A stretch of DNA of 64,000 nucleotides from a virus (lineage: Duplodnaviria > Caudoviricetes). Position numbers and translations under genes: made by a program. Location of the stretch: positions 128,001 through 192,000 of the IMG/VR virus record IMGVR_UViG_3300037780_000034. The stretch is one strand, 5' to 3'. Below are positions 1 through 64,000 of this stretch, in pieces. A model generated the notes under the pieces. It did not search any database, had not been told where the DNA came from, and saw nothing but the letters and a program-made list of their open reading frames with translations. Positions within the stretch are counted from its first letter, which is position 1. Each line of letters opens with the position of its first letter.

Positions 1-12
1 TGGTATTACATT

Positions 13-222
13 ATGCTTAATGGACTTGTTGAATTTCCAAGTGGAACCAAAATTTGGCATCAAAATGACAAACTTCATCGCATTGATGGCCCTGCTGTTG
101 AACGAGCAAATGGAACAAAGGAGTGGTATATAAATGGTAAAGAATATTCTTTTACTAATTATTGTATTGAATTAAAATTATCAAAAGAACAAATATGCGA
201 ATTGGCATTGACCTATGCGTAA
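13..222 (+). CDS. hypothetical phage protein with short beta repeats
   Basis: KIWHQNDKLHRIDGPAVE..KEWYING repeat typical of jumbo phages. Confidence 0.7.
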   Translation: MLNGLVEFPSGTKIWHQNDKLHRIDGPAVERANGTKEWYINGKEYSFTNYCIELKLSKEQICELALTYA

Positions 223-243
223 CAAAATTATTAAGGAATTAAA

Positions 244-462
244 ATGACAAATCAAAGACCAGCAAAAACATACAATAGAACCGAAAATAATGGAGATATT
301 AATATTAAAACACTAATTGAATTTACTAAGAAAGCAGAAATTTTGTTGTTAGACAATAATCAAGAAGATGCATCTTTTTATTTTTCGCAGGTTCACGATT
401 GGTTAATAAAAAATCCACATATCGGATTAAATGAAAATTGTAGTAAAATTTTAGGATTATAA
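244..462 (+). CDS. hypothetical protein
   Basis: RBS AAGGA; tightly packed operon. Confidence 0.6.
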   Translation: MTNQRPAKTYNRTENNGDINIKTLIEFTKKAEILLLDNNQEDASFYFSQVHDWLIKNPHIGLNENCSKILGL

Positions 463-464
463 TT

Positions 465-932
465 ATGATATCTAAAGAAATGGAAGACAAAATAAATAAA
501 TTTTTTTCGTTTGGTAGGTGTGAATATAGAGAAAACTTTAAAATAAGTTTATGTGCAAAATGCGATGGATTGGGATTTTATACAACAGAAACATTAGTTG
601 ATTATCACCGAAATGATTATGAATACAATACACATAATTGTAATGTATGCAATGGTGACGGAAGAATCATAGTGATAGAAAAAAGTGTTGTTTTAAATAC
701 AAGCCAAGAAAAAGAAATTGTTCCATATATTGGAAATGAAAATCTATTAAAACAAAACAAATGCACACATATTCATTTAAAAGTAGATAATAGAAATCCT
801 TTTTTGGAAAATAGACATCCAGAATTAAAGGAGTTGACATACACCAACTATGATGCTATGGTAAGAAACATCTTAATAGAAGAAGCGTTGGTAACAGATG
901 ACAAAAACAGAAAAAACACCTTCCCGTTCTAA
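465..932 (+). CDS. DnaJ-type zinc-finger protein
   Basis: CAKCDGLG and CNVCNGDG motifs. Confidence 0.65.
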   Translation: MISKEMEDKINKFFSFGRCEYRENFKISLCAKCDGLGFYTTETLVDYHRNDYEYNTHNCNVCNGDGRIIVIEKSVVLNTSQEKEIVPYIGNENLLKQNKCTHIHLKVDNRNPFLENRHPELKELTYTNYDAMVRNILIEEALVTDDKNRKNTFPF

Positions 933-1206
933 ACCGCTTAAAGTAGTTGATGAACACGAACAAAAAGTAAGAGACAATGCAGTGTATTATAATGTTTCTT
1001 TTTTTCAACCTGGCTTTGGAACAAAAGTATATCAATCTTTTGAAGATTTTAAACACGCAAAGGCATATTGTCAGGTAGTTTTAAAGGAACCTAATCGCTT
1101 GCGTTCTGGACTTATCTATGCTATAGATAATAATGGAAATCACGCATTAGTAGGAACTATGGATCGTAATTTAACTTGGAAAGAAGTAATTCCACAAACT
1201 GTATAA
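898..1206 (+). CDS. hypothetical protein
   Basis: ORF in the operon before rIIA. Confidence 0.6.
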   Translation: MTKTEKTPSRSKPLKVVDEHEQKVRDNAVYYNVSFFQPGFGTKVYQSFEDFKHAKAYCQVVLKEPNRLRSGLIYAIDNNGNHALVGTMDRNLTWKEVIPQTV

Positions 1207-1220
1207 ATAAAGGAACTATT

Positions 1221-3392
1221 ATGAAAATTAATACTAAACCAGAAAACGTAGCAGAATATAAAAATATAACTTCTGTAAACGAATTTAAAATCAAGTCAAA
1301 TTTTCACAGTTTTCAGATTCTTAGTTCTGGATTGTATGCAAACAAGATTCGTGCTATTATTCGTGAACTTTCTTGTAATGCGTGGGATAGTCACGTAGCA
1401 GCAAATAATGTAAACACTCCGTTTGATTTGCACCTTCCAACTAGTATTGAACCATATTTTTCTATTCGTGACTATGGAACTGGTCTTACACACGAAGAAG
1501 TTGTTAATATTTATACGACTTATTTTGAATCTACTAAATCAGATTCAAATGATTTCATTGGTGCACTTGGTCTCGGTTCTAAGTCTCCATTTTCTTATAC
1601 AGAAAACTTTACAGTAACCGCTATCAAAGATGGCGTGAAAAGTATTTATACTGCATTTGTCAGTGAACAAGGTGTTCCTTCTGTTGCACGTATGGCAGAT
1701 TTAACAACTGATGAACCAAATGGTGTTGAGGTTAAATTTGCTGTAGAAAATACTTATGATTTTTCAAAGTTTGAAAATGAAGCAAAATATGTTTTGACTT
1801 ACTTTAAAGTGAAGCCAAACTTTACAGGAAGAACTTGCAGCGTATTTACTCCTGAATATGAAGAAGTAAACATCGTTGACAATATCAACGTTATGAAATA
1901 TAGCGTTAATAATAGTTCAAGTGTTGCAATTATGGGAAATATCGCATATCCAATTGATGTTCCTAATAAAGAAAACAACTTGGGAAATCTTGCAGAATTA
2001 TTGAGGCACAATCTTGAAATTACATTCAACATCGGTGATGTTGAATTTCAAGCAAGCCGTGAAGGTCTTTCATACACTGCTAAAACAATCAATTCTATCA
2101 AAGAAAAATTGCAATCTTTACAAAATCGCTTGGATTACTCTCTTGAAAAAGAAGTAGCACATATTACAAACGAATGGGAACTTTGTTTCTTTTTGTTTGA
2201 TAAATATCAAACAAACATATGGAAAAATTCTGTTATTAATTATATTAAAAATAATGTAAAATCTCCATTGATTAAAAATAATGTAAATTATTTTTCGTTA
2301 GAAGATATTTATCTATTGTCAACAGAAATAGAAAATAAGTATAATGTATCTGTTCGTCATATCAAGTATGATTCATATTCACAGAATTTTAGAAATATGA
2401 CAGAACACACTGTTTATGATAATAAAACTGGTTCTTATGTAAAAAAGTTATCTATTGAAGTTGATACCGATACCGTATTTGTAAAATACGATAAAAAACA
2501 CGGAGCATTACAGCACGTAAAACACCATTTTAAACATAATAGACCAAAACATTATACACATATTTATATTCTTTATCCAGCAACCAAGGACAAAGAAGCT
2601 GACTATGATGGGTTTTTTAAAGCTATACACAATCCTCCAAACTCACATATTGTGGAAATGTCTAATCTAATTGAAAAGCCAAAAGTAGTTAGAAATACTG
2701 TTGCAAAAAACAAAGACATTTCTATTCTACGGTTAGAAAAAGATTCTTATCGTAACTCATATACTTGGAAACAAGGAAGCTTGCTGTCTCACTATGATAC
2801 TAAAACAACACATTTTTATATTCCCCTGTCTGGATATAGTGGTATATGGAAAGACGGATACGAAGAAACGGATATAAAAAGTTTTGTAGATGACCTCAAT
2901 ACATCTGGTATTGATCATTTGTTGGGAATTAAAACAGTATATGGAATACGTAAATCAGATATAGAAAAAGTGATTGCTATGAAAAATTGGGTTAACATTC
3001 AAGAATATCTAATAGATAAACTTGAAAGTATTGATAAACCAATGCTAATTCCATATGTTTTCTCAAAAAATAACAACTATGGAAAATCTCTTATAAAAGA
3101 CATTTTGCCGTCTGTTCCAGATACTGATTTTGCAAAATATTTTGATAATGCTGATTTAAGTAGTTTTCCTACAAGCTTTTCAAAGTTATCAGAACTCTAT
3201 AAAAGGTATACTAATAAAACTAATATTAAAGAAATGTTTACAGAATCAGTAAAAGAGTTTAACGCTTTTATGGAAAAGTATCCACTGATACTGTATGCAG
3301 ATTATGGAAGATACTATACACAACAACAAATTCGCAAAGATTGTATTAACTTAATTAACTTAATTGAAAACAAAACCCAAGGAGAAAATTAA
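1221..3392 (+). CDS. rIIA: rIIA-like lysis inhibitor (GHKL ATPase N-terminus)
   Basis: IRELSCNAWDSH, IRDYGTGL, GALGLGSKSPF; followed by rIIB. Confidence 0.9.
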   Translation: MKINTKPENVAEYKNITSVNEFKIKSNFHSFQILSSGLYANKIRAIIRELSCNAWDSHVAANNVNTPFDLHLPTSIEPYFSIRDYGTGLTHEEVVNIYTTYFESTKSDSNDFIGALGLGSKSPFSYTENFTVTAIKDGVKSIYTAFVSEQGVPSVARMADLTTDEPNGVEVKFAVENTYDFSKFENEAKYVLTYFKVKPNFTGRTCSVFTPEYEEVNIVDNINVMKYSVNNSSSVAIMGNIAYPIDVPNKENNLGNLAELLRHNLEITFNIGDVEFQASREGLSYTAKTINSIKEKLQSLQNRLDYSLEKEVAHITNEWELCFFLFDKYQTNIWKNSVINYIKNNVKSPLIKNNVNYFSLEDIYLLSTEIENKYNVSVRHIKYDSYSQNFRNMTEHTVYDNKTGSYVKKLSIEVDTDTVFVKYDKKHGALQHVKHHFKHNRPKHYTHIYILYPATKDKEADYDGFFKAIHNPPNSHIVEMSNLIEKPKVVRNTVAKNKDISILRLEKDSYRNSYTWKQGSLLSHYDTKTTHFYIPLSGYSGIWKDGYEETDIKSFVDDLNTSGIDHLLGIKTVYGIRKSDIEKVIAMKNWVNIQEYLIDKLESIDKPMLIPYVFSKNNNYGKSLIKDILPSVPDTDFAKYFDNADLSSFPTSFSKLSELYKRYTNKTNIKEMFTESVKEFNAFMEKYPLILYADYGRYYTQQQIRKDCINLINLIENKTQGEN

Positions 3393-3393
3393 A

Positions 3394-4224
3394 ATGAACT
3401 CATACCCTTATCTAATTCAAGGAACTAATATCGTTATTTTTATTAATAACGAAACCTACACTATTACAAAATCACATATCTCATATGAAAAAGTATTGGA
3501 ATCAATTCGTTCCAATGATTGGGAAACTGTAAAAAACATTGTTGATCCTAAAAAAGTAATCATCAATTATGGAAAAGGAAATGTTTCCATTCAAGGTGAA
3601 ACACTTTATTGGAAAGATAAAGAATTCCATAATTCATTAAGCTCACGAATGATTAAAATGTTTCAAGATGGTTTCTCTATTGAACCAATGATCAATTTTA
3701 TGGAAAATCTTATGGAAAATCCAAGTTATCGTGCAGTAAATGAACTATACGAATTCTTGGAAAAAAATAACCTTCCTATTACACCAGATGGTCATTTTCT
3801 TGCTTATAAAAAAGTAAAAAACGATTATATGGACGTTCATAGCAGAACTGTTCCAAATAAACTTGCAAAAATGTTTACTGATGAAGAAATTCAAAGTATG
3901 CCTATCGTTGGTGGACTTAATGGCGAAGTAACAGTAAAAATCAATTCTGACAATGTTACTGTTGTCAAAATGCCGCGAAATCAGGTTAACGATGATAAAA
4001 CTCAAACTTGCAGCGAAGGTCTTCATTTTTGTTCAAAAGAATATCTTTCAAGCTTTGGTGGTGAAAGGATTATGGTTCTTAAAATCAATCCACGAGATGT
4101 AGTATCAATTCCTGTTGACTACAATCGTAGTAAAGGTCGTTGCAATAGGTATCAAATCATTGCTGAACTTGGTGTCAAAGAAGAAGTGTTTGACGAAGTT
4201 GTGATGGAAAACGCTAACGTATAA
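3394..4224 (+). CDS. rIIB: rIIB-like protein
   Basis: LPITPDGHFLAYKKV, CSEGLHFC, INPRDVVSIPVDY. Confidence 0.9.
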   Translation: MNSYPYLIQGTNIVIFINNETYTITKSHISYEKVLESIRSNDWETVKNIVDPKKVIINYGKGNVSIQGETLYWKDKEFHNSLSSRMIKMFQDGFSIEPMINFMENLMENPSYRAVNELYEFLEKNNLPITPDGHFLAYKKVKNDYMDVHSRTVPNKLAKMFTDEEIQSMPIVGGLNGEVTVKINSDNVTVVKMPRNQVNDDKTQTCSEGLHFCSKEYLSSFGGERIMVLKINPRDVVSIPVDYNRSKGRCNRYQIIAELGVKEEVFDEVVMENANV

Positions 4225-4234
4225 CTTTTGTAAA

Positions 4235-4260
4235 ATACACGGGAACTAGTTCCCGTGTAT
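4235..4260 (+). terminator. perfect 26-bp palindrome after rIIB
   Basis: ATACACGGGAACTAGTTCCCGTGTAT followed by a pyrimidine tract. Confidence 0.7.
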
Positions 4261-4281
4261 TCCTCTTTTAGGAATGTGAAT

Positions 4282-4515
4282 ATGGAACTTATTGAAAAGA
4301 AATTAAAGTTTTTACAAGATAGTGACAGTATGCAAAAAGATGATGCCTTTCAACAATTAAATGTTGAAGTATTAGATAGTGGCGCCGGAGCATATGTAGT
4401 TATTTCAACTAAAAGATGGTCGTTTGATGAGTCAGACATTGATAACTTTGCAAAAATGTTAAAAAAAGAAATTAAAAATGTAGGACACAGTATAAAATAT
4501 AATGCAGAAAATTAA
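4282..4515 (+). CDS. hypothetical protein
   Basis: ORF with AGGA upstream. Confidence 0.55.
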   Translation: MELIEKKLKFLQDSDSMQKDDAFQQLNVEVLDSGAGAYVVISTKRWSFDESDIDNFAKMLKKEIKNVGHSIKYNAEN

Positions 4516-4517
4516 AG

Positions 4518-4832
4518 ATGATAATATCAATAGACTATGATAATACATATACCGTTGATCCGGTATTATGGGATCAATTTATAAAAAATGCTATTTCAAA
4601 AGGACATACTGTCTATTGCATTTCTGCAAGGTCAGAACCTATGATGGAAGATGCAAAGAATACGATAGGTAAAATAATCGGTCCAGCAAATTGCTTTGGA
4701 ACAAACTTTGAACCAAAAAAAAGTTTTATGTGGAAAAACCATAAAATAAAAATAGATGTATGGATTGATGACACGCCAGAGTATATAACAGATATTACTT
4801 ATGGTGGATTAATTATGCCATATTCTCCATAG
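4518..4832 (+). CDS. HAD-like phosphatase
   Basis: SIDYDNT motif I; WIDD motif. Confidence 0.7.
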   Translation: MIISIDYDNTYTVDPVLWDQFIKNAISKGHTVYCISARSEPMMEDAKNTIGKIIGPANCFGTNFEPKKSFMWKNHKIKIDVWIDDTPEYITDITYGGLIMPYSP

Positions 4833-4843
4833 GATATTTTAAA

Positions 4844-5146
4844 ATGACAAATATAGTTTCAACAAATTATGACTTTGTAAATCATTTCTTAAATTCAACA
4901 AAACAAATATTTCGTGATCATCTTGTATTAAAAGATGGTTCTATTTTATCTATTCAAGCAAGCGAACTTCATTATTGTTTTCCAAGGAATAACAATGCTG
5001 ACCATTATGAAACTGTTGAAATTTGGCTATACCCAAAAAACGAAACTTTTTTTGCTGAATGGGGCGGCGATGATACTACACCAGCAGCATTTGTGCCAGT
5101 TGAAAAAGTTAATGAATATATATTAAAACGTGGTGGAATATTATAA
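4844..5146 (+). CDS. hypothetical protein
   Basis: ORF with RBS AGGA. Confidence 0.6.
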   Translation: MTNIVSTNYDFVNHFLNSTKQIFRDHLVLKDGSILSIQASELHYCFPRNNNADHYETVEIWLYPKNETFFAEWGGDDTTPAAFVPVEKVNEYILKRGGIL

Positions 5147-5172
5147 ATATTATAATATAAAGGAATATTATA

Positions 5173-5649
5173 ATGGATATAAGAACGTTAATTAATAAAA
5201 TAAATTCGTTTGATGAAGAAACTTCTTTAGTAGAAAGTGTATTAAAAGAATATAGCATAAATGATTTATTCACATTTGATAATTCTTATCTTAACGAAGA
5301 TTTAAACAATTTAAAACCATACCAAACCCAAAATTGGGATATAGATTATTCAAACGCATTTAAAAAAGGTGTTAAGAAATATAGAAATAATCCAAAAGTT
5401 TTAAAAGAATTAAAAGAATTAGAAAATTTTATTATTTCACACTCTGAAAAACCAGAAAAATCTACATTTCCACCACAGTATAATGTTCATATAATAAAAA
5501 CTGATCCAAAATTTTCAGGTGCATACGATGCTCATATATTAGGCAGTAAAATAATAACACTATTTTACATAGAAACTGATTCTGAAAAATTGAAACTACG
5601 TTGGATATATCTTGGAACACACGAAGGTGCAAAGAGCCATCTTGCTTGA
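5173..5649 (+). CDS. YafQ/RelE-family mRNA interferase-like protein with N-terminal extension
   Basis: IDYSNAFKKGVK, PPQYNVH, GAYDAHI and LGTH align by eye with YafQ motifs; TATAAATA upstream. Confidence 0.7.
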   Translation: MDIRTLINKINSFDEETSLVESVLKEYSINDLFTFDNSYLNEDLNNLKPYQTQNWDIDYSNAFKKGVKKYRNNPKVLKELKELENFIISHSEKPEKSTFPPQYNVHIIKTDPKFSGAYDAHILGSKIITLFYIETDSEKLKLRWIYLGTHEGAKSHLA

Positions 5650-5883
5650 CAACTAACTCTTAGTGTGATATATGATTCGGTAACGATCAATAATCGTAAT
5701 CACACTATTATGAATGACACCAAATGACAGTTTTTGAATTAATTAGCATACTTCAACAATTTCCACAGGATTACAAAGTATATTGTGAAGGTGGAGATTA
5801 TAAAGACGATTATCGTGAAGTCTACAAAGTTGAAGTATCACACAGATCAACACTCGGAACACCAGTAGGGATTTTTATTAAAA

Positions 5884-6189
5884 ATGAATGATCGTATTAC
5901 AGAGATTATCAAATCTATGGGAATTATCTCAGAATCAGAACATTATGAAATTGCTGAAAAAGTAATTCGTGAATGTGCGATTCTATCACGAAATTTGTCT
6001 CCACACGGAGAACTTACAGAAAAAGCAATATTGGATCACTTTGGAATTTCAAATTCACAAGAAACAGTTTCTGATTTTTTGGATGAAGATGAAGATTATT
6101 CTGTAGAAGACCTTTTTACTTTTTCAAATGGATATGATCCAATTTATAAAAAATATCAAAATGAGGAAAATAACGATGATCACTCTTGA
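5884..6189 (+). CDS. hypothetical protein
   Basis: ORF. Confidence 0.55.
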   Translation: MNDRITEIIKSMGIISESEHYEIAEKVIRECAILSRNLSPHGELTEKAILDHFGISNSQETVSDFLDEDEDYSVEDLFTFSNGYDPIYKKYQNEENNDDHS

Positions 6190-6670
6190 ACAAGCAATTA
6201 AACTCGCAAACTACCAAATAACTGGGGGAAGCCAGTATCTTTGGAAATGTTTTGGCCCAAATGCACGGTATCTTGATTTCGTGGACAACGAAAAGATTTC
6301 GTATTCTGTAATTTTTGATACAGAAACACAAGTTGTATATCAGGCAACCATAAGTGATTATACTCGGGAAAATCATTATCTTCTGCTAAACAAAGAGTAT
6401 CGTGAAGACTATATTGCAGAATCAGATTCAAGAGGTTCAAGATATAATCAAGTATATGACGATGTAAACTATGTAGAACTTGAAGAAGTAAATGATTTTG
6501 TTGAAAAAGCAGATGCCATCATAAACGGTAAAGAATATGATGATCGTGTATCAATTCCTCTTGATTTTGACGATGCACTTCTTTTTAAAATTATGATTGC
6601 TGCTCATAAAGAAGACCTTACACTAAATCAGTTCATTGAAAAAAGTATTAATTCCTTTATAAATAAATAA
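6176..6670 (+). CDS. hypothetical protein with possible C-terminal ribbon-helix-helix
   Basis: GAGG RBS before ATG 6176; AAHKEDLTLNQFIEK. Confidence 0.65.
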   Translation: MITLEQAIKLANYQITGGSQYLWKCFGPNARYLDFVDNEKISYSVIFDTETQVVYQATISDYTRENHYLLLNKEYREDYIAESDSRGSRYNQVYDDVNYVELEEVNDFVEKADAIINGKEYDDRVSIPLDFDDALLFKIMIAAHKEDLTLNQFIEKSINSFINK

Positions 6671-6689
6671 AAATAAAGGATTAAACATT

Positions 6690-7109
6690 ATGAGAAAATA
6701 TTTAAATATTGTAGAAGCTTCAAACAAAGGATGTCCACCAGCTACACAAGATATTGATTTAAATCTAAAAAATCGTCAAAAAGCAATTGACGAATATCAT
6801 TATGGTCCAGCTAACCCAGACAATCCAGAAAATTATTGGAAAGATGCAGCAAAAAGATGGAATATCACTGAAAAAACTGCAAAAACAATGACTTGTTCAA
6901 ATTGTGCTGCATTTGACGTTAGCGATAAAATGTGGGATTGTATCACAAAAGGAATTGAAGGCGATAATAAAGATGTAGACTCTCTTGCTACTATTCATAA
7001 AGCCGACTTGGGATATTGTAACTTTTTACATTTTAAATGTGCAGGAACAAGAAGCTGCACAGCTTGGGTAACTGGTGGAGCAATAGACGACAAAGATAGA
7101 ACTAAATGA
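6690..7109 (+). CDS. Cys-rich late hypothetical protein
   Basis: CSNCAAF, CNFLHFKCAGTRSC; TATAAATA upstream. Confidence 0.75.
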   Translation: MRKYLNIVEASNKGCPPATQDIDLNLKNRQKAIDEYHYGPANPDNPENYWKDAAKRWNITEKTAKTMTCSNCAAFDVSDKMWDCITKGIEGDNKDVDSLATIHKADLGYCNFLHFKCAGTRSCTAWVTGGAIDDKDRTK

Positions 7110-7750
7110 AACTAATAAAAACAAATGAACAATTTAATCCAAATCCATATTTGTCAACTCCTATAGATTTAGAATTAGTTAAGAATTTAAAATTAACTGA
7201 TTTTGACAAAGATGGATATGAAGTTCCTTCTCCACTGGAACAACTTCATTATGAAGCACAAGGTGTAGAATTAAATAAAGAAATACAATATCATATAGCA
7301 CCAGTTCAACCTTGGTATTATGATGAAGAATCCAGTGAAAAAGAATTAGTGTTGGATCATTGTATGATATTGACACGTTGGGAATTTTCAGGTGAAGCAA
7401 GAAAACAATTAGAATATGTAGCAAAGCAAAGACCAATACTAAATAAATTGCTCGGCATTAAACACAAATGGGGCATAGACTTTAGTTTAGATTGGATAGA
7501 CGATACATACTGTATGGAAATAATTCATATAGAACAAGACTTTTTCAATATTGATGAAGCAAATGATGCAAAACAAAAACTTGAAAATATAATAGAAACA
7601 ACTGATTGGAAACAAGGCGCAAAAGACCTTATCACTATAAAATCTAAATGGATAGATTTAAATTCTGATGACCAAAGCGATTTTAAAGCAAAGTTTTTTG
7701 GTTGGGACAGAGCATTTAACAATAAAAAAGTTTTTTCATTTTTTTCATAA
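7106..7750 (+). CDS. hypothetical protein
   Basis: ATGA overlap with the previous gene. Confidence 0.7.
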   Translation: MKLIKTNEQFNPNPYLSTPIDLELVKNLKLTDFDKDGYEVPSPLEQLHYEAQGVELNKEIQYHIAPVQPWYYDEESSEKELVLDHCMILTRWEFSGEARKQLEYVAKQRPILNKLLGIKHKWGIDFSLDWIDDTYCMEIIHIEQDFFNIDEANDAKQKLENIIETTDWKQGAKDLITIKSKWIDLNSDDQSDFKAKFFGWDRAFNNKKVFSFFS

Positions 7751-7947
7751 AAAATGCACTATTTTGTATATTTTTCTGTTTTAAAAACATAAATACAATT
7801 ACAAAAACAGAAAGAACATAAATGAGTTTACGTAATAGAAATATATCATCTAACCAGATAATCCCCGCAAGAGGATTAGGTTGTGGTGTCTTTCAATTGG
7901 AGGGGTATATAGACTAGATTAAAAGAAATTTTAAGAAAAGTTTATAA

Positions 7948-7981
7948 AACCCTCTGAATAAAATCAGGGGGTTCTTTTTTT
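7948..7981 (+). terminator. intrinsic terminator
   Basis: AACCCTCTGA/TCAGGGGGTT stem plus T tract. Confidence 0.8.
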
Positions 7982-7997
7982 AAACTACGAAAAGGTG

Positions 7998-8026
7998 TTG
8001 ACAACGATAAGCGAATCACTTATAGT
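7998..8026 (+). promoter_or_regulatory. sigma70-type promoter of the RNA cluster (P1)
   Basis: TTGACA-17-TATAGT. Confidence 0.85.
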
Positions 8027-8084
8027 TAGTTCATCAAGAAACGGACAGCAGATAAAAAAATCTGCAAGATGTTGAAAAAAGGTG

Positions 8085-8113
8085 TTGACAACCATAACCG
8101 AATCAGTTATAGT
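8085..8113 (+). promoter_or_regulatory. sigma70-type promoter (P2), near-copy of P1
   Basis: TTGACA-17-TATAGT. Confidence 0.85.
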
Positions 8114-8134
8114 TACAACATCAAGAAACAAAAC

Positions 8135-8165
8135 AGAACGAAAGTTCTACGCTCTTTGAAAATTT
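8135..8165 (+). promoter_or_regulatory. rrn-like boxB hairpin plus boxA antitermination site
   Basis: AGAAC-GAAA-GTTCT then CGCTCTTTGAAAATTT. Confidence 0.6.
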
Positions 8166-8811
8166 GGTATTCGTCTTAGGGAAAACCCGATAATAGACTG
8201 AAAACAGTGAAACGATGCTGGCGAATATGCCTGTAAGTTCTCTGTTAATGATTGATAATGAATGACTACTTTTGTGCAAACAACTGTTATGAAACATTAT
8301 CAAGAATTCTGTTTTCAAATACACAGATATACTAACAGAAGGCTATCCGGAAGTCATTATGCTAAGTTTCTGTGTATCTGAAAACAGATTAGGTCGTCAG
8401 TATAGACTCCATATGCAAGGCCGTTTAAGGGAATCAGGAGTGTCGGCAGCACAAACTTGTTTGTGACGGACTATTCCCTATTAGAATAAACTATGAAAGT
8501 AACTGAAATAGTATCATAGTCGCTCTATGATCTTGGTGCAAATCCAAGCATAGTGAAATCATAGTTTCCAACTTACTAACTTTACGCCTCCTTCAATAGT
8601 AAGTTGGGTTATTTTTCTGCCACTGTAAATGCAATACTTTACAGTGATGGGCTGGATAAAAGGTGAGCAGACATCTTCCAGCACTTTTCTTACAGAACAG
8701 GTGATCCTAGTGTGGAACGGTATATAAATCCCTATCTTATACCAAGGAAAAAAGATTTTAGGGAATCTGGTGCAAATCCTTTCATCACCTTTTCTGTAAG
8801 AAAAAGTTTAT

Positions 8812-8933
8812 TGCATCGTAGCTCAGAGGTAGAGCAGGTGACTGTGGATGCTAAAGGTCATAGGGTCAGTTCGATTCTGACAGCATCAACCGTAATCACT
8901 TGGTCGCAGGTTCGATCCCTGCCGATGCAGCCA
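8812..8933 (+). tRNA. tRNA-Asn(GTT) interrupted by a 47-nt tRNA-like insert (8846-8892)
   Basis: TGCATCG/CGATGCA acceptor, G73, CCA, intact D and T arms; removing the insert gives loop CT-GTT-AA. Confidence 0.8.
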
Positions 8934-9014
8934 ATATTTTGTGTAATTTATTGATACAGTTACACAACTTAAAACCCAATCAAATGCGCAGTTTTGGGTC
9001 TGCGCGATATTTAA

Positions 9015-9106
9015 GGAACATTGGCTGAGTGGTCTAAAGCATCGGTTTGCTAAACCGACGAAGGCAAATATGTCTTCCATTGGTTCGAATCCAATATGTT
9101 CCGCCA
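9015..9106 (+). tRNA. tRNA-Ser(GCT)
   Basis: full cloverleaf, long variable arm, G73, CCA. Confidence 0.95.
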
Positions 9107-9125
9107 ATAACGAATATGAAGAATA

Positions 9126-9202
9126 CAGGGTATGGGATAGTCTGGTTAATCTAACGCCCTTGGACGGCGTTGACGGTGGTTCAAATCCACCTACCCTGAC
9201 CA
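9126..9202 (+). tRNA. tRNA-Pro(TGG)
   Basis: CAGGGTA/TACCCTG acceptor; loop CT-TGG-AC. Confidence 0.95.
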
Positions 9203-9344
9203 TAAATTTCAGAGGGTTAAAACAGCGGATTATGTATGTTTCGTAAAATGAAAACAAAAGTAGTTTAAAATGTAAAGTTTATCTGTAGATAAACCTCTTG
9301 CATTTTTCTACAGAAACCGAAAAAGTCCCTCACTTTAATAACTT

Positions 9345-9420
9345 GCGGGTATAACTCAGTTGGTAGAGTATCTGACTTCCAATCAGAATGTCGTCGGTTC
9401 GAATCCGATTGCCCGCTCCA
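9345..9420 (+). tRNA. tRNA-Gly(TCC)
   Basis: canonical cloverleaf, U73, CCA. Confidence 0.95.
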
Positions 9421-9516
9421 AAATATGTCGGTTCCATTCAGTTGGTTTATTGAAGAACGATACTTCAATTTAGTCTAGTCGTTTAGACAATCGGCTCCAT
9501 TTTTAAACTTTTTTTT

Positions 9517-9646
9517 AGGATCATTTCCGCAATATTTTACTTTGCATCAGAAGCACGTGTTTGCAGGTTCAAGTCCTGCCTCCCCAACCATAATAATTGA
9601 CGGGGAGTAGGCAAATGGTAAAGCCGCGTTAAGTAATATGATCCTG
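9517..9646 (+). ncRNA. cassette 1 carrying a circularly permuted tRNA (CAG, Leu-like)
   Basis: AGGATCAT-TTCCGCAA ... ATGATCCT-G; 3' half 9544-9590 precedes 5' half 9601-9629. Confidence 0.85.
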
Positions 9647-9827
9647 TTATATACTACAGGCTAACTTTTGGGGGTTAGCTTGGTGTTACAGAAGTATAGG
9701 AAATCATTCGGAACCAAATAATGCCTATACCATTTTACGGTTCCAGCAAAACACAGTTGACAACCGATAGAGAATCAGCTACATTACAGACACTGAAAAT
9801 GAAACCACTAACAAAAGGTGAAACACT

Positions 9828-10280
9828 ATGAAGGGCATTGAAGCCAAATATACTGCTAAAGTAATTGCAAAAATGATCAAACATAATCGTTCAATTGAAC
9901 GCAAACATCAGCGTAAAAGTGAACGTGATTTCTTTGATGATGAAAGCTATGTTATTGCAAACTTTACACATAAAGAAGGAAAGAAACTTTCTTCACAATT
10001 TCGTGCATTTATGATCCATAATGCTTTTAAGAAAAATCGTGGATTTACAAGTGCAGAAGTTGCTTATTTTAACCTTGGTGAAAATTCACTGTCTACTATC
10101 AAAGAGAATAAAGAACTATATTCACGATATATGGATAGGTTTAAACGCCAGCAAAAAGCAATTAACATTGTTCGTCATAAACTTCTTGATCATAATGAAC
10201 GTGAAAGTTTTGAAAACTGGCTTAACACAAATGCAATGAATGAAACTTACTTTGACGAAAATTTCCTTCAACCTGCATAA
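9828..10280 (+). CDS. hypothetical protein
   Basis: RBS AAGGTG; promoter just upstream. Confidence 0.7.
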   Translation: MKGIEAKYTAKVIAKMIKHNRSIERKHQRKSERDFFDDESYVIANFTHKEGKKLSSQFRAFMIHNAFKKNRGFTSAEVAYFNLGENSLSTIKENKELYSRYMDRFKRQQKAINIVRHKLLDHNERESFENWLNTNAMNETYFDENFLQPA

Positions 10281-10543
10281 TACTGGTTGACACTGTTGAA
10301 AATCATTGATATAGTGTCAACAACAACAAAACGCTCTTTGACAATTTAACCATCTTCCCTATGCGAAAGCTATGATGGGATAAAAACAGACTTATTGTGT
10401 AAGATGAAGAATCTGTAAATCGCAATTGGTTGTCTGTTTTGAATATGATAGCACCACTTCCGAGTAATCAGATAATAACTGATTATTTCGAGTTAATTAA
10501 TAGTTTGAGCAAACGGATGCTATCATATTCAAAACAGATATAA

Positions 10544-10617
10544 GGCTCTATTGCATTGTGGAATGCAGCGGCTTCTAACCCCGTTTCAAGCAGGTTCGAC
10601 TCCTGTTAGGGCCACCA
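10544..10617 (+). tRNA. probable amber suppressor tRNA (CTA); alternative reading is a distorted Arg(TCT)
   Basis: canonical spacing puts TT-CTA-AC in the loop; C31.C39 mismatch. Confidence 0.65.
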
Positions 10618-10727
10618 AATAAAACCAAATGGAGAGAAAAATGTTCTAGATTTATATACCACCATAACTTCTATTGATTTAAAGTTTAAAGAAAGACCTT
10701 TACTCAAATATCAATAGGAGAAACAAA

Positions 10728-11108
10728 ATGAGTATTCAATTAAAAATTAAAAATAAACATCTTAGTGAAGAAGCACGAATCATACGTTTTGAAGAAAACA
10801 AAATCAAAAAACACGCTCGTAACGTAAGAGAACGTCAAGGGCACCAAACTGCCGATGATATAATGAAAACTTTTCAGTCACTTAGACATCATCGCAGATG
10901 GGACGTTCGTAACGAAAATCGTGCTACTTTTATTGCCAGAGCCTTCATAGAAGGAAAATCATATAAACAAGTTGAAACCAAACGTAATCCAGAGAATGAA
11001 TATACATTTATAGCGTTTGTGTTGCCAAGAGTGTTGACAATGGTAAACAAGTATGGCAATGTCCAGATAACAAAAGAAGAATTACTCAAATGGTGTAATC
11101 AAGAATAA
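10728..11108 (+). CDS. hypothetical basic protein
   Basis: RBS AGGAG. Confidence 0.7.
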   Translation: MSIQLKIKNKHLSEEARIIRFEENKIKKHARNVRERQGHQTADDIMKTFQSLRHHRRWDVRNENRATFIARAFIEGKSYKQVETKRNPENEYTFIAFVLPRVLTMVNKYGNVQITKEELLKWCNQE

Positions 11109-11115
11109 CTAAAAC

Positions 11116-11192
11116 GGAAGCATAGCATAATTGGTTAATGCCCACGTCTCATAAACGTGTTTATCTTGGTTCAAGTCCAAGTGCTTCCACCA
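11116..11192 (+). tRNA. tRNA(CAT), Met or Ile2
   Basis: canonical cloverleaf. Confidence 0.9.
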
Positions 11193-11337
11193 ATATGTTG
11201 AAACTTAATTGTCAGTCTGACGTTTCAATATTAATTAATTAATGACTGGCCAAAGGCTTGATGTGTTAAAAACCTTGTGGTGATGTAATCAAGATAAACC
11301 ACATAAACTCCTTTGTATGAAATGAAATTTCCTCTTT

Positions 11338-11395
11338 AGGATGATTACCGCAAAATTAATAAACTTTTTTTTGGTAAAAGCAGAACATCATCCTG
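11338..11395 (+). ncRNA. cassette 2 with a short hairpin cargo
   Basis: AGGATGAT-TACCGCAA ... ATCATCCT-G. Confidence 0.8.
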
Positions 11396-11407
11396 ATTGT
11401 GTATTGT

Positions 11408-11487
11408 GGGCGAGTGGGCAAATTGGTAAAGTCGGTTCACTCAAAATGAGAGTCATTTTGTCGGTTCGAGTCCGACCTCGCCTACCA
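11408..11487 (+). tRNA. tRNA-Leu(CAA)
   Basis: loop CT-CAA-AA; 8-nt variable region. Confidence 0.9.
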
Positions 11488-11572
11488 ATTTTATCTTATG
11501 AGTTAAGATTTGTTTTAATCATTGAAGTCCCTCTACGGGCACCAACAACTATAAACACTAAAATAGAATAAT

Positions 11573-11647
11573 GCGGACATCGTATAAGGTTATTACGCTT
11601 GGCGACCAGCTAAGAAATACAGGTTAGAATCCTGTTGTCCTGCTCCA
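11573..11647 (+). tRNA. atypical tRNA-Gly (ACC)
   Basis: Gly-type G1-C72, C2-G71, U73; bulged acceptor; loop CG-ACC-AG; T loop TTAGAAT. Confidence 0.65.
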
Positions 11648-11655
11648 AATAACTG

Positions 11656-11684
11656 TTGACACTCACCAGAGAATCAACTATAGT
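11656..11684 (+). promoter_or_regulatory. sigma70-type promoter
   Basis: TTGACA-17-TATAGT. Confidence 0.8.
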
Positions 11685-11708
11685 AACAGTGTAAGAACTA
11701 ATACTTGT

Positions 11709-11785
11709 GGGCCTGTAGCATAATTGGTTAATGCCCAGTGCTCATAACACTGTCAATCGCGGTTCAAGTCCGTGCGGGCCTACCA
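11709..11785 (+). tRNA. tRNA(CAT), Ile2 or Met
   Basis: canonical cloverleaf. Confidence 0.9.
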
Positions 11786-11805
11786 GTATTAGTTTTTGAT
11801 TTTTT

Positions 11806-11864
11806 AGGATGACTTCCGCAAAATTATGCATTTGACCGTTAATCAAAAAAGCAAAATCATCCTG
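11806..11864 (+). ncRNA. cassette 3 carrying an isolated Asn-type anticodon arm
   Basis: AGGATGAC-TTCCGCAA ... TTTGA-CC-GTT-AA-TCAAA ... ATCATCCT-G. Confidence 0.8.
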
Positions 11865-11873
11865 TAATAGAAT

Positions 11874-11967
11874 GGGCGCGTGGCGAAATTGGTTGAAACG
11901 CAAGGCACTTAAAATGCCTCACAGATTAGTGATCACACTGTGGGTTCGAGTCCCACCGCGCCTACCA
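11874..11967 (+). tRNA. tRNA-Leu(TAA)
   Basis: loop CT-TAA-AA; long variable arm. Confidence 0.9.
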
Positions 11968-12026
11968 AAATGTAGTAAACACAAAGAAATTTACTTCTAC
12001 TCATAAATAAGTAGAAGGAGAATTAA

Positions 12027-12467
12027 ATGAGTGATTACTTCAAAAATTATATGAACTTAACAAAAGAAAACAGACAAAGACACTTAGATATATCTTCACC
12101 TTGTGAAGAACGTGGTGGGAATAGCACAATATATAGAGGAGTCCTTGCTCAATATTTAAACACTCCTATCCCGATGGGTAGGATAGCAGTTCTGGCTCAC
12201 GCATGTAACAATAATAAATGTTCTAATCCACAGCATTTATATTGGGCGACAGACAGAGAGAATATAGTAGAAGATGGAAAAAAGTTTGGAACTTTTAAGA
12301 GTGTTTGGGAACGAATGGTAGACAAGCACGGTTATGAAGAAGCTTGTAGGCTACAAGCCAACGGTGCCCAATCAAAGGCAGGACAAGGAAACAAAGGTAA
12401 ACGAAAGTCTGAAGAACATAAGCGCAAAATATCCGAATCTTTAAAAATAAAAAATAGAAAAGAATAA
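12027..12467 (+). CDS. His-Me-finger (HNH-type) homing endonuclease with NUMOD3-like tail
   Basis: HACNNNKCSNPQHL; KRKSEEHKRKISESLK. Confidence 0.8.
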   Translation: MSDYFKNYMNLTKENRQRHLDISSPCEERGGNSTIYRGVLAQYLNTPIPMGRIAVLAHACNNNKCSNPQHLYWATDRENIVEDGKKFGTFKSVWERMVDKHGYEEACRLQANGAQSKAGQGNKGKRKSEEHKRKISESLKIKNRKE

Positions 12468-12538
12468 ATCTTCTAATAATATAAATAATTATAGAAATTT
12501 GCAACCATTATACAACTACCAAAAAGGATTAAAATGTT

Positions 12539-12662
12539 AGGATCATTACCGCAATTTTATTTGCATTTCCAGCCGTAGATGCAGGTGCAATTCCTGCTCA
12601 CCCTACCAATATAAATTATGGGGTGATCGTCTAATAGTAGGACAACGTATAATATGATCCTG
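12539..12662 (+). ncRNA. cassette 4 carrying a circularly permuted tRNA (TTC, Glu-like)
   Basis: AGGATCAT-TACCGCAA ... ATGATCCT-G; 3' half 12563-12608, 5' half 12620-12647. Confidence 0.85.
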
Positions 12663-12697
12663 TTCTTTAAAAAAAAGAAAGTTAATTTAAGTTTTTT

Positions 12698-12816
12698 AGA
12701 TTATGTTCAGCAAACCATATAAATTATATGAAAGCCTATCAACGTTGCCGGAAGGCCCGTATGGCAAACCCAGTTTTCGATTTTCTGGTTCTATAAAAAA
12801 GTAGACACATAATCTG
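12698..12816 (+). ncRNA. cassette 5 with a multi-hairpin cargo
   Basis: AGATTATG-TTCAGCAA ... CATAATCT-G. Confidence 0.8.
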
Positions 12817-12823
12817 TAATAAT

Positions 12824-12900
12824 TGCGGGGTAGACTGGAGAGGTACCCAGCACGGTCTCATAAGCCGATCACGGCGGTTCGAATCCGCCCCCCGCAACCA
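12824..12900 (+). tRNA. initiator-like tRNA-fMet(CAT)
   Basis: TGCGGGG/CCCCGCA-A-CCA; loop CT-CAT-AA. Confidence 0.85.
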
Positions 12901-13164
12901 TTTTTATAAAATGATAATTCCCTTTATTTTTACGAGTTTCCTTTCCGAGTAAAAATATCAAGGTTGAGTTATCATTTTATAAAAATGAGGATATAAATTA
13001 TGGATAAAGAAATACAAGATTTTATAGATTTTTGGAAAGAAAAAGATGTAAAATTACCAAATCCACAAAATTATCCAAAATCTTTTGAATGGTATGTTAC
13101 AATGTGGAAATATCACACAAAATAATATTATAAATACCTATGTAAGTTAACATAGGAGATAATA

Positions 13165-13809
13165 ATGTCATTAATAAGAATTCAACAAATACTAAAAGAT
13201 ATGAACCACGATCCAGGTCCAATTGATGGATTATGGGGAAGCAGAACAAAAGCTGCATTAGAAAGTTTAATACAATGGGAAGGAAAACCAGTAACGGTTA
13301 CTTCCAATTCATCTGATGATGATTTACCTTGGATGATAGAAGGAAAAAAAGTATTTGGGTTTCACGAAGTTAGAAATAATAGTGAATTAAGAAAATGGTT
13401 AAGAAGTGATGGTGCTACTCTTGGTGATCCAAAAGCACTTCCCTGGTGTGGTGATTTTACCGAGACTGCTATAAAAAACTCATTACCAACTGAACCTTTT
13501 ACTGGTAGAATGCTTGAAAATCCATATTGGGCAAGAAATTGGCTTGAATTTGGTCGTGCATCGCCTGCTATATATGGATGCATAGGCGTTTTTAGTAGAG
13601 GCACAGGAGGTCACGTTGGTTTCTTGGTAGGTGAAGATGCAACAGACTATTATGTTTTTGGTGGAAATCAAAGCGATAGTGTTAATATAGTAAGAATAGA
13701 TAAAAAACGTTTACTGGGAACAAGATGGCCATTGACTTACAATATTGTTAATACACCATTACCTAAAAGAGACCCAAAAACTGTAATCAAATCAGTTAAT
13801 GAAATATAA
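13165..13809 (+). CDS. endolysin-like: peptidoglycan-binding domain plus CHAP/NlpC-type domain (TIGR02594-like)
   Basis: PGPIDGLWGSRTKAAL; PWCGDF; GHVGF; GGNQSDSV. Confidence 0.8.
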   Translation: MSLIRIQQILKDMNHDPGPIDGLWGSRTKAALESLIQWEGKPVTVTSNSSDDDLPWMIEGKKVFGFHEVRNNSELRKWLRSDGATLGDPKALPWCGDFTETAIKNSLPTEPFTGRMLENPYWARNWLEFGRASPAIYGCIGVFSRGTGGHVGFLVGEDATDYYVFGGNQSDSVNIVRIDKKRLLGTRWPLTYNIVNTPLPKRDPKTVIKSVNEI

Positions 13810-13818
13810 GGAAAAGTT

Positions 13819-14055
13819 ATGAAAATAGTATTTGCCCAAGGTGCATTTGATGATTTTGATGGAACACAAGAAGAACTTGATAACCTTCTTTCGGAATTAA
13901 AAGAAATGATTGAAAGTGGTTCACTTATGGAAAAAAGTGAACCAGTGGATTTAGACTTATTGCAAGAAGAAAATCCAGAAATATATGAAAAAATTATGAA
14001 GTTTGATAGTTTAGATCAAGATACGTTTGAAAATACTAAAAATAAACTCCATTAA
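13819..14055 (+). CDS. hypothetical acidic protein
   Basis: RBS AAGGA. Confidence 0.65.
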   Translation: MKIVFAQGAFDDFDGTQEELDNLLSELKEMIESGSLMEKSEPVDLDLLQEENPEIYEKIMKFDSLDQDTFENTKNKLH

Positions 14056-14059
14056 TTTT

Positions 14060-14138
14060 GGCCCCATCGTCTACGCTGGTGTTAGGATACTCGGCTTTCA
14101 TCCGAGAGAAGTCGGTTCAATTCCGTCTGGGGCTACCA
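14060..14138 (+). tRNA. tRNA-Glu(TTC)
   Basis: loop CT-TTC-AT; G1-U72, A73. Confidence 0.9.
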
Positions 14139-14145
14139 AAATAAT

Positions 14146-14231
14146 GTGTCGGTGGGTGAGCGGTTTAAACCACCTGACTGTAAATCAGGCGCTGAAAAGC
14201 AACGCTAGTTCGAATCTAGCCCGACACACCA
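14146..14231 (+). tRNA. tRNA-Tyr(GTA)
   Basis: class II cloverleaf. Confidence 0.95.
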
Positions 14232-14273
14232 AATATTATGAGTGCAAAGTTACAAGCACTCAAAACAAATCTT

Positions 14274-14350
14274 GTGCGTGTGTAGCTGAATGGTTAAGCG
14301 CAGGATTGCAAATCCTGATTATGTTGGTTCGAGTCCAATCACGCACTCCA
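14274..14350 (+). tRNA. tRNA-Cys(GCA)
   Basis: GTGCGTG/CACGCAC acceptor, U73; 4-nt instead of 2-nt linker after the acceptor stem. Confidence 0.85.
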
Positions 14351-14389
14351 ATATAGTCTACTCTAATAAATAATAAAAAAGGTAAAAAA

Positions 14390-14560
14390 ATGGAAATATC
14401 TGATAGGATTGAATCTTTAAAAGCAAAACATCGTGAACTTGATAGTAGGATTGAAGTTCTGTATGCTGAAAGAGTAGACGAAAAGTATATAACTTCTCTA
14501 AAAAAAGAAAAGTTAAAGATAAAAGAAGAAATTACTAAGTTACAAAATAGCTTAGTATAA
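14390..14560 (+). CDS. small coiled-coil protein, YdcH/DUF465-like
   Basis: LKAKHRELDSRI...LKKEKLKIKEEI (56 aa, below the ORF-track cutoff). Confidence 0.7.
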   Translation: MEISDRIESLKAKHRELDSRIEVLYAERVDEKYITSLKKEKLKIKEEITKLQNSLV

Positions 14561-14568
14561 AATAATTT

Positions 14569-14653
14569 AGGAATATTTCAGCAAATTTATCTTGGATAAA
14601 ACATTGTTCTCAAAAACAAAGTGAAGTGGTTCAAATCCACATCAATATTCCTG
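14569..14653 (+). ncRNA. cassette 6 enclosing D-, anticodon- and T-like arms without an acceptor end
   Basis: AGGAATAT-TTCAGCAA ... GTGG-TTCAAAT-CCAC ... ATATTCCT-G. Confidence 0.8.
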
Positions 14654-14663
14654 ACTAATATCT

Positions 14664-14774
14664 TGGAACATTACCGCAACTATAACATAAACAATGGGTT
14701 ACAGGTTCAAATCCTGTCTTTTACAGTTTGTAAAAGTAGTTCAATGGTAGAACAATTGTCAAAAAATGTTCCAG
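14664..14774 (+). ncRNA. cassette 7 carrying a permuted tRNA-like RNA with a closed acceptor stem and no CCA
   Basis: TGGAACAT-TACCGCAA ... T arm, CTTTTACA-GTT-TGTAAAAG, D arm ... ATGTTCCA-G. Confidence 0.85.
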
Positions 14775-14782
14775 TATTTTAT

Positions 14783-14856
14783 GGGGGATTAGTTCAATGG
14801 TAGAACAGGTGCTTTACGCGCATCATACAGCAGTTCGATTCTGTTATCCCCTACCA
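14783..14856 (+). tRNA. tRNA-Val(TAC)
   Basis: loop TT-TAC-GC; CCA. Confidence 0.9.
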
Positions 14857-14871
14857 ATATTAGGAAAAAAT

Positions 14872-15309
14872 ATGAATAATAAATGGGATTTAAGATTTTT
14901 AGAATTAGCAAAACATATTGCAGAATGGTCAAAAGACCCAAGCACAAAAGTTGGGTGTGTAATAGTAAGACCAGATAAAACTATTGCGTCTGTTGGTTAC
15001 AATGGATTTCCACGTGGTGTTAATGATGAACCAGAAAGATATAATAATCGTGAGATAAAATATCTTATGGTAAAACACGCAGAAGAGAATGCAGTATACA
15101 GTTCAAAAGAATCATTGACTGGATATACGGCGTATGTTACACACTATCCGTGTTCTAGTTGCACAGGAACACTAATACAAAATGGAATAAAAAGAATTGT
15201 AACACAAAAACCAGATGATAGTTTTGCTTCAAGGTTTCGTGATAGTTTTGAATCATCAAAAATAATGATTAATGAAACTGGTATAGAATTAGTTTTAATA
15301 GAAGATTAA
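14872..15309 (+). CDS. dCMP deaminase
   Basis: SKDPSTKVGC, HAEENA, PCSSC. Confidence 0.9.
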   Translation: MNNKWDLRFLELAKHIAEWSKDPSTKVGCVIVRPDKTIASVGYNGFPRGVNDEPERYNNREIKYLMVKHAEENAVYSSKESLTGYTAYVTHYPCSSCTGTLIQNGIKRIVTQKPDDSFASRFRDSFESSKIMINETGIELVLIED

Positions 15310-15311
15310 AT

Positions 15312-15396
15312 GGGCTAGTGTTGAAATAGGTAGACAATGCGCACTTAGAATGCGTTGCCGAAAGGCGTGGGGGTTCAAGTCCCTCCTAGCCTACCA
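15312..15396 (+). tRNA. tRNA-Leu(TAG)
   Basis: class II cloverleaf. Confidence 0.95.
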
Positions 15397-15414
15397 TTAT
15401 TGAAAGGATACAAA

Positions 15415-15588
15415 ATGAAAAACAAAATAAAAACACCTAAACCACGAAATGAATATGCAATTTCTGCAAGGTTTAGAACAGGTGCTGGTCCTATGCAAAA
15501 ATCTAAGAAAGCACAGAGACAACAAGATAAAATTGCTTTAAAGAAAAAAGGTAAAGACTACTTTAACAATAGAGAAACTATTCTTTAA
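15415..15588 (+). CDS. small basic hypothetical protein
   Basis: RBS AAGGA; KPRNEYA..GAGPM. Confidence 0.6.
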   Translation: MKNKIKTPKPRNEYAISARFRTGAGPMQKSKKAQRQQDKIALKKKGKDYFNNRETIL

Positions 15589-15735
15589 GTAGTCTTGTTT
15601 TATAATATATGAAAGGATATAATATGTTTACATTAATAGTAGGAATAGTAATTGGTGCTTTCATTGGTTGGAATTTTCCACAACCAGAGTTTGCTAGAAA
15701 TATTCAAAATAAGATAAAAAATATTCTAAAATAAT

Positions 15736-16509
15736 GCCACGGTAGCTCAGTCCGGTAGAGCATACAGGTTTGTAAAATAGTAAATATCTAAAAAGGATAT
15801 TTACTATGATTAGAAATAAAATAGAATGTAAAAAATGTGAAAGATTGATAAGTTTATCAAATCATAAAAGACATACACAATCCTGTAATGGCAAAAAAGT
15901 ATCTTCAAACAAAACTATTGAAGAAAATCATATTGATTGGAAAACAATACAAGAAGATTATGACAATGGATTAACATACCGTGGAATAACAGAAAAATAC
16001 AAAATATGTCAACAATCAATATCAAATGCGAGAAAAAAAGGTCTGTTAAAAACACGTTCTAAATCAGAAGCCTCTAAACTTTATTATAAAAATAATACAC
16101 CAAACATAATGAGCGATGAGGCCAGAAAAAGAATTTCTGAAAAAATGTCCGAACATAATCACGGCGGAAGAAGTAAATGGTTTGAGATAGATGGGAAGAA
16201 AGTCCAAGGAACTTGGGAGCTTAACTTTGCCAAATTTTGCAAAGAGAACAACATAGAATGGCAAAGATGCAAACCTTGGAAATATAAAATGGATAAAAAA
16301 ATAAGAAGCTATACACCAGACTTTTATATTCCAAGCAAAAAATTATTTATAGAAATAAAAGGTCATTGGTGGGGAGATGATAGAAGAAAAATGAACTGTG
16401 TAATAGAACAACATCCTGATAAAAACATTCTTATAATAGAAAAAGAGATATACGAACAGATGCTAGATGGAAAATTAGAATGGTGATTCGAATTCACATC
16501 GTGGCACCA
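15736..16509 (+). pseudogene. tRNA-Thr(TGT) split by an endonuclease gene (pieces 15736-15775 and 16482-16509)
   Basis: GCCACGG pairs with TCGTGGC-A-CCA about 700 nt downstream; positions 39-48 are missing. Confidence 0.75.
15806..16486 (+). CDS. PD-(D/E)XK-type putative homing endonuclease
   Basis: YTPDFYI...FIEIKG; N-terminal Zn finger and HTH-like segment. Confidence 0.75.
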   Translation: MIRNKIECKKCERLISLSNHKRHTQSCNGKKVSSNKTIEENHIDWKTIQEDYDNGLTYRGITEKYKICQQSISNARKKGLLKTRSKSEASKLYYKNNTPNIMSDEARKRISEKMSEHNHGGRSKWFEIDGKKVQGTWELNFAKFCKENNIEWQRCKPWKYKMDKKIRSYTPDFYIPSKKLFIEIKGHWWGDDRRKMNCVIEQHPDKNILIIEKEIYEQMLDGKLEW

Positions 16510-16615
16510 TAGTTTTATGATACACTGTCCGCAACAGGTCTTGATGGGGTAGCTTACGAGCAAGCCAAAGTGTAGGTGTAAGTCCTACCGCAGTGTATCA
16601 TAAAAATATAAATAT

Positions 16616-16692
16616 TGTTCTGTAGCACAATTGGTTTAGTGCAGGCGACTGATAATCGTCAGATTCAAGTTCAAATCTTGACAGAACAACCA
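16616..16692 (+). tRNA. tRNA-Ile(GAT)
   Basis: loop CT-GAT-AA. Confidence 0.9.
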
Positions 16693-16701
16693 ACAAATTT
16701 A

Positions 16702-16777
16702 TGGTAGAAGGGAAATTGGCGACCGACCGCACTTTGAATGCGTGTTATTGTAAGTTCGAATCTTACTCTACCAACCA
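16702..16777 (+). tRNA. tRNA-Gln(TTG)
   Basis: U1-A72; loop CT-TTG-AA; weak D arm. Confidence 0.8.
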
Positions 16778-16799
16778 ATATAAAGTAAAAATGAAATAC

Positions 16800-16884
16800 G
16801 GACAAGTGCCCGAGAGGACAAAGGGAACTGACTTTTAATCAGTCGCTATATGCTACGTGGGTTCGAATCCCACCTTGTTCACCA
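16800..16884 (+). tRNA. tRNA-Lys(TTT) with a class II body
   Basis: loop CT-TTT-AA; 13-nt variable region; 3-bp D stem. Confidence 0.85.
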
Positions 16885-16962
16885 AAATATGGTCGAATCA
16901 GATTGACATATACAGTCAACTATGCTATTGTATAGTATATTCAATGAAAGAAAGATATTACT

Positions 16963-17409
16963 ATGAAAATTGAATACCGTCAAGGCGATCTATTTAAAAC
17001 AGAGATTAAAACAATTGTTCACGGATGCAATGCGCAAGGTGTTATGGGGTCTGGGGTTGCGAATATAATTCGTGAACAATATCCAGAAGCATATGAGCGT
17101 TATCGTAATGAGTATGAAAAACATAATTATCTAAAGCTTGGTGATATCATATCAGTTCCTTGTAATTACAAGTTTATTGTAAACGCTATTACACAAGAGT
17201 ATTTTGGGCGTGACAATAAACGATATGTTAGCTATGATGCAGTAGATGACGTTATGGTAAAGTTAAATAAATTTTACGATATATACGGTATTTCAGAAAT
17301 TGCTATGCCAAAAATTGGTGCTGGTTTAGGAAATGGTTCTTGGGAAGTGATAGAAGCAATCATAGAGAATCGTCTTGACACCGTGAAACCAGTAGTGTAT
17401 ACTATGTGA
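16963..17409 (+). CDS. macro domain (ADP-ribose binding/hydrolase) protein
   Basis: GDLF, IVHGCNAQGVMGSGVA, MPKIGAGLGNG. Confidence 0.9.
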   Translation: MKIEYRQGDLFKTEIKTIVHGCNAQGVMGSGVANIIREQYPEAYERYRNEYEKHNYLKLGDIISVPCNYKFIVNAITQEYFGRDNKRYVSYDAVDDVMVKLNKFYDIYGISEIAMPKIGAGLGNGSWEVIEAIIENRLDTVKPVVYTM

Positions 17410-17420
17410 TATGAAATAAT

Positions 17421-17497
17421 CTCCACGTAGCTCAACTGGACAGAGCGAGTGACTTCTAATCACTAGGTTGAGGGTTCGATTCCTTCCGTGGAGGCCA
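17421..17497 (+). tRNA. tRNA-Arg(TCT)
   Basis: canonical cloverleaf. Confidence 0.95.
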
Positions 17498-17561
17498 TTT
17501 CTTATACTACCTTATACCCTACTAACAGGTATAAATACCTATGAACTAGGAGAATACTATA

Positions 17562-17957
17562 ATGAGCATTTCAAACCAAAAAGGTGATATAGGGGAAGCA
17601 CATTTTGTTTTAAGGGCTACTGAAAAGGGATATTGGACTGGAAAAATGCCACAAGACTGCCCTTATGATTTTGTATTGGATAGAGGAAAAGGATTAGAGC
17701 GTGTTCAGGTAAAATACAGGTCTAGTGCAAAAAAAGGTTCAATACAAATTAATTCCTTTAATTCAAGTCCGCAATCAAATAGAACATATAACGGTTTCGT
17801 TGATCAATTTGCAGTATATAACCCAGAAACATCAGAAGTATATCTTATTCCAGCTAATTTAGTAATGGAATCTGGTGCTTCTATTTTTAGAGTAGAATAT
17901 CCTAAAAATAATCAACTAAAAGGTGTAACTTTTCTTTCTGAATTCAAAGAATGGTAG
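17562..17957 (+). CDS. PD-(D/E)XK endonuclease (group I intron-associated type)
   Basis: KGDIGE, YDFVLD, RVQVKY. Confidence 0.8.
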   Translation: MSISNQKGDIGEAHFVLRATEKGYWTGKMPQDCPYDFVLDRGKGLERVQVKYRSSAKKGSIQINSFNSSPQSNRTYNGFVDQFAVYNPETSEVYLIPANLVMESGASIFRVEYPKNNQLKGVTFLSEFKEW

Positions 17958-18096
17958 TTCGAATCTTACTTGCAGCACCAATAAAAATATTGTATTGAAC
18001 CCCACTATTCATATGCTGAGTGTTTTAGACCTGACACTGTGAAGCGAATATGCGTTCAATACCTGCTAGGGGAATTGGTCCCTCCTAGTCAGTTTT

Positions 18097-18170
18097 GGCC
18101 CCTTGGTATATGGATATTACGCTCGGCTGTCTACCGGGAAAAACGGGTTTGAGTCCCGTAGGGGTCGCCA
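18097..18170 (+). tRNA. tRNA-Asp(GTC)
   Basis: loop CT-GTC-TA; G73. Confidence 0.9.
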
Positions 18171-18577
18171 ATATAGACTGTGACGTAATCGGCCCTTGTG
18201 AGGAACGCTCCCGTAACCAGTCGGGTTAAAGTTGCAAACAACCCAGTCTATAAAATAAAGTCCTATGTCCGACTTACCGATTTTGGTATTTTGGCTTAGG
18301 CACCAGTTTGATCTAGATACTTTTATTTTTGGAGCAAGAGTAGTCGTGTGTGATGATAAAAATGAAAGTCGTTTCAATGCTAGACAACATTCGGTTCAAG
18401 GACGTGCGAACCAGTATTATGACACCTGCACGTTGACCCTGAAACCAGTGTGCAGCATTATACGATGGGTAACAGTCTGGAGAGTGACAGACATATATGC
18501 GAAAAGGGTTTTTAGTAGTATGTGGTAATTCTTAAACCCTGAAATATCCATTAAGATCGTCGGTAGGCCACATATTT

Positions 18578-18652
18578 GGGGGATTGGTGAAATCAGGATC
18601 ACGTAGGTGTTGCATACCTAAATTATCGGGGCAGGTCCGATATCCTCCACCA
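18578..18652 (+). tRNA. tRNA-Ala(TGC) with a non-canonical T loop
   Basis: G3.U70, A73; loop GT-TGC-AT; T loop GGCAGGT. Confidence 0.8.
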
Positions 18653-18812
18653 TATAAATAAAGGATATGTTATGATTGGTTTAATATTTTTATCATTTAG
18701 TCCATTGTTTTTGATAGCATCAAATGACTATTTTGGTAAAATTTCTTCTATAATTTGTGCTGTTATTGGCATAACCATAATAACTATATCTCTGTTAATG
18801 TAAGGAATAAAA

Positions 18813-19142
18813 ATGTCATATGAAAAACCACTTCCTAAACCATTATATCCGCCAGTTGACCAAGGTTCACTAAAAGCTTTTGAATATTACAAAGAATTTA
18901 TAGAATATCTTGGAGCAAAGCCGGTAAATCATACTGAAATAGAAAATGGTGATACCACAAGTTTAGAACATTTGTTATGGATGTGTAATCATTGTATACC
19001 AAGAATTCGTGATGATGGATTAGGATTTAATGTTTCTAAGTATTCACGATGGTTAGGATACATACAAGGTTGTTTAATTTGTAAAGGTTACACAAGTGTA
19101 GCACAAGAAAGAGACAGAACAAGAAACTTTTTTAATGAATAA
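18813..19142 (+). CDS. hypothetical protein
   Basis: RBS AAGGA. Confidence 0.65.
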   Translation: MSYEKPLPKPLYPPVDQGSLKAFEYYKEFIEYLGAKPVNHTEIENGDTTSLEHLLWMCNHCIPRIRDDGLGFNVSKYSRWLGYIQGCLICKGYTSVAQERDRTRNFFNE

Positions 19143-19148
19143 TCTTTT

Positions 19149-19368
19149 TGGATCAGTTCAGCAAACAATATTTCCGTGAAAAGGACCGTGACGGTGGTGC
19201 AAATCCGCCCTTCCCCGCCACAGATACACTATGACAACATAGACGGGTTAATCGCCGTAGGAACGAAGCAGTTTCCAAACCAACGATAGGAAGAGTTTGT
19301 CGTCTTCTGTAGTGTATCTTTGACGGGGAAGTAGCTCAGTTAGTAGAGCAGGTAAAAAGTTGATCCAG
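19149..19368 (+). ncRNA. cassette 8 carrying a circularly permuted tRNA-Phe(GAA)
   Basis: TGGATCAG-TTCAGCAA ... TTGATCCA-G; 3' half 19174-19220, 5' half 19325-19353. Confidence 0.85.
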
Positions 19369-19656
19369 TTAATATAATAAAGAATCGTCTAGCCATCTTA
19401 TTACAGCGTGATCCAAAACAAGTTTAGCATCTTCAACTGATATATTAAACCATTCTCCACTTATTCTTTTGTAAGATATCTCACTATGTATTTTACTTTC
19501 CATAATTCTTGTTTTTTCATCTGGAATTTCAACATAATAATGAAGATAAAGTTTATCTGGATTTCCAGTTTGTAGGTTCTTTAGCCTACGATGTGGGTCT
19601 TTTGCAAACCCAATCTTTTGACGATTTTCATTGTTACCTATAATATAAATATACAT
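19369..19656 (-). CDS. small GIY-YIG nuclease (T5orf172-like)
   Basis: YIYII...KIGFAKDPHRRLKNLQTGNP...GEWF. Confidence 0.85.
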   Translation of the reverse strand: MYIYIIGNNENRQKIGFAKDPHRRLKNLQTGNPDKLYLHYYVEIPDEKTRIMESKIHSEISYKRISGEWFNISVEDAKLVLDHAVIRWLDDSLLY

Positions 19657-19858
19657 ATAACTATTTATGGAGATTAAAAAATGGACTCACCGTTTAAAAC
19701 ACAATTTGACTTACCGCGTGCTGGATTAATTAGACAAGAATTAATTACATATGAAGATCGTGGTGGGGTAATATTTAAAATCACTACTATAAGAAATTTT
19801 CATAACGGCGACTATATAGATTCACAAACTATTGTCCCTATCGTAGAAAAATAACATT

Positions 19859-19944
19859 GCTGAAGTCCCATAGCGGCGATTGGAAAGGTTTTGTAATCCT
19901 TCGGTTAACACCCATCGTGAGTTCGAGTCTCACCTTCAGCACCA
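19859..19944 (+). tRNA. tRNA-Thr(TGT) with a class II body
   Basis: AAGGT/TCCTT stem, loop TT-TGT-AA; 15-nt variable region. Confidence 0.8.
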
Positions 19945-19967
19945 ATATACAATACAAAAATTATTTT

Positions 19968-20044
19968 CCCGACTTAGTGTTTAGCGGTTAGCACGGATGA
20001 TTGTGGATCATCAAGGCCAGATTCGAATTCTGGGGTCGGGACCA
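19968..20044 (+). tRNA. tRNA-His(GTG) lacking G-1, with A73
   Basis: CCCGACT/GGTCGGG-A-CCA, preceded by T. Confidence 0.9.
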
Positions 20045-20052
20045 AATATTAC

Positions 20053-20144
20053 GGAAGTATGGCAGAGTCTGGTTTATTGCATCTGCTTTGAACGCAGAAG
20101 AACGTGAAAGCGTTCCGTGGGTTCGAATCCTACTGCTTCCGCCA
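20053..20144 (+). tRNA. tRNA-Ser(TGA)
   Basis: class II cloverleaf. Confidence 0.95.
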
Positions 20145-20152
20145 AAATTTAT

Positions 20153-20241
20153 AGGGGTGCGCCAACGTTGGAGTGTTGGGCTGGTCTCCAAAACCAGTGT
20201 TTGAAAAAACTTAGTGAGTTCGAATCTCATCACCTTTGCCA
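20153..20241 (+). tRNA. tRNA-Trp(CCA) with a long variable arm
   Basis: loop CT-CCA-AA; G73; 16-nt variable region. Confidence 0.85.
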
Positions 20242-20261
20242 ATATAAAACTCAGGAAAATT

Positions 20262-20486
20262 ATGAAACAAAGATTACCATATGCAACAAGAAATCTTAAA
20301 AACTTTATAACCGCAGTATATCCACTTCTATTAGATGATAGATATATTGATATGACTGAAAGTCAATTTGTTAGTGAAGTTATGAAAAATAGTGGAGGAT
20401 CACTAAATCCAAAAACTATAATCTCAGTATATAATTCACTTATGAGTGATGCAGGGTTGGAGCCATTATATGAAAATCATAAATAA
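20262..20486 (+). CDS. hypothetical protein
   Basis: RBS AGGA. Confidence 0.55.
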   Translation: MKQRLPYATRNLKNFITAVYPLLLDDRYIDMTESQFVSEVMKNSGGSLNPKTIISVYNSLMSDAGLEPLYENHK

Positions 20487-20587
20487 TAAAAGATGGAAAA
20501 TACAATCTAAACAACAATTTGGCAATAAGATAACTTATATAATCAAATGTGTAGAATTTCCATCTGATATAAGAAGGATTTCTATTA

Positions 20588-20845
20588 ATGGATGGGAAAA
20601 ATACCCAGATGCCGACAGTTGACCAATTAGCAGAAATTGCTATGGAAAGTGAAATTACTGATCCAATAGATTGGGGAATGTTAGTTGTATCTGAAAAACA
20701 CGCATACAAAATGATGGCTTCATATGTGTTGGAAATGGCAGAAACACAAAAAAATAACAAACATTTTGATACTATATTGATGGCAACTATAACCAAGTTG
20801 CTTGTTGAAAATTTTGTATTAAATTTAAAAGTTAATAATAAATAA
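20588..20845 (+). CDS. hypothetical phage protein
   Basis: IDWGML motif recalled from jumbo phages. Confidence 0.65.
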   Translation: MDGKNTQMPTVDQLAEIAMESEITDPIDWGMLVVSEKHAYKMMASYVLEMAETQKNNKHFDTILMATITKLLVENFVLNLKVNNK

Positions 20846-20864
20846 TCTCTAAGGAGATTATAAT

Positions 20865-21143
20865 ATGAAATTAAAAGATTTTGCTATAATAAAAACCAGT
20901 TTTTCAGATGCAGATTTTTGGTTAGTCAGGCGTGGAAGTATTGATATGGTTGGAAAACCTGTTAAAAATTATGATCCAGAATACATCGGTGTTAAAGTAA
21001 CTAGTGATAAAATACTTCCAAATTTTTTATTTTATTGGTTTATGAATTTTCATAATACAGGATATTGGAAAACTGTTGCAACTGGAGCAACAAACCTTGT
21101 TAATATAAAAACAGAAGATGTTAAAAATATACCAGTAGGATAA
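20865..21143 (+). CDS. small protein resembling a type I R-M specificity (TRD) fragment
   Basis: ILPNFLFYWF...ATGATNLVNIKTEDVKNIPV. Confidence 0.5.
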   Translation: MKLKDFAIIKTSFSDADFWLVRRGSIDMVGKPVKNYDPEYIGVKVTSDKILPNFLFYWFMNFHNTGYWKTVATGATNLVNIKTEDVKNIPVG

Positions 21144-21148
21144 TTATA

Positions 21149-21574
21149 ATGAAAGAGTTAGATTTACTATATGATAGTGTAAGAATAAAATTAGGTCAAA
21201 AACAGAGAGACCCAGATTTAGATGATTTTATGGAAGAATACTATGAAATTACAAGTCCTCATCCTTTTGATAATGTAACACGTATTTTGGGTAATACTGC
21301 TGTTCATATTTCTCCTACAAGTGATAATGAAATTCATATTCACGATATACTGTCTTTGCTACCAAGAAGTGGTGCAGGAACAGATGCAATGAAAGAATTA
21401 ATTAACTTAAGTGATAAGTATGGAATTCCTCTTTCTGGGTTTGCAAAAGCATATCATAAAGATAAAAAATTTATAACTGATACTGATAAATTGTTAAACT
21501 GGTATAAAAAACTAGGATTTACTGTTGTAAACAAACACGAAGATGGTTATGAAATAAGGTATAGCAAATATTAA
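21149..21574 (+). CDS. GNAT-fold protein
   Basis: PRSGAGTDAMKEL; LLNWYKKLGF. Confidence 0.7.
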   Translation: MKELDLLYDSVRIKLGQKQRDPDLDDFMEEYYEITSPHPFDNVTRILGNTAVHISPTSDNEIHIHDILSLLPRSGAGTDAMKELINLSDKYGIPLSGFAKAYHKDKKFITDTDKLLNWYKKLGFTVVNKHEDGYEIRYSKY

Positions 21575-21607
21575 TTATTTCACTCACGTATCCCCCTTGA
21601 TTACGAA

Positions 21608-22276
21608 TCAAGACAAAGGTAACTGGATGGAAATATAAATTTGTGATATTTCTAATTCAATTATTTTTTTTTGTTCTTCTAATTTTTTAATTTTTTTATT
21701 TATATTATCCAACTTTTTTTCTAATAATAATTTTTCTTTTTTTTTATTTTCGTTTATCTTTTTATCATATGATTTCCAAGAAACAATTCTTTTTTTAATA
21801 TATCCATTTTCAAGGTATGTTTCAATTTCTTCTGGTTTTACCTTGCAGCAGTGGCGTTCTTTTATATTGCTCATCCAAATTGTCCCATATTGACTATTGC
21901 CTTTTCCTGTTTGCGATTCGGACATTATGATACCTATATTTTTTCTTGCTCTTTCATATAGTCTTGTATTGACATATCTTTTTTGTGAGGATGATGAAGA
22001 ATACATACAAGTGAATGCTCTTACAACCTTTTTCCATCCATAACTTCCTTCATTAAGCATTTTGCAAAGCAAGTAATGACATAAAAAATGTTCACGAGCA
22101 GTGAGAAGAACAAGATTATTATTTTCGTCGGAGCCTCCGAGAGATTTTGGAATTATATGATGATTTTCGTAATAAACGTATGATTTATGCGTTGACCTTC
22201 TTTTTATTCTTCCGTTGATTTTTGCATTTTGTATTATTTTATAATATAATTTTGTATACTTATTAGTTAAAAACAT
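21608..22276 (-). CDS. HNH homing endonuclease (Mob-like)
   Basis: ENHHIIPKSLGGSD...LTAREHFLCHYLL; start MFLTNKY after RBS GAGGT. Confidence 0.85.
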   Translation of the reverse strand: MFLTNKYTKLYYKIIQNAKINGRIKRRSTHKSYVYYENHHIIPKSLGGSDENNNLVLLTAREHFLCHYLLCKMLNEGSYGWKKVVRAFTCMYSSSSSQKRYVNTRLYERARKNIGIIMSESQTGKGNSQYGTIWMSNIKERHCCKVKPEEIETYLENGYIKKRIVSWKSYDKKINENKKKEKLLLEKKLDNINKKIKKLEEQKKIIELEISQIYISIQLPLS

Positions 22277-22384
22277 ATTTACGAACCTCTTTTTTATTTT
22301 ATTTATAAAATTTATGGGTTCGCAGAATCCTTGAACACTATTGAATAGTTTGGTAATTTGGATGACGATAGAGGAACCAATAAA

Positions 22385-22476
22385 GGTCATATGACAGAGT
22401 GGTTGATTGTGCCTGATTGGAAATCAGGTGAACGTATAATAGCGTTCCATAGGTTCGAATCCTATTGTGACCGCCA
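22385..22476 (+). tRNA. tRNA-Ser(GGA)
   Basis: class II cloverleaf, G73. Confidence 0.95.
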
Positions 22477-22479
22477 TTA

Positions 22480-22878
22480 TTAGAATATTTGCTTTTCTAT
22501 TTTAAGTGATATTATTTTTTCGTTTGGAACATATCTCCAATAGTATTTTCCACAGTCTTTTGTTATTCCAAATACAGTATACGTAATTCCTATTTTTACT
22601 ATTATTGCGTCTTCTCCATCTAATAAAACTTTATCACCTTCTCGGAAGGTTCCTGACATTTTAAACATAGCCCCTTTTGCTATTTTGGTTAAAAAGTCTT
22701 TTATCCAAAGAGTAATTAAAAAAGAAAACAACACCAATATTATTGGAGTCATTATTTCAGAAATTGTCATTGATATATCACCTATTGAAATCATCGTAAT
22801 ATTACTCCATTTATAAATATTATTTAATATAACTAACAAAAATATAATATATGGAGAGATTTTTATGTCAAATGACAA
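22480..22878 (-). CDS. MscS-like small membrane protein (true start may be downstream)
   Basis: TM helix then FREGDKVLLDGEDAIIVKIGITYT. Confidence 0.6.
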   Translation of the reverse strand: MSFDIKISPYIIFLLVILNNIYKWSNITMISIGDISMTISEIMTPIILVLFSFLITLWIKDFLTKIAKGAMFKMSGTFREGDKVLLDGEDAIIVKIGITYTVFGITKDCGKYYWRYVPNEKIISLKIEKQIF

Positions 22879-23125
22879 AAAAACATTAATACACTATGAT
22901 TTATTTGGTGATCAATTATGTGACGAAGACGTAGTTATTGCTGCAGATGGGATTCGTGGTCAACTAAAAGTGTGTAAAATAATCAAACAAACTGAAAAAA
23001 TGATACGTGTAGAACCTATAAATAAAGATACTTACAGAGTAAGAAGCTTTTTACGATATCCAAGACATTTGATAAAAGTAGATAAAGAAAAAGCAATAGA
23101 ATATATTTTAACATTGGAATTATAA
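22865..23125 (+). CDS. hypothetical protein
   Basis: RBS GGAG. Confidence 0.6.
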   Translation: MSNDKKTLIHYDLFGDQLCDEDVVIAADGIRGQLKVCKIIKQTEKMIRVEPINKDTYRVRSFLRYPRHLIKVDKEKAIEYILTLEL

Positions 23126-23126
23126 T

Positions 23127-23492
23127 ATGCTTCAACACAAACACTTAATTATAAGAGCAGAAGTAACCAAACCATTAATAGATGAAACTGTAGCAGAAGA
23201 ATGGATAAAAGATATAATATCTCATATAGGTATGAAAATATTAATAGGACCATTTTCAAAATATTTAGATATTGCTGGAAATCGTGGATTAACCGTAGGT
23301 GCAATAATAGAAACAAGTCACGTTATATTACATAGTTGGGATGAATGTAGTCCTGCAATAATACAATTAGATTTGTATAGTTGTGGTCCATTAGACCCAT
23401 TAAAAGTATTTGAAAAATTACAAGTGTTTGATCCAATAAAAGTAGAATATAAATTTTTAGATAGAGATAAACAATTACAAATTATAGAATAA
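23127..23492 (+). CDS. speD: S-adenosylmethionine decarboxylase family (pyruvoyl) protein
   Basis: IIETSHVILHSW; LDLYSCG. Confidence 0.8.
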   Translation: MLQHKHLIIRAEVTKPLIDETVAEEWIKDIISHIGMKILIGPFSKYLDIAGNRGLTVGAIIETSHVILHSWDECSPAIIQLDLYSCGPLDPLKVFEKLQVFDPIKVEYKFLDRDKQLQIIE

Positions 23493-23524
23493 AAGGGGGG
23501 AACATATGTTCCCCCCTTTTTTTG
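23493..23524. terminator. palindromic terminator
   Basis: AAAAGGGGGGAACATATGTTCCCCCCTTTTT. Confidence 0.8.
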
Positions 23525-23568
23525 TTTGTTGAATAAATAGTATAATATAAAGTTAAAGGATATATTAA

Positions 23569-25479
23569 ATGTTAATATCTGAAATGATAACCCTATTGGA
23601 AGCAACAAAATACGATTCTATGTTTGATGTTATTACTGGCAATAAATTAAAAACAATTCCAGATAATGTAAAACAATCGTTTAAAGATGCTATAGATACT
23701 CAGATAAATTGGGCTAGAAAATATTTAAAAAAAGAAGATAGAATTATATGGTTTTTACGAGTCTGTAAAATTCATTATTTGGAAGTAATGTTAGGAAGAT
23801 TTCCATCTGATGAAAATATGAAAAATATCAGCAATGAAAGTGACAGATTAAAATTAACAAATGAAAAAAATATCATAATAAAAGAAATAAATAAAACTTC
23901 AAACAAAGCGGGTGGATTGCAGGCAGTTAGAGATATAGGCACTGTTAGAAGAAATTTAATACATTATATTGGACAAGATCAAATTACCAGTATTCAAAAT
24001 TATGTTTTTAAAAATGAGCATCCAAACGAATTATATCAAAAATTTGAAGAATTTGAAGAAGAATGGAAAGAAAAAGTAGGAAGGGATAGTGTTACCATCA
24101 AAGAAGGTGACAAACTTATACTGGGATTTGATGGAGGCACAAAAGGATGGTGGTTGTTAGACCGTGGTGCATGTCGTGAAGAAGGTGATGCAATGGGTCA
24201 TTGCGGTAATGTTCCAAGTATCAAATCTGGTGATAGAATACTTAGCTTTAGAACCCAAATAGAAGGAAAATATTGGAAACCTCATTTAACTTTTATATTA
24301 CACGGTGATGGAACGCTTGGCGAAATGAAGGGTAGAAATAATGATAAACCTAATGAAAAATATCATCCTTATATAATAGAACTATTAAAACAATCTGATT
24401 TAATCAAAGGTATAAAAGGTGGCGGATATCGCCCAGAAAATAATTTTAGTTTAAGTGATTTGGATAAATCTGATCAAGATGATTTAATTGAAATAAATTC
24501 AAACTTAATGAATGTTTTTCAAAGATATAGAAAAAATGGATTTTCAAAAGAAATATTAGCAGAAATAAAAGATAAAAATTATGAATCAAGTTTGCCAAGT
24601 GTTGAAAGTTTTGATTATCCAACAGTTACATTAGAAGAGTGGTCCAATTTAGAAGAATTTGCAAGAAATTTTGATAATGAAGTTTTAAATTCATTAATGG
24701 CAAAAATTGATATAGAAGAAGAATTGGAAAATGATAGATTAGATGATGATGAACTACAAGAAATTGCAGATGAAATCAAAGTAGATTCAAACGATTATTA
24801 TGATATATTAGAACGATTACCACAACAAATACTTCAAACTATGGCAAATGATTTAAATCTTAATGTAGATGTTACCAATTTTAAAGGAATAGATTCTTTA
24901 TCTGAAAATATTGACAAATCAAAATATGGAGACATAATAAGACGTGCCATTGTAAAAACAAAAAACCTAAATAGTCAGCCTATTAAAGATGATCCTCAAA
25001 CAGTTGAATTTATTAATTTTTTTATGAATTCTGTAATATTAAGATCAAGTAAAATTTATAGTGCATATTTAGAATACGATGAAAATAATATTTTTGAAAC
25101 AACATTTTCTTATAAGATTAGTTTTGATGATTTTGTTAATATATTAGAAGAATCTTTTAGTAGTGGTGATGCTACCGAAGATGAAGAAGCTTTTTATATG
25201 GCACAAGATGCAATCAATGAAGGACAATGGTTATCCGTTGATAGTTATGATATATATCAAACATTAAAAAATTTAAAAAAACAAAATAGTCAATTTTCTG
25301 ATTATGACGAAGATGACAGAGAGTTGTATAATTCGTTTATAAAAAGAATAAACACTACAAACGTTGATTTATCTAATTTAAATCCAATAGAAGTTGCACG
25401 AGAAGTAGTAAGAATGATAAATTTTAATGAAAATGCAGAATTAAAAAGATTAAACATTTTAGCAGGTATTAAAAAATGA
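23569..25479 (+). CDS. large late protein with a PcfJ-like central domain (paralog A)
   Basis: CREEGDAMGHCGN...GEMKGRNNDKP. Confidence 0.75.
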   Translation: MLISEMITLLEATKYDSMFDVITGNKLKTIPDNVKQSFKDAIDTQINWARKYLKKEDRIIWFLRVCKIHYLEVMLGRFPSDENMKNISNESDRLKLTNEKNIIIKEINKTSNKAGGLQAVRDIGTVRRNLIHYIGQDQITSIQNYVFKNEHPNELYQKFEEFEEEWKEKVGRDSVTIKEGDKLILGFDGGTKGWWLLDRGACREEGDAMGHCGNVPSIKSGDRILSFRTQIEGKYWKPHLTFILHGDGTLGEMKGRNNDKPNEKYHPYIIELLKQSDLIKGIKGGGYRPENNFSLSDLDKSDQDDLIEINSNLMNVFQRYRKNGFSKEILAEIKDKNYESSLPSVESFDYPTVTLEEWSNLEEFARNFDNEVLNSLMAKIDIEEELENDRLDDDELQEIADEIKVDSNDYYDILERLPQQILQTMANDLNLNVDVTNFKGIDSLSENIDKSKYGDIIRRAIVKTKNLNSQPIKDDPQTVEFINFFMNSVILRSSKIYSAYLEYDENNIFETTFSYKISFDDFVNILEESFSSGDATEDEEAFYMAQDAINEGQWLSVDSYDIYQTLKNLKKQNSQFSDYDEDDRELYNSFIKRINTTNVDLSNLNPIEVAREVVRMINFNENAELKRLNILAGIKK

Positions 25480-27179
25480 AATTAATTGAAGTAGTAGAGT
25501 TATTTGAAGCACAAAATTATGAAGAAATGTTTAATAGTGTTTATGCAATAGCACAAAAATTACCAGAAGAAAATTCTATAAAACATGTTAAAGATATGAT
25601 AATGGAAGATATCAAGTGGGCAAAGCAACAATTAAAAAAAAGTGACCGAATAGTGTGGTATCTTAGAATAATAAAATACCGATGGTTAAAACAATTAGAA
25701 CGCACAAGGTTTCCACATCTTTCAACTGAAGAAATAACTTTATTATCACAACAAATTGATAAAGAATTAAGTAAGTTAACACAAAAATATAATTATGTTA
25801 TACAAAGTAGTGACTATATAAATAGAACATTTCGTGCAACGATAGAACATTTTTTAAGTTTACCAGTTGCAAAGATTTCAAATTATGTATGGACAACGCA
25901 ACCATCAAATAAAATTATAAAAGATTTTGAAGAATTTGAAGAAGAATGGAAAGAAGCAAGTGGAGAACGTGCAGTTGATATTCAAGAAGGTGACAAACTT
26001 ATACTAGAGTTTGATGGCGGAACAAAAGGATGGTGGTTACTAGCACGTGGTGCGTGTCGTGAAGAAGGCGGGGCTATGGGACACTGCGGAAATGTCCCAA
26101 GTGTAAGAACTGGCGACAGAATACTTAGTTTTCGTGTAAAAAATCAAAATAACAAATGGACACCTAATTTAACTTTTATCTTGGATAAAGATGGTTATCT
26201 TGGAGAAATGAAAGGTCGCGGAAATGAAAAACCAGCAGCAAGATATCATCCTTATATAATAGAACTATTAAAACAAACAAAATTGATCAAAGGTATAAAA
26301 GGCGGTGGGTATGCACCAGAAAATAATTTTAGATTAAGTGATTTAAGCGAAACCCAAAGAGAAGAACTAATAAAAATAAATCCTGAATATATGGATTTCT
26401 TAGATATGGTAAAACGATTTGGTCCAGATAACAAATCAGTTATAAAAAAAGCTATTGGTATAATGGACGAATTTATATCTTATGAAAGTTATGATAGTGA
26501 AAAAAATTGGTTTGTAATAGAGTCGTGGAAAGATGCAAGTGACCTTGTATCTGATTATGGAAATGATACTGCAAAATCTATATCTGATTATATGTCAGGA
26601 GATAGATTTTACGATTTATATTATGATGTTGATGATTCGCAAATATCAACATTTCTAAATGATTTAGATAGAATAGAACGTAAAAGTGGAAAAAATGATA
26701 CAACAAAACAGCGTATAGTAGAATGGTTAAAAAACTTTGACCCTGAATTTGATCCAAATGAACAAGATTGGGTAGATTATATAATTGAAAATGATATAGA
26801 TGATATCAAAGACCCAGTTTCAAGTGCTATATTAGATGGAGAAAGAGCAGGAGCAGAATCGCAAATGTATGATTCATATAAGGATGCTGTTTTTGAATTT
26901 TCTTCACCATTAGGTGTTGGTGAATTTATTTTTGAAGAAACAGATGAAGGTGATAAAAAAATTTACGAACCTATAAAGTTTGTAATAAGAATACCAGATA
27001 TTGTGCAACTTATAAAAGATGCTAATGGTGATGAACAAGATTTAGAAGATCATATGTATGATGGTTTCTTTTATGATTCAGAAATAAAAGTAGAACAACC
27101 ATACTACGGTTGGCAAGACTATGATGAGTCTGCTGCTATAGAAAGATTTTATGAACTATTAGATGAAAGTATTGGATAA
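25476..27179 (+). CDS. large late protein with a PcfJ-like central domain (paralog B)
   Basis: near-identical central domain to paralog A. Confidence 0.75.
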   Translation: MKLIEVVELFEAQNYEEMFNSVYAIAQKLPEENSIKHVKDMIMEDIKWAKQQLKKSDRIVWYLRIIKYRWLKQLERTRFPHLSTEEITLLSQQIDKELSKLTQKYNYVIQSSDYINRTFRATIEHFLSLPVAKISNYVWTTQPSNKIIKDFEEFEEEWKEASGERAVDIQEGDKLILEFDGGTKGWWLLARGACREEGGAMGHCGNVPSVRTGDRILSFRVKNQNNKWTPNLTFILDKDGYLGEMKGRGNEKPAARYHPYIIELLKQTKLIKGIKGGGYAPENNFRLSDLSETQREELIKINPEYMDFLDMVKRFGPDNKSVIKKAIGIMDEFISYESYDSEKNWFVIESWKDASDLVSDYGNDTAKSISDYMSGDRFYDLYYDVDDSQISTFLNDLDRIERKSGKNDTTKQRIVEWLKNFDPEFDPNEQDWVDYIIENDIDDIKDPVSSAILDGERAGAESQMYDSYKDAVFEFSSPLGVGEFIFEETDEGDKKIYEPIKFVIRIPDIVQLIKDANGDEQDLEDHMYDGFFYDSEIKVEQPYYGWQDYDESAAIERFYELLDESIG

Positions 27180-27255
27180 TACAATTAGCACTTGACACTG
27201 ACAGAATCTTATGGTATATTATCGTTATATAACAAACATATAAGGAGATAAGTAT

Positions 27256-27507
27256 ATGGGTAAGAAAAAAGGTGGAAAGAGTAAAGGATTTATTTCACAA
27301 GGTATTCACAGTAACGTTGCAAGTTCTACGCTAAATGCAATGCGCAGTGATTATCTTCAAAGTGGTGAACGTGTTATGAACCAGCTTAAAGCATTTCGTG
27401 CTGGAAAAAACGTAGTAGTTACTATTGAAAATCCTAATAAAAATGAAACAAATAAACGTTTAATTCGTGTAAATGCACGCGACATTTGGAAAAAGTTAGA
27501 GAAATAA
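27256..27507 (+). CDS. small basic hypothetical protein
   Basis: RBS AAGGAG; sigma70 promoter upstream. Confidence 0.7.
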   Translation: MGKKKGGKSKGFISQGIHSNVASSTLNAMRSDYLQSGERVMNQLKAFRAGKNVVVTIENPNKNETNKRLIRVNARDIWKKLEK

Positions 27508-28400
27508 TGAATGTTCTTGGCCTTTTCAGTGGAATAGGCGGGTTTGAATTAGGATTACAAAGAGCAGGATTTAATATTTCTGCTCTTTGTGAAATAGAAG
27601 AACCTTGTATTCGTGTTTTAAATAAAAATTTTCCAGATGTTCCAATTCTAAAAGATATATACAAAGTTAATTTAACAGAAAATGAATATGATGTATTATG
27701 TGGAGGATTTACCTGTTCAGATATATCTATATCTAGTAAAACTGGAACTGGTATAAATGGAAGTCGTTCAGGTATTTGGAAAGAATATTATAGATTAATT
27801 TGTGAAGGTAAGCCTAAATATGCGATCATTGAAAACGTCAGTGGATTGCTTGGAAGAGGACTTGAAGTCATTTTACACGACCTTGCCAAAATCGGGTATG
27901 ATGCGTGTTGGACAACGTTCGATTCAAAGTTTTTTGGAACTCCCCAACGACGCCGTAGAGTTTATATTGTGGGAATCCGTGACGGAATCCCCAACGGAAC
28001 CGATTTATTCAGGTTTAGAGAACGTAATACAGAAGAACACAGACAAACGTTGGATTCTTTCAACAACCGCTTTGAATGGGATTTTACGAAGAAGCAAGGA
28101 ATCACAAATTCCTTTGCCTACTTTACTAGACAACGCAGTGACGAATTTGCTTGTTTAGGTGTAAGTTCCACTCTTACAAAACGTGATTATAAAGACTTTA
28201 CCGATTTAGTTTATCAAGATGGAACCTTACGTAGGGTCACGCCAGAAGAAAGATTATTATTACAAACTTTTCCTATTGATTGGTTTGATGATTGTAATTT
28301 ATCAATGTCTGATAAATTTAAATTCAACGGAATGACAGTTAATGTTATAGAACATATAGGTAAGTGTATTATGGAATTTGAAAATGAAAGAAAAGTTTGA
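27507..28400 (+). CDS. C5 cytosine DNA methyltransferase-fold enzyme
   Basis: LFSGIGG (I), GFTC (IV), ENV (VI), QRRRRVY (VIII), RRVTPEERLLLQTFP (IX). Confidence 0.9.
   Translation: MNVLGLFSGIGGFELGLQRAGFNISALCEIEEPCIRVLNKNFPDVPILKDIYKVNLTENEYDVLCGGFTCSDISISSKTGTGINGSRSGIWKEYYRLICEGKPKYAIIENVSGLLGRGLEVILHDLAKIGYDACWTTFDSKFFGTPQRRRRVYIVGIRDGIPNGTDLFRFRERNTEEHRQTLDSFNNRFEWDFTKKQGITNSFAYFTRQRSDEFACLGVSSTLTKRDYKDFTDLVYQDGTLRRVTPEERLLLQTFPIDWFDDCNLSMSDKFKFNGMTVNVIEHIGKCIMEFENERKV
27820..28158 (+). CDS. overlapping +1-frame ORF like the M.EcoHK31I beta polypeptide
   Basis: SGMMRVG...LENVI...ILSTTALNGILRRSKE. Confidence 0.6.
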   Translation: MRSLKTSVDCLEEDLKSFYTTLPKSGMMRVGQRSIQSFLELPNDAVEFILWESVTESPTEPIYSGLENVIQKNTDKRWILSTTALNGILRRSKESQIPLPTLLDNAVTNLLV

Positions 28401-29025
28401 TTTTAACAATATAAAAGAGTTTGATAACCATATAAGTCTTTCTATTCCTAATTATGATGGGTTATTTGATATTTTTCAAGCAATAGCGTTAGAATATATG
28501 CCAGAAGATGGAAAGTGCATTGATATAGGGTGTAGCACTGGAAAGTTTCTTAACGATTTATCTTTGCAAACAAAAGGAGATTATTACGGAGTAGATGTGG
28601 TAGATATGAAATCACCATATTACGAAAATATTACTTATGTAAATGCAGATGCTTATGATATTTTAAAACAATTTACTAATGTAGATTTAATAATATGTAT
28701 GTTTACTTTGCAATTTCTTGGAAAAACAAAAAGAAAACTTGTTGTAAATGAACTGAAAAGATTAGTAGAAAATGGTTCAAAACTTTTAATAGCAGAAAAG
28801 GTTTTTATAGGTGACGCAAAGCTTTCTTCTGTAATATACAAAGAACATATCAATCAAAAAAGAAAACATTTTTCTGACACAGATATATTAGATAAAGATT
28901 ATGCACTTCTTGGAAAAATGCAATGTCTTTCTGATTTTGATATTAATAAAGAACTTGAACATATAGGATTTCAAAGTCAAGTATGGCAAAGTTACAATTT
29001 CAAAGGATGGTTCGTAGAACACTGA
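28384..29025 (+). CDS. CmoA-like carboxy-SAM synthase / SAM-dependent methyltransferase
   Basis: FDF, FDNHISLSIPNY, DIGCSTG, FTLQFL, AEK, WQSYNF. Confidence 0.8.
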   Translation: MKEKFDFNNIKEFDNHISLSIPNYDGLFDIFQAIALEYMPEDGKCIDIGCSTGKFLNDLSLQTKGDYYGVDVVDMKSPYYENITYVNADAYDILKQFTNVDLIICMFTLQFLGKTKRKLVVNELKRLVENGSKLLIAEKVFIGDAKLSSVIYKEHINQKRKHFSDTDILDKDYALLGKMQCLSDFDINKELEHIGFQSQVWQSYNFKGWFVEH

Positions 29026-29126
29026 TAAATAGGTATTGACAGCAACTGCGATATAGTATATAGTTACTACTATGTGTTATTATGCCTGAACATTGTTCAG
29101 GTATAATCTTTATAAGGAATCTAAAA

Positions 29127-29408
29127 ATGTCAAACAGAAACACAACAAACGATATTAAATTTATTGATCCAATAACTTATGAAGTTGTATGCACCTATAA
29201 TGGGTGTTCAGAAAAATTTGAAATACATAAAACGGAAATAAAAGAAAGACACAAACCAAACAAAAAACAAGAGAGAGACATTGTTTATTTTCAACACTAT
29301 AGAAAATGCAATGAATGTGGCAAAACCATAAGACTTAATATTGATGAAAGGGCTACACGTTCAAGTAAAGCTGTAGCCATAAAAAAATCTTTAAAAGAAA
29401 AAGACTGA
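29127..29408 (+). CDS. hypothetical Zn-binding protein
   Basis: CTYNGC, CNECG. Confidence 0.55.
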   Translation: MSNRNTTNDIKFIDPITYEVVCTYNGCSEKFEIHKTEIKERHKPNKKQERDIVYFQHYRKCNECGKTIRLNIDERATRSSKAVAIKKSLKEKD

Positions 29409-29473
29409 TTATATAAAAATATTTTAAATCTTTAAAGTAGGATTATAAAATGTAGAAATTAAATGAGGAAAAA

Positions 29474-29977
29474 ATGTTTACGGATACCCAAGTAGAAGAA
29501 TTAGTTGAATTACTGTTAACTTTAAATAAAAATACAAAAATATATATAGGGTGTGATTCCTATAGATTTATGAAAAAAGAAAAAAAATATGCAAAGTTTG
29601 CAACCGTGTGTATCGTTCATATGAATGGAAATAATGGTTGTAGAGTTTTTTCACATACGTCTATAGAACCGGACTTTGATTTAAAGGCTAATAGACCAAA
29701 GATGCGTATGCTTAATGAAGCAAAGAAAATTTGTGAAGCATATAATCAATTAATTCCTTTTGTAGATGAATATGATGTATCAGTTCATTTAGATATAAAT
29801 CTTGATGAACAGCATGGTTCAAACTGTGCTGCAAAAGAAGCAGCCGGATTTGTGCTTGGTATGACTGGATTGCCAGAAGAAAAAATCATATTTAAACCAG
29901 ATGCTTGGGCATCTTCGCACGGAGCAGACGGTTCTGTTCACGGTAGAACATCATCAACAAATAACTATATTATATAA
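29474..29977 (+). CDS. RNase H-like YkuK (DUF458) protein
   Basis: YIGCDS, VHLDIN, KPDAWASS. Confidence 0.8.
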   Translation: MFTDTQVEELVELLLTLNKNTKIYIGCDSYRFMKKEKKYAKFATVCIVHMNGNNGCRVFSHTSIEPDFDLKANRPKMRMLNEAKKICEAYNQLIPFVDEYDVSVHLDINLDEQHGSNCAAKEAAGFVLGMTGLPEEKIIFKPDAWASSHGADGSVHGRTSSTNNYII

Positions 29978-30003
29978 ATATGTTTGTATAGGAACTTTGC
30001 AAA

Positions 30004-31107
30004 TTGAAAAAATATGATTTCATATTAACTGAACGTGTTAAACCCAGAATTGACCATCCTGAAGACCTTGTATGGCAGTATGGTAGTTCTGGGTTTAAAA
30101 ACGCAGTAAATGCATTAAAATATACTCAAGAAAATGAAGATTCCATCACCTTAAAATGGGATGGAACTCCTAGTCTTATATTTGGAAGAGACCCAAATAC
30201 TGGAAAATTTACACTAACTGATAAAACTGGATTCGGCGCAACCACCTATAAAGGTAGACCAGATGATGCACAAGAATTATACAATATGTTATATTCAAGA
30301 TTGCCTAATCAACCAAATAGAAGTGAATATGCAAAAAAGATTGCCATATTATGGAATTACTTTGAAAAAATTACTCCACCTACATTAAGAGGATTTTATC
30401 AGGGAGATTTATTATATGTTGGAACTCCTACTGTAGAAAATAACAATTATGTAATAAAACCAAATAAAATAACATATTCTATACCTGTAAATAGTAAATT
30501 CGGAAAAGCAATTTCTTTAAGTGTTATAGGAATAGCAGTTCATAGTTTTTTTAAAAATTATGGAATAAGTGTTCCAGAACCTGTTAATGATGTGTCTGAT
30601 TTACAAACTACAAATGAAGTATTAGTAATACCTCCGAGAATATCAACTTTAAAAGTATTTGATGTTTCTTCTCCAAAAATTTCAAATATTGATTTGATTG
30701 ATTCTTTGCTTGACCAAGTTGTATTAAAATCTAAAAAAATTAGTGATTTTAATACTTATATTGGAAAATATGTAAATCATATGGCAAGGATGGGAGATAA
30801 CAATTATGAAAATGCTCCGACAGAATTTATAAAATGGTTTGAAACTTATAAAAATGTAAGTGAAACTAAAAGAAATAAAATAAAACTTCACATAAAAGAA
30901 AATGTTGATGCATACAATAAATTGTGGGAAGCAATATCAAAAATTAATGAAATGAAAACACTAATAAAAAAGCAACTTGATAATCAAGAAAACAATATCA
31001 TTAAAGCATCTATAAGTGGAAAAAATAACCACGAAGGATATGTAGTATCGACCCCTTATGGCAAGATAAAATTGGTTGATAGATACATATTTATGAGAAA
31101 GGATTAA
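30004..31107 (+). CDS. conserved phage protein with a ligase-like KxDG motif (TTG start)
   Basis: RIDHPED, TLKWDGTP, QGDLLY, HEGYV, IKLVDR. Confidence 0.75.
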   Translation: MKKYDFILTERVKPRIDHPEDLVWQYGSSGFKNAVNALKYTQENEDSITLKWDGTPSLIFGRDPNTGKFTLTDKTGFGATTYKGRPDDAQELYNMLYSRLPNQPNRSEYAKKIAILWNYFEKITPPTLRGFYQGDLLYVGTPTVENNNYVIKPNKITYSIPVNSKFGKAISLSVIGIAVHSFFKNYGISVPEPVNDVSDLQTTNEVLVIPPRISTLKVFDVSSPKISNIDLIDSLLDQVVLKSKKISDFNTYIGKYVNHMARMGDNNYENAPTEFIKWFETYKNVSETKRNKIKLHIKENVDAYNKLWEAISKINEMKTLIKKQLDNQENNIIKASISGKNNHEGYVVSTPYGKIKLVDRYIFMRKD

Positions 31108-31110
31108 AAG

Positions 31111-32253
31111 ATGAAAACCGAAGAATTTGAAAACAAAGAAATTATAGTCATTTATCCTGGCAGATTTCAACCATTTCATAAAGGACACCTGAAGATATAT
31201 AACTGGTTAAAATCAAAGTTTGATAATGTTTTTATCACAACCAGTAATACAACTGAATTAGATCGTAGTCCTTTTTCATTTGATGAAAAAAGAAAAATTA
31301 TGTTATTTTCTGGTGTTGGAGAAAATAGTATAATACAAGCAAGTAAACCATATAGTCCTGATGAATTATTAGAAAATTATGATCCGACTAAAACCATTTT
31401 AGTTATGGCTGTAAGTCAAAAAGATATGAGTGGTGAAAATCCAAGGTTTAGTTTTAATGATAAAAAAGATGGATCAAAAAGTTACTTTCAAAAATTTGAT
31501 ACTAATAATATGCAACCAATGGACAAACACGGTTATGTTATTGTTGTTCCAACTGTTGAATTTTCAATATTAGGAAAATCTGTTAATAGTGCAACTGAAA
31601 TACGCGATATGTTTAAAAATTCTACACCAAATATTCAAAGAAAAATCGTAAAAGATTTATATGGAAAATATTCTGACGAAATTCACGAACTATTAAGAAA
31701 AAAATTAAATATTCTTACTTCTTCATTCGTTAACGAAGCATTGGAATATCATTTAACAACAAAAACCCCTATACGTGAAAGTATTCTTAGAAGTGGAAGT
31801 AGATCGTTTTTTGATATGATAAACCATATTAAAGAAAATATAAGCAATTATTATCTTGATGAAATTGATAGAGAATTATTGAAAACTGACATTGGAGAAA
31901 TAGTTACACTAAAAGATGGCACACAGGTTCCTCTTGATCTTCCGTTTACAAGAACAGATGAAGAAATGATGGAAGCAGAATATAGAGGTAAAGATGTAAC
32001 ATTGAATCAACCAAAACGTGGTGGTCCTAAGAAATTTTATGTCTATGTTCGTGATCCAAAAACAAAAAATATTAAAAAAGTAAATTTTGGAGCAAGCGGA
32101 ATGAGTGTAAAAGCTAATAATCCAGACAGAGTAAAGGCATTTGTTAGTAGACACGATTGTAAAAATAAAAATGATAAAACAAAACCAAGTTATTGGAGTT
32201 GTAGGCTACCTAGATATAAAAGTTTAGGAATTAAAGGAGGTCAATGGTGGTAG
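31111..32253 (+). CDS. HxGH nucleotidyltransferase (cytidylyltransferase-like) fused to a basic C-terminal domain
   Basis: YPGRFQPFHKGH; SATEIR; C-terminal KKFYVYV...YWSC. Confidence 0.8.
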   Translation: MKTEEFENKEIIVIYPGRFQPFHKGHLKIYNWLKSKFDNVFITTSNTTELDRSPFSFDEKRKIMLFSGVGENSIIQASKPYSPDELLENYDPTKTILVMAVSQKDMSGENPRFSFNDKKDGSKSYFQKFDTNNMQPMDKHGYVIVVPTVEFSILGKSVNSATEIRDMFKNSTPNIQRKIVKDLYGKYSDEIHELLRKKLNILTSSFVNEALEYHLTTKTPIRESILRSGSRSFFDMINHIKENISNYYLDEIDRELLKTDIGEIVTLKDGTQVPLDLPFTRTDEEMMEAEYRGKDVTLNQPKRGGPKKFYVYVRDPKTKNIKKVNFGASGMSVKANNPDRVKAFVSRHDCKNKNDKTKPSYWSCRLPRYKSLGIKGGQWW

Positions 32254-32531
32254 TAGACATTATTGACAAACCATATAATACATCTGTTATATCTGAAAAC
32301 AAATTTATAAGAGAATTTTCAAAAGACGTAGATCAAGAATCACTAGTCTGGCATAGAGATAAAAAAGATAGATTGGTTAAAATCATAGAAGGTAAAGATT
32401 GGTCTATACAATTTGATAACTTTATGCCAGAAAATCTTTCAGTAGGTTCAGAGTTTTATATTCCAAAAAACACATATCATAGAATAATTAAAGGAACAAC
32501 TGATCTCAAGATAGAAATAACTGAATTTTAA
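32244..32531 (+). CDS. cupin-fold protein
   Basis: LVWHRD...IPKNTYHRIIKG. Confidence 0.7.
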   Translation: MVVVDIIDKPYNTSVISENKFIREFSKDVDQESLVWHRDKKDRLVKIIEGKDWSIQFDNFMPENLSVGSEFYIPKNTYHRIIKGTTDLKIEITEF

Positions 32532-32631
32532 TGTTGCAAAAATACAACAAGTTTGGTTTACTGATATTTTAGTGTTGCAGTCTTTCATATCATATGCTAT
32601 TCTATACACCTAAGTAGAAAAGGAGAAACAT

Positions 32632-33228
32632 ATGAAAAAACTACTAGTAACTACAGCTATCGCCCTTGGTCTATCTACCCCTGTTATGGCTGGAAACTTT
32701 GATAATACTCAACTTCGCACAGTTGTTTATTCTGGAAATTTTGAATTTTCACTCTCTGGTGATACTCAGAATGGTATGGATTATGTTGGCGTTGGCTATC
32801 ATTATCTTCATCATTCACTTGGTTCACTTGATGCAAACGTATTCACAGAACTATCATACGGTATGGTTACAGATGATGTAACGGTTGATCTTGAATATCA
32901 AGCATATGGTGCCGCAGGATTATTTACTTTATATGGTTCAGTTGGTGTAGAATATAATGCACTAGCAAATAACTTTGGAAGCGGCACTTGGACATTTGCT
33001 CCATATGTTGGAACTTCATATGACATTTCAGAGGTTGTTGGAGTTTACGGCGAAGTTGGATATAATTGGGATATTTCAAGTAATTTTACTCGCCAAGGTG
33101 GGTATGCAGAAGTTGGACTTGATTATTTGCTAACAGAAAATGTTGCAATTACTCCTTATGTAACACGCACGTTTGATACCAATAATAATGAAACACAATT
33201 CGGTCTTGTTGTTGGACTATCATTCTAA
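32632..33228 (+). CDS. outer-membrane beta-barrel protein
   Basis: signal peptide, alternating beta pattern, terminal FGLVVGLSF. Confidence 0.75.
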   Translation: MKKLLVTTAIALGLSTPVMAGNFDNTQLRTVVYSGNFEFSLSGDTQNGMDYVGVGYHYLHHSLGSLDANVFTELSYGMVTDDVTVDLEYQAYGAAGLFTLYGSVGVEYNALANNFGSGTWTFAPYVGTSYDISEVVGVYGEVGYNWDISSNFTRQGGYAEVGLDYLLTENVAITPYVTRTFDTNNNETQFGLVVGLSF

Positions 33229-33243
33229 TAGTTTATACTGATA

Positions 33244-33267
33244 AGTAGGAGGGATATCCCTCCTACT
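33244..33267 (+). terminator. palindromic terminator
   Basis: AGTAGGAGGGATATCCCTCCTACT. Confidence 0.7.
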
Positions 33268-33290
33268 ATTTTACACCTAGCATAGGAAAT

Positions 33291-33569
33291 GTGATGGAAA
33301 AAAATACTTTGTTTATTTGTAATTGTTCTAACGCAGAACATCAATTTATCATACGATATGATTCAGATTATTATGATGAAATATGCATAAGCGTTCATCT
33401 TACACAACCCGAAACTTTTTTTAAAAGAATTAATAAAGCTGTAAAATATATTTTCGGTCATCGTAGTGATTATGGAGATTTCCAAGAAATTCTACTTGAC
33501 ATCGAACAGACTCATAAGCTAGTATCTACATTACAGAAACACTTGACAGAAATGGAAAACAAACAATGA
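33291..33569 (+). CDS. hypothetical protein
   Basis: ORF with ATGA coupling to the next gene. Confidence 0.6.
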   Translation: MMEKNTLFICNCSNAEHQFIIRYDSDYYDEICISVHLTQPETFFKRINKAVKYIFGHRSDYGDFQEILLDIEQTHKLVSTLQKHLTEMENKQ

Positions 33570-34672
33570 CTTATTATGTTCGCACAGGTAACACATATCG
33601 TATTATGAACGAAAGCAATGTTGAAGTAACACAACATCTTGAACCAAAAACATATAGCGTTATTCAACACCCTATGACTGGTGAATATATGCTTCAACCA
33701 ATCAATGATTTTAAACTTCCTTCTAAAATTTATGGAAAAACGAAAATTCAAGCTGAACGAATTTTGAAAACTTTTAAAAATCGTCCTCTATCTACTGGTG
33801 TTCATATGGATGGCGTCAAAGGAAGTGGTAAATCGCTTTTGGCAAAATACGTTTCTGTGATTGCACAAGAACAAAAAATTCCAACTATTGTAATTAACAA
33901 TGCATTTTGCGGAGAAGAATTTAATAAGTTTGTGCAAAGTATTGATGTTCCTGCGATTCTTCTTTTTGACGAATTTGAAAAAGTATATGATTACGAACAT
34001 CAAAATAAGATTCTAACTTTGTTTGATGGGGTGTATCCTTCAAAGAAACTATTCCTTCTTACAACAAACGATTCTTATCGTGTATCTGAATTCTTGAAAA
34101 ATCGTCCTGGCCGCATTTATTATTCATTTAAATTTGATACGCTAGAACCTTCTTTTGTTCGGGAATATTGCGAAGATAATCTTGTAGATAAATCAAAAAT
34201 TGATAATGTTGTAAACTATACAAACATTTTTAGTTTCTTCAATTTTGATATGCTTTCAGCAGCAGTTGAAGAAATGAACCGCTATAACGAAAGCTTGCAA
34301 GAAGTTCTCGGATATCTTAATATCGTTCCTGAAACTAAGAATAGCGATTCTTATATGGTAATCTTTGAGTATAAAGGAAAACTTCAAGAAATTGATAAAA
34401 CTCATACTGGATTTAATCCAAATGATTTTTTTTATAATGTTTCAAAAAAGGAACTTGAAAAAGCATTTACACCAGAAGAAGTAAATGAAATGTCTGTTAT
34501 GTTTGATGACGATCAAGACATTACTTTTGTTCCTGAAGATATTTCAATGTTTGATAACAGTTCAAATTCTTTCATCTACGGAAGAAACAATAAAGGTGTT
34601 ACGGTTAAACTGATGTTCAAGAAAAACGAAAACAAAGCTCATTATAATTTTATCAATAACTTTGCTTTCTAA
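33566..34672 (+). CDS. AAA+ ATPase
   Basis: GVKGSGKS, LLFDEFEK, NRPGRI. Confidence 0.9.
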   Translation: MTYYVRTGNTYRIMNESNVEVTQHLEPKTYSVIQHPMTGEYMLQPINDFKLPSKIYGKTKIQAERILKTFKNRPLSTGVHMDGVKGSGKSLLAKYVSVIAQEQKIPTIVINNAFCGEEFNKFVQSIDVPAILLFDEFEKVYDYEHQNKILTLFDGVYPSKKLFLLTTNDSYRVSEFLKNRPGRIYYSFKFDTLEPSFVREYCEDNLVDKSKIDNVVNYTNIFSFFNFDMLSAAVEEMNRYNESLQEVLGYLNIVPETKNSDSYMVIFEYKGKLQEIDKTHTGFNPNDFFYNVSKKELEKAFTPEEVNEMSVMFDDDQDITFVPEDISMFDNSSNSFIYGRNNKGVTVKLMFKKNENKAHYNFINNFAF

Positions 34673-34685
34673 AACAAGTTAAAAT

Positions 34686-34713
34686 AACAGACAGGGACTA
34701 GTCCCTGTCTGTT
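34686..34713 (+). terminator. palindromic terminator
   Basis: AACAGACAGGGACTAGTCCCTGTCTGTT. Confidence 0.7.
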
Positions 34714-34731
34714 TATATTAGGATTACAATT

Positions 34732-35250
34732 ATGAATAATGAAAGAAAATATCTTGTTTTTCTAGATATTGATGGTGTATTTACATCAAGTAGAGTTCAT
34801 TATGCTCATAATGGAAGCTACGATATGTGGGCAAGATTTGATCCAATTGCAGTTGACTTTATGAATAAAATACACGATAGATATCCTGTAGAATTTGTAA
34901 TTATGTCAACTTGGAAAAATTTCATTGATTCAAAAAGTATGCAATCCGAACATTGGGTCCAGTCTGCTTTTGCAAACAGTGGGTTTAGAGGAAAGTTTGC
35001 ATCACCTTGGAAAACTGATCCAGATGAAGAATGGATCAAACAAACAATGGATCGCGGAGAAGAAGTTCTTCGTTATTTAAATACTTATGGGTCTGATGTT
35101 GAAGATTTTATTCTGTTTGATGATAACCGATATAGATTTAATGAAATTCTTCCTAAAAAACGCCTAGTGTTAACTGATTCGGAAAATGGGTTATTGTTTA
35201 AACATATGTTGAATGCACAAAGCATTATGGGAGTTTGGAAAGAAAAATGA
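34732..35250 (+). CDS. HAD-family protein (Swiss-army-knife RNA repair type)
   Basis: FLDIDGV, MSTWK, RGEEV, LFDD. Confidence 0.8.
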   Translation: MNNERKYLVFLDIDGVFTSSRVHYAHNGSYDMWARFDPIAVDFMNKIHDRYPVEFVIMSTWKNFIDSKSMQSEHWVQSAFANSGFRGKFASPWKTDPDEEWIKQTMDRGEEVLRYLNTYGSDVEDFILFDDNRYRFNEILPKKRLVLTDSENGLLFKHMLNAQSIMGVWKEK

Positions 35251-35925
35251 ATAAATTATCTGAAAATAAGCCATATGGCCCAGGAAATACTTTTTGGTAT
35301 GTAGATGATGATGGAGAAATTATGCGTTGTCGCTGGAATGATGCTGGATGGCAAACAAGAACATTTTTTAACATCAGAAACGAAAAAACAAATTCTAGTG
35401 AATATGAATATCTAAGACTTCTTAGAGAAGCATATGAAAGCGGAATGCGTGATCAACTTACAATAATTCAAAATTGTTTAGGAATAAAACAAAAATGAAA
35501 TATGAATTAAGATACTATCCAACTGGTATAGGATATGAGCAAGTTGAAGAAGGCGTATATGAAGAACGTGATATTCCTGAAATTATATTAGTGAGAATTA
35601 TTGACGCAAGCAATGAAGAACAAAAACAAATAAAAGAATATTGTGATTTATATCATATACACCATATTTCTAATTTAATATATTTTGATCATATGAATGA
35701 CAGATTGCAATTTTTATTAACATTTGGATAAAAGATGACAGAACGTGAAAAAGAATTATTAGGAACTATTGAAGGTCTTGTAAACTGGATTTCTGCATTA
35801 CGAGAACTGGTTGATAACACAGATTGTAACCCAGATAATATTGAAGATTTTTCAGAAGTATTATTGGCTAGTGATCTTCAAAGAATTTCTGGCGAAAATA
35901 TATTAGAAAAATATGGATTTAGAAA

Positions 35926-36270
35926 ATGAAACAAATGTTGGTGATGAGAAAAGATTTAAATATGAGAAAAGGGAAACTCATTGCACAAGGTGCACACGCA
36001 AGTATGAAAGCTACACTTGAAAACCTTGATCATCCAAGTGTAAAACAATGGCTAGACGGGCCGTTTACAAAAATTGCAGTTTCTGTTGAATCAGAAGAAG
36101 AATTACTTGAAGTAATGAATAATGCAAAAGAAGCAGGTCTTATCACTGCTTTGATTACCGATGCAGGACGAACTGAGTTCAATGGTGTTCCTACTAATAC
36201 CTGCATTGCAGTTGGACCAGCTACAAATGAACAATTACAGTCAATAACAGGACATTTGAAATTATTATGA
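35926..36270 (+). CDS. pth2: peptidyl-tRNA hydrolase type 2
   Basis: KQMLVMRKDLNMRKGKLIAQGAHA; ITDAGRTE; AVGP. Confidence 0.95.
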   Translation: MKQMLVMRKDLNMRKGKLIAQGAHASMKATLENLDHPSVKQWLDGPFTKIAVSVESEEELLEVMNNAKEAGLITALITDAGRTEFNGVPTNTCIAVGPATNEQLQSITGHLKLL

Positions 36271-36369
36271 AAACAATATGTCCTAACACATTTGAACACG
36301 TTGGAAAATCTTGCGGGTATAACTGTATATGTTTTAAAACAAAACTCAAAAAACAAAAGGAGAAATAAG

Positions 36370-36939
36370 ATGGAAGTATTTTTAGCAGCAGCAGGAGGAA
36401 CTTGGTTTGCGGTCTTTGTTCTTCTAATATTTATATTAGGAATTGCCACATCAGAATTTGATAGTTTTTTTGGTGGAATGATTACATTAATAATTGGACT
36501 ACTTGGTTTAGATTTTATATTTGGTTATCCAATTATTCAATCAATTATTGGAAATCCTCTAATTATTTTACTATCAGGAGCAATCTACATCGCAATTGGT
36601 TCTGCATATACTGCTATTTGGAAATGGCCAGATTACATACGAAGTAAGTCAGATAATATAGAATCAAATTACCAAAGTTGGAAAAAAAGAAGACTAAGTG
36701 ATAATGAACCTTGCACGTTTGAAGATTTTCTTGAATCAGATGGTTATAGTTATTATGTAGCATCTAATAACAAAAATAAATTATCTACTTGGGTATTAAT
36801 GTGGCCATTTTCAATGTTTTGGGAAGTCTCAAGAAAGCCAGCAATTTGGGTATTTAATACATCATACAAAATGTTAGGAAATATGTTTGAAATCGTAGGG
36901 AAAAATACTGCAAGAAAAATACATAAAACTAAAAAATAA
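36370..36939 (+). CDS. membrane protein
   Basis: several TM segments. Confidence 0.7.
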   Translation: MEVFLAAAGGTWFAVFVLLIFILGIATSEFDSFFGGMITLIIGLLGLDFIFGYPIIQSIIGNPLIILLSGAIYIAIGSAYTAIWKWPDYIRSKSDNIESNYQSWKKRRLSDNEPCTFEDFLESDGYSYYVASNNKNKLSTWVLMWPFSMFWEVSRKPAIWVFNTSYKMLGNMFEIVGKNTARKIHKTKK

Positions 36940-36966
36940 GTATAAATACAAGAAGGGAGAATAAAG

Positions 36967-37299
36967 ATGAAAAAAATCTTACTATCTATCCTTTTTGTAT
37001 TTTATTTGTTTCCAGCAAATGCATATACGTTTTCTGGAAATTGTGTTCAATATGATATATATGAATACTTTTTAATTGCAAAGTTTGATATGAAATTATA
37101 TTCGTGGGCAGTCACAGAAAACGGAACTAAAACAATATGGCTTTTTGTTAATGAACAAAAACATTTTGCTACAATAACAGTAGGTTTAAATGGATGTTCT
37201 ACTTTAATGATGCCAGAAGACCAGTTGTCTTTTTTCAAAAGAAAAGAATCATCTATACCAGGTCATGTATTGCCGTTTTCTTTTGGTGAAAATCTATAA
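36967..37299 (+). CDS. secreted hypothetical protein
   Basis: signal peptide; TATAAATA upstream. Confidence 0.65.
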   Translation: MKKILLSILFVFYLFPANAYTFSGNCVQYDIYEYFLIAKFDMKLYSWAVTENGTKTIWLFVNEQKHFATITVGLNGCSTLMMPEDQLSFFKRKESSIPGHVLPFSFGENL

Positions 37300-37364
37300 T
37301 TCTACTTGACGAATCACTATAGTTTGTGTATTATACTCGTATAGAAACTAAAGGATAGTAAATT

Positions 37365-37931
37365 ATGAAACTGAACTTGAGAAAATCCAGTGCATTACAA
37401 GAAAGTTTAAAGCAATTTATTACACAGAATATGCCAACTTCTGACGTAAGAATTAATCAATATGAAGACGTAAATTCTCAGTTGCAAAAAGCAGAAACTC
37501 TATTTACAGAACAGACTAATTCATTTTTTCTTTTTTCAGATATTCTATATGAAATTAGAAAAAAAGTATCAACTGCAAATCAAATATCAGGAATAAATGA
37601 TATATTGACAAACGTTGCTTTAATTGATAAGAAAATTCAATTTTTATCTAGATTAATAAATTCAGGTGAAATGATTTCATCAGAAGTATTGACTGGAAAA
37701 CTTGAAAAACTAAAAACACGTGATGAATCGTCATACTATAGTGACAGTAATGATAATGTTATTACAAGTATAATTTCATCTGAAAAAATGTTAGAATTTA
37801 CAGAAACACTAAAGTTTTTGAAAAAAGAAAAACAAAGTTTACAGGATAAGTTGTTAGAATTAAATATTTCTAACTATATAGAACTATCTGATGAAATTGT
37901 TTCTATTTTACAAAAAGAATCCCTTATATAA
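37365..37931 (+). CDS. coiled-coil hypothetical protein
   Basis: MKLNLRKSSALQ; sigma70 promoter upstream. Confidence 0.7.
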   Translation: MKLNLRKSSALQESLKQFITQNMPTSDVRINQYEDVNSQLQKAETLFTEQTNSFFLFSDILYEIRKKVSTANQISGINDILTNVALIDKKIQFLSRLINSGEMISSEVLTGKLEKLKTRDESSYYSDSNDNVITSIISSEKMLEFTETLKFLKKEKQSLQDKLLELNISNYIELSDEIVSILQKESLI

Positions 37932-38447
37932 TAGGGGTGTGTATGCAGGTTGAATTCAATCTGCATATCGGAGCAAGAAAGTAATAGAACACAGAAATAG
38001 ATAACTTTTACTCGTTATCAGAAATCCAGTTAGGAATCAAGCCTTGAAAGCTTTATTAAATTTGTGTGATCCAGAATTAAAAATATATTATATATGTTTT
38101 TTGTTATTTGCTGTCTGGGTATATACATAAATTTGTGTATTGATAATTGATTTTTGTAATTTGTTTAATTTCTGTTAATATCTTTCTTGTTCCTTTTATT
38201 AAAAGGAATTATTAAATGACATATATAAATTATCCAACCGGATTACCCATTCAACAATATGGATGGATTTGTTCAAAATGCGGAAGAAGTAATTCACCAT
38301 CTACGCCAACATGTTTTTGCTGGACAGGAGCATCACAATATCCATCAACTAATCCTACACTTCCGTGGTTTACAGTTAGTTCTACTATTGGATATACAGA
38401 ACAAGAAACGTCAACTGCAGATATATCAACTATAACTTATAGAACAA

Positions 38448-38831
38448 ATGCAATTTAAAGTATTAGTTTGTGGTGGCAGAGATTATACTAACAAAGATAA
38501 AGTTTTTGAAACTTTAGATATGATTAAAGAAATATGTGAAAATAATATTATTAATTCATCAGAAATAGTAATAATACACGGCGGCGCGCGCGGCGCAGAC
38601 AATCTAGCAGGAATGTGGGCAAAAGCAAATAACATTCAATCAAATGTATATCTCGCAGATTGGAAAGCATATGGAAATCGTGCAGGACCGATAAGAAATC
38701 AATTAATGTTAAAATCAGAAAATCCAGATATAGTAGTTGCATTTCCAGGAGGAAATGGAACTAATCATATGGTATCAATAGCAAGAAAAAATAACACAGA
38801 AGTTTATATAGTAGAGGATAAAGATGAGTAA
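38448..38831 (+). CDS. SLOG/YspA-like (DUF2493) protein
   Basis: [35 protein letters not shown]. Confidence 0.85.
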
Positions 38832-39417
38832 TTTTATACCAAGTGTAATAGAAAAAAATTCACACGGTGAACGAGCATATGACTTATATAGTCGTCTTTT
38901 AAAAGATCGCATTGTTATGCTTAATGGTCAGGTAGATGACAATTCTGCAAATATTGTAATTGCACAGCTTCTTTTTTTAGAAAGCGAAAACCCAGAAAAA
39001 CCAATTAAATTTTATATCAACAGTCCCGGTGGTGTAATAACATCTGGATTAGCGATTCGTTCAACTATGATGTATATTAACTCTCCTGTTCATACAATCG
39101 TTATGGGGCAAGCTTGCTCAATGGGAAGCGTATTAGCACAGTCAGGAGAAGCAGGGCATCGTTATATACTACCAGATTCACGAATTATGGTCCATCAACC
39201 AAGCGGCGGTGCACGAGGTATGGCTAGTGACATAGAAATTTCTTATAAAGAAATACAATATCTTAAAAATAGATTAACAGAAATTTATGTAGAGCATAAT
39301 ACAAAAAATAAAACATATGAAGATTTTGAAAGAATAATGGATCGTGATACTTTTATGAATCCACAGGAAGCAATAGATTTTGGGTTAGCAGATGAAATTG
39401 TTGTAAAAAATAAATAA
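38824..39417 (+). CDS. clpP: ATP-dependent Clp protease proteolytic subunit
   Basis: [29 protein letters not shown]. Confidence 0.95.
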
Positions 39418-39439
39418 CCAATAATATAAGGAGAAATAG

Positions 39440-39946
39440 GTGAACAAACGTTTTAAGATAATTATTATTGGTTATGGAAGACACGGTAAAGACACAGTAT
39501 GTGATATTTTAAAAGAAAAATATAATTACAACTTTATGAGCAGTAGCGAATTTTGTGCAGAAATTGTAGTATATCCAAAATTAAAAGATATTTACAATTA
39601 TAATTCTGTAAAAGAATGCTACGAAGACAGACATAATCATAGAAAAGAATGGTTTGATTTGATAATATCGTATAATAATACTGATTTATCAAAATTAGGA
39701 AAAGAAATATTTTCTCAATATGACATATACTGTGGGCTAAGAAGAAAAGAAGAATTGATTTCACTTAAAGAAAACAATGTATGTGATTATATTTTTTGGG
39801 TAGATGCATCAAAAAGACTACCACCAGAAGACAATAGTTCTTGCACAGTAACACCGGAAATGGCAGATTATATAATAGACAACAATAGTGATTTAGACAA
39901 TTTATATAAAAATGTAGAATATGTTATGAAACAAATATGTTATTGA
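39440..39946 (+). CDS. deoxynucleoside monophosphate kinase-like
   Basis: GYGRHGKDT P-loop. Confidence 0.7.
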   Translation: MNKRFKIIIIGYGRHGKDTVCDILKEKYNYNFMSSSEFCAEIVVYPKLKDIYNYNSVKECYEDRHNHRKEWFDLIISYNNTDLSKLGKEIFSQYDIYCGLRRKEELISLKENNVCDYIFWVDASKRLPPEDNSSCTVTPEMADYIIDNNSDLDNLYKNVEYVMKQICY

Positions 39947-40176
39947 AGTCCACTAAGTTGTTTTATTCTTTCTAAATCATTTTCTTTTGATTTATTAATA
40001 GAGCCATCATAAATTTCTTTATAATCTTTCATAGTAATAGGATGCATTTTACTAATTTTAGTAGCTATTTCTGCGATATAATGTAATTCTGCATCTTCTT
40101 TAACTTCTTCACGTGCCAATTCTAATAATCTTAAAAATGTAGGAACGTCTATAACTATTTTATCAATCTTATCCAT
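39940..40176 (-). CDS. small late hypothetical protein
   Basis: C-terminal LERIKQLSGL. Confidence 0.7.
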   Translation of the reverse strand: MDKIDKIVIDVPTFLRLLELAREEVKEDAELHYIAEIATKISKMHPITMKDYKEIYDGSINKSKENDLERIKQLSGLQ

Positions 40177-40299
40177 CTTATTTCTCCTAATATATTATTA
40201 TATTTATTTATAATACGATTTATCAGTTGACAACGTTATAGGTTTGATATATAGTAGTGCTAACCATAAAAACAAAATACTAGGAGTCAGTTACAAACA

Positions 40300-42129
40300 A
40301 TGACAGAAAATTTTAAAATATTATCACCGCGTGACCACTCAAGATTGAGAATTGGCATGTATATGGGTTCTGCATCTTTAGAAAAAACAGAACGATTTCT
40401 ACTTGGAAAATGGAAAACAGTAGAATATGTTCCTGCTTTAAATAAAATGATTGATGAAATCATTGATAATTCAATAGATGAAGCTATTAGAACAAACTTT
40501 CAATTTTCAAACAAAATAGATGTTTCAATTGAAGGTGATAAAATAACTGTTACAGACAATGGTAGAGGAATACCACAAGACAATGTAACAGATACTACTA
40601 CTGGTGAAACTATTTTAAGACCCGTTGCGGCTTGGACAAGAACTAACGCAGGAACAAGCTTTACCGACGACAGAACAACGGTAGGAGCAAATGGGGTAGG
40701 TAGCGCGGTAACAAACTACCTAAGCATAGAGTTCTATGGAGAAACTTGGCGTGATGGAAACCTTGTCATAGTAGAGTGTTTTGACGGATCAAATACAATC
40801 AATACAAAATTGAAAAAAAGGATAGGAAGTGGAACAAAAGTTTCATTTATTCCAGACTTTAGTTTATTTGGTGTTAACTCATTATCAGAAGTAGATACAA
40901 TCGCACTAGTTGAAGATCGTATTGCAAGCCTTCAAATGGCATTTCCAGAAATTGCATTTAGCTTTAATAAGAAAAAAGTTCAAGAAAACAAAATAAAAAA
41001 GTATGCAGAACTTTTTACTGAAAATGCTAATTCATCAATAATTTACTCACAAACAGATACAGTATCTTTATTCATTGTTTCAAGTGAAGATGGATTTCGT
41101 TCTAATGGATATGTTAACGGAGTAAACACACGACTAGGTGGTTCATATATTGATTTTGTTATAAATGGAATAACAGAAGAATTATCTGTTATGATTAAGA
41201 AAAAGTATAAAATAGAAGTAAACAAAAGCGTAATAAAAAATGGATTAACTTTTGTATCATTTGCAAGAAATTTTAAAAATCCAAAATTCGATTCACAAAC
41301 AAAAGAAAGATTGACTAATACGCAATCAGAAGTAAAAGATCATTGGGAAAAATCTGGAATAAATGATTTTAACTACTTTGCAAAAAAGATAATGGCATCC
41401 AATGACATTATTGAACCAATCATTGATGCACAATTAGCAAAAAAACTTGCAGCAGATAAAAGAGCAGCAACATTAGCACAAAAGAAACTAAAAAAAGTAA
41501 AGGTTGCTAAACACATTGCAGCAAACAATAATAAAGCTACCTTGTTCTTATGTGAGGGCGATTCTGCATTGGGTTCATTTTTGAAAGTTCGTGATCCTTC
41601 CAAAGCAGGTGGTTATCCTTTGCGTGGTGTCATTTTAAATACTTGGGATATGAAACCATCTGATATATTAAAAAACAAAGAATTAAGCGAATTAATTTCA
41701 GTTCTTGGATTAGACATAACTGATCCGGATAGTGTTGATGATATGAATTACGCAAATATTGCAACACTTACCGACTCCGACCATGACGGAATTGGACATA
41801 TTGCACCATTATTGCTTGCATTTTTCTATAAATTTTGGCCTAAGCTATTTATTCAAAAGAAAGTTCATATTACCCGAACACCAATATTGATTTCAACTAA
41901 TAATAAAGAAACCAAATGGTTTTATGATTATGTCACTGCAAACACATTTAAAGAAAATTCAAGTGGATATCATCATAGATACATCAAAGGTCTTGCATCC
42001 TTAACAACGGAAGAGTATGATGATATCATAAATAAGCCGGTTTTGGATACAATAATAATAAATGAAGAGAACTGGTTTGAAGTGATGTTTGGAAAAGAAT
42101 CAACATTAAGAAAAGAATTTTTGGTATAA
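40300..42129 (+). CDS. DNA topoisomerase II large subunit (T4 gp39/60-like)
   Basis: EIIDNSIDE, DNGRGIP, EGDSA, PLRG, DSDHDG. Confidence 0.95.
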   Translation: MTENFKILSPRDHSRLRIGMYMGSASLEKTERFLLGKWKTVEYVPALNKMIDEIIDNSIDEAIRTNFQFSNKIDVSIEGDKITVTDNGRGIPQDNVTDTTTGETILRPVAAWTRTNAGTSFTDDRTTVGANGVGSAVTNYLSIEFYGETWRDGNLVIVECFDGSNTINTKLKKRIGSGTKVSFIPDFSLFGVNSLSEVDTIALVEDRIASLQMAFPEIAFSFNKKKVQENKIKKYAELFTENANSSIIYSQTDTVSLFIVSSEDGFRSNGYVNGVNTRLGGSYIDFVINGITEELSVMIKKKYKIEVNKSVIKNGLTFVSFARNFKNPKFDSQTKERLTNTQSEVKDHWEKSGINDFNYFAKKIMASNDIIEPIIDAQLAKKLAADKRAATLAQKKLKKVKVAKHIAANNNKATLFLCEGDSALGSFLKVRDPSKAGGYPLRGVILNTWDMKPSDILKNKELSELISVLGLDITDPDSVDDMNYANIATLTDSDHDGIGHIAPLLLAFFYKFWPKLFIQKKVHITRTPILISTNNKETKWFYDYVTANTFKENSSGYHHRYIKGLASLTTEEYDDIINKPVLDTIIINEENWFEVMFGKESTLRKEFLV

Positions 42130-42140
42130 TAGGAAAAATA

Positions 42141-43454
42141 ATGAAAAGTAAAACATATACAATTCTTGATATTGCAAAAAATGAATGGCGCGAATTTGCA
42201 ATGTATACTATTGAAAACCGTGCAATTCCCAGTATGATTGACGGTTTAAAACCATCACAGCGTATGTATTTATACAGTTCGTTAAAAAATTCTGCAAAAG
42301 ACTTTAGGAAAGTTAGTGCAATTGCTGGTGTTGTTAGTGATTATGGATATGCTCACGGTGAAACCAGTGTTTCTTCTACTGGTCAACTAATGGCAGCAGA
42401 ATGGAATAACAATTTGTGCATCATTGAAGGTCGGGGAAGCTTTGGAACTAGGCTTATTCAAGAAGCAGGCGCACCACGATATGTTTACACTCGTGTTCAT
42501 AAAAACTTTTATAATTATGTAAAAGATTTAGAGTTATCACCTACTCACCCCGATCCAGAGCATGAACCCCCACGATTTTATATTCCTATAATTCCACTGG
42601 TCCTTGTAAATGGTGCAAAAGGAATTGCTACTGGATTTGCAACAAATATTCTTCCAAGACATATCAATGATGTAAAAAAAGCTTGTATTGAATATATTAA
42701 AACTAAAAATATAAAAAACAAAATTCCTGTTTCGTTCCCTCAATTTACGGGAACAACTGAGTATGATGCTTCAAATAATAAGTTTATATGCAATGGTGTC
42801 TTTAAAAGAATTGGCAAAACCAGATTAGTTATAACTGATGTTCCATATGGATATGATCGTGAAACTTATGTAAAGGTTTTAGATACCCTTGAAGAAAATA
42901 ATATAATCGTATCATATGAAGATAAATGTTCTTCAAAAGGCTTTGAATTTGATGTAAAATTAAAAAACCAAACTGGTGAATGGTCAGATGAAAAGATTTT
43001 AAAAGAATTTAAATTATCTAAAACACATTCTGAAAACATTACTGTAATTGATCAAGATTCAAAATTAAAAGAATATTCTGATGAAAGAGAACTTATTAAG
43101 GATTTTTGCGATTATCGTATGAACATTTTGCAAAAACGAATTGATAAAAACTTGGAACAATGTAAAGAAGAAATTCGTTGGTTAACTGTTAAAAAAGAAT
43201 TTATTATCGCTGTTCTTGAAAATAAAATACAATTCAAAAACAAGAAAAAAGATGAAATAGAAAAATTAATAACAAAACATACTTCTGCAACTGACAAAGA
43301 TTTTGATAGACTTTTCAGGATAGTTATGCTATCATTGACAAGTGAACAAGTAAACAAGTTAGAAACAGATATAGAAAATATCAAAAATGAAATGCTTTTT
43401 TGGAACTCAACTACTCCAACAGATCAATTTATTTTTGATCTAAATAATATATAA
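42141..43454 (+). CDS. DNA topoisomerase II medium subunit (T4 gp52-like)
   Basis: RAIPSMIDGLKPSQR, YAHGE, AGAPRY. Confidence 0.95.
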   Translation: MKSKTYTILDIAKNEWREFAMYTIENRAIPSMIDGLKPSQRMYLYSSLKNSAKDFRKVSAIAGVVSDYGYAHGETSVSSTGQLMAAEWNNNLCIIEGRGSFGTRLIQEAGAPRYVYTRVHKNFYNYVKDLELSPTHPDPEHEPPRFYIPIIPLVLVNGAKGIATGFATNILPRHINDVKKACIEYIKTKNIKNKIPVSFPQFTGTTEYDASNNKFICNGVFKRIGKTRLVITDVPYGYDRETYVKVLDTLEENNIIVSYEDKCSSKGFEFDVKLKNQTGEWSDEKILKEFKLSKTHSENITVIDQDSKLKEYSDERELIKDFCDYRMNILQKRIDKNLEQCKEEIRWLTVKKEFIIAVLENKIQFKNKKKDEIEKLITKHTSATDKDFDRLFRIVMLSLTSEQVNKLETDIENIKNEMLFWNSTTPTDQFIFDLNNI

Positions 43455-43490
43455 TAAATATGGTGATAACATAATAAAAGGTAAATCATA

Positions 43491-43796
43491 ATGTCATCAC
43501 CGCCAAAATTTACAGTATTATCAAGCTGGAACGATTCCTCAAACTTTAATAAGTTTAATTATATTTTTATATTAGAATTTACAGATTATGATGATATAAA
43601 AGACCCATATGACCAAGTAAACAGACTGTTTAAAAAAAATAAAAAAAGTCTTGAAAAACATTTGGAAAATTATGGAACTAAAGATATAGATTGGACTTTA
43701 GGAAAACATAGAGGAAATTATACATATGGTTCAGCATTGATACTACGATTTAAAGATAAGTTTAATGCATTAGCATTTATGTTAGAATATGTATAA
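43491..43796 (+). CDS. hypothetical protein
   Basis: ORF. Confidence 0.55.
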   Translation: MSSPPKFTVLSSWNDSSNFNKFNYIFILEFTDYDDIKDPYDQVNRLFKKNKKSLEKHLENYGTKDIDWTLGKHRGNYTYGSALILRFKDKFNALAFMLEYV

Positions 43797-43810
43797 AATA
43801 AGGATATAAA

Positions 43811-44215
43811 ATGGAAAATATAGATATAAATAAATACTCGCAATTTGTAGACAGTGTATTGAGTTCACAAAGTAAAAATTTAGAAGACTTTATACAGTCA
43901 TTAAGAAACATACAAGAACAAGGTGTAAGTCCATCATTGCTTGACACCGCTGCAACTGGATTAGCTGGCGAAGGTGGTGAATTCAATGATATCGTTAAAA
44001 AGCTGTTTTTTCAAGGAAAACCATTAACAGATGAAGTTAAAACACACTTAAAAAAAGAATTAGGTGATGTAATCTTTTATTGGATAGTTGCTTGCCAAGC
44101 ATTGAACGTAGACCCTATGGAAATTATTTCAACCAATCATCAAAAATTAAGTGCAAGATATCCTGATGGATTTTCTGAACATCGTTCTAATAACAAGGCA
44201 AAAGACGATATATGA
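43811..44215 (+). CDS. mazG: MazG-like NTP pyrophosphohydrolase
   Basis: GLAGEGGEF, KKELGDVIFY. Confidence 0.85.
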   Translation: MENIDINKYSQFVDSVLSSQSKNLEDFIQSLRNIQEQGVSPSLLDTAATGLAGEGGEFNDIVKKLFFQGKPLTDEVKTHLKKELGDVIFYWIVACQALNVDPMEIISTNHQKLSARYPDGFSEHRSNNKAKDDI

Positions 44216-44445
44216 AACAAAAAAACAACGAGATAGATGAAAAAATAGATTCACTTATTGCTCGTAGAGAAGAAATTCAAAAAAAGCAATTAATTATATA
44301 TTCAAATAATATGTCTAATCAATTGTTTGATCAGTTAAAAAATCAGTTAGAACTCATAGAACTTGATTTAAATCATTATATGGGTTTAAAAAAATATGCA
44401 ATTGATCAGAAAAAAGACGAAAGTGATAGTTTAGATATCGAATAA
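44212..44445 (+). CDS. hypothetical coiled-coil protein
   Basis: ATGA overlap. Confidence 0.6.
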   Translation: MKQKNNEIDEKIDSLIARREEIQKKQLIIYSNNMSNQLFDQLKNQLELIELDLNHYMGLKKYAIDQKKDESDSLDIE

Positions 44446-44954
44446 TGTATATTAATAAATGTAATCAATATGTATTAGATGAAAATGACGCATTAAACAT
44501 ATTGTTGTCAGGTTCAGAAATTAATGAGATTGTAACAGAAGATATGAGTTGGGTAGAAACATTCAACTCATATTCTTCATTGTTTGAACTAGATAAAAAA
44601 ATTAAAGCAAGTTTACCATCTTCTGATAAAGAAAAATATATAAACCAATGTATCAACAATTGGAATATTCCAGAAGAATATTCTAATATTGATGTTTACG
44701 ATTATATAATATCGTTGTGTTCTACACAAGAAGAAAAAGATAGAGTTGAATATGAATTAACTTTATATAAAGAAAAAGAGTTGTATAACCTTTTAAAATT
44801 TTTAATATATTTTGTTGATACATTAAGAAAAAATAAAGTATTATGGGGGGTTGGTCGTGGAAGTTCAACTTCCAGCTATGTTCTTTATTTAATAGGAATA
44901 CATCGTGTTAACTCAATAAAATATGATTTAGATATAGGAGAATTTTTAAAATGA
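44445..44954 (+). CDS. DNA polymerase III alpha-like fragment
   Basis: RVEYEL...WGVGRGSSTSSYVLYLIGIHRVN. Confidence 0.75.
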   Translation: MYINKCNQYVLDENDALNILLSGSEINEIVTEDMSWVETFNSYSSLFELDKKIKASLPSSDKEKYINQCINNWNIPEEYSNIDVYDYIISLCSTQEEKDRVEYELTLYKEKELYNLLKFLIYFVDTLRKNKVLWGVGRGSSTSSYVLYLIGIHRVNSIKYDLDIGEFLK

Positions 44955-45325
44955 GTAGAGTAGTAAAAAGTGTTATGGGAAAGAAGATTGATATGGCTTC
45001 TATTTCCAAACAAAATGAAGAAACTGTTGCAGTAAGTAATGTATATATGAATGCACGCGGCGATATACTTAATGCTGAAAGAAAAAAAGTTATACCAGTA
45101 AGTAAAGTTGCAAGAGTTCAGCATAATTTATCAGAACCATCTGAAACTATGGGAATATCAGAGACTGCACAGTTAGATAAATCTACAAAAAAGAAAAAAT
45201 TACCAGAAAAAGAACCAAAGAGAATGGTAATTGAAAGAGTAGAAAAAGTAGATGAAGATGGAAATTCATATGTTGAAATAGAATATGACGATGGCAGTAT
45301 TGAAGTAATAAAGGACAAAAAATAA
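44951..45325 (+). CDS. hypothetical protein
   Basis: NVYMNARGD motif; coupled to neighbours. Confidence 0.65.
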   Translation: MSRVVKSVMGKKIDMASISKQNEETVAVSNVYMNARGDILNAERKKVIPVSKVARVQHNLSEPSETMGISETAQLDKSTKKKKLPEKEPKRMVIERVEKVDEDGNSYVEIEYDDGSIEVIKDKK

Positions 45326-45326
45326 T

Positions 45327-45635
45327 ATGAAAACATTCAAACCACTAAAAGATAAAGTAGCAGGAAAAATGATTGATGGATTTGGAATCAAAAAAACTGC
45401 TGGCGGATTGTTAATAAATGAAAAAGATGGTGTGGAAACATCTATAAGACCACGGTGGTTTCAAGTTACACATATAGGTGACGAAAACACAGATTTTAAG
45501 GTTGGCGATTATATATTGGTAGCACATGGTAGATGGACGCGAGGATTTACTATTGACAATTCAGATGATTCCAAGTATTATGTAGTTGATTTGGATGAGA
45601 TATTAGGAATTTCAGATAAAAACCCATTATACTAA
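45327..45635 (+). CDS. groES: GroES-like co-chaperonin
   Basis: KPLKDKV, KTAGGLLI, VGD, EILG. Confidence 0.85.
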   Translation: MKTFKPLKDKVAGKMIDGFGIKKTAGGLLINEKDGVETSIRPRWFQVTHIGDENTDFKVGDYILVAHGRWTRGFTIDNSDDSKYYVVDLDEILGISDKNPLY

Positions 45636-45648
45636 ATTAGGATAAAAA

Positions 45649-46575
45649 ATGATTAAACAAATTTGGACTGAAAAATATAGACCTACAAAAGTGAGTGATT
45701 ATGCTTTTCGTGATGATAAACTAAAAAAGCAAGTTGAAGGTTGGATAAATTCAAAGTCTATACCCCATATACTTTTAGCTGGACCTGCTGGAACTGGCAA
45801 AACAAGTTTGGCAAAAGTTCTTATAAACGAATTGGAAGTAGATGAAGCAGATGTTTTAAGAATAAATGCAAGTAAAGATAATGGTGTTGACACTATAAGA
45901 AGAAAAATAACTTCATTTAGTGAATCTATGCCTTGGGGAGATTTTAAAATAATTCTGCTTGATGAAGCAGATTATCTATCACAAGAAGCACAATCAGCAC
46001 TTCGTGCAACTATTGAAAATTATTCCAACGTAGTTAGATACATTCTTACTTGTAATTATCCTAATATGATAATTCCAGCACTTCATAGTAGGTGTCAGTC
46101 TATATTTTTAGATCAAATGGAAGAAACTGAATTTGCAGTAAAAGTAGCAGAAATATTAGTTGAAGAAAATATTGAATTTGAAATAGGTCTATTAGATACA
46201 TATGTAAGAGCCACATATCCAGACTTGCGTAAAGCAATTAATTCTGTAGAACAAAATTCAATAGATGGAAAATTGAAATCGCCAGATAGTGGTGATAGTT
46301 CTTCAAGTGAATGGAAATTAAAAATGGTTTCTCTTTTTCGTGAAGGAAAAATACGCGAAGCAAGACAACATATATGTAAGCATATTCGCCCAGATGAATA
46401 TACTGAAATATTTCAATTTTTATATAGAAACTTAGATTTTTTTGGAAGCACATTGGAATCGCAGGATGAAGCAATTATTAAAATTCGTGACGGAATGGTA
46501 AAGCATACTCAATGTGCCGATCCAGAAATTAATCTTAGTGCAACAATAATTCAGTTAGAAAAAATAGGAAAATAA
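45649..46575 (+). CDS. clamp loader subunit (RFC/gp44-like)
   Basis: WTEKYRP, GPAGTGKTS, LDEAD, SRC. Confidence 0.95.
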   Translation: MIKQIWTEKYRPTKVSDYAFRDDKLKKQVEGWINSKSIPHILLAGPAGTGKTSLAKVLINELEVDEADVLRINASKDNGVDTIRRKITSFSESMPWGDFKIILLDEADYLSQEAQSALRATIENYSNVVRYILTCNYPNMIIPALHSRCQSIFLDQMEETEFAVKVAEILVEENIEFEIGLLDTYVRATYPDLRKAINSVEQNSIDGKLKSPDSGDSSSSEWKLKMVSLFREGKIREARQHICKHIRPDEYTEIFQFLYRNLDFFGSTLESQDEAIIKIRDGMVKHTQCADPEINLSATIIQLEKIGK

Positions 46576-46576
46576 A

Positions 46577-47020
46577 ATGGCAAAATATGTAGGACATTCA
46601 TATAGTAGATGTATATTAGATATATATGAAGGTAATGTAAACTATAATGATATAGCAGTTATCATAACAAGAACAAGATTTGATCCTCTTAATTTGGAAC
46701 ATTGGGAAAAAATATGGGATGGATATAGTTCATTATTTTCAAGTAGTGCTTCCAATTGGTATGAGTATCGTGATGATACAGATGCTAAAAAGCAATTTTA
46801 TGAAATAACTGTAATGCTTCATAACGATGGCTTGTTACATCAACCAAGAAATTTTGGAAGCAGTAGCGCATGGTCTTCTCCGTATGTTTGGTCAAAAATA
46901 GAACCAGTAAATTATGAAGAAATGAAGAAAAGTGATGGAGAAAAATGGGGATTACCTACTAAAAATAAAAAAATGTCAGATACCGAGTTTGACAAAGTAA
47001 TACAACAATTTGGATTTTAA
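46577..47020 (+). CDS. hypothetical protein
   Basis: ORF. Confidence 0.6.
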   Translation: MAKYVGHSYSRCILDIYEGNVNYNDIAVIITRTRFDPLNLEHWEKIWDGYSSLFSSSASNWYEYRDDTDAKKQFYEITVMLHNDGLLHQPRNFGSSSAWSSPYVWSKIEPVNYEEMKKSDGEKWGLPTKNKKMSDTEFDKVIQQFGF

Positions 47021-47021
47021 T

Positions 47022-48482
47022 ATGGTTACTATAAATCTAATACAAGGCGATTGTTTAGATCAGTTAAAAAAACTTGATGATAACAGCGTTGATAGTATTG
47101 TTACTGATCCTCCTGCTGGAATTTCCTTTATGAATAAAGGATGGGATAGTGATAAAGGCGGGAGAGACCAATGGATTTTATGGATGGGAGATATTGCCAA
47201 AGAATGTAACCGTGTTTTAAAACCAGGTGGTCACGCTTTGGTATGGGCCTTGCCAAGAACATCACATTGGACAGGTATGGCTTGGGAAAATGGCGGATTT
47301 GAAGTTCGTGATAAAGTTGCACATATATTTGGAACTGGATTTCCAAAATCTATGGATATAAGTAAATCTATAGATGCACATTTTGGTAAAACACGAACAG
47401 TAAAAAAAGGTATAAAACCCGGTCACGAAGAATTTGTAAACAGAACTACAAAAGGCCATTTAGAAGGAGTTAATGGTGAAAAAGCTTGGAAACGTCCTTG
47501 GATGGAAAGTGAAAATGCAAGCGATTATCACTATGATTTTGAACCTGCAACAGATGAATCTAAACAATGGACCGGATGGGGGACAAATTTGAAACCAGCA
47601 ATGGAAGATTGGTGGTTATTGCGTAAACCCATAAGTGAAAAAACTATTGCTGAAAATGTGCTAAAATATGGAACAGGTGGTATTAATATTGATGAAAGCC
47701 GAATACCTATAAATCCAGAAGTAGATGATCCACGACTTGGCGGAAATGGAACTTGGAAAACTGATGGTATGGCAAAAAATGTTTATGCAGGTGGATATTC
47801 AGGTAAAGAAAATGGATCAAGTGTATTGGGCAGATTTCCTAGTAATATAATTCATGACGGCAGTGATGAAGTAATTTCTCTTTTTCCAGAAAGTAAAGGC
47901 CAACAAGGAGACGTAAAAGGTTCAGAACCATCACATACTGGCCAAAATGGTATATATGGCGAATATGGAAGAGTAGAATCACAGAAGCGTAACGATAGTG
48001 GAAGTGCTGCAAGGTTCTTTTATTGTGCTAAAGCTTCACAAAGCGATAGAAATGAAGGATTAGAAGATTTTGAAGAAAAATCTATAGGAAGAAAAGGAAA
48101 TGGAATTCGTAGAATATGTGCTACCTGTGGGGTTCAAAGTCTTGAAGCGCACTTGTGTAAGTGTGATGAAAAAAATTGGATTAATCCTCCAACAAAAAAG
48201 AACAATCATCCTACTGTAAAGAATACAGAACTTATGAAATATCTAGTTCGTATGATAACTCCACCAAATGGAACAGTGTTAGACCCGTTTATGGGAAGTG
48301 GTTCTACCGGAAAAGCAGCAGTTCGTTGTGGTTTTAGTTTTGTTGGAATTGAATTAGAAAAAGAATATTTTGATATTGCAAAAGCACGTATTGAATACGC
48401 TCGTGATAATCCAGAAAAAACAAAAAAGCAAAAAAAGAAAAAAGAAAATATTAAAGATTTACCAAGCGATTTGTTTGAATAG
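47022..48482 (+). CDS. N6-adenine/N4-cytosine DNA methyltransferase (beta class)
   Basis: GDCL, VTDPPA, HPTVKN, LDPFMGSGSTG. Confidence 0.9.
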   Translation: MVTINLIQGDCLDQLKKLDDNSVDSIVTDPPAGISFMNKGWDSDKGGRDQWILWMGDIAKECNRVLKPGGHALVWALPRTSHWTGMAWENGGFEVRDKVAHIFGTGFPKSMDISKSIDAHFGKTRTVKKGIKPGHEEFVNRTTKGHLEGVNGEKAWKRPWMESENASDYHYDFEPATDESKQWTGWGTNLKPAMEDWWLLRKPISEKTIAENVLKYGTGGINIDESRIPINPEVDDPRLGGNGTWKTDGMAKNVYAGGYSGKENGSSVLGRFPSNIIHDGSDEVISLFPESKGQQGDVKGSEPSHTGQNGIYGEYGRVESQKRNDSGSAARFFYCAKASQSDRNEGLEDFEEKSIGRKGNGIRRICATCGVQSLEAHLCKCDEKNWINPPTKKNNHPTVKNTELMKYLVRMITPPNGTVLDPFMGSGSTGKAAVRCGFSFVGIELEKEYFDIAKARIEYARDNPEKTKKQKKKKENIKDLPSDLFE

Positions 48483-48494
48483 GATAAAAATAAA

Positions 48495-48920
48495 ATGATA
48501 TTAACTATCAACAATGAACCTCTTTTATTTTCAATAGAAAATATAGAAAAAATATGTAAAGCAAAAGATGCAAAATATGTATGTGATACTACATTAAAAA
48601 ATGGAAAAGATTGCTCAATATTTTATGCAAAAGAACCTCATCCTGAAAGTAATAGCAGATATTTTGGAATGTATTATGTTAAAAATGATATTTATATATG
48701 CAATGCATCAGACGTAGAAGATCAACAAATAACAGGTGTCATTGCAGACAACGGTGATATAATTTATAGTAGATTTCGTCACGATTATAGAAAAAGTGAT
48801 GACGGTAGTGTATGGATAGATGGTGGACGTGATTATACTAGATGTGGAATGTATGACAAATCAAAATTCGTTGAACTTAGAGTAAAAAATGGAAGTTTGT
48901 CTATAGAAAAATCCTCTTGA
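48495..48920 (+). CDS. hypothetical phage protein
   Basis: YSRFRHDY...IDGGRDY. Confidence 0.7.
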   Translation: MILTINNEPLLFSIENIEKICKAKDAKYVCDTTLKNGKDCSIFYAKEPHPESNSRYFGMYYVKNDIYICNASDVEDQQITGVIADNGDIIYSRFRHDYRKSDDGSVWIDGGRDYTRCGMYDKSKFVELRVKNGSLSIEKSS

Positions 48921-48970
48921 CAATCATAGGAAAATATGGTAGTATTAAATCTTAACAAAAGGACAAGATT

Positions 48971-49189
48971 ATGAAACTAAACATTGAAATTGACTGCACA
49001 CCAGAAGAACTTCAAGAACTATTTATTCCAGGTGAAAAACAAACTGAATTCTTGACAAAATTTGTAAATTCACTAAGTGAACAAATGCAGGAAAATGTAT
49101 ACAAAAATTATCCAGATTTTATGAATGATATGTTATCTACTATTCAAAAAAATCAAGAACAATTTTTCAAAAATTTTAATAAAAACTAA
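48971..49189 (+). CDS. hypothetical protein
   Basis: MKLNIEIDCTPEE; promoter upstream. Confidence 0.65.
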   Translation: MKLNIEIDCTPEELQELFIPGEKQTEFLTKFVNSLSEQMQENVYKNYPDFMNDMLSTIQKNQEQFFKNFNKN

Positions 49190-49206
49190 AATATAGGAGC
49201 AAGCCG

Positions 49207-49806
49207 ATGTATGTCAAAATAGGGCCTTACAAAAGCTGGTTTGGACCATTTCAATTAGCAGAAACTTTACTGTTTTGGATGGATACAGATAGTGATTTTG
49301 TTTACAAGTTCGGAAATTGGCTTGCTCATAGAAAATTTAAGATAGATTTAACCAACGAAGAAGAAAACCATAAAACTTATTTGTATAAATTTATGCTATG
49401 GGTTGACATAAAAAATAAAAGAAAAATCAAAGTAAAAATTGATAATTATGATTTATGGAGTATGGACTCGACTCTTGCCTATATTATACTTCCTATGCTA
49501 AAAAAAATTAAAAATGAAAAACACGGAACTCCTTTTGTAGATAATCAAGATGTTCCAGAATACCTTCATTCTTCTAAAGAAGAAATTGATGAACTTAATT
49601 ATGAAGGTATTACCGATGAAAAGTTTATTAAACGTTGGGAATGGGTTTTAGATGAAATTATTTTTTCTTTTGAAAGTATAGTAGATGATAGTTGGCAAGA
49701 TACATTATATGAAAAAAGAGATTTTGAAACATTGAAAAATACGGAAAAAAGAATTAGTAATGGTTTAATTCTTTTTGGAAAGTATTATAGATCACTGTGG
49801 ACGTAA
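49207..49806 (+). CDS. conserved T4-like hypothetical protein
   Basis: WSMDSTLAYIILPML; GLILFGKYYRSLW. Confidence 0.75.
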   Translation: MYVKIGPYKSWFGPFQLAETLLFWMDTDSDFVYKFGNWLAHRKFKIDLTNEEENHKTYLYKFMLWVDIKNKRKIKVKIDNYDLWSMDSTLAYIILPMLKKIKNEKHGTPFVDNQDVPEYLHSSKEEIDELNYEGITDEKFIKRWEWVLDEIIFSFESIVDDSWQDTLYEKRDFETLKNTEKRISNGLILFGKYYRSLWT

Positions 49807-50102
49807 AATGTATAAAATTTTAATTTTTTCATTTTTGGTTGACGAACATGAAGTATACCATGCACGGGACACCGGAATGTATGATTTAATTGCAAAATCA
49901 ATAAAAGATTGGTATACAAACACAGAAATAGGTCAATGGTGTTATGAAAATAAAATTAATCCATATTATGATTTGCCACACAGACGCATAGAAACTATGC
50001 AACTAAAAATTAATTTTTATGTAGATATTCCGCATGAATTAAAAGCAGAATATGATAAGATTAATTTTTTTGATAAATTGATAAACTAAGATTGGAGACA
50101 TT

Positions 50103-50402
50103 ATGTTTGAAACTGAAATACAAAAAACCGAACTATTGAATTACTTAAAAGAAGGCAATGTGAAAATTCAATTTAAGAAAGTTAATGGAGAAATTCGTGA
50201 AATGAATTGCACATTAAATGAAAATGTTGTTAATGGAGGAAATTTGATAGAATCTTCAAAGACATCTAAAAAGAAAAACCCAGATGTCATTGCAGTATGG
50301 GATATTGAAATGAACGGCTGGCGCAGTATGCGTTGGGAAAACATTATAAAGGTAGATATATATGAACAATTTGAAACAACTAACTTGGGAAGCACATCAT
50401 AA
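50103..50402 (+). CDS. SH3-fold protein (WYL_2-like)
   Basis: FKKVNGEIREMNCTL; WDIEMNGWRS. Confidence 0.75.
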   Translation: MFETEIQKTELLNYLKEGNVKIQFKKVNGEIREMNCTLNENVVNGGNLIESSKTSKKKNPDVIAVWDIEMNGWRSMRWENIIKVDIYEQFETTNLGSTS

Positions 50403-50889
50403 TGCCGAAAGACAGCAATTTGCAAAAACATTACTAAGTGGAAAAATTACTCCACAACTGTATTACAAATATCTTTATAATCAATATCATATTTATATGG
50501 CCCTTGAAGAAAAACTGGATATACCAGAAATAGAAGATGTAAAAAGACTTACAAAAATAAAAGAAGATATTAAAGAATTAGAAGAATTGTATGATTTAAA
50601 AAATACAGATCAATTGTGTAGTTCAACCATTGAATATATGAAATATGTATCAGTATTAGATAAATCAAAAGTTATTTCGCATATATATGTTAGACATTTT
50701 GGAGATATGTATGGTGGTCAAATTATAAAAAAACGTATTCCAGGAAGTGGAAAAATGTATGATTTTGATAATGTTGAAAATTTAAAAACAATAATTAGAA
50801 ATATGTTAGATGATACTATGGCAGACGAAGCTAAGGTTTGTTTTGATTTTGCAACAAAATTATTTCAGGAATTATCAACAAATGAGTGA
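50362..50889 (+). CDS. hemO: heme oxygenase
   Basis: LKQLTWEAHHNAE; HIYVRHFGDMYGGQ. Confidence 0.9.
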   Translation: MNNLKQLTWEAHHNAERQQFAKTLLSGKITPQLYYKYLYNQYHIYMALEEKLDIPEIEDVKRLTKIKEDIKELEELYDLKNTDQLCSSTIEYMKYVSVLDKSKVISHIYVRHFGDMYGGQIIKKRIPGSGKMYDFDNVENLKTIIRNMLDDTMADEAKVCFDFATKLFQELSTNE

Positions 50890-51574
50890 AGTATGGAATA
50901 ACTTAATTAACATTCAAGATTTCTTAATAACTCAATTTGATAAATCTGGGACAGAAATACAAGAAGAAGGAATGGAAATATATAATAAAAACGGTTGGAT
51001 AAATCGTGTGTGGACAAGTAATAGTTATAGACGTGCACATATTGATGTAGTTGATGCTCGTAATTCTAAAGGACTATGGATGATGCACTGTTGTGTATTT
51101 CCTCATTTAGAAAATAATGGTCCAATATTTGGATTTGATGTAATTGCTGGAAAAAATAAAATGACAGGAGCATTTTTAGATTTTTCACCAACTGTTGAAA
51201 AAAATCACATAATGATTGAAGAACTTGGACATTATGTTTCTAACTTAAATTGGAAAAAAGAAAGAGAATTACCAGATTGGGCAAAAGCTATATTCAGTAA
51301 TCATATGGTTGCAGCAGGAAACATATCTAACATTGATGAAATAACACAAGTAACTATAATGGTAAATGATATGATAACCTTTTATCTTGATGATATAGAA
51401 AAATACAACAATCTATGTTCAGCAGAAGAATCAATATTAAGTCAGAATAATTATGCCTATTATCAAAAACAAAATCCACATACCCCAAAAACTATGACAG
51501 CTTTGGGCCTAGATGAAATTGAAGTAAAAAACTTTATAGAAAATTGTTTGTTTCCAAAAATAAAATCACAATAA
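50882..51574 (+). CDS. ferredoxin-dependent bilin reductase (PcyA/PcyX-type)
   Basis: RRAHID, MHCCVFP, IFGFD, QKQNPHT. Confidence 0.85.
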   Translation: MSEVWNNLINIQDFLITQFDKSGTEIQEEGMEIYNKNGWINRVWTSNSYRRAHIDVVDARNSKGLWMMHCCVFPHLENNGPIFGFDVIAGKNKMTGAFLDFSPTVEKNHIMIEELGHYVSNLNWKKERELPDWAKAIFSNHMVAAGNISNIDEITQVTIMVNDMITFYLDDIEKYNNLCSAEESILSQNNYAYYQKQNPHTPKTMTALGLDEIEVKNFIENCLFPKIKSQ

Positions 51575-51791
51575 TTAATCAGGAGAATAAAAATGCCATA
51601 CAACTATACTAATATCAACCAAATAGATAAAGATACATTTGATTATTTAAAATTTGTATTACCAACTGACATATACGAAACTGATATTTCAGAAATAAAT
51701 TATTTTCTAACTAAGTTAGAAAGCTATTACATGGAACTTGACAACGATACCGAATCGGTATAAATAGATACTGAAATGAAAGGATACTCAT

Positions 51792-52259
51792 ATGTCTAAA
51801 TCTGCATATAACAAATATCTGAAAGTAAATGAAAAGTATTATGAAATGTCTGAAAATCTTGTCCTTAAAAATCTTAAGTTATCCATTATGGGCAAACTTA
51901 CAGAAAGCAAAAAAGACAAATATAATCAAAAAAATGTCGATATTGCATACAAGTGGAAAGATGCAGTTGACAACATCAACATAAAATATAACGAATATTT
52001 TGATTATCCTGAAGAACTTGTATCTATGTTAGAAGAAGCTGGATTTTATGCTGACGAAGACGAGTATGAAGATACGACACAAACGTATGTTCATGCACCT
52101 GTTGAACGTTATGATCCAACACCAGTTATCATTGAACGGTATACCGCACCAGAACCACAACGTAAAAAAAGTAGTGCCCTTGTGAATGCGGCTGGTCTTG
52201 CTGCAATAACAGTTGGTTCTTACTATGCTGGAAAAAGGCTTGCAAAGGCTCTGCTTTAA
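51792..52259 (+). CDS. hypothetical late protein
   Basis: TATAAATA and RBS upstream. Confidence 0.65.
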   Translation: MSKSAYNKYLKVNEKYYEMSENLVLKNLKLSIMGKLTESKKDKYNQKNVDIAYKWKDAVDNINIKYNEYFDYPEELVSMLEEAGFYADEDEYEDTTQTYVHAPVERYDPTPVIIERYTAPEPQRKKSSALVNAAGLAAITVGSYYAGKRLAKALL

Positions 52260-52831
52260 TGAATAAAGTAATATTAACAGATTGTGATGGTGTTCTTTTA
52301 AATTGGGAAAGTCAATTTCATAAATGGATGAATGATCGTGGTTATAACCAAACAAAAAGTGGATTTTATGAAATCCACGATGTTTATGATATGGCAGAAG
52401 ATCGTGCTATCCGGTATATTGAAGAATTTAACACAAGTTCTTATGTAATTGACTTACCACCATTAAAAAATTCAGTTGAAGGGTTAAAACGGTTAACTGA
52501 AAATGGGTATAAATTTGTTGTTATAACGAGTATAGGCGATAATCCATATACAAAAAAATTAAGAACAATAAATTTAGAAACTCTTTTTGGAAAAGATACA
52601 TTTATAGACATTATATGTCTTTCTGAAAAAATTAGTAAAAAATCAGAACTAGAAAAATATAAAGATAGTGGATTGTATTGGATTGAAGATTTACCTAAAA
52701 ATGCAAGTTTAGGTGCAGATTTAGGATTAAAACCAATATTACTAACTCATCATTATAATCAATATGATTGTAGTGACCATAGATTAATTAGAACAAATGA
52801 TTGGAATGAAATTTGTAATATTATAATATAA
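52259..52831 (+). CDS. 5'(3')-deoxyribonucleotidase-like HAD protein
   Basis: LTDCDGVL; WIED. Confidence 0.8.
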   Translation: MNKVILTDCDGVLLNWESQFHKWMNDRGYNQTKSGFYEIHDVYDMAEDRAIRYIEEFNTSSYVIDLPPLKNSVEGLKRLTENGYKFVVITSIGDNPYTKKLRTINLETLFGKDTFIDIICLSEKISKKSELEKYKDSGLYWIEDLPKNASLGADLGLKPILLTHHYNQYDCSDHRLIRTNDWNEICNIII

Positions 52832-52868
52832 GTGCAACTTGGAACCAGCAATTTATACTTATATTATG

Positions 52869-53657
52869 TTACTTTTCATCACCATAAATACGAAGAACGT
52901 CTCTTACTGTAGGATGACGTTCAACATCATTACGTGAAAATTCAACAACTCCCATTCTGGAACTATTATGATTTTGTAGTAAATCTAAAAAGTCTTTTAG
53001 TCCATTTTCATCAAATGTTCTATCGTGCTGTTTTAAGTCTCCAGTAACAATTATTCTACTGTTTTCACCTAACCTAGTTAAAATCATTTTCATTTGGTTA
53101 GGTGTGCAGTTTTGTGCTTCATCAAAAAGAATATATGCATTCTTGAAAGTTCTTCCACGCATGTATGCAAGTGGTGCTACCTCTATTATATTTTCTTTTA
53201 TCATAGCTTCTATTTCTATAGGAGAATAATATTCTTCTATAACATCAAATATAGGACGTGTCCAAGGGGCCATTTTTTCTACCAGATTTCCTGGTAAAAA
53301 CCCGTGTTGTTCATCTACGCTAACTGCAGGACGAGTAACTACTATTTTTTCACATTCGCCATTTTTCAATGCACGAATAGCGGCCAATACGGCTATCATA
53401 GTTTTACCTGTTCCTGCTGGTCCTATTGCAAACACCAAATCTATTTTATTATTATCTAGTAATTCAATGTAATCTTCTTGTTTAATGTTTTTTGGAAGAA
53501 TAACTACATTTTTTTTACGATTTTTATAGTTTTGGAAGTCTACAACTTGATGTGATATTGTTCCAACATTTTGCGGAACTGTATTTTTTGTTTTTCTAGC
53601 TCTATGCTTTGTCACTATGTGATCTCCTTTTAAAAAGGCTGGTTCCAAGTCGCACAT
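52869..53657 (-). CDS. phoH: PhoH family ATPase
   Basis: GPAGTGKT, RPAVS, YMRGRTF, DEAQN, GDLKQ. Confidence 0.95.
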   Translation of the reverse strand: MCDLEPAFLKGDHIVTKHRARKTKNTVPQNVGTISHQVVDFQNYKNRKKNVVILPKNIKQEDYIELLDNNKIDLVFAIGPAGTGKTMIAVLAAIRALKNGECEKIVVTRPAVSVDEQHGFLPGNLVEKMAPWTRPIFDVIEEYYSPIEIEAMIKENIIEVAPLAYMRGRTFKNAYILFDEAQNCTPNQMKMILTRLGENSRIIVTGDLKQHDRTFDENGLKDFLDLLQNHNSSRMGVVEFSRNDVERHPTVRDVLRIYGDEK

Positions 53658-53747
53658 GTATTTACATAAGTAATGTAAATATGTCCAGTTTAGCCTATAT
53701 TTTTGAAAAAATATAAATAAGTATATAATTCAAGGATTTCATAAATT

Positions 53748-54278
53748 ATGATAAATCATACTGACATAGTTAAAAACATTAAAAGCATATATGATAGTAA
53801 AAGTTCTCTAGATATTCTTCTTGAGTTTGAAAAAATATTAGATGAAACACATATATATGCTTACAAAAACTGGATAGAAGGTGAAGTTGTAGAAGGCCCA
53901 GAAATAAACAAATATTGGGTTACAGTAACACTTATGTATCCCTACAAATTAATGCCTGACCCTAGTGCTGCAAAAAGATTAATAAGTCTTGGTTGTAAGG
54001 TAGGATATAAAAAAATTAAATACGTCATAAGTGCCGAAATAACTTCTCCCGAAGATATGGAAATGGAAGCATTAACCGGAAAAAGAAAACCAAAAAAAGA
54101 ACATGTAAATGTATGGTTTGTAAAAATTAAAGTTCCAAGACACTTAATAGATGAATACAATACAGAAAAGTTAGAAATAAACGGTGTAACATTAGATATG
54201 AGTTCTATAAAAGATGCATCTGATAATGATTTAGATACTGTTAAAAATGTTTCAGGAGACAATAATGAAAATATATGA
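53748..54278 (+). CDS. conserved jumbo-phage hypothetical protein
   Basis: YAYKNWIEGEVVEGP; late promoter upstream. Confidence 0.75.
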   Translation: MINHTDIVKNIKSIYDSKSSLDILLEFEKILDETHIYAYKNWIEGEVVEGPEINKYWVTVTLMYPYKLMPDPSAAKRLISLGCKVGYKKIKYVISAEITSPEDMEMEALTGKRKPKKEHVNVWFVKIKVPRHLIDEYNTEKLEINGVTLDMSSIKDASDNDLDTVKNVSGDNNENI

Positions 54279-54765
54279 AGGTTTGCATTATGGAGATTTG
54301 GATGGACTTATTAAATCAACTGCAAGCATTGATCAATACAAACCAAAAATAGGAACAGATGCAGATACTGTAGTTTTTGCATTAACTGTTGATTACGATA
54401 AACCTGCTGAAGATTTAAGTAATTTTATAAGTAATTCAGATTTAGAACATTTAGATGTAGAGGCATCAAGTGTGCCAAATGAAGAAGGTAAATATAAAGT
54501 TTTTGTTGAATTCGCAAGAACACCAAATGTATATAATAAAATATTGAAATTAGTAAAAGACATAAATAATGTTACAAACTATAAATTAACTGATTGGAAA
54601 TTTATAACTTATAAGATGGAAAACGAAGTAGAGTTAACTCTTGACAATCTTCAAAAATATATAATTTCAACAGCAGAAGAATATGATAACAAATTTAAAA
54701 TAAAAAAAGAACAAGAAGAAAAACAAAAAATTAAAGAAAGAATAGAGTTTTTAATAAAATATTAA
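54247..54765 (+). CDS. conserved jumbo-phage hypothetical protein
   Basis: [10 protein letters not shown]. Confidence 0.7.
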
Positions 54766-54766
54766 T

Positions 54767-54985
54767 ATGAGCAAAGAAGATATAATAAAATTTAGTGGTA
54801 AAGTAATAGAATGTTTGCCAAACGCAAAATTCAAAATAAAATTAGAAAATGATTATACAATTATTGGTATTATCAGTGGAAAAATTAGAAAGTTTAATAT
54901 AAACATATTACTTGGTGACAAAGTAGATGTTGAAATCTCTACTTATGACTTGACAAAGGGACGAATAGTGTATAGATATGGGTGA
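54767..54985 (+). CDS. infA: translation initiation factor IF-1
   Basis: [37 protein letters not shown]. Confidence 0.95.
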
Positions 54986-55011
54986 ACCATAGAAAGCAGG
55001 ATAACACGTAA

Positions 55012-55467
55012 ATGTGGAAATATGTATTAATTGTAACATTTGTCACTGGACTATTCGGGTTTGGATACTATATGTATGACTCAGTAACAACTACTATTAA
55101 AACATTGATAGAACAAAATGCACAACTAAAATATGTTGCAGAACAAAATAAACAAGAGTTAGATAGAATATTAGAAGATATAAGAATTATTGCGATAGAA
55201 AATGAAACTGTATCTACTGAATTTGATATTGCAAACTCTATAGTAGACAAGTTAAATGCTATTTTAAGTAAACACGATCTTGGAATGTTAGCACTGGAAA
55301 GACCTGGATTAGTGGAAAATAGAATTAATAATGCAGCAAACGAATTAAATAGATGTTTTGAAATTTTAAGTGGAAGTCAATTAACATTGGAGGAAATCAA
55401 TGCTACCAGAAAAAGTGAAATCAATGATTTTTGTAGTGACCTTGCTAATCCCAATTACAATAATTAG
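55012..55467 (+). CDS. putative inner-membrane spanin
   Basis: N-terminal TM plus coiled coil; overlaps a lipoprotein gene. Confidence 0.6.
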   Translation: MWKYVLIVTFVTGLFGFGYYMYDSVTTTIKTLIEQNAQLKYVAEQNKQELDRILEDIRIIAIENETVSTEFDIANSIVDKLNAILSKHDLGMLALERPGLVENRINNAANELNRCFEILSGSQLTLEEINATRKSEINDFCSDLANPNYNN

Positions 55468-55771
55468 TGGTTGTTCAACTCCTAATATAGAACAAATAGA
55501 AATTGTTGAAACTCCTAAAGAACGCCCCGCTCTCATTTTACCAAAAGTTACGCAAATAGAAACTCTTGAAGTAGAATGGATTGTGGCAAATGAACAAAAC
55601 ATTAATGATAAATTCCAAGAACTAAAAGAAAATTATAAAACACCAGTGCTATTTGCATTGGATGAAGAAAATTATCAAAATTTGAGTTTAAATCAAGTAA
55701 GATTTTTAAGACTTATTAGACAACAACAATCATTGATAGAATCCTATAAACGATATTATGAAACTCAATGA
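55400..55771 (+). CDS. putative outer-membrane spanin lipoprotein
   Basis: lipobox ISGC followed by a Pro-rich segment. Confidence 0.6.
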   Translation: MLPEKVKSMIFVVTLLIPITIISGCSTPNIEQIEIVETPKERPALILPKVTQIETLEVEWIVANEQNINDKFQELKENYKTPVLFALDEENYQNLSLNQVRFLRLIRQQQSLIESYKRYYETQ

Positions 55772-55841
55772 GTTTTCGGTATCACTATTGACATAGTGAT
55801 ACATTTGTGATATTATGTAACAAAAGAAATAAAGGTAAAAT

Positions 55842-58067
55842 ATGACAACATCACATACACCAATAGAACGAATAATAGAAAATACATATGAATTAGCCGA
55901 AAGATTTAATCATTCATATATAACGGTTGAACACCTTGCATCTGTATTGTTTACAGATAAAAGTGTTAAGTTAATATGTGAAAATCTTAGTTGTGACTAT
56001 GACCTAATTAAAGAAGAAATTGACCATTATATCAGCGAAGAACTGATAGATTTTACCAATAACTCTGGTCACAAGCCTAAAAAAACATTATCTATAGAAC
56101 GTGTGTTCAATAGAGCATTAGCACAAGCATTATTTTCTGGTAAAAAATCTATAAACACTATTGATTTATTACTATCAGTATTATATGAAACAGAATCACC
56201 AACTGTTTACATATGTAATAAATTTGGCCTTGAACGTGATAATCTGATACATACTGCCTCACTTCAATCCTTAGTAGAAGAACATACTTCAAGTAATTCT
56301 ACAAATAAAAATACAAATAAAAAACAAAGTTCATTAGATTCTTTTTGCATAAATCTAAATGAACTTGCTTTTAGCAATAAGATAGATGCGTTGATAGGTC
56401 GTGAAATTCAGGTAGAACAAGTAATACAGACACTTTCAAGAAAAAAGAAAAACAATGCTATATTAGTTGGAGAAAGCGGAGTAGGAAAAACTGCAATTGT
56501 TGAAGGTCTTGCTCATAAAATTGTAAACCGTGAAGTTCCACAAAGTATGAGTGATTATGTTATCTATAGTCTTGATATAGGCATTCTTATGGCAGGAACA
56601 AAATATAGAGGCGATATTGAAGAAAGAGTTAAAAACATCATAGAAGAAATAGAAAAGCAAAAAAATATAATTCTGTTTATTGATGAAATTCATACCATAT
56701 TAGGGTCAGGTTCTGGAAATTCTGGTGGACTTGATATTGCCAACCTTTTAAAGCCAGCTTTACAAACAGGAAAGCTTAGATGTATCGGTTCTACTACATA
56801 TGATGAATATAGAGAAAAATTTGAAAAAGATTCTGCATTGGTTCGTAGGTTCAACAAAATAGATGTTGAGGAACCTACATCAGATCAAACTAAAAAAATA
56901 TTACATCAAAGTATAAAATCATATGAAAGTTTTCATTCTGTAAAGTTTGACAAAAATGCAATTGATATGGCAGTAGATTTAAGCGTAAAGTATATGCTTA
57001 ATAAAAAGCTACCAGATAAAGCATTTGAAATTATTGATAGTGCTGCTTCAAGAAAAAAACTGTTTGCAAAAACTAAAAAGATTTCAGAAAATGATATCAA
57101 ACTGGAAGTATCTAAACTATGTAGAATTCCGATTGAAACTATAACTTCAAAAACAGAAAAATCAAAAAAGGTAGTAAACATAGAAAACACACTTAAACAC
57201 AAAATATTTGGACAAGATGAAGCCATATCTTGGTTGTCGGATTCTTTGTATATTAGTCAAGCTGGTTTAAAATCGCAAAATAAACCATTAGGAAGTTATT
57301 TGTTTACTGGTCCAACAGGTGTGGGGAAAACAGAAGTATGTAAAGTTCTTGCAAGTTCTTTAAATATTGAATTAGTAAGATTTGATATGAGTGAATATCA
57401 AGAAAAGCATTCAATTTCAAAATTGGTAGGATCGCCTCCCGGATATGTTGGATACAATGATGGAAAACAAGGAAGTGGATTATTGATTAATAAGTTGGAA
57501 CAATATCCAAATTGTATTATACTATTAGATGAAGTTGAAAAAGCGCATCCAGATGTTCTTAACATCTTACTCCAAATAATGGACGATGGGATAGTTACTG
57601 GAAGTAATGGAAAAACTGCAAGTGCAAGAAATGCTATTATAATAATGACAAGTAATCTTGGCGCAGCAGATAGTGAAAAAAATGTAATTGGATTTGGTTC
57701 AACAACAAATGATTACGCACAAGATGAAGCCATTAAAAACTTCTTTAAACCAGAATTTAGAAATCGTCTTGATGCAATTGTTAAATTTAATAAATTAGAT
57801 AAAGATAATGTAAATTCAATTGCACAAAAGTTTTTAAATGAACTTAATGATCTTCTTGTAGAACAGAACATAAAGTTATCTTGGAATGAAGATGTGGTAA
57901 GTTGGGTTGCTAAAAATGGATTTGATCCATTGATGGGTGCAAGACCAATGAACCGTGTGATTACAGAAAACATCAAAAAACCACTTTCAAGAAAAATATT
58001 ATTTTCAGATAGTAAAAATAAAGAGTTTACAATAAAAATAGAAGATAATAAGATAAATATAGAGTAA
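55842..58067 (+). CDS. clpA: ClpA-type AAA+ chaperone
   Basis: Clp N domain, GESGVGKT, GPTGVGKT, GSPPGYVG. Confidence 0.95.
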   Translation: MTTSHTPIERIIENTYELAERFNHSYITVEHLASVLFTDKSVKLICENLSCDYDLIKEEIDHYISEELIDFTNNSGHKPKKTLSIERVFNRALAQALFSGKKSINTIDLLLSVLYETESPTVYICNKFGLERDNLIHTASLQSLVEEHTSSNSTNKNTNKKQSSLDSFCINLNELAFSNKIDALIGREIQVEQVIQTLSRKKKNNAILVGESGVGKTAIVEGLAHKIVNREVPQSMSDYVIYSLDIGILMAGTKYRGDIEERVKNIIEEIEKQKNIILFIDEIHTILGSGSGNSGGLDIANLLKPALQTGKLRCIGSTTYDEYREKFEKDSALVRRFNKIDVEEPTSDQTKKILHQSIKSYESFHSVKFDKNAIDMAVDLSVKYMLNKKLPDKAFEIIDSAASRKKLFAKTKKISENDIKLEVSKLCRIPIETITSKTEKSKKVVNIENTLKHKIFGQDEAISWLSDSLYISQAGLKSQNKPLGSYLFTGPTGVGKTEVCKVLASSLNIELVRFDMSEYQEKHSISKLVGSPPGYVGYNDGKQGSGLLINKLEQYPNCIILLDEVEKAHPDVLNILLQIMDDGIVTGSNGKTASARNAIIIMTSNLGAADSEKNVIGFGSTTNDYAQDEAIKNFFKPEFRNRLDAIVKFNKLDKDNVNSIAQKFLNELNDLLVEQNIKLSWNEDVVSWVAKNGFDPLMGARPMNRVITENIKKPLSRKILFSDSKNKEFTIKIEDNKINIE

Positions 58068-58116
58068 GAAGTAATAATGCCCGCAAGGGCATTATTAACT
58101 ATAAAGGGTTTGCACA

Positions 58117-58524
58117 ATGAATAAAATTAGCTATACTATACTTACAAATAAATCAGAAATGTCATATACTGGCGATAAGATAAGAACTGATATATTTTCT
58201 GGTATGACACAAAATTTATATACAGCTAGTATCTCAGTTAGTAATTTTATAGGAAGATTTTTTATTGAAGGAAGTATAGCACTTGATCCACAAGAAGGAG
58301 ACTGGTTTCCAATATATCTTACAAGCGGAACCCCATATAGACAATATCCTATAAACTCATTGAGTCCATCTGGTATTAATGATGGTGACACTATTACAGA
58401 AGGTTTCACTTTCCGTGCAAATCTTTTGTATATACGTGCAAGAATAGATCGCTCCTATTTGTCAGAAACTATATATGATCCTATAACACATGGAACAATT
58501 GATAAAGTTATAATAAATATATAA
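58117..58524 (+). CDS. putative virion structural protein
   Basis: late context; beta-rich. Confidence 0.55.
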   Translation: MNKISYTILTNKSEMSYTGDKIRTDIFSGMTQNLYTASISVSNFIGRFFIEGSIALDPQEGDWFPIYLTSGTPYRQYPINSLSPSGINDGDTITEGFTFRANLLYIRARIDRSYLSETIYDPITHGTIDKVIINI

Positions 58525-58536
58525 AAAGGAGTTTCT

Positions 58537-59199
58537 ATGGCAATATATGCAAGCACATCTACAATTACGACACAAACAGTTCCTCTTATAATTGTTGATC
58601 CTGCAACAGTTCAAGATAAGTATTGGCTTAGATGGGATGCTTCTATAGGTGCATTTATTCCAGAAATAATGAGACTCACCGATATCGAAGTTGTTGATTT
58701 AGAATCTTCAAATATAGAGGGAATATTGCCAGTAGATAAGGGAGGAACCGGACTAGATTCTTATAATTCTGGTGATATATTATATGCAAATTCAGAAGGT
58801 CTTTTGGAAACCTTGCAAATAGGAACAGGTGATAATTCCCAAGTTCTTACAATATCTAATGGATTTCCAATATGGGAAGATACTACTAATTTAAAAAATA
58901 TTGTCATATCTCAGCTTAATTCATTTACAGTAAGCAGCGATGACATAACAACATTACCAGAAAATAGTCAATTAAAATCTATAATAATACATATAGATCA
59001 AGCATACGACACAGATGATATAATTGTTTCTGATGAATCAGAAACACTCATTAGTTCAAATGAAATATTAACTTCACAAGTTGGAACGTATATATATTCA
59101 TTAGATAAATTTTATACTTTATCAGAAACTTTATCTGTTGTAATAACTGACGCTACCACAGGAAGTATGAGAATTTTTGTAGAATATACCCGATTATAG
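58537..59199 (+). CDS. putative tail/fibre-associated protein
   Basis: LPVDKGGTG fibre-type motif. Confidence 0.6.
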   Translation: MAIYASTSTITTQTVPLIIVDPATVQDKYWLRWDASIGAFIPEIMRLTDIEVVDLESSNIEGILPVDKGGTGLDSYNSGDILYANSEGLLETLQIGTGDNSQVLTISNGFPIWEDTTNLKNIVISQLNSFTVSSDDITTLPENSQLKSIIIHIDQAYDTDDIIVSDESETLISSNEILTSQVGTYIYSLDKFYTLSETLSVVITDATTGSMRIFVEYTRL

Positions 59200-59271
59200 A
59201 TATATTTTGATTAAATTTTATAAATACTATTAAGCATCAAGACGATGCAAAAAACATTAAGGAGAAAGTAA

Positions 59272-59736
59272 ATGGCTTTAATTAAAGTTAATCCTACCAT
59301 AGCCAACGTTGGTAGAAGTTTCAATGGAAAAACTGTTCAGGCATATACCGTTGACCTAGCAGTAAACGCAACTGATTTCGGAACAACTGAAATGGGTCCA
59401 AATGGCGCAGTTCAAGAAGTTCTACGTGTTCTTGGCAAAAATGTAACTATCATTATGCACAGTGCACTTCGTTCAGATGGCGCAAACGATGGTCAAGTTT
59501 TTGATATTTATGTAGAAGGCGAATTCCCAACTGATACATATGATGGCACAAACTCAGAAACTTTTGCTGCATTCTTGCAGACAGAAATTCGCACTCTAAC
59601 TGCTGCTGGTGCACGTAGTGCTGCAACCATTGCAGTATCAGGTGAAAGCGCAAATGCTGCTGGTGTTGATCTTTCAAGCGCAACTGTAGTTGCTTTGACT
59701 GGTAGCCCATTCTATGCAGACCAAATTCCTGTATAA
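59272..59736 (+). CDS. putative virion structural protein
   Basis: TATAAATA, RBS AAGGAG, Ala/Thr-rich, terminator after. Confidence 0.65.
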   Translation: MALIKVNPTIANVGRSFNGKTVQAYTVDLAVNATDFGTTEMGPNGAVQEVLRVLGKNVTIIMHSALRSDGANDGQVFDIYVEGEFPTDTYDGTNSETFAAFLQTEIRTLTAAGARSAATIAVSGESANAAGVDLSSATVVALTGSPFYADQIPV

Positions 59737-59819
59737 TTAACTATAAAATAAACTTAAACTAAGGGGGCAATAAATGCCCCCTTTTTTAATAAATATACTA
59801 TAGATCGGAGTATAATCAA

Positions 59820-60149
59820 ATGAAGAATAAAACAAAAATATTCATTAAATCATTTTGGTGGAATGCTCCTGCTTATTTTGATCGGTGGAGAGTTTTTCCT
59901 AGAATTTTTATATCTGTATATCTATATTTGTTATACGAGGTTGTTCTTTGGTTTATGACCCTACCAGAGCCTAATTTTGAACAATCTACTCTTGTTAGCA
60001 CATTAATAGGAACAGGAGCAGCATGGTTTGGATTATATCTTCGTGAACCTCCAAAAAATATACAATCTATAGAACCTGAAAAAAATCCTGTGACAAATGA
60101 TGATATATCTGCTGATAATATACCAAGATTAAGAGAAGATGATGATTAA
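59820..60149 (+). CDS. two-TM membrane protein (holin-like)
   Basis: WRVFPR..TM..GAAWFGLY. Confidence 0.6.
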   Translation: MKNKTKIFIKSFWWNAPAYFDRWRVFPRIFISVYLYLLYEVVLWFMTLPEPNFEQSTLVSTLIGTGAAWFGLYLREPPKNIQSIEPEKNPVTNDDISADNIPRLREDDD

Positions 60150-60669
60150 TTTTATTTTATTAAAAACATATAAACCACTAAACGAAGAAGAAAAAGAAAA
60201 ATGGTTAAACATTGTTTTTAAGTTTTTAACCAATGGTTCTATTTTAAATCGTAAAGTTGTATGCCAAAAAACATCAAGCGAATTTAAATATAAAATATTT
60301 TTAAAACGTGAAATATCTATGTATGATGCTGAATTCATAGTTTCCGCTTGGGAAAACTATTATACAGATGACTTTTGTGTTGAAATTAATGTAAATGAAA
60401 ATGTTAATATAAACAATAACGAATACTTTATTGATAAAGAAACAAAAGAAAAATGTATTAAAATACTTTCTAAATTTTTACATAACAGGTGGGTAAACTC
60501 TAAAATTTCAGAAGGTTGGAGATATGGAATTTATTACAATAAAGAAGAAAAAGTTCATCCTTCATTAAGAGATTGGGATACTTTACCAAATAACTATAGA
60601 AATAATATAGATATTGATGACGAAAAACTAATAAAAATAATAGAATTACACCCTACACTATTTGGTTGA
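60139..60669 (+). CDS. RyR-domain protein
   Basis: HNRWVNSKISEGWRYG...HPSLRDWDTL. Confidence 0.75.
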   Translation: MMINFILLKTYKPLNEEEKEKWLNIVFKFLTNGSILNRKVVCQKTSSEFKYKIFLKREISMYDAEFIVSAWENYYTDDFCVEINVNENVNINNNEYFIDKETKEKCIKILSKFLHNRWVNSKISEGWRYGIYYNKEEKVHPSLRDWDTLPNNYRNNIDIDDEKLIKIIELHPTLFG

Positions 60670-60735
60670 CACCACAGATAATATCATATATCGTGAGTAT
60701 GAAGAATCATATCATACTCACAGATAGGAAGTTAA

Positions 60736-61773
60736 ATGACTTTTACTAAAAAAATTGGATTTGCTTGCAAGTATGTTCATAATGATCTAACTATAGATGC
60801 AAAGAAAAAGAAAGAAATAGAAAGCAAATACAATACAAAAACAGTGACACGTGCTTGGTTGAACAGACAGGCAAAACACGTAGCAGAAAAAAAACTACAA
60901 GAAGTAGTGAAACACAATTTATATTCATTGAACAACTTAATTAAATATGTGGGAGAATTAGATGATGAATGCAAGTTATTACGTATTAGTTCAGATATCT
61001 TACCTCTTTATACTGAGCAGCATTGGTCTTACTATTATGATAACACAGATACAAAACAATGGCTTGAAAGATCATTCAATACAATTGGTAGTAATGCTAG
61101 GAAGCTTGGTATTCGCTTGTCTTTTCACCCTGGTCAGTTCTGTGTTTTGGCTTCCGATAATCCTGATGTGGTAGAAAATAGCATCCAAGAATTTGAATAT
61201 CATGCTGATATGATTCGTTGGATGGGTTACGGACAACAATTTCAGGATTTTAAATGTAATTTACATATTGGCGGAAGACTTGGACCAGATGGTATTCGTA
61301 AAGTATATCCACGTCTAAGCACAGAAGCACGAAATACCATCACAATTGAGAATGACGAATTTGGATGGGGGCTAGATTCATGTCTTGAACTAGCTGACAT
61401 TATTCCAATCGTGTTAGATATTCATCATCATTATATTCGCACAGACGGCGAATATATTCAACCAACTGATTCACGAATTTCAAAAATATTAGATAGCTGG
61501 AAAGGTGTTCGTCCAGTTATGCATTATAGTATAAGTCGTGAAGAATATACAAAGAATGTTAATGAATTTCCAGATATGAAACAACTTTTGTTAGAAGGTC
61601 ATAAAAAGACAAAACTACGTGCACACAGTGATATGCTATATAACAACAGATGCAATGATTGGGCATTGTCATTTTGGGATAAGTTTGATATAATGGTAGA
61701 AGCTAAAAACAAAAACTTAGCTAGTTTGCAATTGTATAATTATAGTAAAAAGATAAATACTAGTGTCAATTGA
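60736..61773 (+). CDS. uvsE: UV damage endonuclease
   Basis: LRISSDILP, SFHPGQF, IENDE, LDIHH. Confidence 0.9.
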   Translation: MTFTKKIGFACKYVHNDLTIDAKKKKEIESKYNTKTVTRAWLNRQAKHVAEKKLQEVVKHNLYSLNNLIKYVGELDDECKLLRISSDILPLYTEQHWSYYYDNTDTKQWLERSFNTIGSNARKLGIRLSFHPGQFCVLASDNPDVVENSIQEFEYHADMIRWMGYGQQFQDFKCNLHIGGRLGPDGIRKVYPRLSTEARNTITIENDEFGWGLDSCLELADIIPIVLDIHHHYIRTDGEYIQPTDSRISKILDSWKGVRPVMHYSISREEYTKNVNEFPDMKQLLLEGHKKTKLRAHSDMLYNNRCNDWALSFWDKFDIMVEAKNKNLASLQLYNYSKKINTSVN

Positions 61774-61859
61774 CTCATTCTGAGTTTTACGGGGTTTGAT
61801 ACAATCCTTCCTCGTAGCGGGTTAGAACCCGTAAATGACAATCAAAAAGGAGAATTAAT

Positions 61860-62420
61860 ATGGGTAGACCATTAAATAAAAGACATTTCGGCCCACCAAC
61901 TGATGATGGTTTAGAAATAAAAGTTCAATTTAACAATGGAACTGCAAGTGTAAATGGTTGGATTGTAAGACAAACTGGAAGTAAACGTTTTATTTGCAGT
62001 GACGGTTCAACACAAGTAAAATGCTATCTTGTTCCAAAAAACAGTGGTGATTTGTTAGCTAATGAAATGAGCATAACAGTAAAAGATGATGCTGGAAATG
62101 TTTATCAAGTTTCTAAAATTGCAGCAAATCGCGTTACTCTAGAAACAGGCGCTACTATTGCTTGGAATTGGAGTGATTCAACTACTGATGGATATGCAGA
62201 AATGGAAGAAGCTGGTGGTGATGTAATCGCAGTTACCGCAGCAGTCAACGGAACCGAATATGTAATTGTAACACTAGGTAATACTGTGTGGGCAACATTT
62301 GATGCCGGTGGAGATAACTCACCATATGCAGTCGGAGACACATTTGTTATGGCAAATGCACCAGGAACTGGAACTGGAACAGTTCGTGTAGCAGGCGATG
62401 ACTTTGAAGGCGACGAATAA
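61860..62420 (+). CDS. putative virion structural protein
   Basis: MGRPLNKRHFG; RBS AGGAG. Confidence 0.65.
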   Translation: MGRPLNKRHFGPPTDDGLEIKVQFNNGTASVNGWIVRQTGSKRFICSDGSTQVKCYLVPKNSGDLLANEMSITVKDDAGNVYQVSKIAANRVTLETGATIAWNWSDSTTDGYAEMEEAGGDVIAVTAAVNGTEYVIVTLGNTVWATFDAGGDNSPYAVGDTFVMANAPGTGTGTVRVAGDDFEGDE

Positions 62421-62522
62421 TATTTAAATAATTAAATGTTACAAAGACAAAACCCTGTCATAGAAATATGGCAGGGTTTTTTGATAAATAATTATTATAC
62501 AAAATACACAAGGATAATAATA

Positions 62523-64000
62523 ATGGAACGTGAAATTAAAATGTTAATTGGGTTAATTTACATTGACAGATTACTTAAATCAGATAAAAATGCTAGTCTT
62601 CCAAATGTAGCATTCAATGTATCTAGATACATAGGATCAAATATAAGATCACGTGAGTTACTTAATAAGTATGAAGAATTATTGATAAATGGAAAATTAG
62701 AATTATTTAATTTAGTAAAGGTCAAAGATAATTGGGCATTAGTTAGTAAATTAAATCCAAATCACGTCCTAAAATTGTTTAAAGATAAACCAGATGACAA
62801 TGAATTATCAAAAACAATTAAAAGTATTATTAGACAATATGTTATAGAAAATATAGATATTATTAATAATATACTTGTTGAACACGAAAAAAGTGCAAAA
62901 TACAATTTTTTAAATACAGTTGTATTACCAAAAAATGTCAACTTGACAGAATCTTACGATAATCAATTCATAATTGAACAAATAGAATTATATGAGGGAT
63001 TTTTAGACAGTATAAAAACTTATCTACAGGCTAGATTTGATCAAACAATGGATAATGTTAGTTCAACGATTACAAACTTTAAAGAAGCGGGAATCGTTAT
63101 TAAAGACATTATATCAAATTCAGAATATTTAGAAAAGGTGTCAACCCAAATAGGAAAAAGATTATTAACATTAATTAAAACAATAAGAGCAATAATCGCA
63201 AAAGCTTCAAATTCAGTTAATAATTCTAATTTAAAACTTGCAATTAATAAACTTAATGATATAGTTGGCTTATTTACAAAAGGACAACAAAAAGCTGTTC
63301 AATTAGGAGGATGGCAAGGATTATTGTATAAACTAGGTATGTATGGATTTATTAAATTTATATATTCAAAAATTAGTAAATTTTTAAATTTGTCTGAATT
63401 AGTGAATTTTGTTTCAGATACAGTATTTTCTGAATTTCTTGACAAATTTGGTATATTTCAAAATATGATGAATTCTGTATCTGCTCTTACAATGCAAAAA
63501 TTTATGGGATTTTTTGAAACATTAAATGAAGTAAAAGAAATATTCATAGATACCTTATCGGATATAAGAAGAAAACTTATGACCGGATCAAATATAAGTA
63601 GTAATTTGCCTTCTGTTAATGAAAATACTGGAAGAATTGTAAAAGGTGTGAATACAACGGTTGATGTTGGTCCTAACGAAATATCCAAACAAGCTGCTAA
63701 ATTTGGAAATAAAGTAAACAAAGATGGTTATCCTCCTATCTTACATAAAAAAGCAAGAAAAAATACAACACCAAATACTCTTTTTAATTTAGGATTAACA
63801 GAAACTATTAAAAAAGTAGGAAGCAAATATGTTATATATTCTAAAGATGGAAAAAAGAAATTAGGTTCTTATACAACAAAAACCGATGCTGAAAAGCGTT
63901 TAAAACAGATAGAATACTTTAAACATAAAAACGAGAGATATAGCAATCTTGAGCGTGCTATAATGGAAGGTGGTCATACACTGGAAGAAGGACCATTAGA
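62523..64000 (+). CDS. large late protein, truncated at the window end
   Basis: ATG 62523 is in frame with KGVNTTVDVG...MEGGH at the window end; not every codon checked by eye. Confidence 0.6.
   Translation, partial: MEREIKMLIGLIYIDRLLKSDKNASLPNVAFNVSRYIGSNIRSRELLNKYEELLINGKLELFNLVKVKDNWALVSKLNPNHVLKLFKDKPDDNELSKTIKSIIRQYVIENIDIINNILVEHEKSAKYNFLNTVVLPKNVNLTESYDNQFIIEQIELYEGFLDSIKTYLQARFDQTMDNVSSTITNFKEAGIVIKDIISNSEYLEKVSTQIGKRLLTLIKTIRAIIAKASNSVNNSNLKLAINKLNDIVGLFTKGQQKAVQLGGWQGLLYKLGMYGFIKFIYSKISKFLNLSELVNFVSDTVFSEFLDKFGIFQNMMNSVSALTMQKFMGFFETLNEVKEIFIDTLSDIRRKLMTGSNISSNLPSVNENTGRIVKGVNTTVDVGPNEISKQAAKFGNKVNKDGYPPILHKKARKNTTPNTLFNLGLTETIKKVGSKYVIYSKDGKKKLGSYTTKTDAEKRLKQIEYFKHKNERYSNLERAIMEGGHTLEEGPL

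Follow-up and report, generated by a model that had tools for sequence, protein, structure and literature searches.

The window analysed here is a stretch of 64,000 nt (G000:C1:128001-192000) of the IMG/VR phage record IMGVR_UViG_3300037780_000034, which contains 317,722 bp, has a GC content of about 30% and carries a CheckV completeness estimate of 85%. The genome of this phage is roughly 320 kb in size, and its sequence occurs in pond metagenomes. The plus strand of the window contains a tRNA array (8812-22476), in which 22 tRNAs are found by ARAGORN and 24 tRNA matches by Rfam. An amber suppressor tRNA as well as Thr(UGU) and His(GUG) tRNA genes are present in the array. Open reading frames (ORFs) of homing-endonuclease type (HNH, T5orf172/GIY-YIG-like, PD-(D/E)XK and endo I-like) are abundant among them. 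The first tRNA of the array is a tRNA-Asn gene with an insert in its anticodon. The following features frame the array.

7948-7973: terminator-like hairpin, directly before the two promoter-like sites
7998-8026 and 8085-8113, plus strand: two sigma-70-like promoters, TTGACA-17-TATAGT (consensus scan, 11/12 matches each)
8812-8933, plus strand: tRNA-Asn(GUU) gene with insert, 122 nt unspliced and 75 nt spliced
16702-16777: Gln(UUG) tRNA, missed by ARAGORN
near 20154-20232: Trp(CCA) tRNA, missed by ARAGORN

The promoter-like pair (7998-8113) is likely the start of the transcript of the tRNA array, a lead only, as the overall count of promoter-like sites in the scan is not above that in shuffles.

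Three genes of the array are circularly permuted, a tRNA-Leu-like(cag), a tRNA-Glu(ttc) and a tRNA-Phe(gaa). Their tRNA fold appears only once the 5' and 3' halves are connected at 29/30, and this phage therefore needs RNA joining in any case. The co-occurrence of a tRNA-shaped insert with permuted tRNA genes is newly defined here.

The split tRNA-Asn gene and its insert

The tRNA model RF00005 spans 8812-8930 with a score of 54.5 bits (gathering score 29), and it places an insertion of about 50 nt in the anticodon loop. The parts of the gene are as follows.

8812-8845, plus strand: 5' exon, nucleotides 1-35 (acceptor strand TGCATCG, D arm, anticodon stem strand GGTGA, C32 U33 G34 U35)
8846-8892, plus strand: mini-intron of 47 nt, between anticodon nucleotides 35 and 36 (covariance model R1, 52.7 bits, E 4.7e-9)
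8893-8933, plus strand: 3' exon (U36 A37 A38, anticodon stem strand TCACT, variable loop, T arm, acceptor strand CGATGCA, G73), ending in an encoded CCA
Predicted exon junction: the 5' exon end ...GGUGACUGU meets the 3' exon start UAAUCACU...

Removal of 8846-8892 gives a canonical 75-nt tRNA-Asn(gtt) in ARAGORN. Depending on the register, the removal of 47 nt can produce Thr(CGU), Thr(GGU), Asn(GUU) or His(GUG), and in its intron mode ARAGORN chooses Thr(cgt) for the split gene. The ambiguity raised in the preliminary description, that other registers give Thr or His anticodons, is thus real. It is settled by comparison with intact genes. Both exons have annotated tRNA-Asn genes as their best full-length matches in the cultured-phage collection, and in the intact tRNA-Asn gene of Rhizobium phage B1VFA the regions corresponding to the 5' exon (44397-44425) and the 3' exon (44426-44466) are contiguous. 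Since the two exons are contiguous in intact tRNA-Asn genes, the insert is exactly 8846-8892 and lies between U35 and U36. These are the borders that had been proposed earlier as restoring CU-GUU-AA.

The set of Asn identity elements is present in the gene (G34 U35 U36 and G73, plus U1-A72). A U1-A72 pair is typical of bacterial tRNA-Asn. It is invariant in 9/9 aligned family members, and G73 is invariant in the 7/7 rows that reach it (two of the nine alignment rows are trimmed before position 73), in agreement with the earlier assignment of an Asn identity from U1-A72 and G73. In each of the family members examined, removal of the insert gives tRNA-Asn(gtt) (10/10).

The outer tRNA-Asn cloverleaf is under selection. 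In an alignment of nine whole pre-tRNAs, 96% of the cells are paired and 22/32 pairs covary, including 6/7 acceptor pairs. Moreover, a strain variant of this gene is present in the DNA of another study (contig X3, 1028 nt, depth 5.3). It has the changes C8814>A and G8927>T, which turn the C3-G70 pair into A3-U70, and an unchanged insert.

Searches for relatives found no near-identical ones in the cultured-phage collection, no exact match to the 3' exon among the viral contigs, and no relatives through the adjoining 738-aa ORF.

The letters of the insert are as given in the preliminary description: GGATGCT, a 12-nt segment, GTCAG-TTCGATT-CTGAC, AGCATC and AACCG. The elements below were assigned from the alignments and the predicted fold.

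8846, plus strand: G, the first intron base, opposite A8888; a G·A or A·A mismatch is conserved in the family alignments
8847-8852, plus strand: 5' strand of the acceptor-like stem, GATGCT, pairing with 8882-8887; 6/6 pairs change on both sides in the family
8853-8864, plus strand: joining segment of 12 nt, with AAAGGT at 8853-8858
8865-8881, plus strand: T-arm mimic (T-arm scan), stem GTCAG/CTGAC and loop TTCGATT (8870-8876); 4/5 stem pairs covary
8882-8887, plus strand: 3' strand of the acceptor-like stem, AGCATC, abutting the T stem directly, as in tRNA
8888-8892, plus strand: tail AACCG of 5 nt (family consensus AAAAG), the last G pairing with C32

The insert alone has a folding energy of -13.4 kcal/mol (z = -2.5), with the 6-bp stem around a hairpin with a UUCGAUU loop. 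Two features of the preliminary description need revision. The acceptor-like stem had been counted as 7 bp and is actually 6 bp plus the G8846·A8888 mismatch, and the 3' end had been called CCA-like. The CCG is peculiar to this copy, with both L053 and the family consensus having AAAAG. The nested tRNA-like fold with a T arm stands, with 10/11 pairs covarying. The RNAalifold consensus independently returns the cloverleaf together with the two-helix insert; it also adds pairs between C32 and the last intron base (G) and between U33 and an A, leaving U36 A37 A38 as a 3-nt bulge.

In the aligned family members, the joining segment retains AAAGGT or one of its variants (AGGT, AGAT, TGGT). This strand may mimic G18-G19 of a D loop and complete the elbow of the tRNA-like fold. 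The 3' junction is located 16 nt past the T-like loop in 8/10 members, which is the distance from the T loop to A76 in tRNA, and the 5' junction has one mismatched base ahead of the stem. With this conserved spacing at one end and the single mismatched base at the other, the excised piece would have the dimensions of the top half of a mature tRNA.

The insert stem (GATGC/GCATC) also matches the acceptor stem of its own tRNA. This resemblance is taken as a coincidence, because L053 has an identical insert stem and no acceptor match.

A mobile family of inserts at position 35/36

The insert is a member of a conserved family that occupies this position in no fewer than 10 diverged lineages of huge phages. 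A search pattern for tRNA-Asn with a gap of 28-58 nt at 35/36 identified members in huge-phage contigs of 208-490 kb (L014, L005, L013, L003, L002/L010 and L004) and in shorter contigs (L015 and L011). Patterns for the insert only, together with the covariance model R1, added L048, the L053 group and L136 from viral and metagenome contigs. Most members therefore come from a pattern that requires the halves of the anticodon loop, and only L048, L053 and L136 were found by insert-only searches. The 35/36-specific family, its covariance model, the alleles with and without the insert, and the sole-copy status of the gene in five phages are newly defined here.

The inserts are 35-51 nt long and share a common plan. 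The 5' part consists of a G or A, a stem of 5-6 bp, and AAAGGU or a variant. In the 3' part, a stem of 4-5 bp with a UUCGAUU loop abuts the 3' strand of the first stem, and a 5-nt tail follows, usually AAAAG. The closest relative (L053) is identical to the present insert at 43/47 positions and has the tail AAAAG, and in the divergent members L002, L011 and L004 the last base of the insert is not G.

The structure of the insert is under selection. Among eight homologous inserts, compensatory changes are found in 10/11 pairs, and 88% of the cells are paired, as compared to 24-46% with slid partners; none of the 500 shuffles is as high (0/500). The earlier description of an intron-like insert in a tRNA-Asn gene is supported, and the gene is under selection, with both insert and cloverleaf covarying. 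The insert is not better conserved than its host tRNA. Such a difference was considered and is refuted, as the pairwise identities are similar (72-89% and 77-88%, respectively).

Several other matches were rejected as family members. Most of the 63 metagenome matches and several of the viral matches to the insert-only patterns (for example L047 and L140) are chance matches that fail the covariance model and are without tRNA context. The tRNA-Asn inserts of giant viruses (GVMAG), 28-30 nt in length, are A-rich and unrelated. L006 is a false match of the insert search to tandem tRNAs, and it serves here as an intron-less allele.

This L006 gene, located on a 75-kb viral contig, is an intron-less tRNA-Asn whose exons are identical at 39/39 and 43/46 positions to those of the insert-bearing L053 gene. 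Its junction is clean (ACTGT|TAATC) and has no duplication. In addition, a tRNA-Asn gene marked by 'TCCCAAG' is interrupted by the insert in L048 and uninterrupted in L053. The anticodon stem beside the insert in L048 has the sequence of the insert-bearing gene of L053, which suggests co-conversion of the exon sequence with the insert. Homologous inserts are also located in two other tRNAs.

L029:1221-1269: homologous insert in tRNA-Lys(UUU) of phage G001, site 35/36 (R1 E = 0.013)
L136:3674-3724: homologous insert in tRNA-Met(CAU), site 35/36 (R1 E = 2e-4)

The sequence UAAUC is found directly 3' of the Asn, Lys and Met inserts. The near-identical tRNA-Asn genes with and without the insert indicate that it is mobile.

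The two forms of the gene also bear on a processing cassette, in which RNase P and 3' trimming would release the 47-nt minihelix (and perhaps the tRNA halves) and the exons would not be rejoined. The dimensions of the piece are those of a mature minihelix, with a G at +1, stacked stems and a 4-nt tail past position 72. Moreover, the release of tRNA-like elements by RNase P is established elsewhere, the MALAT1 mascRNA being a precedent. The outer acceptor, anticodon and T stems covary strongly, however, which would be needless if the insert alone mattered, and the near-identical genes without the insert mark it as an add-on to a working tRNA gene. We consider the cassette improbable.

A selfish DNA insertion might instead have inactivated the tRNA gene, with tRNA-Asn coming from the host or from paralogues so that the insertion is tolerated. 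The presence of the insert does vary between orthologous genes, there are many homing-endonuclease-type ORFs in the array, and intron-less tRNA-Asn paralogues are present in the relatives L053 and L015, in which the insert-bearing copy is thus not always indispensable. On the other hand, at least 10 diverged lineages keep every exon stem by compensatory changes, the within-species variant carries a fresh compensatory pair, and the insert itself is structurally selected. We give inactivation a slim chance.

A mobile intron in a gene that would still serve as a tRNA is the reading we prefer. The need for the tRNA product can be judged from the genomes. No second tRNA-Asn gene is found elsewhere in the 317-kb record by ARAGORN, and a pattern search finds no intron-less tRNA-Asn in the five near-complete records G000-G004. 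The split gene is the only tRNA-Asn found in these five phages, which carry broad tRNA sets otherwise. In the ORFs of at least 150 aa of this phage, Asn accounts for 7.4% of the codons and is the fourth most used amino acid, with AAT at 56 per 1000.

Relation to known introns and tRNA-like signals

Group I introns reportedly occur in the anticodon loops of bacterial and phage tRNAs, such as the cyanobacterial tRNA-Leu(UAA) and tRNA-fMet. The present insert resembles them in its anticodon-loop site, in its variable presence and in the nearby homing-endonuclease genes. The flanking exon travels with the insert in L048, as expected for homing. It differs from them in having no P3-P9 core and in being about 5-fold too small, with 47 nt as compared to the roughly 200 nt or more needed for a group I core. 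The group I model RF00028 gives no match around the gene, either at the gathering threshold or at E<=1, and across all 317 kb of the record Rfam detects neither an RNase P RNA nor any small ribozyme, group I intron or group II intron.

Catalysis by RNA, either by a very small self-splicing element or by a trans-acting ribozyme with the insert as its target, draws on the ends of the insert. Both here and in the core family, U is the last base of the 5' exon and G that of the intron, as in group I introns, and U35 precedes the intron in tRNA-Asn as well as tRNA-Lys. However, the tRNA-Met host has A35 at this position, G is not the last base in L002, L011 and L004, only two helices fit in 47 nt, and the Rfam searches of the record yield no intron or ribozyme. 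Such catalysis is very improbable. Since the insert is far too small for self-splicing, proteins probably excise it and rejoin the tRNA.

The protein-spliced introns of archaea and eukaryotes are defined by a bulge-helix-bulge (BHB) motif, and they are processed by EndA/TSEN and by RtcB or Trl1. In the BHB motif, a 4-bp helix lies between two bulges of 3 nt, each of which contains a splice site (Yoshihisa 2014, PMC4090602), and the same review states that there is no protein-spliced tRNA intron in eubacteria (PMC4090602). The present insert is comparable to these introns in several respects. It is too small to self-splice, and a ligase must join the exons. The rod extends the anticodon stem, bases 32-33 pair with the 3' end of the intron, and a 3-nt bulge lies beside the anticodon stem. 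There are clear differences, however. Only one 3-nt bulge (U36 A37 A38) is present, there are mismatches opposite it, and the junctions are at helix ends and not in bulges, offset by 2 nt from the BHB cleavage positions. The preliminary description had seen neither BHB nor group I features, and none is found here with Rfam or in the consensus fold. In addition, the phage has no EndA or RtcB, and the ligase available is of the ATP-dependent Rnl1 type.

In the tRNA repair of phage T4, cleavage by the anticodon nuclease PrrC is countered by Pnkp and Rnl1. A phage Rnl1-family ligase with a kinase would likewise seal an anticodon-loop break here. The break in the T4 system is inflicted by the host, at 33/34 of tRNA-Lys, whereas two programmed cuts in a phage precursor would be needed in the present case.

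Signals for RNase P and RNase Z that resemble tRNAs are known from mitochondrial tRNA punctuation, the MALAT1 mascRNA and the bacterial minihelix substrates of RNase P. As in these, the cleavage sites would be marked by a minihelix of acceptor stem and T arm whose 3' tail is single-stranded. The minihelix is nested in another tRNA here, in contrast to these signals, so that both flanks need ligation.

A likeness in shape is seen with the tRNAs of the Lak megaphages, which carry 'enigmatic' introns, one of which 'may encode a tRNA' (Devoto et al. 2019, PMC6784885). Those introns have no ribozyme and no Rfam match except 'tRNA', alleles exist with and without them, and their mechanism is described as unknown (PMC6784885). 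The introns in the Lak Tyr, Phe, Thr and Gly tRNAs end in an acceptor-like stem and a T arm, with a loop of the GGTTCGAAT type, and the Lak introns are 79-114 nt long, with an extra 5' hairpin and a linker (Table S6, PMC6784885). As read from this table, they are located at 36/37 or 37/38, and their last base lies 1-2 nt past the stem, a position compatible with a cut of the RNase Z type (Table S6, PMC6784885). Both kinds are therefore ribozyme-free inserts in the anticodon loop of a huge-phage tRNA, with an acceptor-like stem and a T arm at the 3' end, the comparison being one of shape and not of sequence homology. The insert described here, of 47 nt, interrupts the anticodon itself (35/36), opens directly with the stem and closes with a 5-nt tail. 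The Lak phages are gut phages of Prevotella, whereas the hosts of the present insert are freshwater phages of about 30% GC. The Lak introns have their 3' border near the stem and an extra hairpin on the 5' side, and the converse arrangement is found here; the two families may use the tRNA-like module differently. The literature searches yielded no paper that addresses how such phage tRNA introns are removed.

A possible route of excision and ligation

The 5' junction has the geometry of an RNase P minihelix substrate, with 6 bp, 5 bp and one G·A, a UUCGAUU loop and a 4-nt tail. U is located at -1 and G at +1, and a coaxial helix of 11 bp plus one mismatch lies below the T loop. A 5' cut by RNase P at 8845|8846 is plausible given this substrate geometry. 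At the other end, bacterial RNase Z usually cuts after the discriminator. The 3' border of the insert is 3 nt beyond this RNase Z site, and after an RNase Z-type cut the 3' exon would retain 3 additional nucleotides (AAG or CCG).

Candidate enzymes were searched for in the phages that carry the insert. EndA (PF01974) and RtcB (PF01139) are each found in 0/5 insert-bearing phage records, a count that covers phage genomes only. RNase III and the MBL fold/RNase Z are found in 0/5 insert-bearing phages, and for Tpt1 there are sub-threshold matches only. A T4 Rnl1-type RNA ligase is present in 7/7 near-complete insert-bearing records and in 0/14 control genomes, this comparison set being made up of cellular genomes and not of insert-free huge phages. 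Rnl1 and a kinase form a common tRNA-repair module of phages. A P-loop kinase is present in 5/5 records searched and adjoins Rnl1 in two, and an Rnl2-like ligase scores above the cut-off in 4/5 records searched. The Rnl1 gene of the present phage is split into two ORFs (G000:C1:83092-84232), and its activity is therefore not assured. In the same genome, the Rnl2-like ligase is encoded at G000:C1:36658-37752 and the kinase around G000:C1:108324.

The 122-nt RNA might never be spliced, acting as a tRNA-shaped decoy or partner with two elbows for tRNA-recognising host enzymes or defence nucleases, and not as a decoder. The searches for EndA, RNase III and the MBL fold, with 0/5 phages each, identify no machinery for the 3' cut. 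A long, irregular rod that links the anticodon stem to the T-like hairpin has been conserved, and there are further odd tRNA-like RNAs in the phage. These observations would suit an unspliced RNA. On the other side, the seven bases of the anticodon loop (CU-GU|U-AA) are intact, also in the members found by insert-only searches, and U1-A72, G73 and GUU are kept in the members examined. Moreover, five phages with broad tRNA sets would be left without any tRNA-Asn gene that has been found in them. This makes a permanently unspliced RNA unlikely, but it deserves more weight than the other alternatives considered above.

A mobile mini-intron that depends on proteins, being excised by them and sealed by the phage Rnl1-type ligase, has in our judgement about an even chance of being correct. 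The split gene would be transcribed as part of the tRNA array, and protein endonucleases would remove the insert by two cuts. Host RNase P would be the best candidate for the 5' cut (8845|8846), and it would leave the 3'-OH required by an ATP-dependent ligase. A second nuclease would cut at 8892|8893, as exonucleolytic trimming would destroy the 3' exon. The cloverleaf would hold the tRNA halves together while the phage Rnl1-type ligase seals the anticodon loop, and the three permuted tRNA genes of the array would rely on this joining activity for their maturation. The interpretation put forward in the preliminary description, an intron excised by RNase P plus a 3' nuclease and rejoined by an RNA ligase, is as a whole partly supported.

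A wider proposal would unite these elements into protein-only tRNA splicing in bacterial viruses, with a mobile intron disguised as a tRNA, host RNase P and a second enzyme for the cuts, rejoining by Rnl1, and assembly of the permuted tRNAs. It is tentative, and on balance we doubt it in this full form. In the textbook view, the tRNA introns of bacteria and phages are self-splicing group I ribozymes. Protein-catalysed tRNA splicing is assigned to archaea and eukaryotes (PMC4090602). The insert would mean either that the bacterial world has a third, as yet undescribed way of splicing or that there is a new class of functional RNAs in the shape of a tRNA. If the splicing route is true, tRNA splicing and assembly, beyond repair, would be a native job of phage RNA ligase 1, and the phage Rnl1 ligases would gain a possible primary function. 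The exact borders, the covariance model, the paired alleles and the candidate ligase make the question testable with a 122-nt transcript.

Sequencing runs were also inspected. Among the data sets listed as containing the phage there is no RNA set. The RNA run X5, in which the phage share is small, and the DNA runs contain mostly intact tRNA-Asn genes of other organisms. One joint in X2 skips the 47 nt, at a depth of 2.7 and with 6 mismatches over 41 nt; it comes from an intron-less tRNA-Asn gene of foreign origin and not from a spliced product.

A T7 endonuclease I-like ORF near the split gene (15806-16486) was considered as a splicing enzyme and rejected. It is the only shared neighbour of the insert-bearing genes, present in 2/5 phages and in several copies in one of them, and it is more likely a homing-type nuclease.

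Minihelix inserts in other tRNAs

Inserts homologous to the minihelix of the tRNA-Asn(GUU) gene are present in two further tRNAs, one in a related phage (G001) and one in a contig recovered in insert-only searches:

L029:1185-1310 (G001), tRNA-Lys(UUU) with a 49-nt minihelix insert
L136:3638-3766, tRNA-Met(CAU) with a 51-nt minihelix insert

Both inserts are located between nucleotides 35 and 36, as in tRNA-Asn, and are followed by UAAUC.

The insert stem in tRNA-Asn, GAUGC/GCAUC (8847-8851/8883-8887), repeats the sequence of the acceptor stem of the same tRNA (8812-8818/8923-8929) with its two strands in exchanged order, and the precursor could therefore pair in other ways. Nonetheless, the match is probably a coincidence, as the insert stem of a second contig, L053, is identical to that in the window and shows no match to its own acceptor stem.

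Circularly permuted tRNA genes and their scaffold

Three tRNA genes in the window are circularly permuted, the 3′ half preceding the 5′ half in each, with the break at 29/30. ARAGORN identifies the joined halves as follows:

9517-9646, tRNA-Leu-like(cag)
12539-12662, tRNA-Glu(ttc)
19149-19368, tRNA-Phe(gaa)

All three are enclosed by a stem of the form GGATCA(T)...(A)TGATCC, accompanied by a CMGCAA motif; this motif is found three times in the window, compared to 0.02 expected. The same scaffold, GGATCA-NN-TCAGCAA ... GATGATCC, is also found without tRNA cargo, in two relatives that both carry the tRNA-Asn insert as well:

L053:2003-2052, cargo-free scaffold
L048:7436-7485, cargo-free scaffold

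As judged from these cargo-free copies, the scaffold is an independent, conserved RNA element of the phage group.

Other genes of the tRNA array

The variable regions of the first three tRNAs listed here, at 12-16 nt, are unusually long for class I:

16800-16884, tRNA-Lys(UUU)
19859-19944, tRNA-Thr(UGU)
about 20154-20232, tRNA-Trp(CCA)
10544-10617, amber-suppressor tRNA (anticodon CTA)

In the window, ARAGORN makes no call for this tRNA-Trp or for tRNA-Gln(UUG) (16702-16777). Despite the amber suppressor, the standard code reads the ORFs of the first 24 kb of the window well.

Homing-endonuclease-type ORFs (HNH, T7 endo I-like, PD-(D/E)XK and T5orf172/GIY-YIG-like) are scattered through the array, together with two other protein genes:

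12027-12467, 15806-16486, 17562-17957, 19369-19656 (-) and 21608-22390 (-), homing-endonuclease-type ORFs
14797-15309, dCMP deaminase
16963-17409, macro-domain protein

Upstream of the array, an ORF at 5173-5649 has a sub-threshold YafQ-toxin-like match (25 bits, cut-off 30).

The interrupted RNA ligase gene

The gene for the Rnl1-type RNA ligase, proposed to seal the tRNA-Asn halves, is interrupted in the source phage (G000), and likewise in L027 and L134:

G000:C1:83092-84232 (L026:1324-2464), interrupted Rnl1-type ligase gene

The place of interruption is identical in the three phages, at approximately residues 207-220 of intact homologues, with a 25-nt frame change in G000 and gaps of about 460 nt in G001 and about 640 nt in G005, another related phage. 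Possible explanations are a split gene and a mobile-insertion site.

Follow-up and report, generated by a model that had tools for sequence, protein, structure and literature searches.

The window analysed here is a stretch of 64,000 nt (positions 128,001 to 192,000 of IMG/VR record IMGVR_UViG_3300037780_000034) from a jumbo phage. It carries eight short RNA cassettes, all on the + strand, several of them directly followed by tRNA genes (Table 1). A sequence-only reading had described eight copies of one layout, in which an 8-bp stem is followed directly by the motif TWCMGCAA and the copy ends in the complement of its own stem plus a G. We retrieved all eight at the positions given there and with this layout. 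All eight pairs are Watson-Crick in six cassettes, and the eighth pair is C.A in cassette 3 and G.U in cassette 8. A strict scan of the whole 317,722-bp record returned 10 hits, the eight cassettes and two weak 7/8 hits on the opposite strand; 100 shuffles gave 1.53 hits on average and never more than 5. The window's eight are the only clean cassettes in this 318 kb record.

Table 1. Cassettes of the window (positions are those of the window; the last column gives the tRNA gene past the cassette end and its distance).
Cassette	Position	Strand	Length (nt)	Stem	Motif	Cargo	Following tRNA
1	9517..9646	+	130	AGGAUCA(U)/(A)UGAUCCU; terminal G 9646	UUCCGCAA (9525-9532)	Permuted Leu(CAG)-like tRNA: nt 30-76 with CCA 9544-9590, 10-nt spacer, nt 1-29 9601-9629	
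2	11338..11395	+	58 (small class)	AGGAUGA	UACCGCAA	Single hairpin CUUUU-UUUUGGU-AAAAG	tRNA-Leu(CAA), 12 nt
3	11806..11864	+	59 (small class)	AGGAUGA	UUCCGCAA	Hairpin UUUGA-CCGUUAA-UCAAA; Asn GUU-type loop, C33; has U36-A-A-U-C-A41	tRNA-Leu(UAA), 9 nt
4	12539..12662	+	124	AGGAUCA	UACCGCAA	Permuted Glu(UUC)-like tRNA: nt 30-76 with CCA 12563-12608, spacer, nt 1-29 12620-12647	
5	12698..12816	+	119	AGAUUAU	UUCAGCAA	Several hairpins, one T-arm-like (CCAG..UUCGAUU..CUGG)	tRNA-Met, 7 nt
6	14569..14653	+	85	AGGAAUA	UUCAGCAA	Two hairpins and T arm (GUGG-UUCAAAU-CCAC), normal tRNA order	
7	14664..14774	+	111	UGGAACA	UACCGCAA	YrlA-like loop-less tRNA body: T arm, acceptor stem with 3-nt closing loop, D arm; without CCA	tRNA-Val, 8 nt
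8	19149..19368	+	220	UGGAUCA	UUCAGCAA	Permuted tRNA-Phe(GAA): nt 30-76 with G73-CCA 19174-19220, 104-nt spacer, nt 1-29 19325-19353	

The cargo is tRNA-derived, as had been proposed: cassettes 1, 4 and 8 contain permuted tRNAs whose break lies within the anticodon stem, 7 contains a loop-less tRNA body, 2 and 3 have one anticodon-arm-like hairpin each, and 5 and 6 have T-arm-like hairpins. The linkers of cassette 1 pair too (UUACUU/AAGUAA), the spacer of cassette 8 contains its own long hairpin, and in cassette 7 a 5-bp equivalent of the anticodon stem (AUUGU/ACAAU) opens into the module, not into a loop. The cargo of cassette 3 is homologous to that of a cassette in another phage (L025). Covariance model R1 scores cassette 1 at 26.9 bits (E 5e-4) and cassette 6 at 26 bits (E 9e-4); cassette 2 reaches 54 bits, but is a seed member of that model. 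The sequence-only reading did not recognise a named RNA family, and the cassettes indeed match none in Rfam. The YrlA model (RF02553, gathering score 69) gives only 31.5 bits over its full length on cassette 7, where the tRNA-like core aligns and the basal module does not, and 21.4 bits on cassette 1.

We collected 293 distinct cassette copies from other phages. The family is unannotated in the cultured phages of Shigella, Campylobacter, Listeria, Staphylococcus, Bacillus and Mycobacterium that we examined. Downstream of 207 5' signatures, the 5-nt closing sequence and a G were present in 197 cases. Both free stem positions are Watson-Crick in 189 of these 197 candidates, with 15 of the 16 dinucleotides in use, against a random expectation of 37.5 ± 4.6 (maximum 51). 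Homologues do carry compensatory stem changes, and this covariation is decisive for the proposal that stems differ while pairing is kept. The stem itself was correctly recognised, its length was not: the eighth pair is not conserved among 171 family members (G.A is commonest), so the conserved stem has 7 bp and is followed by an unpaired G. This layout resembles a tRNA acceptor stem within a tRNA gene slot. For stem pairs 6 and 7 the MI is 1.8-1.9 bit; at positions 8, 10 and 12, in the motif, it is <= 0.16 bit with the strand opposite, which amounts to no covariation. The motif, N-UNCNGCAA, is unpaired, belongs to the 5' strand and precedes A-rich linkers. Distant lineages share its CAGCAA core but each lineage has its own first five stem pairs, a pattern implying sequence-specific recognition.

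The cassettes occupy a precise place in tRNA arrays. They lie on one strand in 189 cases against 3 in 62 loci, in 86 against 2 in 76 of 80 protein-selected loci, and in 39 against 0 in 59 loci of a genome collection; 855 of 856 array tRNAs share the cassette strand. A cassette starts 5-6 nt past the CCA of a tRNA, and the next tRNA begins 8-9 nt past its end. The base at -1 is U in 128 of 189 cassettes and A in 57, and the 3' G is followed by UUG, UUA or UUU; CCA is encoded by 760 of the 856 tRNAs. Across the family, the cargo is either an anticodon-arm mimic (in most cases of Thr, Lys or Asn), a loop-less tRNA body or a complete permuted tRNA. A hairpin of 5 bp with a 7-nt loop occurs in 82 of 99 small cassettes and in 35% of shuffled cores. 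These 82 hairpins, chosen by a picker that slightly favoured U33 and a purine at position 37 when breaking ties, have C32 in 47 cases, U33 in 69, A37 in 64 and A38 in 62. Their commonest 'anticodons' are UGU (13), UUU (12), CUU (10) and GUU (6), a Thr/Lys/Asn bias that may result in part from the AU-richness of the hairpins. The arms do not copy tRNAs of the phages themselves but belong to conserved AU-rich types, and orthologous types recur at equivalent array positions in different phages. The top 'anticodons' agree with the published targets of PARIS AriB (Lys UUU, Thr UGU and Asn GUU; PMC12409363) and of P2-OLD (Thr UGU; PMC12445682).

Clustering of ORFs revealed, apart from homing endonucleases, one top cluster, a protein with DUF2828 and DUF7788. 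Its gene is present in 36 of 50 cassette-bearing records, in all six that are at least 90% complete and in all 29 at 17% or more, and in none of 27 unrelated viral records. In 13 of 13 mapped loci with the gene, one to three cassettes immediately precede it, even without a tRNA array nearby. Conversely, when loci were selected by the protein, 49 of 71 (56 under a relaxed rule) had a cassette within 600 nt of the gene. The linkage is kept down to 28-35% protein identity and holds in six cultured phages of distinct lineages. Co-occurrence at the level of records could be inflated by the shared ancestry of the phages, but the abutting gene order across distant lineages argues against ancestry as its cause. 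The 13 PDB structures that best match the predicted fold of the protein (pLDDT 83, pTM 0.83) are all Ro60/TROVE structures (E 2e-8 to 2e-5, TM mostly 0.5-0.62), with those of Thermus phage phiLo (9KOP, 9L5Y) among the top ones, and the next matches have E > 4e-3. The DxSGSM MIDAS motif is invariant; the Pfam TROVE model does not match the protein.

In the phage studied here, eight of the nine copies are about 50 kb away from the protein gene. The ninth, degenerate and 'empty', is outside the window (G000 85154-85190), with a TTGACA-17-TAATAT promoter on one side and the RBS of the Ro60-like gene on the other, and forms the mRNA leader of that gene. The gene lies about 1 kb downstream of the end of the Rnl1-type ligase ORFs, in a neighbourhood of tRNA and RNA-repair genes; the annotation of Listeria phage LP-124 has an RtcB-like ligase some 1.3 kb downstream of the Ro60-like gene. 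In the Felixounavirus Bas63, loss of a Ro60-like gene located directly upstream of tRNA genes impaired growth on hosts with the Ppl defence, and its authors guessed that some of the 'tRNAs' there are Y RNAs (PMC11482910). From Felixounavirus matches, we infer that this protein, gp130, belongs to the DUF2828 family.

These results make it probable that the cassettes encode Y-like non-coding RNAs of a class not described before, whose partner would be the divergent Ro60-like DUF2828+DUF7788 ring protein. Pieces of tRNA on a constant handle, always encoded beside a Ro60-like protein, most likely represent a novel type of Y RNA that phages deploy in conflicts over tRNA. As genomic partners of such a protein, we place them within the Y RNA paradigm and not in a kind of their own. 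Since the motif differs, YrlA scores stay below threshold and Pfam TROVE finds no match, membership would rest on fold and synteny, not on sequence homology.

The constant handle comprises the 7-bp terminal stem with the grammar of an acceptor stem (U at -1, an unpaired 3' G, UU(G/A) in place of CCA), and may serve as a protein-binding site, like the 5'-strand motif that classical Y RNAs offer to Ro60. On it sits a variable tRNA or tRNA piece, most commonly a hairpin of 5 bp under an anticodon-type loop of 7 nt, in some cases a loop-less body in the YrlA fashion; cassettes 1, 4 and 8 carry an entire permuted tRNA, CCA included, whose chain ends pass from the anticodon stem at 28/29-29/30 into the handle. 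Each RNA is probably transcribed as part of the tRNA array and released from the transcript in the way a tRNA is. The RNP would present tRNA mimics to tRNA-recognising enzymes, as a decoy or tether against host tRNA-targeting defences, as a platform for phage RNA-repair ligases, or as both. Given the cargo identity, the gene neighbourhood and the one published knockout, display of tRNA mimics is the likeliest function, with the decoy role as our leading guess. The idea of a scaffold presenting anticodon loops, put forward in the sequence-only reading, fits the bare anticodon arms among the cargo.

Cassettes 1, 4 and 8, together with L248 and L136 from other phages, could instead be true circularly permuted tRNA genes yielding working tRNAs (Leu CAG, Glu UUC and Phe GAA in the window). 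The handle would be a paired leader and trailer, cut at 28/29-29/30, and phage Rnl1 or Rnl2 would seal the nick. A 5/5 Watson-Crick anticodon stem is rebuilt in all three only at that break: CGU|GC..GCACG in cassette 1 requires nt 27-29 from the downstream half, ACG|GC..GCCGU in cassette 4 the 29/30 break, and cassette 8 gives GGU|CC..GGACC. The cargo encodes CCA before the spacer, and L248 is a proper tRNA-Asp (GUC, G73, CCA) broken as in cassette 4. In the 318 kb record ARAGORN detects no tRNA-Phe of the ordinary kind, which leaves the cargo of cassette 8 as the only Phe(GAA). The genome encodes Rnl2-type and Rnl1-type ligases, and T4 Rnl1 and Rnl2 can repair a single 28|29 nick of a tRNA anticodon stem seamlessly (PMC12445682), which also counts for permuted genes. 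We nevertheless consider this account unlikely. Most family members (bare hairpins, loop-less bodies, non-tRNA cargo) cannot become tRNAs; neither tRNA_int_endo nor RtcB was found in the genome for the two cuts, and reading the junctions revealed no bulge-helix-bulge. The anticodon loops are atypical: position 32 is A or G in all three, and position 37 is C in cassette 4 and L136. Relatives differ in where the break lies (28/29, 29/30, 31/39 and, seemingly, the variable region), which a fixed splice site would explain less well than a handle grafted onto a mimic. Nor does a CCA-tailed acceptor end require a tRNA, as the RNase P-cleaved, CCA-tailed YrlA of M. smegmatis is not one (PMC4201824). 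A Ro60-like RNP could also be a maturation platform for permuted tRNAs, which is compatible with the Y-like reading.

It is improbable that the cassettes merely process or punctuate the array transcript without a dedicated protein partner, their acceptor-stem mimics recruiting RNase P and a 3' endonuclease or stabilising the transcript. The tRNA slots and spacing, the U at -1, the 7-bp stem and the unpaired 3' G followed by U would suit such a role, but not the CAGCAA core conserved above lineage-specific stem pairs, the cassettes adjoining the Ro60-like gene without any array, or the empty copy in the leader of that gene. The suggestion in the sequence-only reading of a small self-cleaving or self-ligating module that excises or circularises the cargo found no support, in contrast to its structured scaffold with a co-varying closing stem, a fixed motif and tRNA-derived cargo. 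The stem would bring two ends together, permuted tRNAs would need joining and phage RNA ligases are encoded, but the conserved core is just the 8 unpaired nt of the motif, with neither a second conserved strand nor covariation supporting a tertiary core, no ribozyme family matched even at permissive thresholds, and DNA contigs, the material at hand, yielded neither circular nor joined forms; we give it very little credence. Scarcely credible at all are miniature mobile DNA elements spreading through tRNA arrays, as the 7-8 bp terminal inverted repeats, multiple copies, variable interior and similar A/T-rich flanks are countered by the strict polarity relative to genes (189 against 3), a motif on one arm only, compensatory changes that preserve pairing within copies and not a common repeat, the lack of a consistent target-site duplication and the orthologous types at equivalent positions.

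The closest known systems include the YrlA-type Y RNAs of bacteria and phages with Ro60/Rsr (RF02553; Chen et al. 2014, PMC4201824). They too are encoded on the same strand beside a gene for a Ro60-fold protein and linked to RNA ligase genes, their ends pair as a terminal stem next to a short conserved 5'-strand motif, and their second module imitates a tRNA whose T arm, acceptor and D arm follow in permuted order, which cassette 7 does too; an RNase P-type acceptor end with CCA, as on the YrlA of M. smegmatis, is present in some cassettes. However, the known Ro60-binding motifs of Y RNAs are GGUCCGA and, in YrlA, GNCGAAN0-1G, whereas the cassettes carry UNCNGCAA after a 7-bp acceptor-like stem, and the Rfam YrlA model had no match at E <= 0.01 in four cultured-phage loci. 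The cassette partner is a DUF2828+DUF7788 protein that the Pfam TROVE model does not recognise. Cassettes also occur in high copy (nine in this genome), interleaved with tRNA genes, and most carry only an anticodon-arm mimic, some a whole tRNA including that arm. Phage phiLo likewise encodes a Ro60-fold protein with two small RNAs just upstream, Yrl1 and Yrl2, each with a terminal stem and a bulge motif, whose binding was demonstrated by EMSA and cryo-EM (PMC12135203). Its protein is a canonical TROVE protein and its motif CGAA, and neither anticodon-arm or permuted-tRNA cargo nor embedding in a tRNA array was reported.

The permuted tRNA genes of Cyanidioschyzon merolae and the split tRNAs of archaea (PMC4090602, PMC3400036) share the 3' half upstream of the 5' half, a CCA encoded or added, an intervening linker, leader-trailer pairing and a maturation that would need two cuts and one ligation. 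There, a splicing endonuclease cuts a bulge-helix-bulge; here neither this motif nor the enzyme was found, and the cassettes break inside the anticodon stem and have paired flanks with a conserved protein-type motif that also enclose cargo unable to be a tRNA. We found no report of permuted tRNAs in bacteriophages in the literature searched. Anticodon-arm RNA mimics on a putative protein-binding handle were not previously described either. Known countermeasures against PARIS AriB, P2-OLD and PrrC (PMC11464382, PMC12409363, PMC12445682) differ in being full-length nuclease-resistant replacement tRNAs or repair enzymes, but they share the genomic setting of phage tRNA arrays and the Lys UUU, Thr UGU and Asn GUU identities, and the cassette arms retain the U36-A37-A38-U39 context read by AriB.

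A strict scan of the whole genome (8 nt followed by TWCMGCAA, then the complement plus G within 400 nt) recovered all eight + strand RNA cassettes (window 9517-19368) exactly where the sequence-only reading had placed them, together with two weak matches on the opposite strand (shuffled sequences: mean 1.53, maximum 5). The record is a jumbo phage of 317,722 bp, about 85% complete, whose DNA runs point to pond and freshwater metagenomes as source habitats. The four best runs gave DNA contigs only, and the few joints among these were short-sided or from other organisms. The tRNA array spans 8.8-22.5 kb of the window, lies entirely on the + strand, and holds 22 tRNAs by ARAGORN and 24 by Rfam. 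A megablast of the 10 kb region against GenBank phages returned no match. Six of the eight closing stems are Watson-Crick over all eight pairs, and those of cassettes 3 and 8 differ at pair 8 only. Other features of the array region, among them interrupted and irregular tRNA genes, are collected in the table.

The cassettes are a real, widespread RNA family. The two-strand pattern on the commonest stem gave 61 exact matches in viral contigs, where chance would produce almost none. Under the general cassette rule (seven Watson-Crick pairs, N, TNCNGCAA, then the complement plus G), 62 loci covering 550 kb yielded 189 cassettes on the array strand against 3 on the opposite one. Among the 189, 163 were unique, and unique copies reached 293 once all loci were added. 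We then used a covariation test that does not presuppose pairing, in which 5' signatures were scored for the five conserved closing bases plus G downstream. These were found for 197 of 207 signatures, and the two free stem positions were both complementary in 189 of the 197, with 15 of the 16 dinucleotides in use; random pairing predicts 37.5 ± 4.6. Homologues with compensatory stem changes, which the proposal of a co-varying family implied, are thus abundant. The 8-bp stem of that proposal holds as regards pairing and not as regards length: the eighth pair is unconserved in the family, so the conserved stem is 7 bp long.

The constant part of each cassette, which we call the handle, consists of this terminal stem and an unpaired motif on its 5' strand. 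The variable positions of the motif do not covary with the facing A-rich strand, and the motif is therefore a sequence-specific, non-helical element. It reads UNCNGCAA in strict-rule copies, with variants NACAGCAA, GCAU and GCAC elsewhere. The first five stem pairs vary by lineage (AGGAU, AGACC, UGGAC, AAGAC), while a C-N-G-C-A-A core and the 3' G are constant across lineages. Two early leads were set aside. A first scan of the collection with the 16-mer AGGATSATTWCCGCAA gave mostly chance matches, and a recurrent 226-nt "family" (L003, L004, L007 and other loci) was discarded because it lies within a protein-coding gene and shows third-position variation.

The cargo, i.e. the variable insert, is mostly tRNA-derived in the window, as originally described: cassettes 1-8 include permuted tRNAs, a tRNA body, and anticodon-type and T-arm-like hairpins. 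Cassettes 2 and 3 each carry a single hairpin of 5 bp with a 7-nt loop, cassettes 5 and 6 carry hairpins of T-arm-like type, and cassette 7 carries a tRNA body whose acceptor stem is closed and which lacks an anticodon loop. Across phages, small cassettes mimic anticodon arms. The 5-bp/7-nt hairpin occurs in 82 of 99 small cassettes, compared with 35% of shuffled cores, and these 82 hairpins have C32 in 47 cases, U33 in 69, A37 in 64 and A38 in 62, as found by a picker slightly biased toward U33 and a purine at 37. Their leading "anticodons" are UGU, UUU, CUU and GUU. With 23% GC, compared with 59% for array tRNAs, these arms are AU-rich, and they are not copied from the phages' own tRNAs; conserved types, for example UUCAA-CUUGUAA-UUGAA, recur across phages. 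A tRNA-like body (T arm, acceptor stem-loop, D arm) is present in about 30 of 100 large cassettes and absent from most small ones. Two loci (L216 and L219) have, just downstream of the gene of the partner protein described below, a variant handle AGGAAUAA-C/U-UGCAGCAA followed by a long, conserved, structured and GC-richer stretch, which may be a large-cargo cassette outside the general rule.

Cassettes occupy their arrays much as tRNAs do. Nearly all tRNAs of the 62 loci (855/856) are on the cassette strand, and they commonly encode CCA (760/856) and have U at position -1 (651/856). A cassette starts 5-6 nt past a CCA, with U or A at -1, and its last base, 8-9 nt ahead of the next tRNA, is an unpaired G with UUG, UUA or UUU after it. 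By this slot grammar the closing stem and its G resemble an acceptor stem that has a G73 discriminator and lacks CCA, a likeness from which we infer that the tRNA machinery may process the cassettes. The stem is not copied from a particular array tRNA, since none in the 62 loci starts with AGGAU. Nor did other readings of the flanks and stems hold: the A/T-rich 3' flank has a spacing to the tRNA 5' end that is unsuitable for a promoter, and AGGAUG is unconserved among stems, which speaks against reading it as a Shine-Dalgarno sequence or as part of a short peptide.

We clustered all ORFs of the cassette loci. Homing endonucleases apart, the top cluster is a protein of about 470 aa with DUF2828 and DUF7788 domains. 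A search of whole records found it in 36 of 50 cassette-bearing records, including all 6 that are at least 90% complete and all 29 that are at least 17% complete; the misses are fragments. None of 27 unrelated viral records has it. Every mapped locus that holds the gene has 1-3 same-strand cassettes immediately upstream, even with no tRNA array nearby. The association also holds in reverse. We picked 80 loci via the protein alone, and in the 76 scanned for strand the gene strand has 86 cassettes and the opposite one 2. Where at least 600 nt were available on both sides and the gene was placed by tblastn coordinates (71 loci), a cassette lies within 600 nt of the gene in 49 (56 under a relaxed rule), mostly 7-50 nt past the stop codon. 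The genome collection gave 39 cassettes on the gene strand and 0 opposite, down to 28-35% protein identity.

Sequence profiles said little about this protein. Pfam TROVE (PF05731) had no match in the 318 kb record, and a profile search of PDB sequences gave weak TROVE matches only (E = 0.11), so a fold comparison was needed. The predicted model (pLDDT 83, pTM 0.83) has Ro60/TROVE structures as its 13 best PDB fold matches (E 2e-8 to 2e-5, most TM 0.5-0.62), among them Xenopus Ro with Y RNA, human Ro60, Deinococcus Rsr and the Ro60 of Thermus phage phiLo; the next matches are far weaker. The DxSGSM MIDAS motif is invariant in the family. On the predicted structure, the partner protein is Ro60-like, with a helical-repeat ring and a vWA domain bearing the MIDAS motif.

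The protein is common in cultured phages. It is encoded in at least 710 GenBank phage records and more than 560 viral contigs, and its carriers include Felixounaviruses and Campylobacter, Listeria, Staphylococcus, Bacillus and Mycobacterium phages, groups used in therapy and teaching. Its GenBank labels include "hypothetical", "DUF2828", "RNA-binding protein" and, for mycobacteriophages, "Ro-like RNA binding protein". Unannotated cassettes adjoin the gene in the six cultured phages of the table, and our covariance model, R1, recovers most cultured-phage cassettes at E 1e-4 to 0.06.

In the genome of the window, an Rnl1-type RNA ligase split between two overlapping ORFs ends about 1 kb upstream of the Ro60-like gene. 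A TilS-like enzyme, an HD protein and a 2H/Acb1 phosphoesterase are also nearby, and an Rnl2-type ligase is encoded elsewhere; neither RtcB nor an archaeal splicing endonuclease (tRNA_int_endo) was found in this genome. Directly upstream of the Ro60-like gene is an empty cassette, UGAAUGA-U-AACAGCAA-12 nt-A-UCAUUCU-G, recovered by R1 at E = 0.024. This copy has a TTGACA-17-TAATAT promoter before it and the RBS after it, and forms the mRNA leader of the gene. A bare handle in this position suggests that the Ro60-like protein regulates its own expression.

Coordinates and details of individual features (G000, the whole 317,722-bp record; L183, a collected locus)
Feature	Position	Details
Ro60-like gene	G000 85209-86636	
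Split Rnl1-type ligase	G000 83092-84232 (L183:5093-6233), outside the window	Nucleotidyltransferase domain, then weak T4_Rnl1_C match; split could be frameshift, programmed shift or assembly error
Cassette 1, rebuilt anticodon stem		CGU GC..GCACG (break after CGU); loop AUCAGAA
Cassette 4, rebuilt anticodon stem		ACG GC..GCCGU (break after ACG); loop AUUUCCA
Cassette 8, rebuilt anticodon stem		GGU CC..GGACC (break after GGU); loop GUGAAAA
Shigella phage Sf13		Unannotated cassettes adjoin gene
Mycobacterium phage GuuelaD		Unannotated cassettes adjoin gene
Campylobacter phage F357		Unannotated cassettes adjoin gene
Listeria phage LP-124		Unannotated cassettes adjoin gene; RtcB-like ligase about 1.3 kb downstream of gene
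Staphylococcus phage S-CoN_Ph7		Unannotated cassettes adjoin gene
Bacillus phage PK-3		Unannotated cassettes adjoin gene
Rfam tRNA call	window 8812-8930	54.5 bits; 119 nt, hence an insert of about 47 nt
ARAGORN tRNA	window 10544-10617	CUA anticodon, amber-suppressor type; may point to stop-codon recoding or suppression
dCMP deaminase gene	window 14872-15309	Within tRNA array
Interrupted tRNA gene	window 15744-16510	226-aa ORF (15806-16486), Phage_endo_I-like domain; normal 5' half (acceptor, D arm) before ORF; T arm, acceptor 3' strand and CCA overlap ORF end; group I ribozyme core would not fit
Macro-domain protein gene	window 16963-17409	Within tRNA array
PD-(D/E)XK endonuclease ORF with tRNA 3' fragment after it	window 17562-17982	ORF: PDDEXK_5, E 5.5e-19
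tRNA 3' fragment	window ~17957-17982	Directly after PD-(D/E)XK ORF; T arm, acceptor strand, CCA; no obvious 5' half seen upstream
Stretch before tRNA-Ala-like gene	window 18171-18577	ORF-poor, GC-richer
Putative irregular tRNA-Ala(UGC)	window 18578-18652	Seen by eye, missed by ARAGORN and Rfam; acceptor GGGGGAU/AUCCUCC with ACCA; anticodon arm UAGGU-GUUGCAU-ACCUA
Exact copy of 16-mer TGGAACATTACCGCAA (cassette 7 5' stem + motif)	window 24201-24216, - strand	In + strand ORF 23569-25479 (636 aa, no clear Pfam family); no closing strand nearby; 16-nt identity unlikely by chance in 318 kb; could be antisense target or remnant

Three of the window cassettes (1, 4 and 8) carry circularly permuted tRNAs, in the order T arm, acceptor 3' strand plus CCA, spacer, acceptor 5' strand and D arm. 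ARAGORN was uninformative on in-silico joins, because far too many combinations of cut points passed, and we replaced it with an explicit stem-pairing test, with loop and 3' strand held fixed, to locate the break. The anticodon stem is Watson-Crick at 5/5 pairs only if the downstream half contributes nt 27-29 and the upstream part nt 30-31, which puts the break inside this stem. These cassettes may mature into translating tRNAs: the rebuilt stems are perfect and CCA is encoded, L248 holds a homolog that is a proper tRNA-Asp, and Phe(GAA) is found solely as cassette cargo. However, a search for a candidate nuclease in the genome found none, the anticodon loops are atypical, the break points vary, and most members of the family cannot be tRNA.

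The cargo also resembles the targets of tRNA-cleaving host defences. Its leading identities are Thr UGU, Lys UUU/CUU and Asn GUU, with the U36-A-A-U39 context kept, in agreement with the targets and the recognition site published for PARIS AriB (PMC12409363). Part of this anticodon spectrum could come from the AU bias of the hairpins. The preferred target of P2-OLD agrees as well, and this nuclease cuts the anticodon stem at 28/29 and 40/41 (PMC12445682); the break in the permuted tRNAs falls at roughly the same point. In the Felixounavirus Bas63, a Ro60-like protein encoded just upstream of tRNA genes counters the Ppl defence (2024 preprint, PMC11482910). Given this match of targets, the ligase neighbours and the Bas63 phenotype, our best guess is that the cassettes act against tRNA-targeting defences, as decoys, as tethers or in repair. 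A more ambitious reading, which we consider rather unlikely, is that the Ro60-like protein and its cassettes form a programmable RNA-decoy and repair particle that also matures cassettes 1, 4 and 8 via Rnl ligases. In such a particle, the handle would load tRNA mimics (Thr/Lys/Asn anticodon arms, tRNA bodies, whole tRNAs) onto the ring, where they would trap or misdirect ATPase-nuclease defences of the host that cleave tRNA (PARIS, OLD, possibly Ppl). With the help of the phage Rnl ligases, the particle would convert the permuted precursors into working tRNAs. If true, bacteria and phages would have their first protein-dependent pathway for cutting and joining tRNA.

For phage Ro60-like proteins, at least one of which counters a host defence (PMC11482910), the family supplies candidate RNA partners whose exact positions are given in tractable model phages. 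Annotation is also corrected, as phage "tRNA arrays" include many non-tRNA genes. Among Y-like RNAs, two kinds of cargo are new: anticodon-arm mimics alone on a protein handle, and complete permuted tRNAs. If the decoy or repair reading is true, Ro60 biology is tied to conflicts over tRNA cleavage. The family may also serve engineering as a natural scaffold for the display of RNA modules.

How do the cassettes compare with known systems? Like permuted tRNA genes of the Cyanidioschyzon type, cassettes 1, 4 and 8 and those of L248 and L136 have the 3' half upstream and a cloverleaf once joined. In contrast to that type, the junction reads as a three-way junction without 3-nt bulges rather than a bulge-helix-bulge, and the genome has no tRNA_int_endo to act as splicing endonuclease. 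A miniature inverted-repeat mobile element is contradicted by the strict strand polarity, by stems that differ between copies with compensatory changes, and by flanks with no consistent target-site duplication. Box C/D, kink-turn, retron msr/msd, integron attC and IS200/605-like ends were rejected on reading, with no motif match.

The nearest counterparts are Y RNAs, which are established beside Ro60 genes both in bacteria and in 22 phages whose proteins are annotated as TROVE, with GNCGAAN0-1G as their marker (PMC4201824). Two Y-like RNAs precede the Ro60 gene of Thermus phage phiLo (PMC12135203). For TROVE proteins of jumbo phages, a role as RNA-repair platforms with tRNA-like partners has been suggested (PMC7824862), and the authors of the Bas63 study guessed, without identifying them, that some "tRNAs" might be Y RNAs (PMC11482910). 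We found no description in the literature of the UNCNGCAA handle, of anticodon-arm cargo or of permuted tRNAs in phages. The cassettes belong to no named Rfam family, as first suspected: YrlA (RF02553) scores 31.5 bits (14673-14778) and 21.4 bits (9555-9633) in the window, against a gathering score of 69, and has no match at E <= 0.01 in Sf13, GuuelaD, F357 and Ci1. The better of the two scores comes from the tRNA-like core of cassette 7, which has the YrlA order of T arm, acceptor stem-loop and D arm, an order absent from most small cassettes. Near the 5' end, where YrlA has GNCGAAN0-1G, the cassettes instead have UNCNGCAA. They share with Y RNAs a same-strand gene adjoining that of a Ro60-fold protein and a terminal stem formed by pairing of the 5' and 3' ends. 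They presumably also bind the protein, and the family is best filed within the Ro60-Y RNA system, as members with unusual, tRNA-derived cargo.

Follow-up and report, generated by a model that had tools for sequence, protein, structure and literature searches.

A tRNA-Leu-like cassette with swapped halves in a phage tRNA array is probably a Y-RNA-like tRNA mimic carried on a handle

The tRNA array in the stretch of phage DNA analysed here (the window; 64,000 nt) contains, at 9517-9646, a tRNA-like sequence whose 3' half, ending in ACCA, lies ahead of its own 5' half. The initial annotation had read this cassette as a circularly permuted Leu(CAG) tRNA. The anatomical side of that claim stands, since the tRNA anatomy is complete, the order is permuted, and ARAGORN called the joined halves as a 76-nt tRNA-Leu(cag); the functional side, a gene that decodes leucine codons, does not. 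We consider it probable that the cassette is the gene for a Y-RNA-like non-coding RNA of ~130 nt that mimics tRNA on a handle, and not a working tRNA gene.

All parts listed in the initial annotation were found at their positions (Table 1), including the C1.A72 mismatch, the 10-nt spacer, the short variable loop and the pairing linkers. Its statements that the D arm resembles that of the tRNA-Leu(CAA) at 11408, and that the window holds no second CAG tRNA, were likewise borne out. Between positions 29 and 30, the 6-bp helix of leader and trailer joins the anticodon stem in a three-way junction that has neither a bulge-helix-bulge nor 3-nt bulges. The minimum-free-energy fold of the cassette has -35.1 kcal/mol and the cloverleaf on its handle -29.1 kcal/mol, the latter thus not being the optimum; a minimum-free-energy fold that differs from the cloverleaf is usual for tRNAs, and these energies were counted neither way. 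The ARAGORN call on the chosen join is weak evidence of identity, because many alternative junctions, tried by brute force, gave calls with many different anticodons. The putative operon order around the cassette is Ser-Pro-Gly-cassette-terminator. The sequencing runs that contain this region are DNA only and come from pond, estuary and unspecified metagenomes.

Table 1. Parts of the cassette and its paralogues in the window.
Feature	Position	Strand	Remarks
Handle stem, 5' strand AGGATCAT	9517..9524	+	Pairs with 9638-9645; 8 bp
Handle motif CATTTCCGCAA	9522..9532	+	Single-stranded; conserved; family consensus TWCMGCAA
Second helix, 5' strand TTACTT	9537..9542	+	Pairs with AAGTAA 9631-9636
Anticodon-like hairpin GC-ATCAGAA-GC	9544..9554	+	Hairpin predicted by RNAalifold
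U33-like T; CAG; A37-like A	9547; 9548-9550; 9551	+	Inside hairpin 9544..9554
Upper anticodon stem, 3' strand ACG	9555..9557	+	Pairs with CGT 9627-9629
Variable loop	9558-9562	+	5 nt
T arm GCAGG TTCAAGT CCTGC	9563..9579	+	Compensatory changes in 3/5 pairs
Acceptor, 3' strand CTCCCCA, then A73 and CCA	9580..9590	+	CTCCCCA 9580-9586; A73 and CCA 9587-9590
Spacer TAATAATTGA, from CCA to position 1	9591..9600	+	10 nt; A/T-rich; putative RNase P leader and 3' trailer
Acceptor, 5' strand CGGGGAG	9601..9607	+	C1.A72 mismatch; 5/7 acceptor pairs double-changed across family
D arm GGC AAATGGTAAA GCC	9610..9625	+	Leu type
Upper anticodon stem, 5' strand CGT	9627..9629	+	
Second helix, 3' strand AAGTAA	9631..9636	+	
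Handle stem, 3' strand ATGATCCT, then GT	9638..9647	+	Element ends in CTGT
Terminator-like hairpin and T-rich tail	9643..9669	+	Directly 3' of element; consensus match only
Handle element, short non-tRNA cargo	11338..11394	+	Orthologues in L105 and L134
Handle element, one anticodon-arm-like hairpin as cargo	11806..11863	+	
Paralogue cas2	12539..12662	+	Open tRNA body on the same handle; D arm Glu-like; loop ATTTCCA
cas2 acceptor GGGGTGA/TCACCCT, then ACCA	within 12539..12662	+	
Handle element, other structured cargo	12698..12815	+	
Handle element, T-arm-like hairpin as only tRNA-like cargo	14569..14652	+	Orthologue L105:5878-5960
Paralogue cas3	14664..14773	+	Same handle; tRNA body with acceptor sealed by 5-nt loop; no CCA, no anticodon hairpin
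Handle element, other cargo	16518..16600	+	10-bp stem
Paralogue with Phe-like body	19149..19368	+	Loop GTGAAAA (GAA); GCCA; 104-nt structured spacer

The cassette is one of nine handle elements in the tRNA array of this phage, all on one strand and within 10 kb. The family is defined by the outer stem and the motif CATTTCCGCAA, neither of which the initial annotation had stressed; stem and consensus TWCMGCAA are common to all nine and recur in relatives, with ~14 chance stem-plus-motif matches in the shuffled whole genome. The cassette shows the full handle signature: it starts with AG, its terminal stem co-varies, TWCMGCAA lies on the 5' side, and its end fits CTG(T/A). Co-variation of the stem was seen between paralogues (TGGAACAT/ATGTTCCA at 14664 and AGGATGAT/ATCATCCT at 11338) and also in relatives. 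The cargo on this common handle ranges from 30-nt hairpins up to tRNA bodies, and the gaps between the elements and adjacent tRNA genes measure 3-15 nt. The array is also interspersed with homing endonuclease genes. We found no published description of this RNA family in the literature.

Close DNA relatives were absent from the GenBank phage collection, in which matches were limited to the neighbouring tRNA genes, and an exact 28-mer of T arm and acceptor had no match in viral contigs. A loose pattern (CATTWCCGCAA...GGTTCRA) returned 117 loci, nearly all of them chance matches, the real ones being L013 and L105 only. With a tighter pattern 47 loci were obtained, 13 real and 34 due to chance, and these 34 were used as a control. 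Loci reached via the lysozyme-like protein encoded at 13165 were rejected, being non-syntenic and devoid of handle elements.

The initial annotation had set lack of co-variation between the halves beforehand as a refuting outcome; the halves do co-vary in relatives, and this check does not refute it. In an alignment of 11 sequences, from which sealed members lacking the anticodon hairpin were left out because MAFFT misaligned them, 96% of cells were paired, versus 77% in shuffles and ~40% in slid controls. Both sides had changed in 12 of the 24 pairs of this alignment, including five of the seven acceptor pairs, which link the two halves, and RNAalifold recovered the handle, the mini anticodon hairpin and the T, acceptor and D stems. 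The permuted arrangement is thus far beyond chance, being kept with compensatory changes in the orthologues L170 and L173 as well as in paralogues. The triplet is TAG in L170 and CAG in L173, as in the cassette (cas1), all of which correspond to Leu. Position 72 is G in both orthologues and pairs with U1; a weak pair at the first position (C1.A72 or U1.G72) is a conserved feature, and open relatives have A/T-rich spacers of 10-11 nt like that of the cassette. These data also bear on the idea that the cassette is a pseudogene, an inert remnant of tandem tRNA duplication or recombination. Although the spacer is like an inter-tRNA spacer and the scattered homing endonuclease genes would suit such an origin, all helices are retained in orthologues from separate metagenomes and the paralogues, 71% identical, carry compensatory changes, which makes an inert remnant barely conceivable.

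Circularly permuted tRNA genes are reportedly present in Cyanidioschyzon merolae, some green algae and Thermofilum pendens. In these genes a bulge-helix-bulge is cut by splicing endonuclease, and the breaks lie mostly in loops. The cassette resembles these genes in its upstream 3' half on the same strand, the short spacer from CCA or discriminator to position 1, and the pairing of leader and trailer. If it were a true permuted tRNA-Leu(CAG) gene with the handle as a processing signal, its transcript would be cut at 29/30, sealed to a circle (e.g. by the phage Rnl1), and turned into a working tRNA by RNase P and 3' trimming. Such a gene would explain why the anatomy is complete, with halves that join to a cloverleaf that ARAGORN recognizes, and why A73-CCA and the inter-tRNA-like spacer are conserved. 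It would also be consistent with the orthologue switch from CAG to TAG, which remains Leu, with the Leu-, Glu- and Phe-type bodies with matching triplets in the window, with the lack of canonical Phe and Leu(CAG) tRNAs from the window, and with the encoded ligases of the Rnl1 and Rnl2 types and a CCA-adding-like enzyme.

We nevertheless regard a working permuted gene as highly improbable. Maturation of a Leu-decoding gene by cutting and joining at 29/30, as the initial annotation proposed, is countered by the finding that the handle is common to eight neighbours, some of them with non-tRNA cargo and one sealed; in the known permuted genes, leader and trailer do not have this additional use. 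The junction differs as well, since it is three-way and lies inside the anticodon stem with no bulge-helix-bulge, and the host is bacterial. Neither splicing endonuclease (PF01974) nor RtcB (PF01139) was found in the record (318 kb, 85% complete), and this counts against a permuted gene. The same holds for the ligase, as T4 Rnl1 seals nicks in anticodon loops and not in stems. In addition, a bacterial Leu tRNA would be expected to have a longer variable loop, and CUG codons are rare (2.2 per 1000 codons, at 31% GC), so that a CAG decoder is hardly needed in this genome.

The triplets and T loops argue against decoding too. One orthologous body carries TGA, TCG or CAG across relatives, corresponding to Ser, Arg and Leu, and an orthologue of cas2 (L134:3397-3521) has the loop ATTCCAA with TCC, versus TTC in cas2, a switch from Glu to Gly. 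Both triplets of this pair are redundant with canonical tRNAs of the same arrays, whereas the T at the U33 position is retained in all these mimic loops. In five mimics the T-loop has TGC, and each of these has AG in the D-loop, so that the tertiary pair 18:55 co-varies; this combination with G55 was absent from all 24 canonical tRNAs in the window, and its presence in some mimics sets them apart from the canonical tRNAs here.

Sealed members lead to the same view. Acceptors are sealed in cas3 (14664) and in L013, L136, L144, L152, L180 and L149, and these sealed bodies have no CCA and therefore cannot be charged and cannot be tRNAs. Open and sealed acceptors interchange among related phages, as between L152 (sealed) and L137 (open). 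This matters for another possibility, modelled on the two-piece tmRNA from permuted ssrA genes, in which the cassette would yield a chargeable tRNA-like RNA in two pieces, its acceptor loop being opened by RNase P with no ligation and its end aminoacylated for a non-decoding role. With two-piece tmRNA (RF04321) the cassette shares the permuted order, the CCA-ended acceptor piece upstream, and an intervening segment that would be removed by RNase P and trimming. Pointers in this direction are the NCCA that follows a 7-bp acceptor stem in four lineages, the conserved weakness of the first pair (C1.A72 or U1.G72), and the YrlA RNA of Mycobacterium smegmatis, to which CCA is added after RNase P cleavage (PMC4201824). 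On the other hand, the cassette has only 130 nt, with no tag reading frame and no pseudoknots. The sole match of the permuted tmRNA model was a faint one to part of cas2, at 14.1 bits versus a threshold of 47 bits, and ARAGORN found no tmRNA. Charging is, moreover, not the general function of the family, because sealed close relatives such as L152 lack any end. An aminoacylated two-piece RNA thus appears unlikely to us.

The preferred reading, a Y-RNA-like mimic, finds its closest known counterpart in YrlA. YrlA (RF02553) was the best Rfam match, below the gathering score of 69, with 21.4 bits for the cassette (model positions 23-89); for cas3 (14673-14778) the full model was matched at 31.5 bits. 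As in YrlA, the RNA ends are paired in a stem with a conserved single-stranded motif on the 5' side, and the tRNA-like domain between the strands of that terminal stem starts with the variable region and continues through T arm and acceptor to the D arm. Both are also accompanied by a gene for a protein with the Ro60 fold and by an RNA-repair setting, with an RNA ligase gene near the Ro-like gene. YrlA RNAs mimic tRNA, and in that of M. smegmatis RNase P cuts the 7-bp acceptor stem, which then receives CCA (Chen et al. 2014, PMC4201824); in phage phiLo, Ro60 binds the phage Y-like RNAs Yrl1 and Yrl2 (PMC12135203). There are differences as well: the motif here is TWCMGCAA, the GNCGAAN0-1G of YrlA being absent (PMC4201824), the CCA is encoded and not added, the stem bears a complete anticodon-like hairpin as a branch, and there are nine copies with varied cargo inside a tRNA array. 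The accompanying protein is also of another type, DUF2828/DUF7788 with no Pfam TROVE match, and its gene lies ~50 kb off in this genome.

This protein, of 475 aa, is encoded at G000:C1:85209-86636. In a fold search with its predicted model (pLDDT 83) the best 13 PDB matches were all Ro60 (E ~1e-8, TM 0.38-0.64); the matches of the model to Ro60 structures span its full length, and full-length matches were to Ro60 only. A PDB sequence search with the protein returned nothing, the fold search alone finding Ro60, and Pfam TROVE neither matched the protein nor occurred in the record. Although the gene does not adjoin the handle RNAs in this genome, a DUF2828 gene was found at most ~250 nt from a tRNA mimic in eight of the 13 true RNA-pattern loci versus none of the 34 chance loci. 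The distance is 17-33 nt in L013, L136, L174, L166 and L137, the five loci in which it was measured exactly, and is within ~250 nt also in L160, L180, L144 and L154. Conversely, both of the two DUF2828 loci picked by the protein alone carry two handle elements just downstream. The protein is encoded in four of five related virus records and belongs to a large family (nearly 8000 of 8000 scored candidates matched). A gene for a T4 Rnl1-type RNA ligase lies three genes upstream of the Ro60-like gene; no Rnl1 was found beside DUF2828 in the loci of relatives, and this linkage is therefore a single observation. Taken together, the DUF2828/DUF7788 protein is probably the partner of the handle RNA, and both its travelling with the mimics and their YrlA-type architecture count against the decoding claim of the initial annotation.

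The co-occurrence of gene and mimics also bears on the idea that the cassette is an element through which the tRNA operon is processed or stabilized, i.e. an RNase site or transcript punctuation that contains tRNA-derived filler and has no RNA role of its own. The short distance of 3-15 nt to neighbouring tRNA genes, the conserved AG start and CTGT end, and the terminator-like hairpin after the cassette would all suit such an element. However, the helices of the cargo co-vary, down to the tertiary pair 18:55, as filler would not, and in L193 the handle elements flank the Ro60-like gene with no tRNAs present. We therefore consider an operon element very unlikely.

The handle itself has a likeness outside phages, in the dictyostelid Class I RNAs, which are eukaryotic, 42-65 nt long, reported to be unique to Dictyostelia, and bound by the RRM protein Rnp1A (PMC7919456). 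These RNAs likewise have an (A)AG start, a short co-varying terminal stem (6 bp versus 8 bp here) and variable cargo. Their 11-nt motif (T3, C6, C9, A10, A11) is matched by CATTTCCGCAA; among the nine elements of the window, T3 is present in six, and C6, C9, A10 and A11 in all. Their CUGU 3' end, with its C pairing with the 5' G, has its counterpart in the CTGT of the cassette. Class I RNAs differ in that they lack tRNA-like cargo and are expressed from a DUSE promoter in a dictyostelid genome, whereas the cassette is 130 nt long and resides in a phage tRNA array. That mature Class I RNAs retain the same handle (PMC7919456) is another point against a permuted tRNA gene, in which the handle would be a processing signal.

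We propose the following view of the cassette as a Y-RNA-like mimic. The RNA would probably be released from the operon transcript Ser-Pro-Gly-cassette-terminator. Its 5' and 3' ends pair as the 8-bp handle, with the single-stranded CATTTCCGCAA coming next on the 5' side, and this handle may serve as the docking site for the Ro60-like ring. The cargo would be a tRNA-Leu-derived body that leads from a stem via variable loop, T arm, acceptor and D arm back to the stem, and the tRNA halves look swapped because the body has the wiring of a YrlA-type Y RNA. This body would act as a mimic that engages tRNA-binding factors, candidates being anticodon nucleases, repair or modification enzymes, and RNase P, while CUG would not be decoded. 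In the open members, including the cassette, the 7-bp acceptor stem, A73, encoded CCA and A/T-rich spacer suggest that RNase P and 3' trimming could open the acceptor loop; by analogy with the M. smegmatis YrlA, RNase P would possibly expose the CCA, so that the RNA would consist of two pieces, with its CCA end free. Counterpoints to a pure mimic are that NCCA is strictly kept after the 7-bp stem in four lineages, that the anticodon loop is well formed, with T at the U33 position and a purine at the 37 position, that the triplet fits the body type in three window elements (Leu, Glu, Phe), and that the phage encodes the Rnl1-type ligase. Of these, the NCCA and the anticodon loop are features that fit a molecule presenting real tRNA ends and an anticodon arm. 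It is a rather distant prospect that the open members (the cassette, 12539 and 19149) give rise to charged CCA-ended bodies, either in two pieces on the Ro60-like ring or as Rnl1-sealed, handle-free tRNAs. If Rnl1-sealed working tRNAs proved true, these would be the first known bacteriophage examples of permuted tRNA genes, and their signal would be a new one that replaces the bulge-helix-bulge.

tRNA-mimicking Y RNAs have been described in bacteria and in a few phages, and the present array offers a graded series on one handle, from bare anticodon-arm hairpins through sealed bodies to open bodies with encoded CCA and anticodon arm. The switching of triplets and the opening and closing of acceptors form the pattern to be expected of a decoy or adaptor that evolves against tRNA-targeting factors. 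At the protein level, the very large and unstudied DUF2828/DUF7788 family would gain a link with a Ro60-like fold and with a defined RNA partner, and the likeness of the handle to the orphan Class I RNAs invites the question whether the latter might be Y-like RNAs as well. As to annotation, anatomy alone should not be used to name such cassettes permuted tRNA genes.

The cassette at window 9517-9646, in which a tRNA 3' half stands ahead of its own 5' half, was placed after tRNA-Gly in an array of 24 tRNA genes (8.8-22.5 kb) within a 318-kb virus record with 31% GC from a pond metagenome. The initial annotation had read it as a circularly permuted tRNA-Leu(CAG) gene, and all the parts it named were found. 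Outside the tRNA parts, linker TTACTT was paired with AAGTAA, and the cassette was closed by an 8-bp terminal stem (AGGATCAT/ATGATCCT) with the motif CATTTCCGCAA directly 3' of its 5' strand. We refer to this stem plus motif as the handle, and to whatever it carries as cargo. Within the handle family the cassette stands out by its complete anticodon arm and encoded CCA. Most likely, it is a Y-RNA-like tRNA mimic of this family.

When the cassette was compared with the genome that carries it, a paralogue with 71% identity emerged at 12539-12662, its acceptor (GGGGTGA/TCACCCT+ACCA) and D stem differing by compensatory changes. The Rfam YrlA model (YrlA being a tRNA-like bacterial Y RNA) pointed to a third member, 14664-14773, in which a 5-nt loop closes off the acceptor stem and CCA is lacking; we call such acceptors sealed, and those with NCCA and a spacer open. 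Nine handle elements fitted the pattern "stem + [AT]C[AC]GCAA", all on the plus strand between 9517 and 19418, while the remainder of the 318-kb genome had stem-plus-motif matches at background level only (shuffled genomes, ~14). In the short elements at 11806-11863, L134:2387-2446 and L166 about 8420-8480(-), the latter two in related contigs, the handle carries nothing but a 4-bp hairpin whose 7-nt loop resembles an anticodon loop (CCGTTAA at 11806-11863, CTTGTAA in the two relatives).

Features of the cassette, the handle family and the surrounding tRNA array (window coordinates; L numbers are related loci)
Feature	Position	Strand	Remarks
Anticodon-like hairpin	9544-9554	+	CAG at 9548-9550
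Variable loop	between anticodon-like hairpin and T arm of cassette		5 nt
T arm	9563-9579	+	canonical
Acceptor 3' strand, A73 and CCA	9580-9590	+	
Spacer	between CCA and acceptor 5' strand of cassette		10 nt, A/T-rich
Acceptor 5' strand	9601-9607	+	C1.A72
D arm	9610-9625	+	Leu-type
CGT	9627-9629	+	completes anticodon stem
Open tRNA bodies	9517; 12539; 19149	+	n=3; 19149 with GAA and 104-nt spacer
Sealed tRNA body	14664	+	n=1
T-arm-only handle element	14569	+	n=1
~57-nt handle elements	11338, 11806	+	n=2; short hairpins
Handle elements with other cargo	12698, 16518	+	n=2
Mimics with TGC T-loop and AG D-loop	12539-12662, 19149-19368; L137, L152, L166		
Interspersed endonuclease and Macro-domain genes	12027-12467, 15806-16486, 17562-17957, 21608-22390(-), 16963-17409		

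The surrounding array has other unusual members. Rfam called a 119-nt tRNA at 8812-8930 that ARAGORN missed, with a ~47-nt insert in the anticodon region that itself contains a T-arm-like hairpin (GTCAGTTCGATTCTGAC), and an Rfam-only tRNA at 16702-16774 (36.5 bits, loop TTG, Gln-like), also missed by ARAGORN. The tRNA at 10544-10617 has anticodon CTA (ARAGORN label 'Pyl') and is of the amber-suppressor type. HNH, endonuclease-I-like, PD-(D/E)XK endonuclease and Macro-domain genes are interspersed in the array.

Relatives were recovered from viral and metagenome contigs by handle-based patterns. Two nearly identical cassette orthologues (L170, L173) have U1.G72 in place of C1.A72, and one of them carries TAG instead of CAG. 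L134, an orthologue of the 12539 element, differs in its acceptor stem (GGGCAGT/ACTGCCC) and has triplet TCC for TTC. In a third orthologous group with identical flanks, L137 and L166 are open (ACCA and a 10-nt spacer), L136, L144, L152 and L180 are sealed by 4-5-nt loops, and the loop triplets TCG, TGA and CAG occur on essentially one body.

These relatives bear on whether the cassette is a circularly permuted gene for a decoding tRNA-Leu(CAG), a reading we consider very improbable. ARAGORN did call the joined halves tRNA-Leu(cag), but it is permissive on joined forms, and the call is weak because alternative junctions yield other "anticodons". The reading is partly supported: the permuted order, the tRNA anatomy and the co-variation of the halves all hold, but a decoding function is not supported, given the sealed and non-tRNA cargo and the shifting triplets. 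The handle, which a decoding tRNA would need to shed, is common to cargo incapable of being a tRNA, open and sealed acceptors swap among close relatives, and one and the same body can carry loop triplets of different amino-acid families. Triplets TTC and TCC are already covered by canonical tRNAs of the same arrays, and CUG is rare in the phage genome, accounting for 2.2 of every 1000 codons compared with 35.5 for UUA. Moreover, the junction is a three-way junction within a stem and not a bulge-helix-bulge, and neither a splicing endonuclease nor RtcB is encoded in the 318-kb record.

The mimic reading is consistent with the pattern of co-variation. In an alignment of 11 sequences, from which sealed members without the anticodon hairpin were left out, RNAalifold recovered the handle, small anticodon hairpin, T, acceptor and D stems. 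Pairing cells amounted to 96.2%, versus 77% in shuffles and 34-43% with partners slid. Both sides had changed in 12 of 24 pairs, including five of the acceptor helix joining the two "halves", a co-variation that demonstrates folding and not processing. The handle stem varies little here because loci were chosen by its sequence; its co-variation is visible among the window's paralogues. Each of the 24 canonical tRNAs in the window combines a TTC T-loop with a GG D-loop. In five mimics, which represent at least three lineages, the T-loop reads TGC (G at position 55), and it invariably goes together with an AG D-loop (position 18 being A). This co-variation at the 18:55 contact implies that the mimics are L-shaped, under constraints unlike those of real tRNAs.

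Among known RNAs, YrlA was the top Rfam match to the cassette, with exactly the same element order, yet well below threshold. YrlA combines a terminal stem and 5' motif GNCGAAN0-1G with a domain of T arm, acceptor-like stem and D arm, and in M. smegmatis its acceptor stem has 7 bp and it receives CCA after RNase P cleavage (Chen et al., PMC4201824). The cassette handle has another motif, which in combination with the AG start, co-varying stem and CTGT end matches the signature of the Dictyostelium Class I RNAs (positions T3, C6, C9, A10 and A11; PMC7919456).

Y RNAs of the YrlA type go with Ro60/Rsr, and phage Ro60 with Y-like RNAs is on record (PMC12135203); for some jumbo phages, ROT/TROVE proteins "with a tRNA-like partner" have been noted (PMC7824862). 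Pfam TROVE had no match in this genome record. Outside the window, however, a 475-aa DUF2828+DUF7788 protein is encoded (G000:C1:85209-86636, genome-record coordinates); its gene follows a T4 Rnl1-type RNA ligase at a distance of three genes and has an Acb1-like 2H phosphoesterase nearby. The AlphaFold model of the protein (pLDDT 83, pTM 0.83) is predicted to have a Ro60-like fold: the 13 best PDB fold matches were Ro60 proteins only, at full length (E 1e-8 to 2e-5), from Thermus phage phiLo, Xenopus, human and Deinococcus. In relatives, the DUF2828 gene lies 17 nt (L013), 27 nt (L136/L174), 30 nt (L166) or 33 nt (L137) from a tRNA mimic, and within about 250 nt in L160, L180, L144 and L154. 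Of the 13 real loci selected solely by RNA pattern, 8 had it beside the mimic, versus 0 of 34 chance loci. Two loci chosen by protein alone each showed a pair of handle elements immediately downstream of the gene. The protein is encoded in four of five related virus records; the remaining one is a 7%-complete fragment. With 7972 of 8000 scored candidates matching at E<=1e-5, the protein family is very large; the sources searched gave it no functional name, and a literature search for DUF2828 found no relevant paper. In the complete, 195-kb relative L137, three consecutive handle RNAs follow the Ro60-like gene (including L137:9987-10099(-) and L137:9477-9572(-)): an open tRNA mimic, a sealed one, and one with a D-arm-like and a T-arm-like hairpin. 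Rnl1 near the Ro-like gene was seen in this genome only. That ligase (G000:C1:83092-84232, ~45 kb upstream of the window) is split into two overlapping reading frames: one of 196 aa holds the nucleotidyltransferase domain, and the other, of 198 aa, weakly matches the C-terminal domain of Rnl1. The split may be genuine, or a frameshift or sequencing error could account for it.

Altogether, our data establish that the RNA folds as described, that it belongs to a family and that this family is genomically linked to a Ro60-fold protein. The handle may be the docking site of the Ro60-like ring, with the tRNA body acting as a putative mimic. Four lineages retain A73-CCA behind a 7-bp stem together with an unstructured spacer, so that in open members the acceptor loop is probably opened by RNase P and 3' trimming; the product would be an RNA of two pieces whose CCA end is free. 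The mimic might engage anticodon nucleases, serving as a decoy, or the nearby RNA ligase, serving as a repair platform; modification enzymes are further candidates. In mimics with G at position 55, the TruB target U55 would also be abolished. The shifting loop triplets on a fixed U33-type loop format are more in keeping with a decoy or adaptor than with a decoder.
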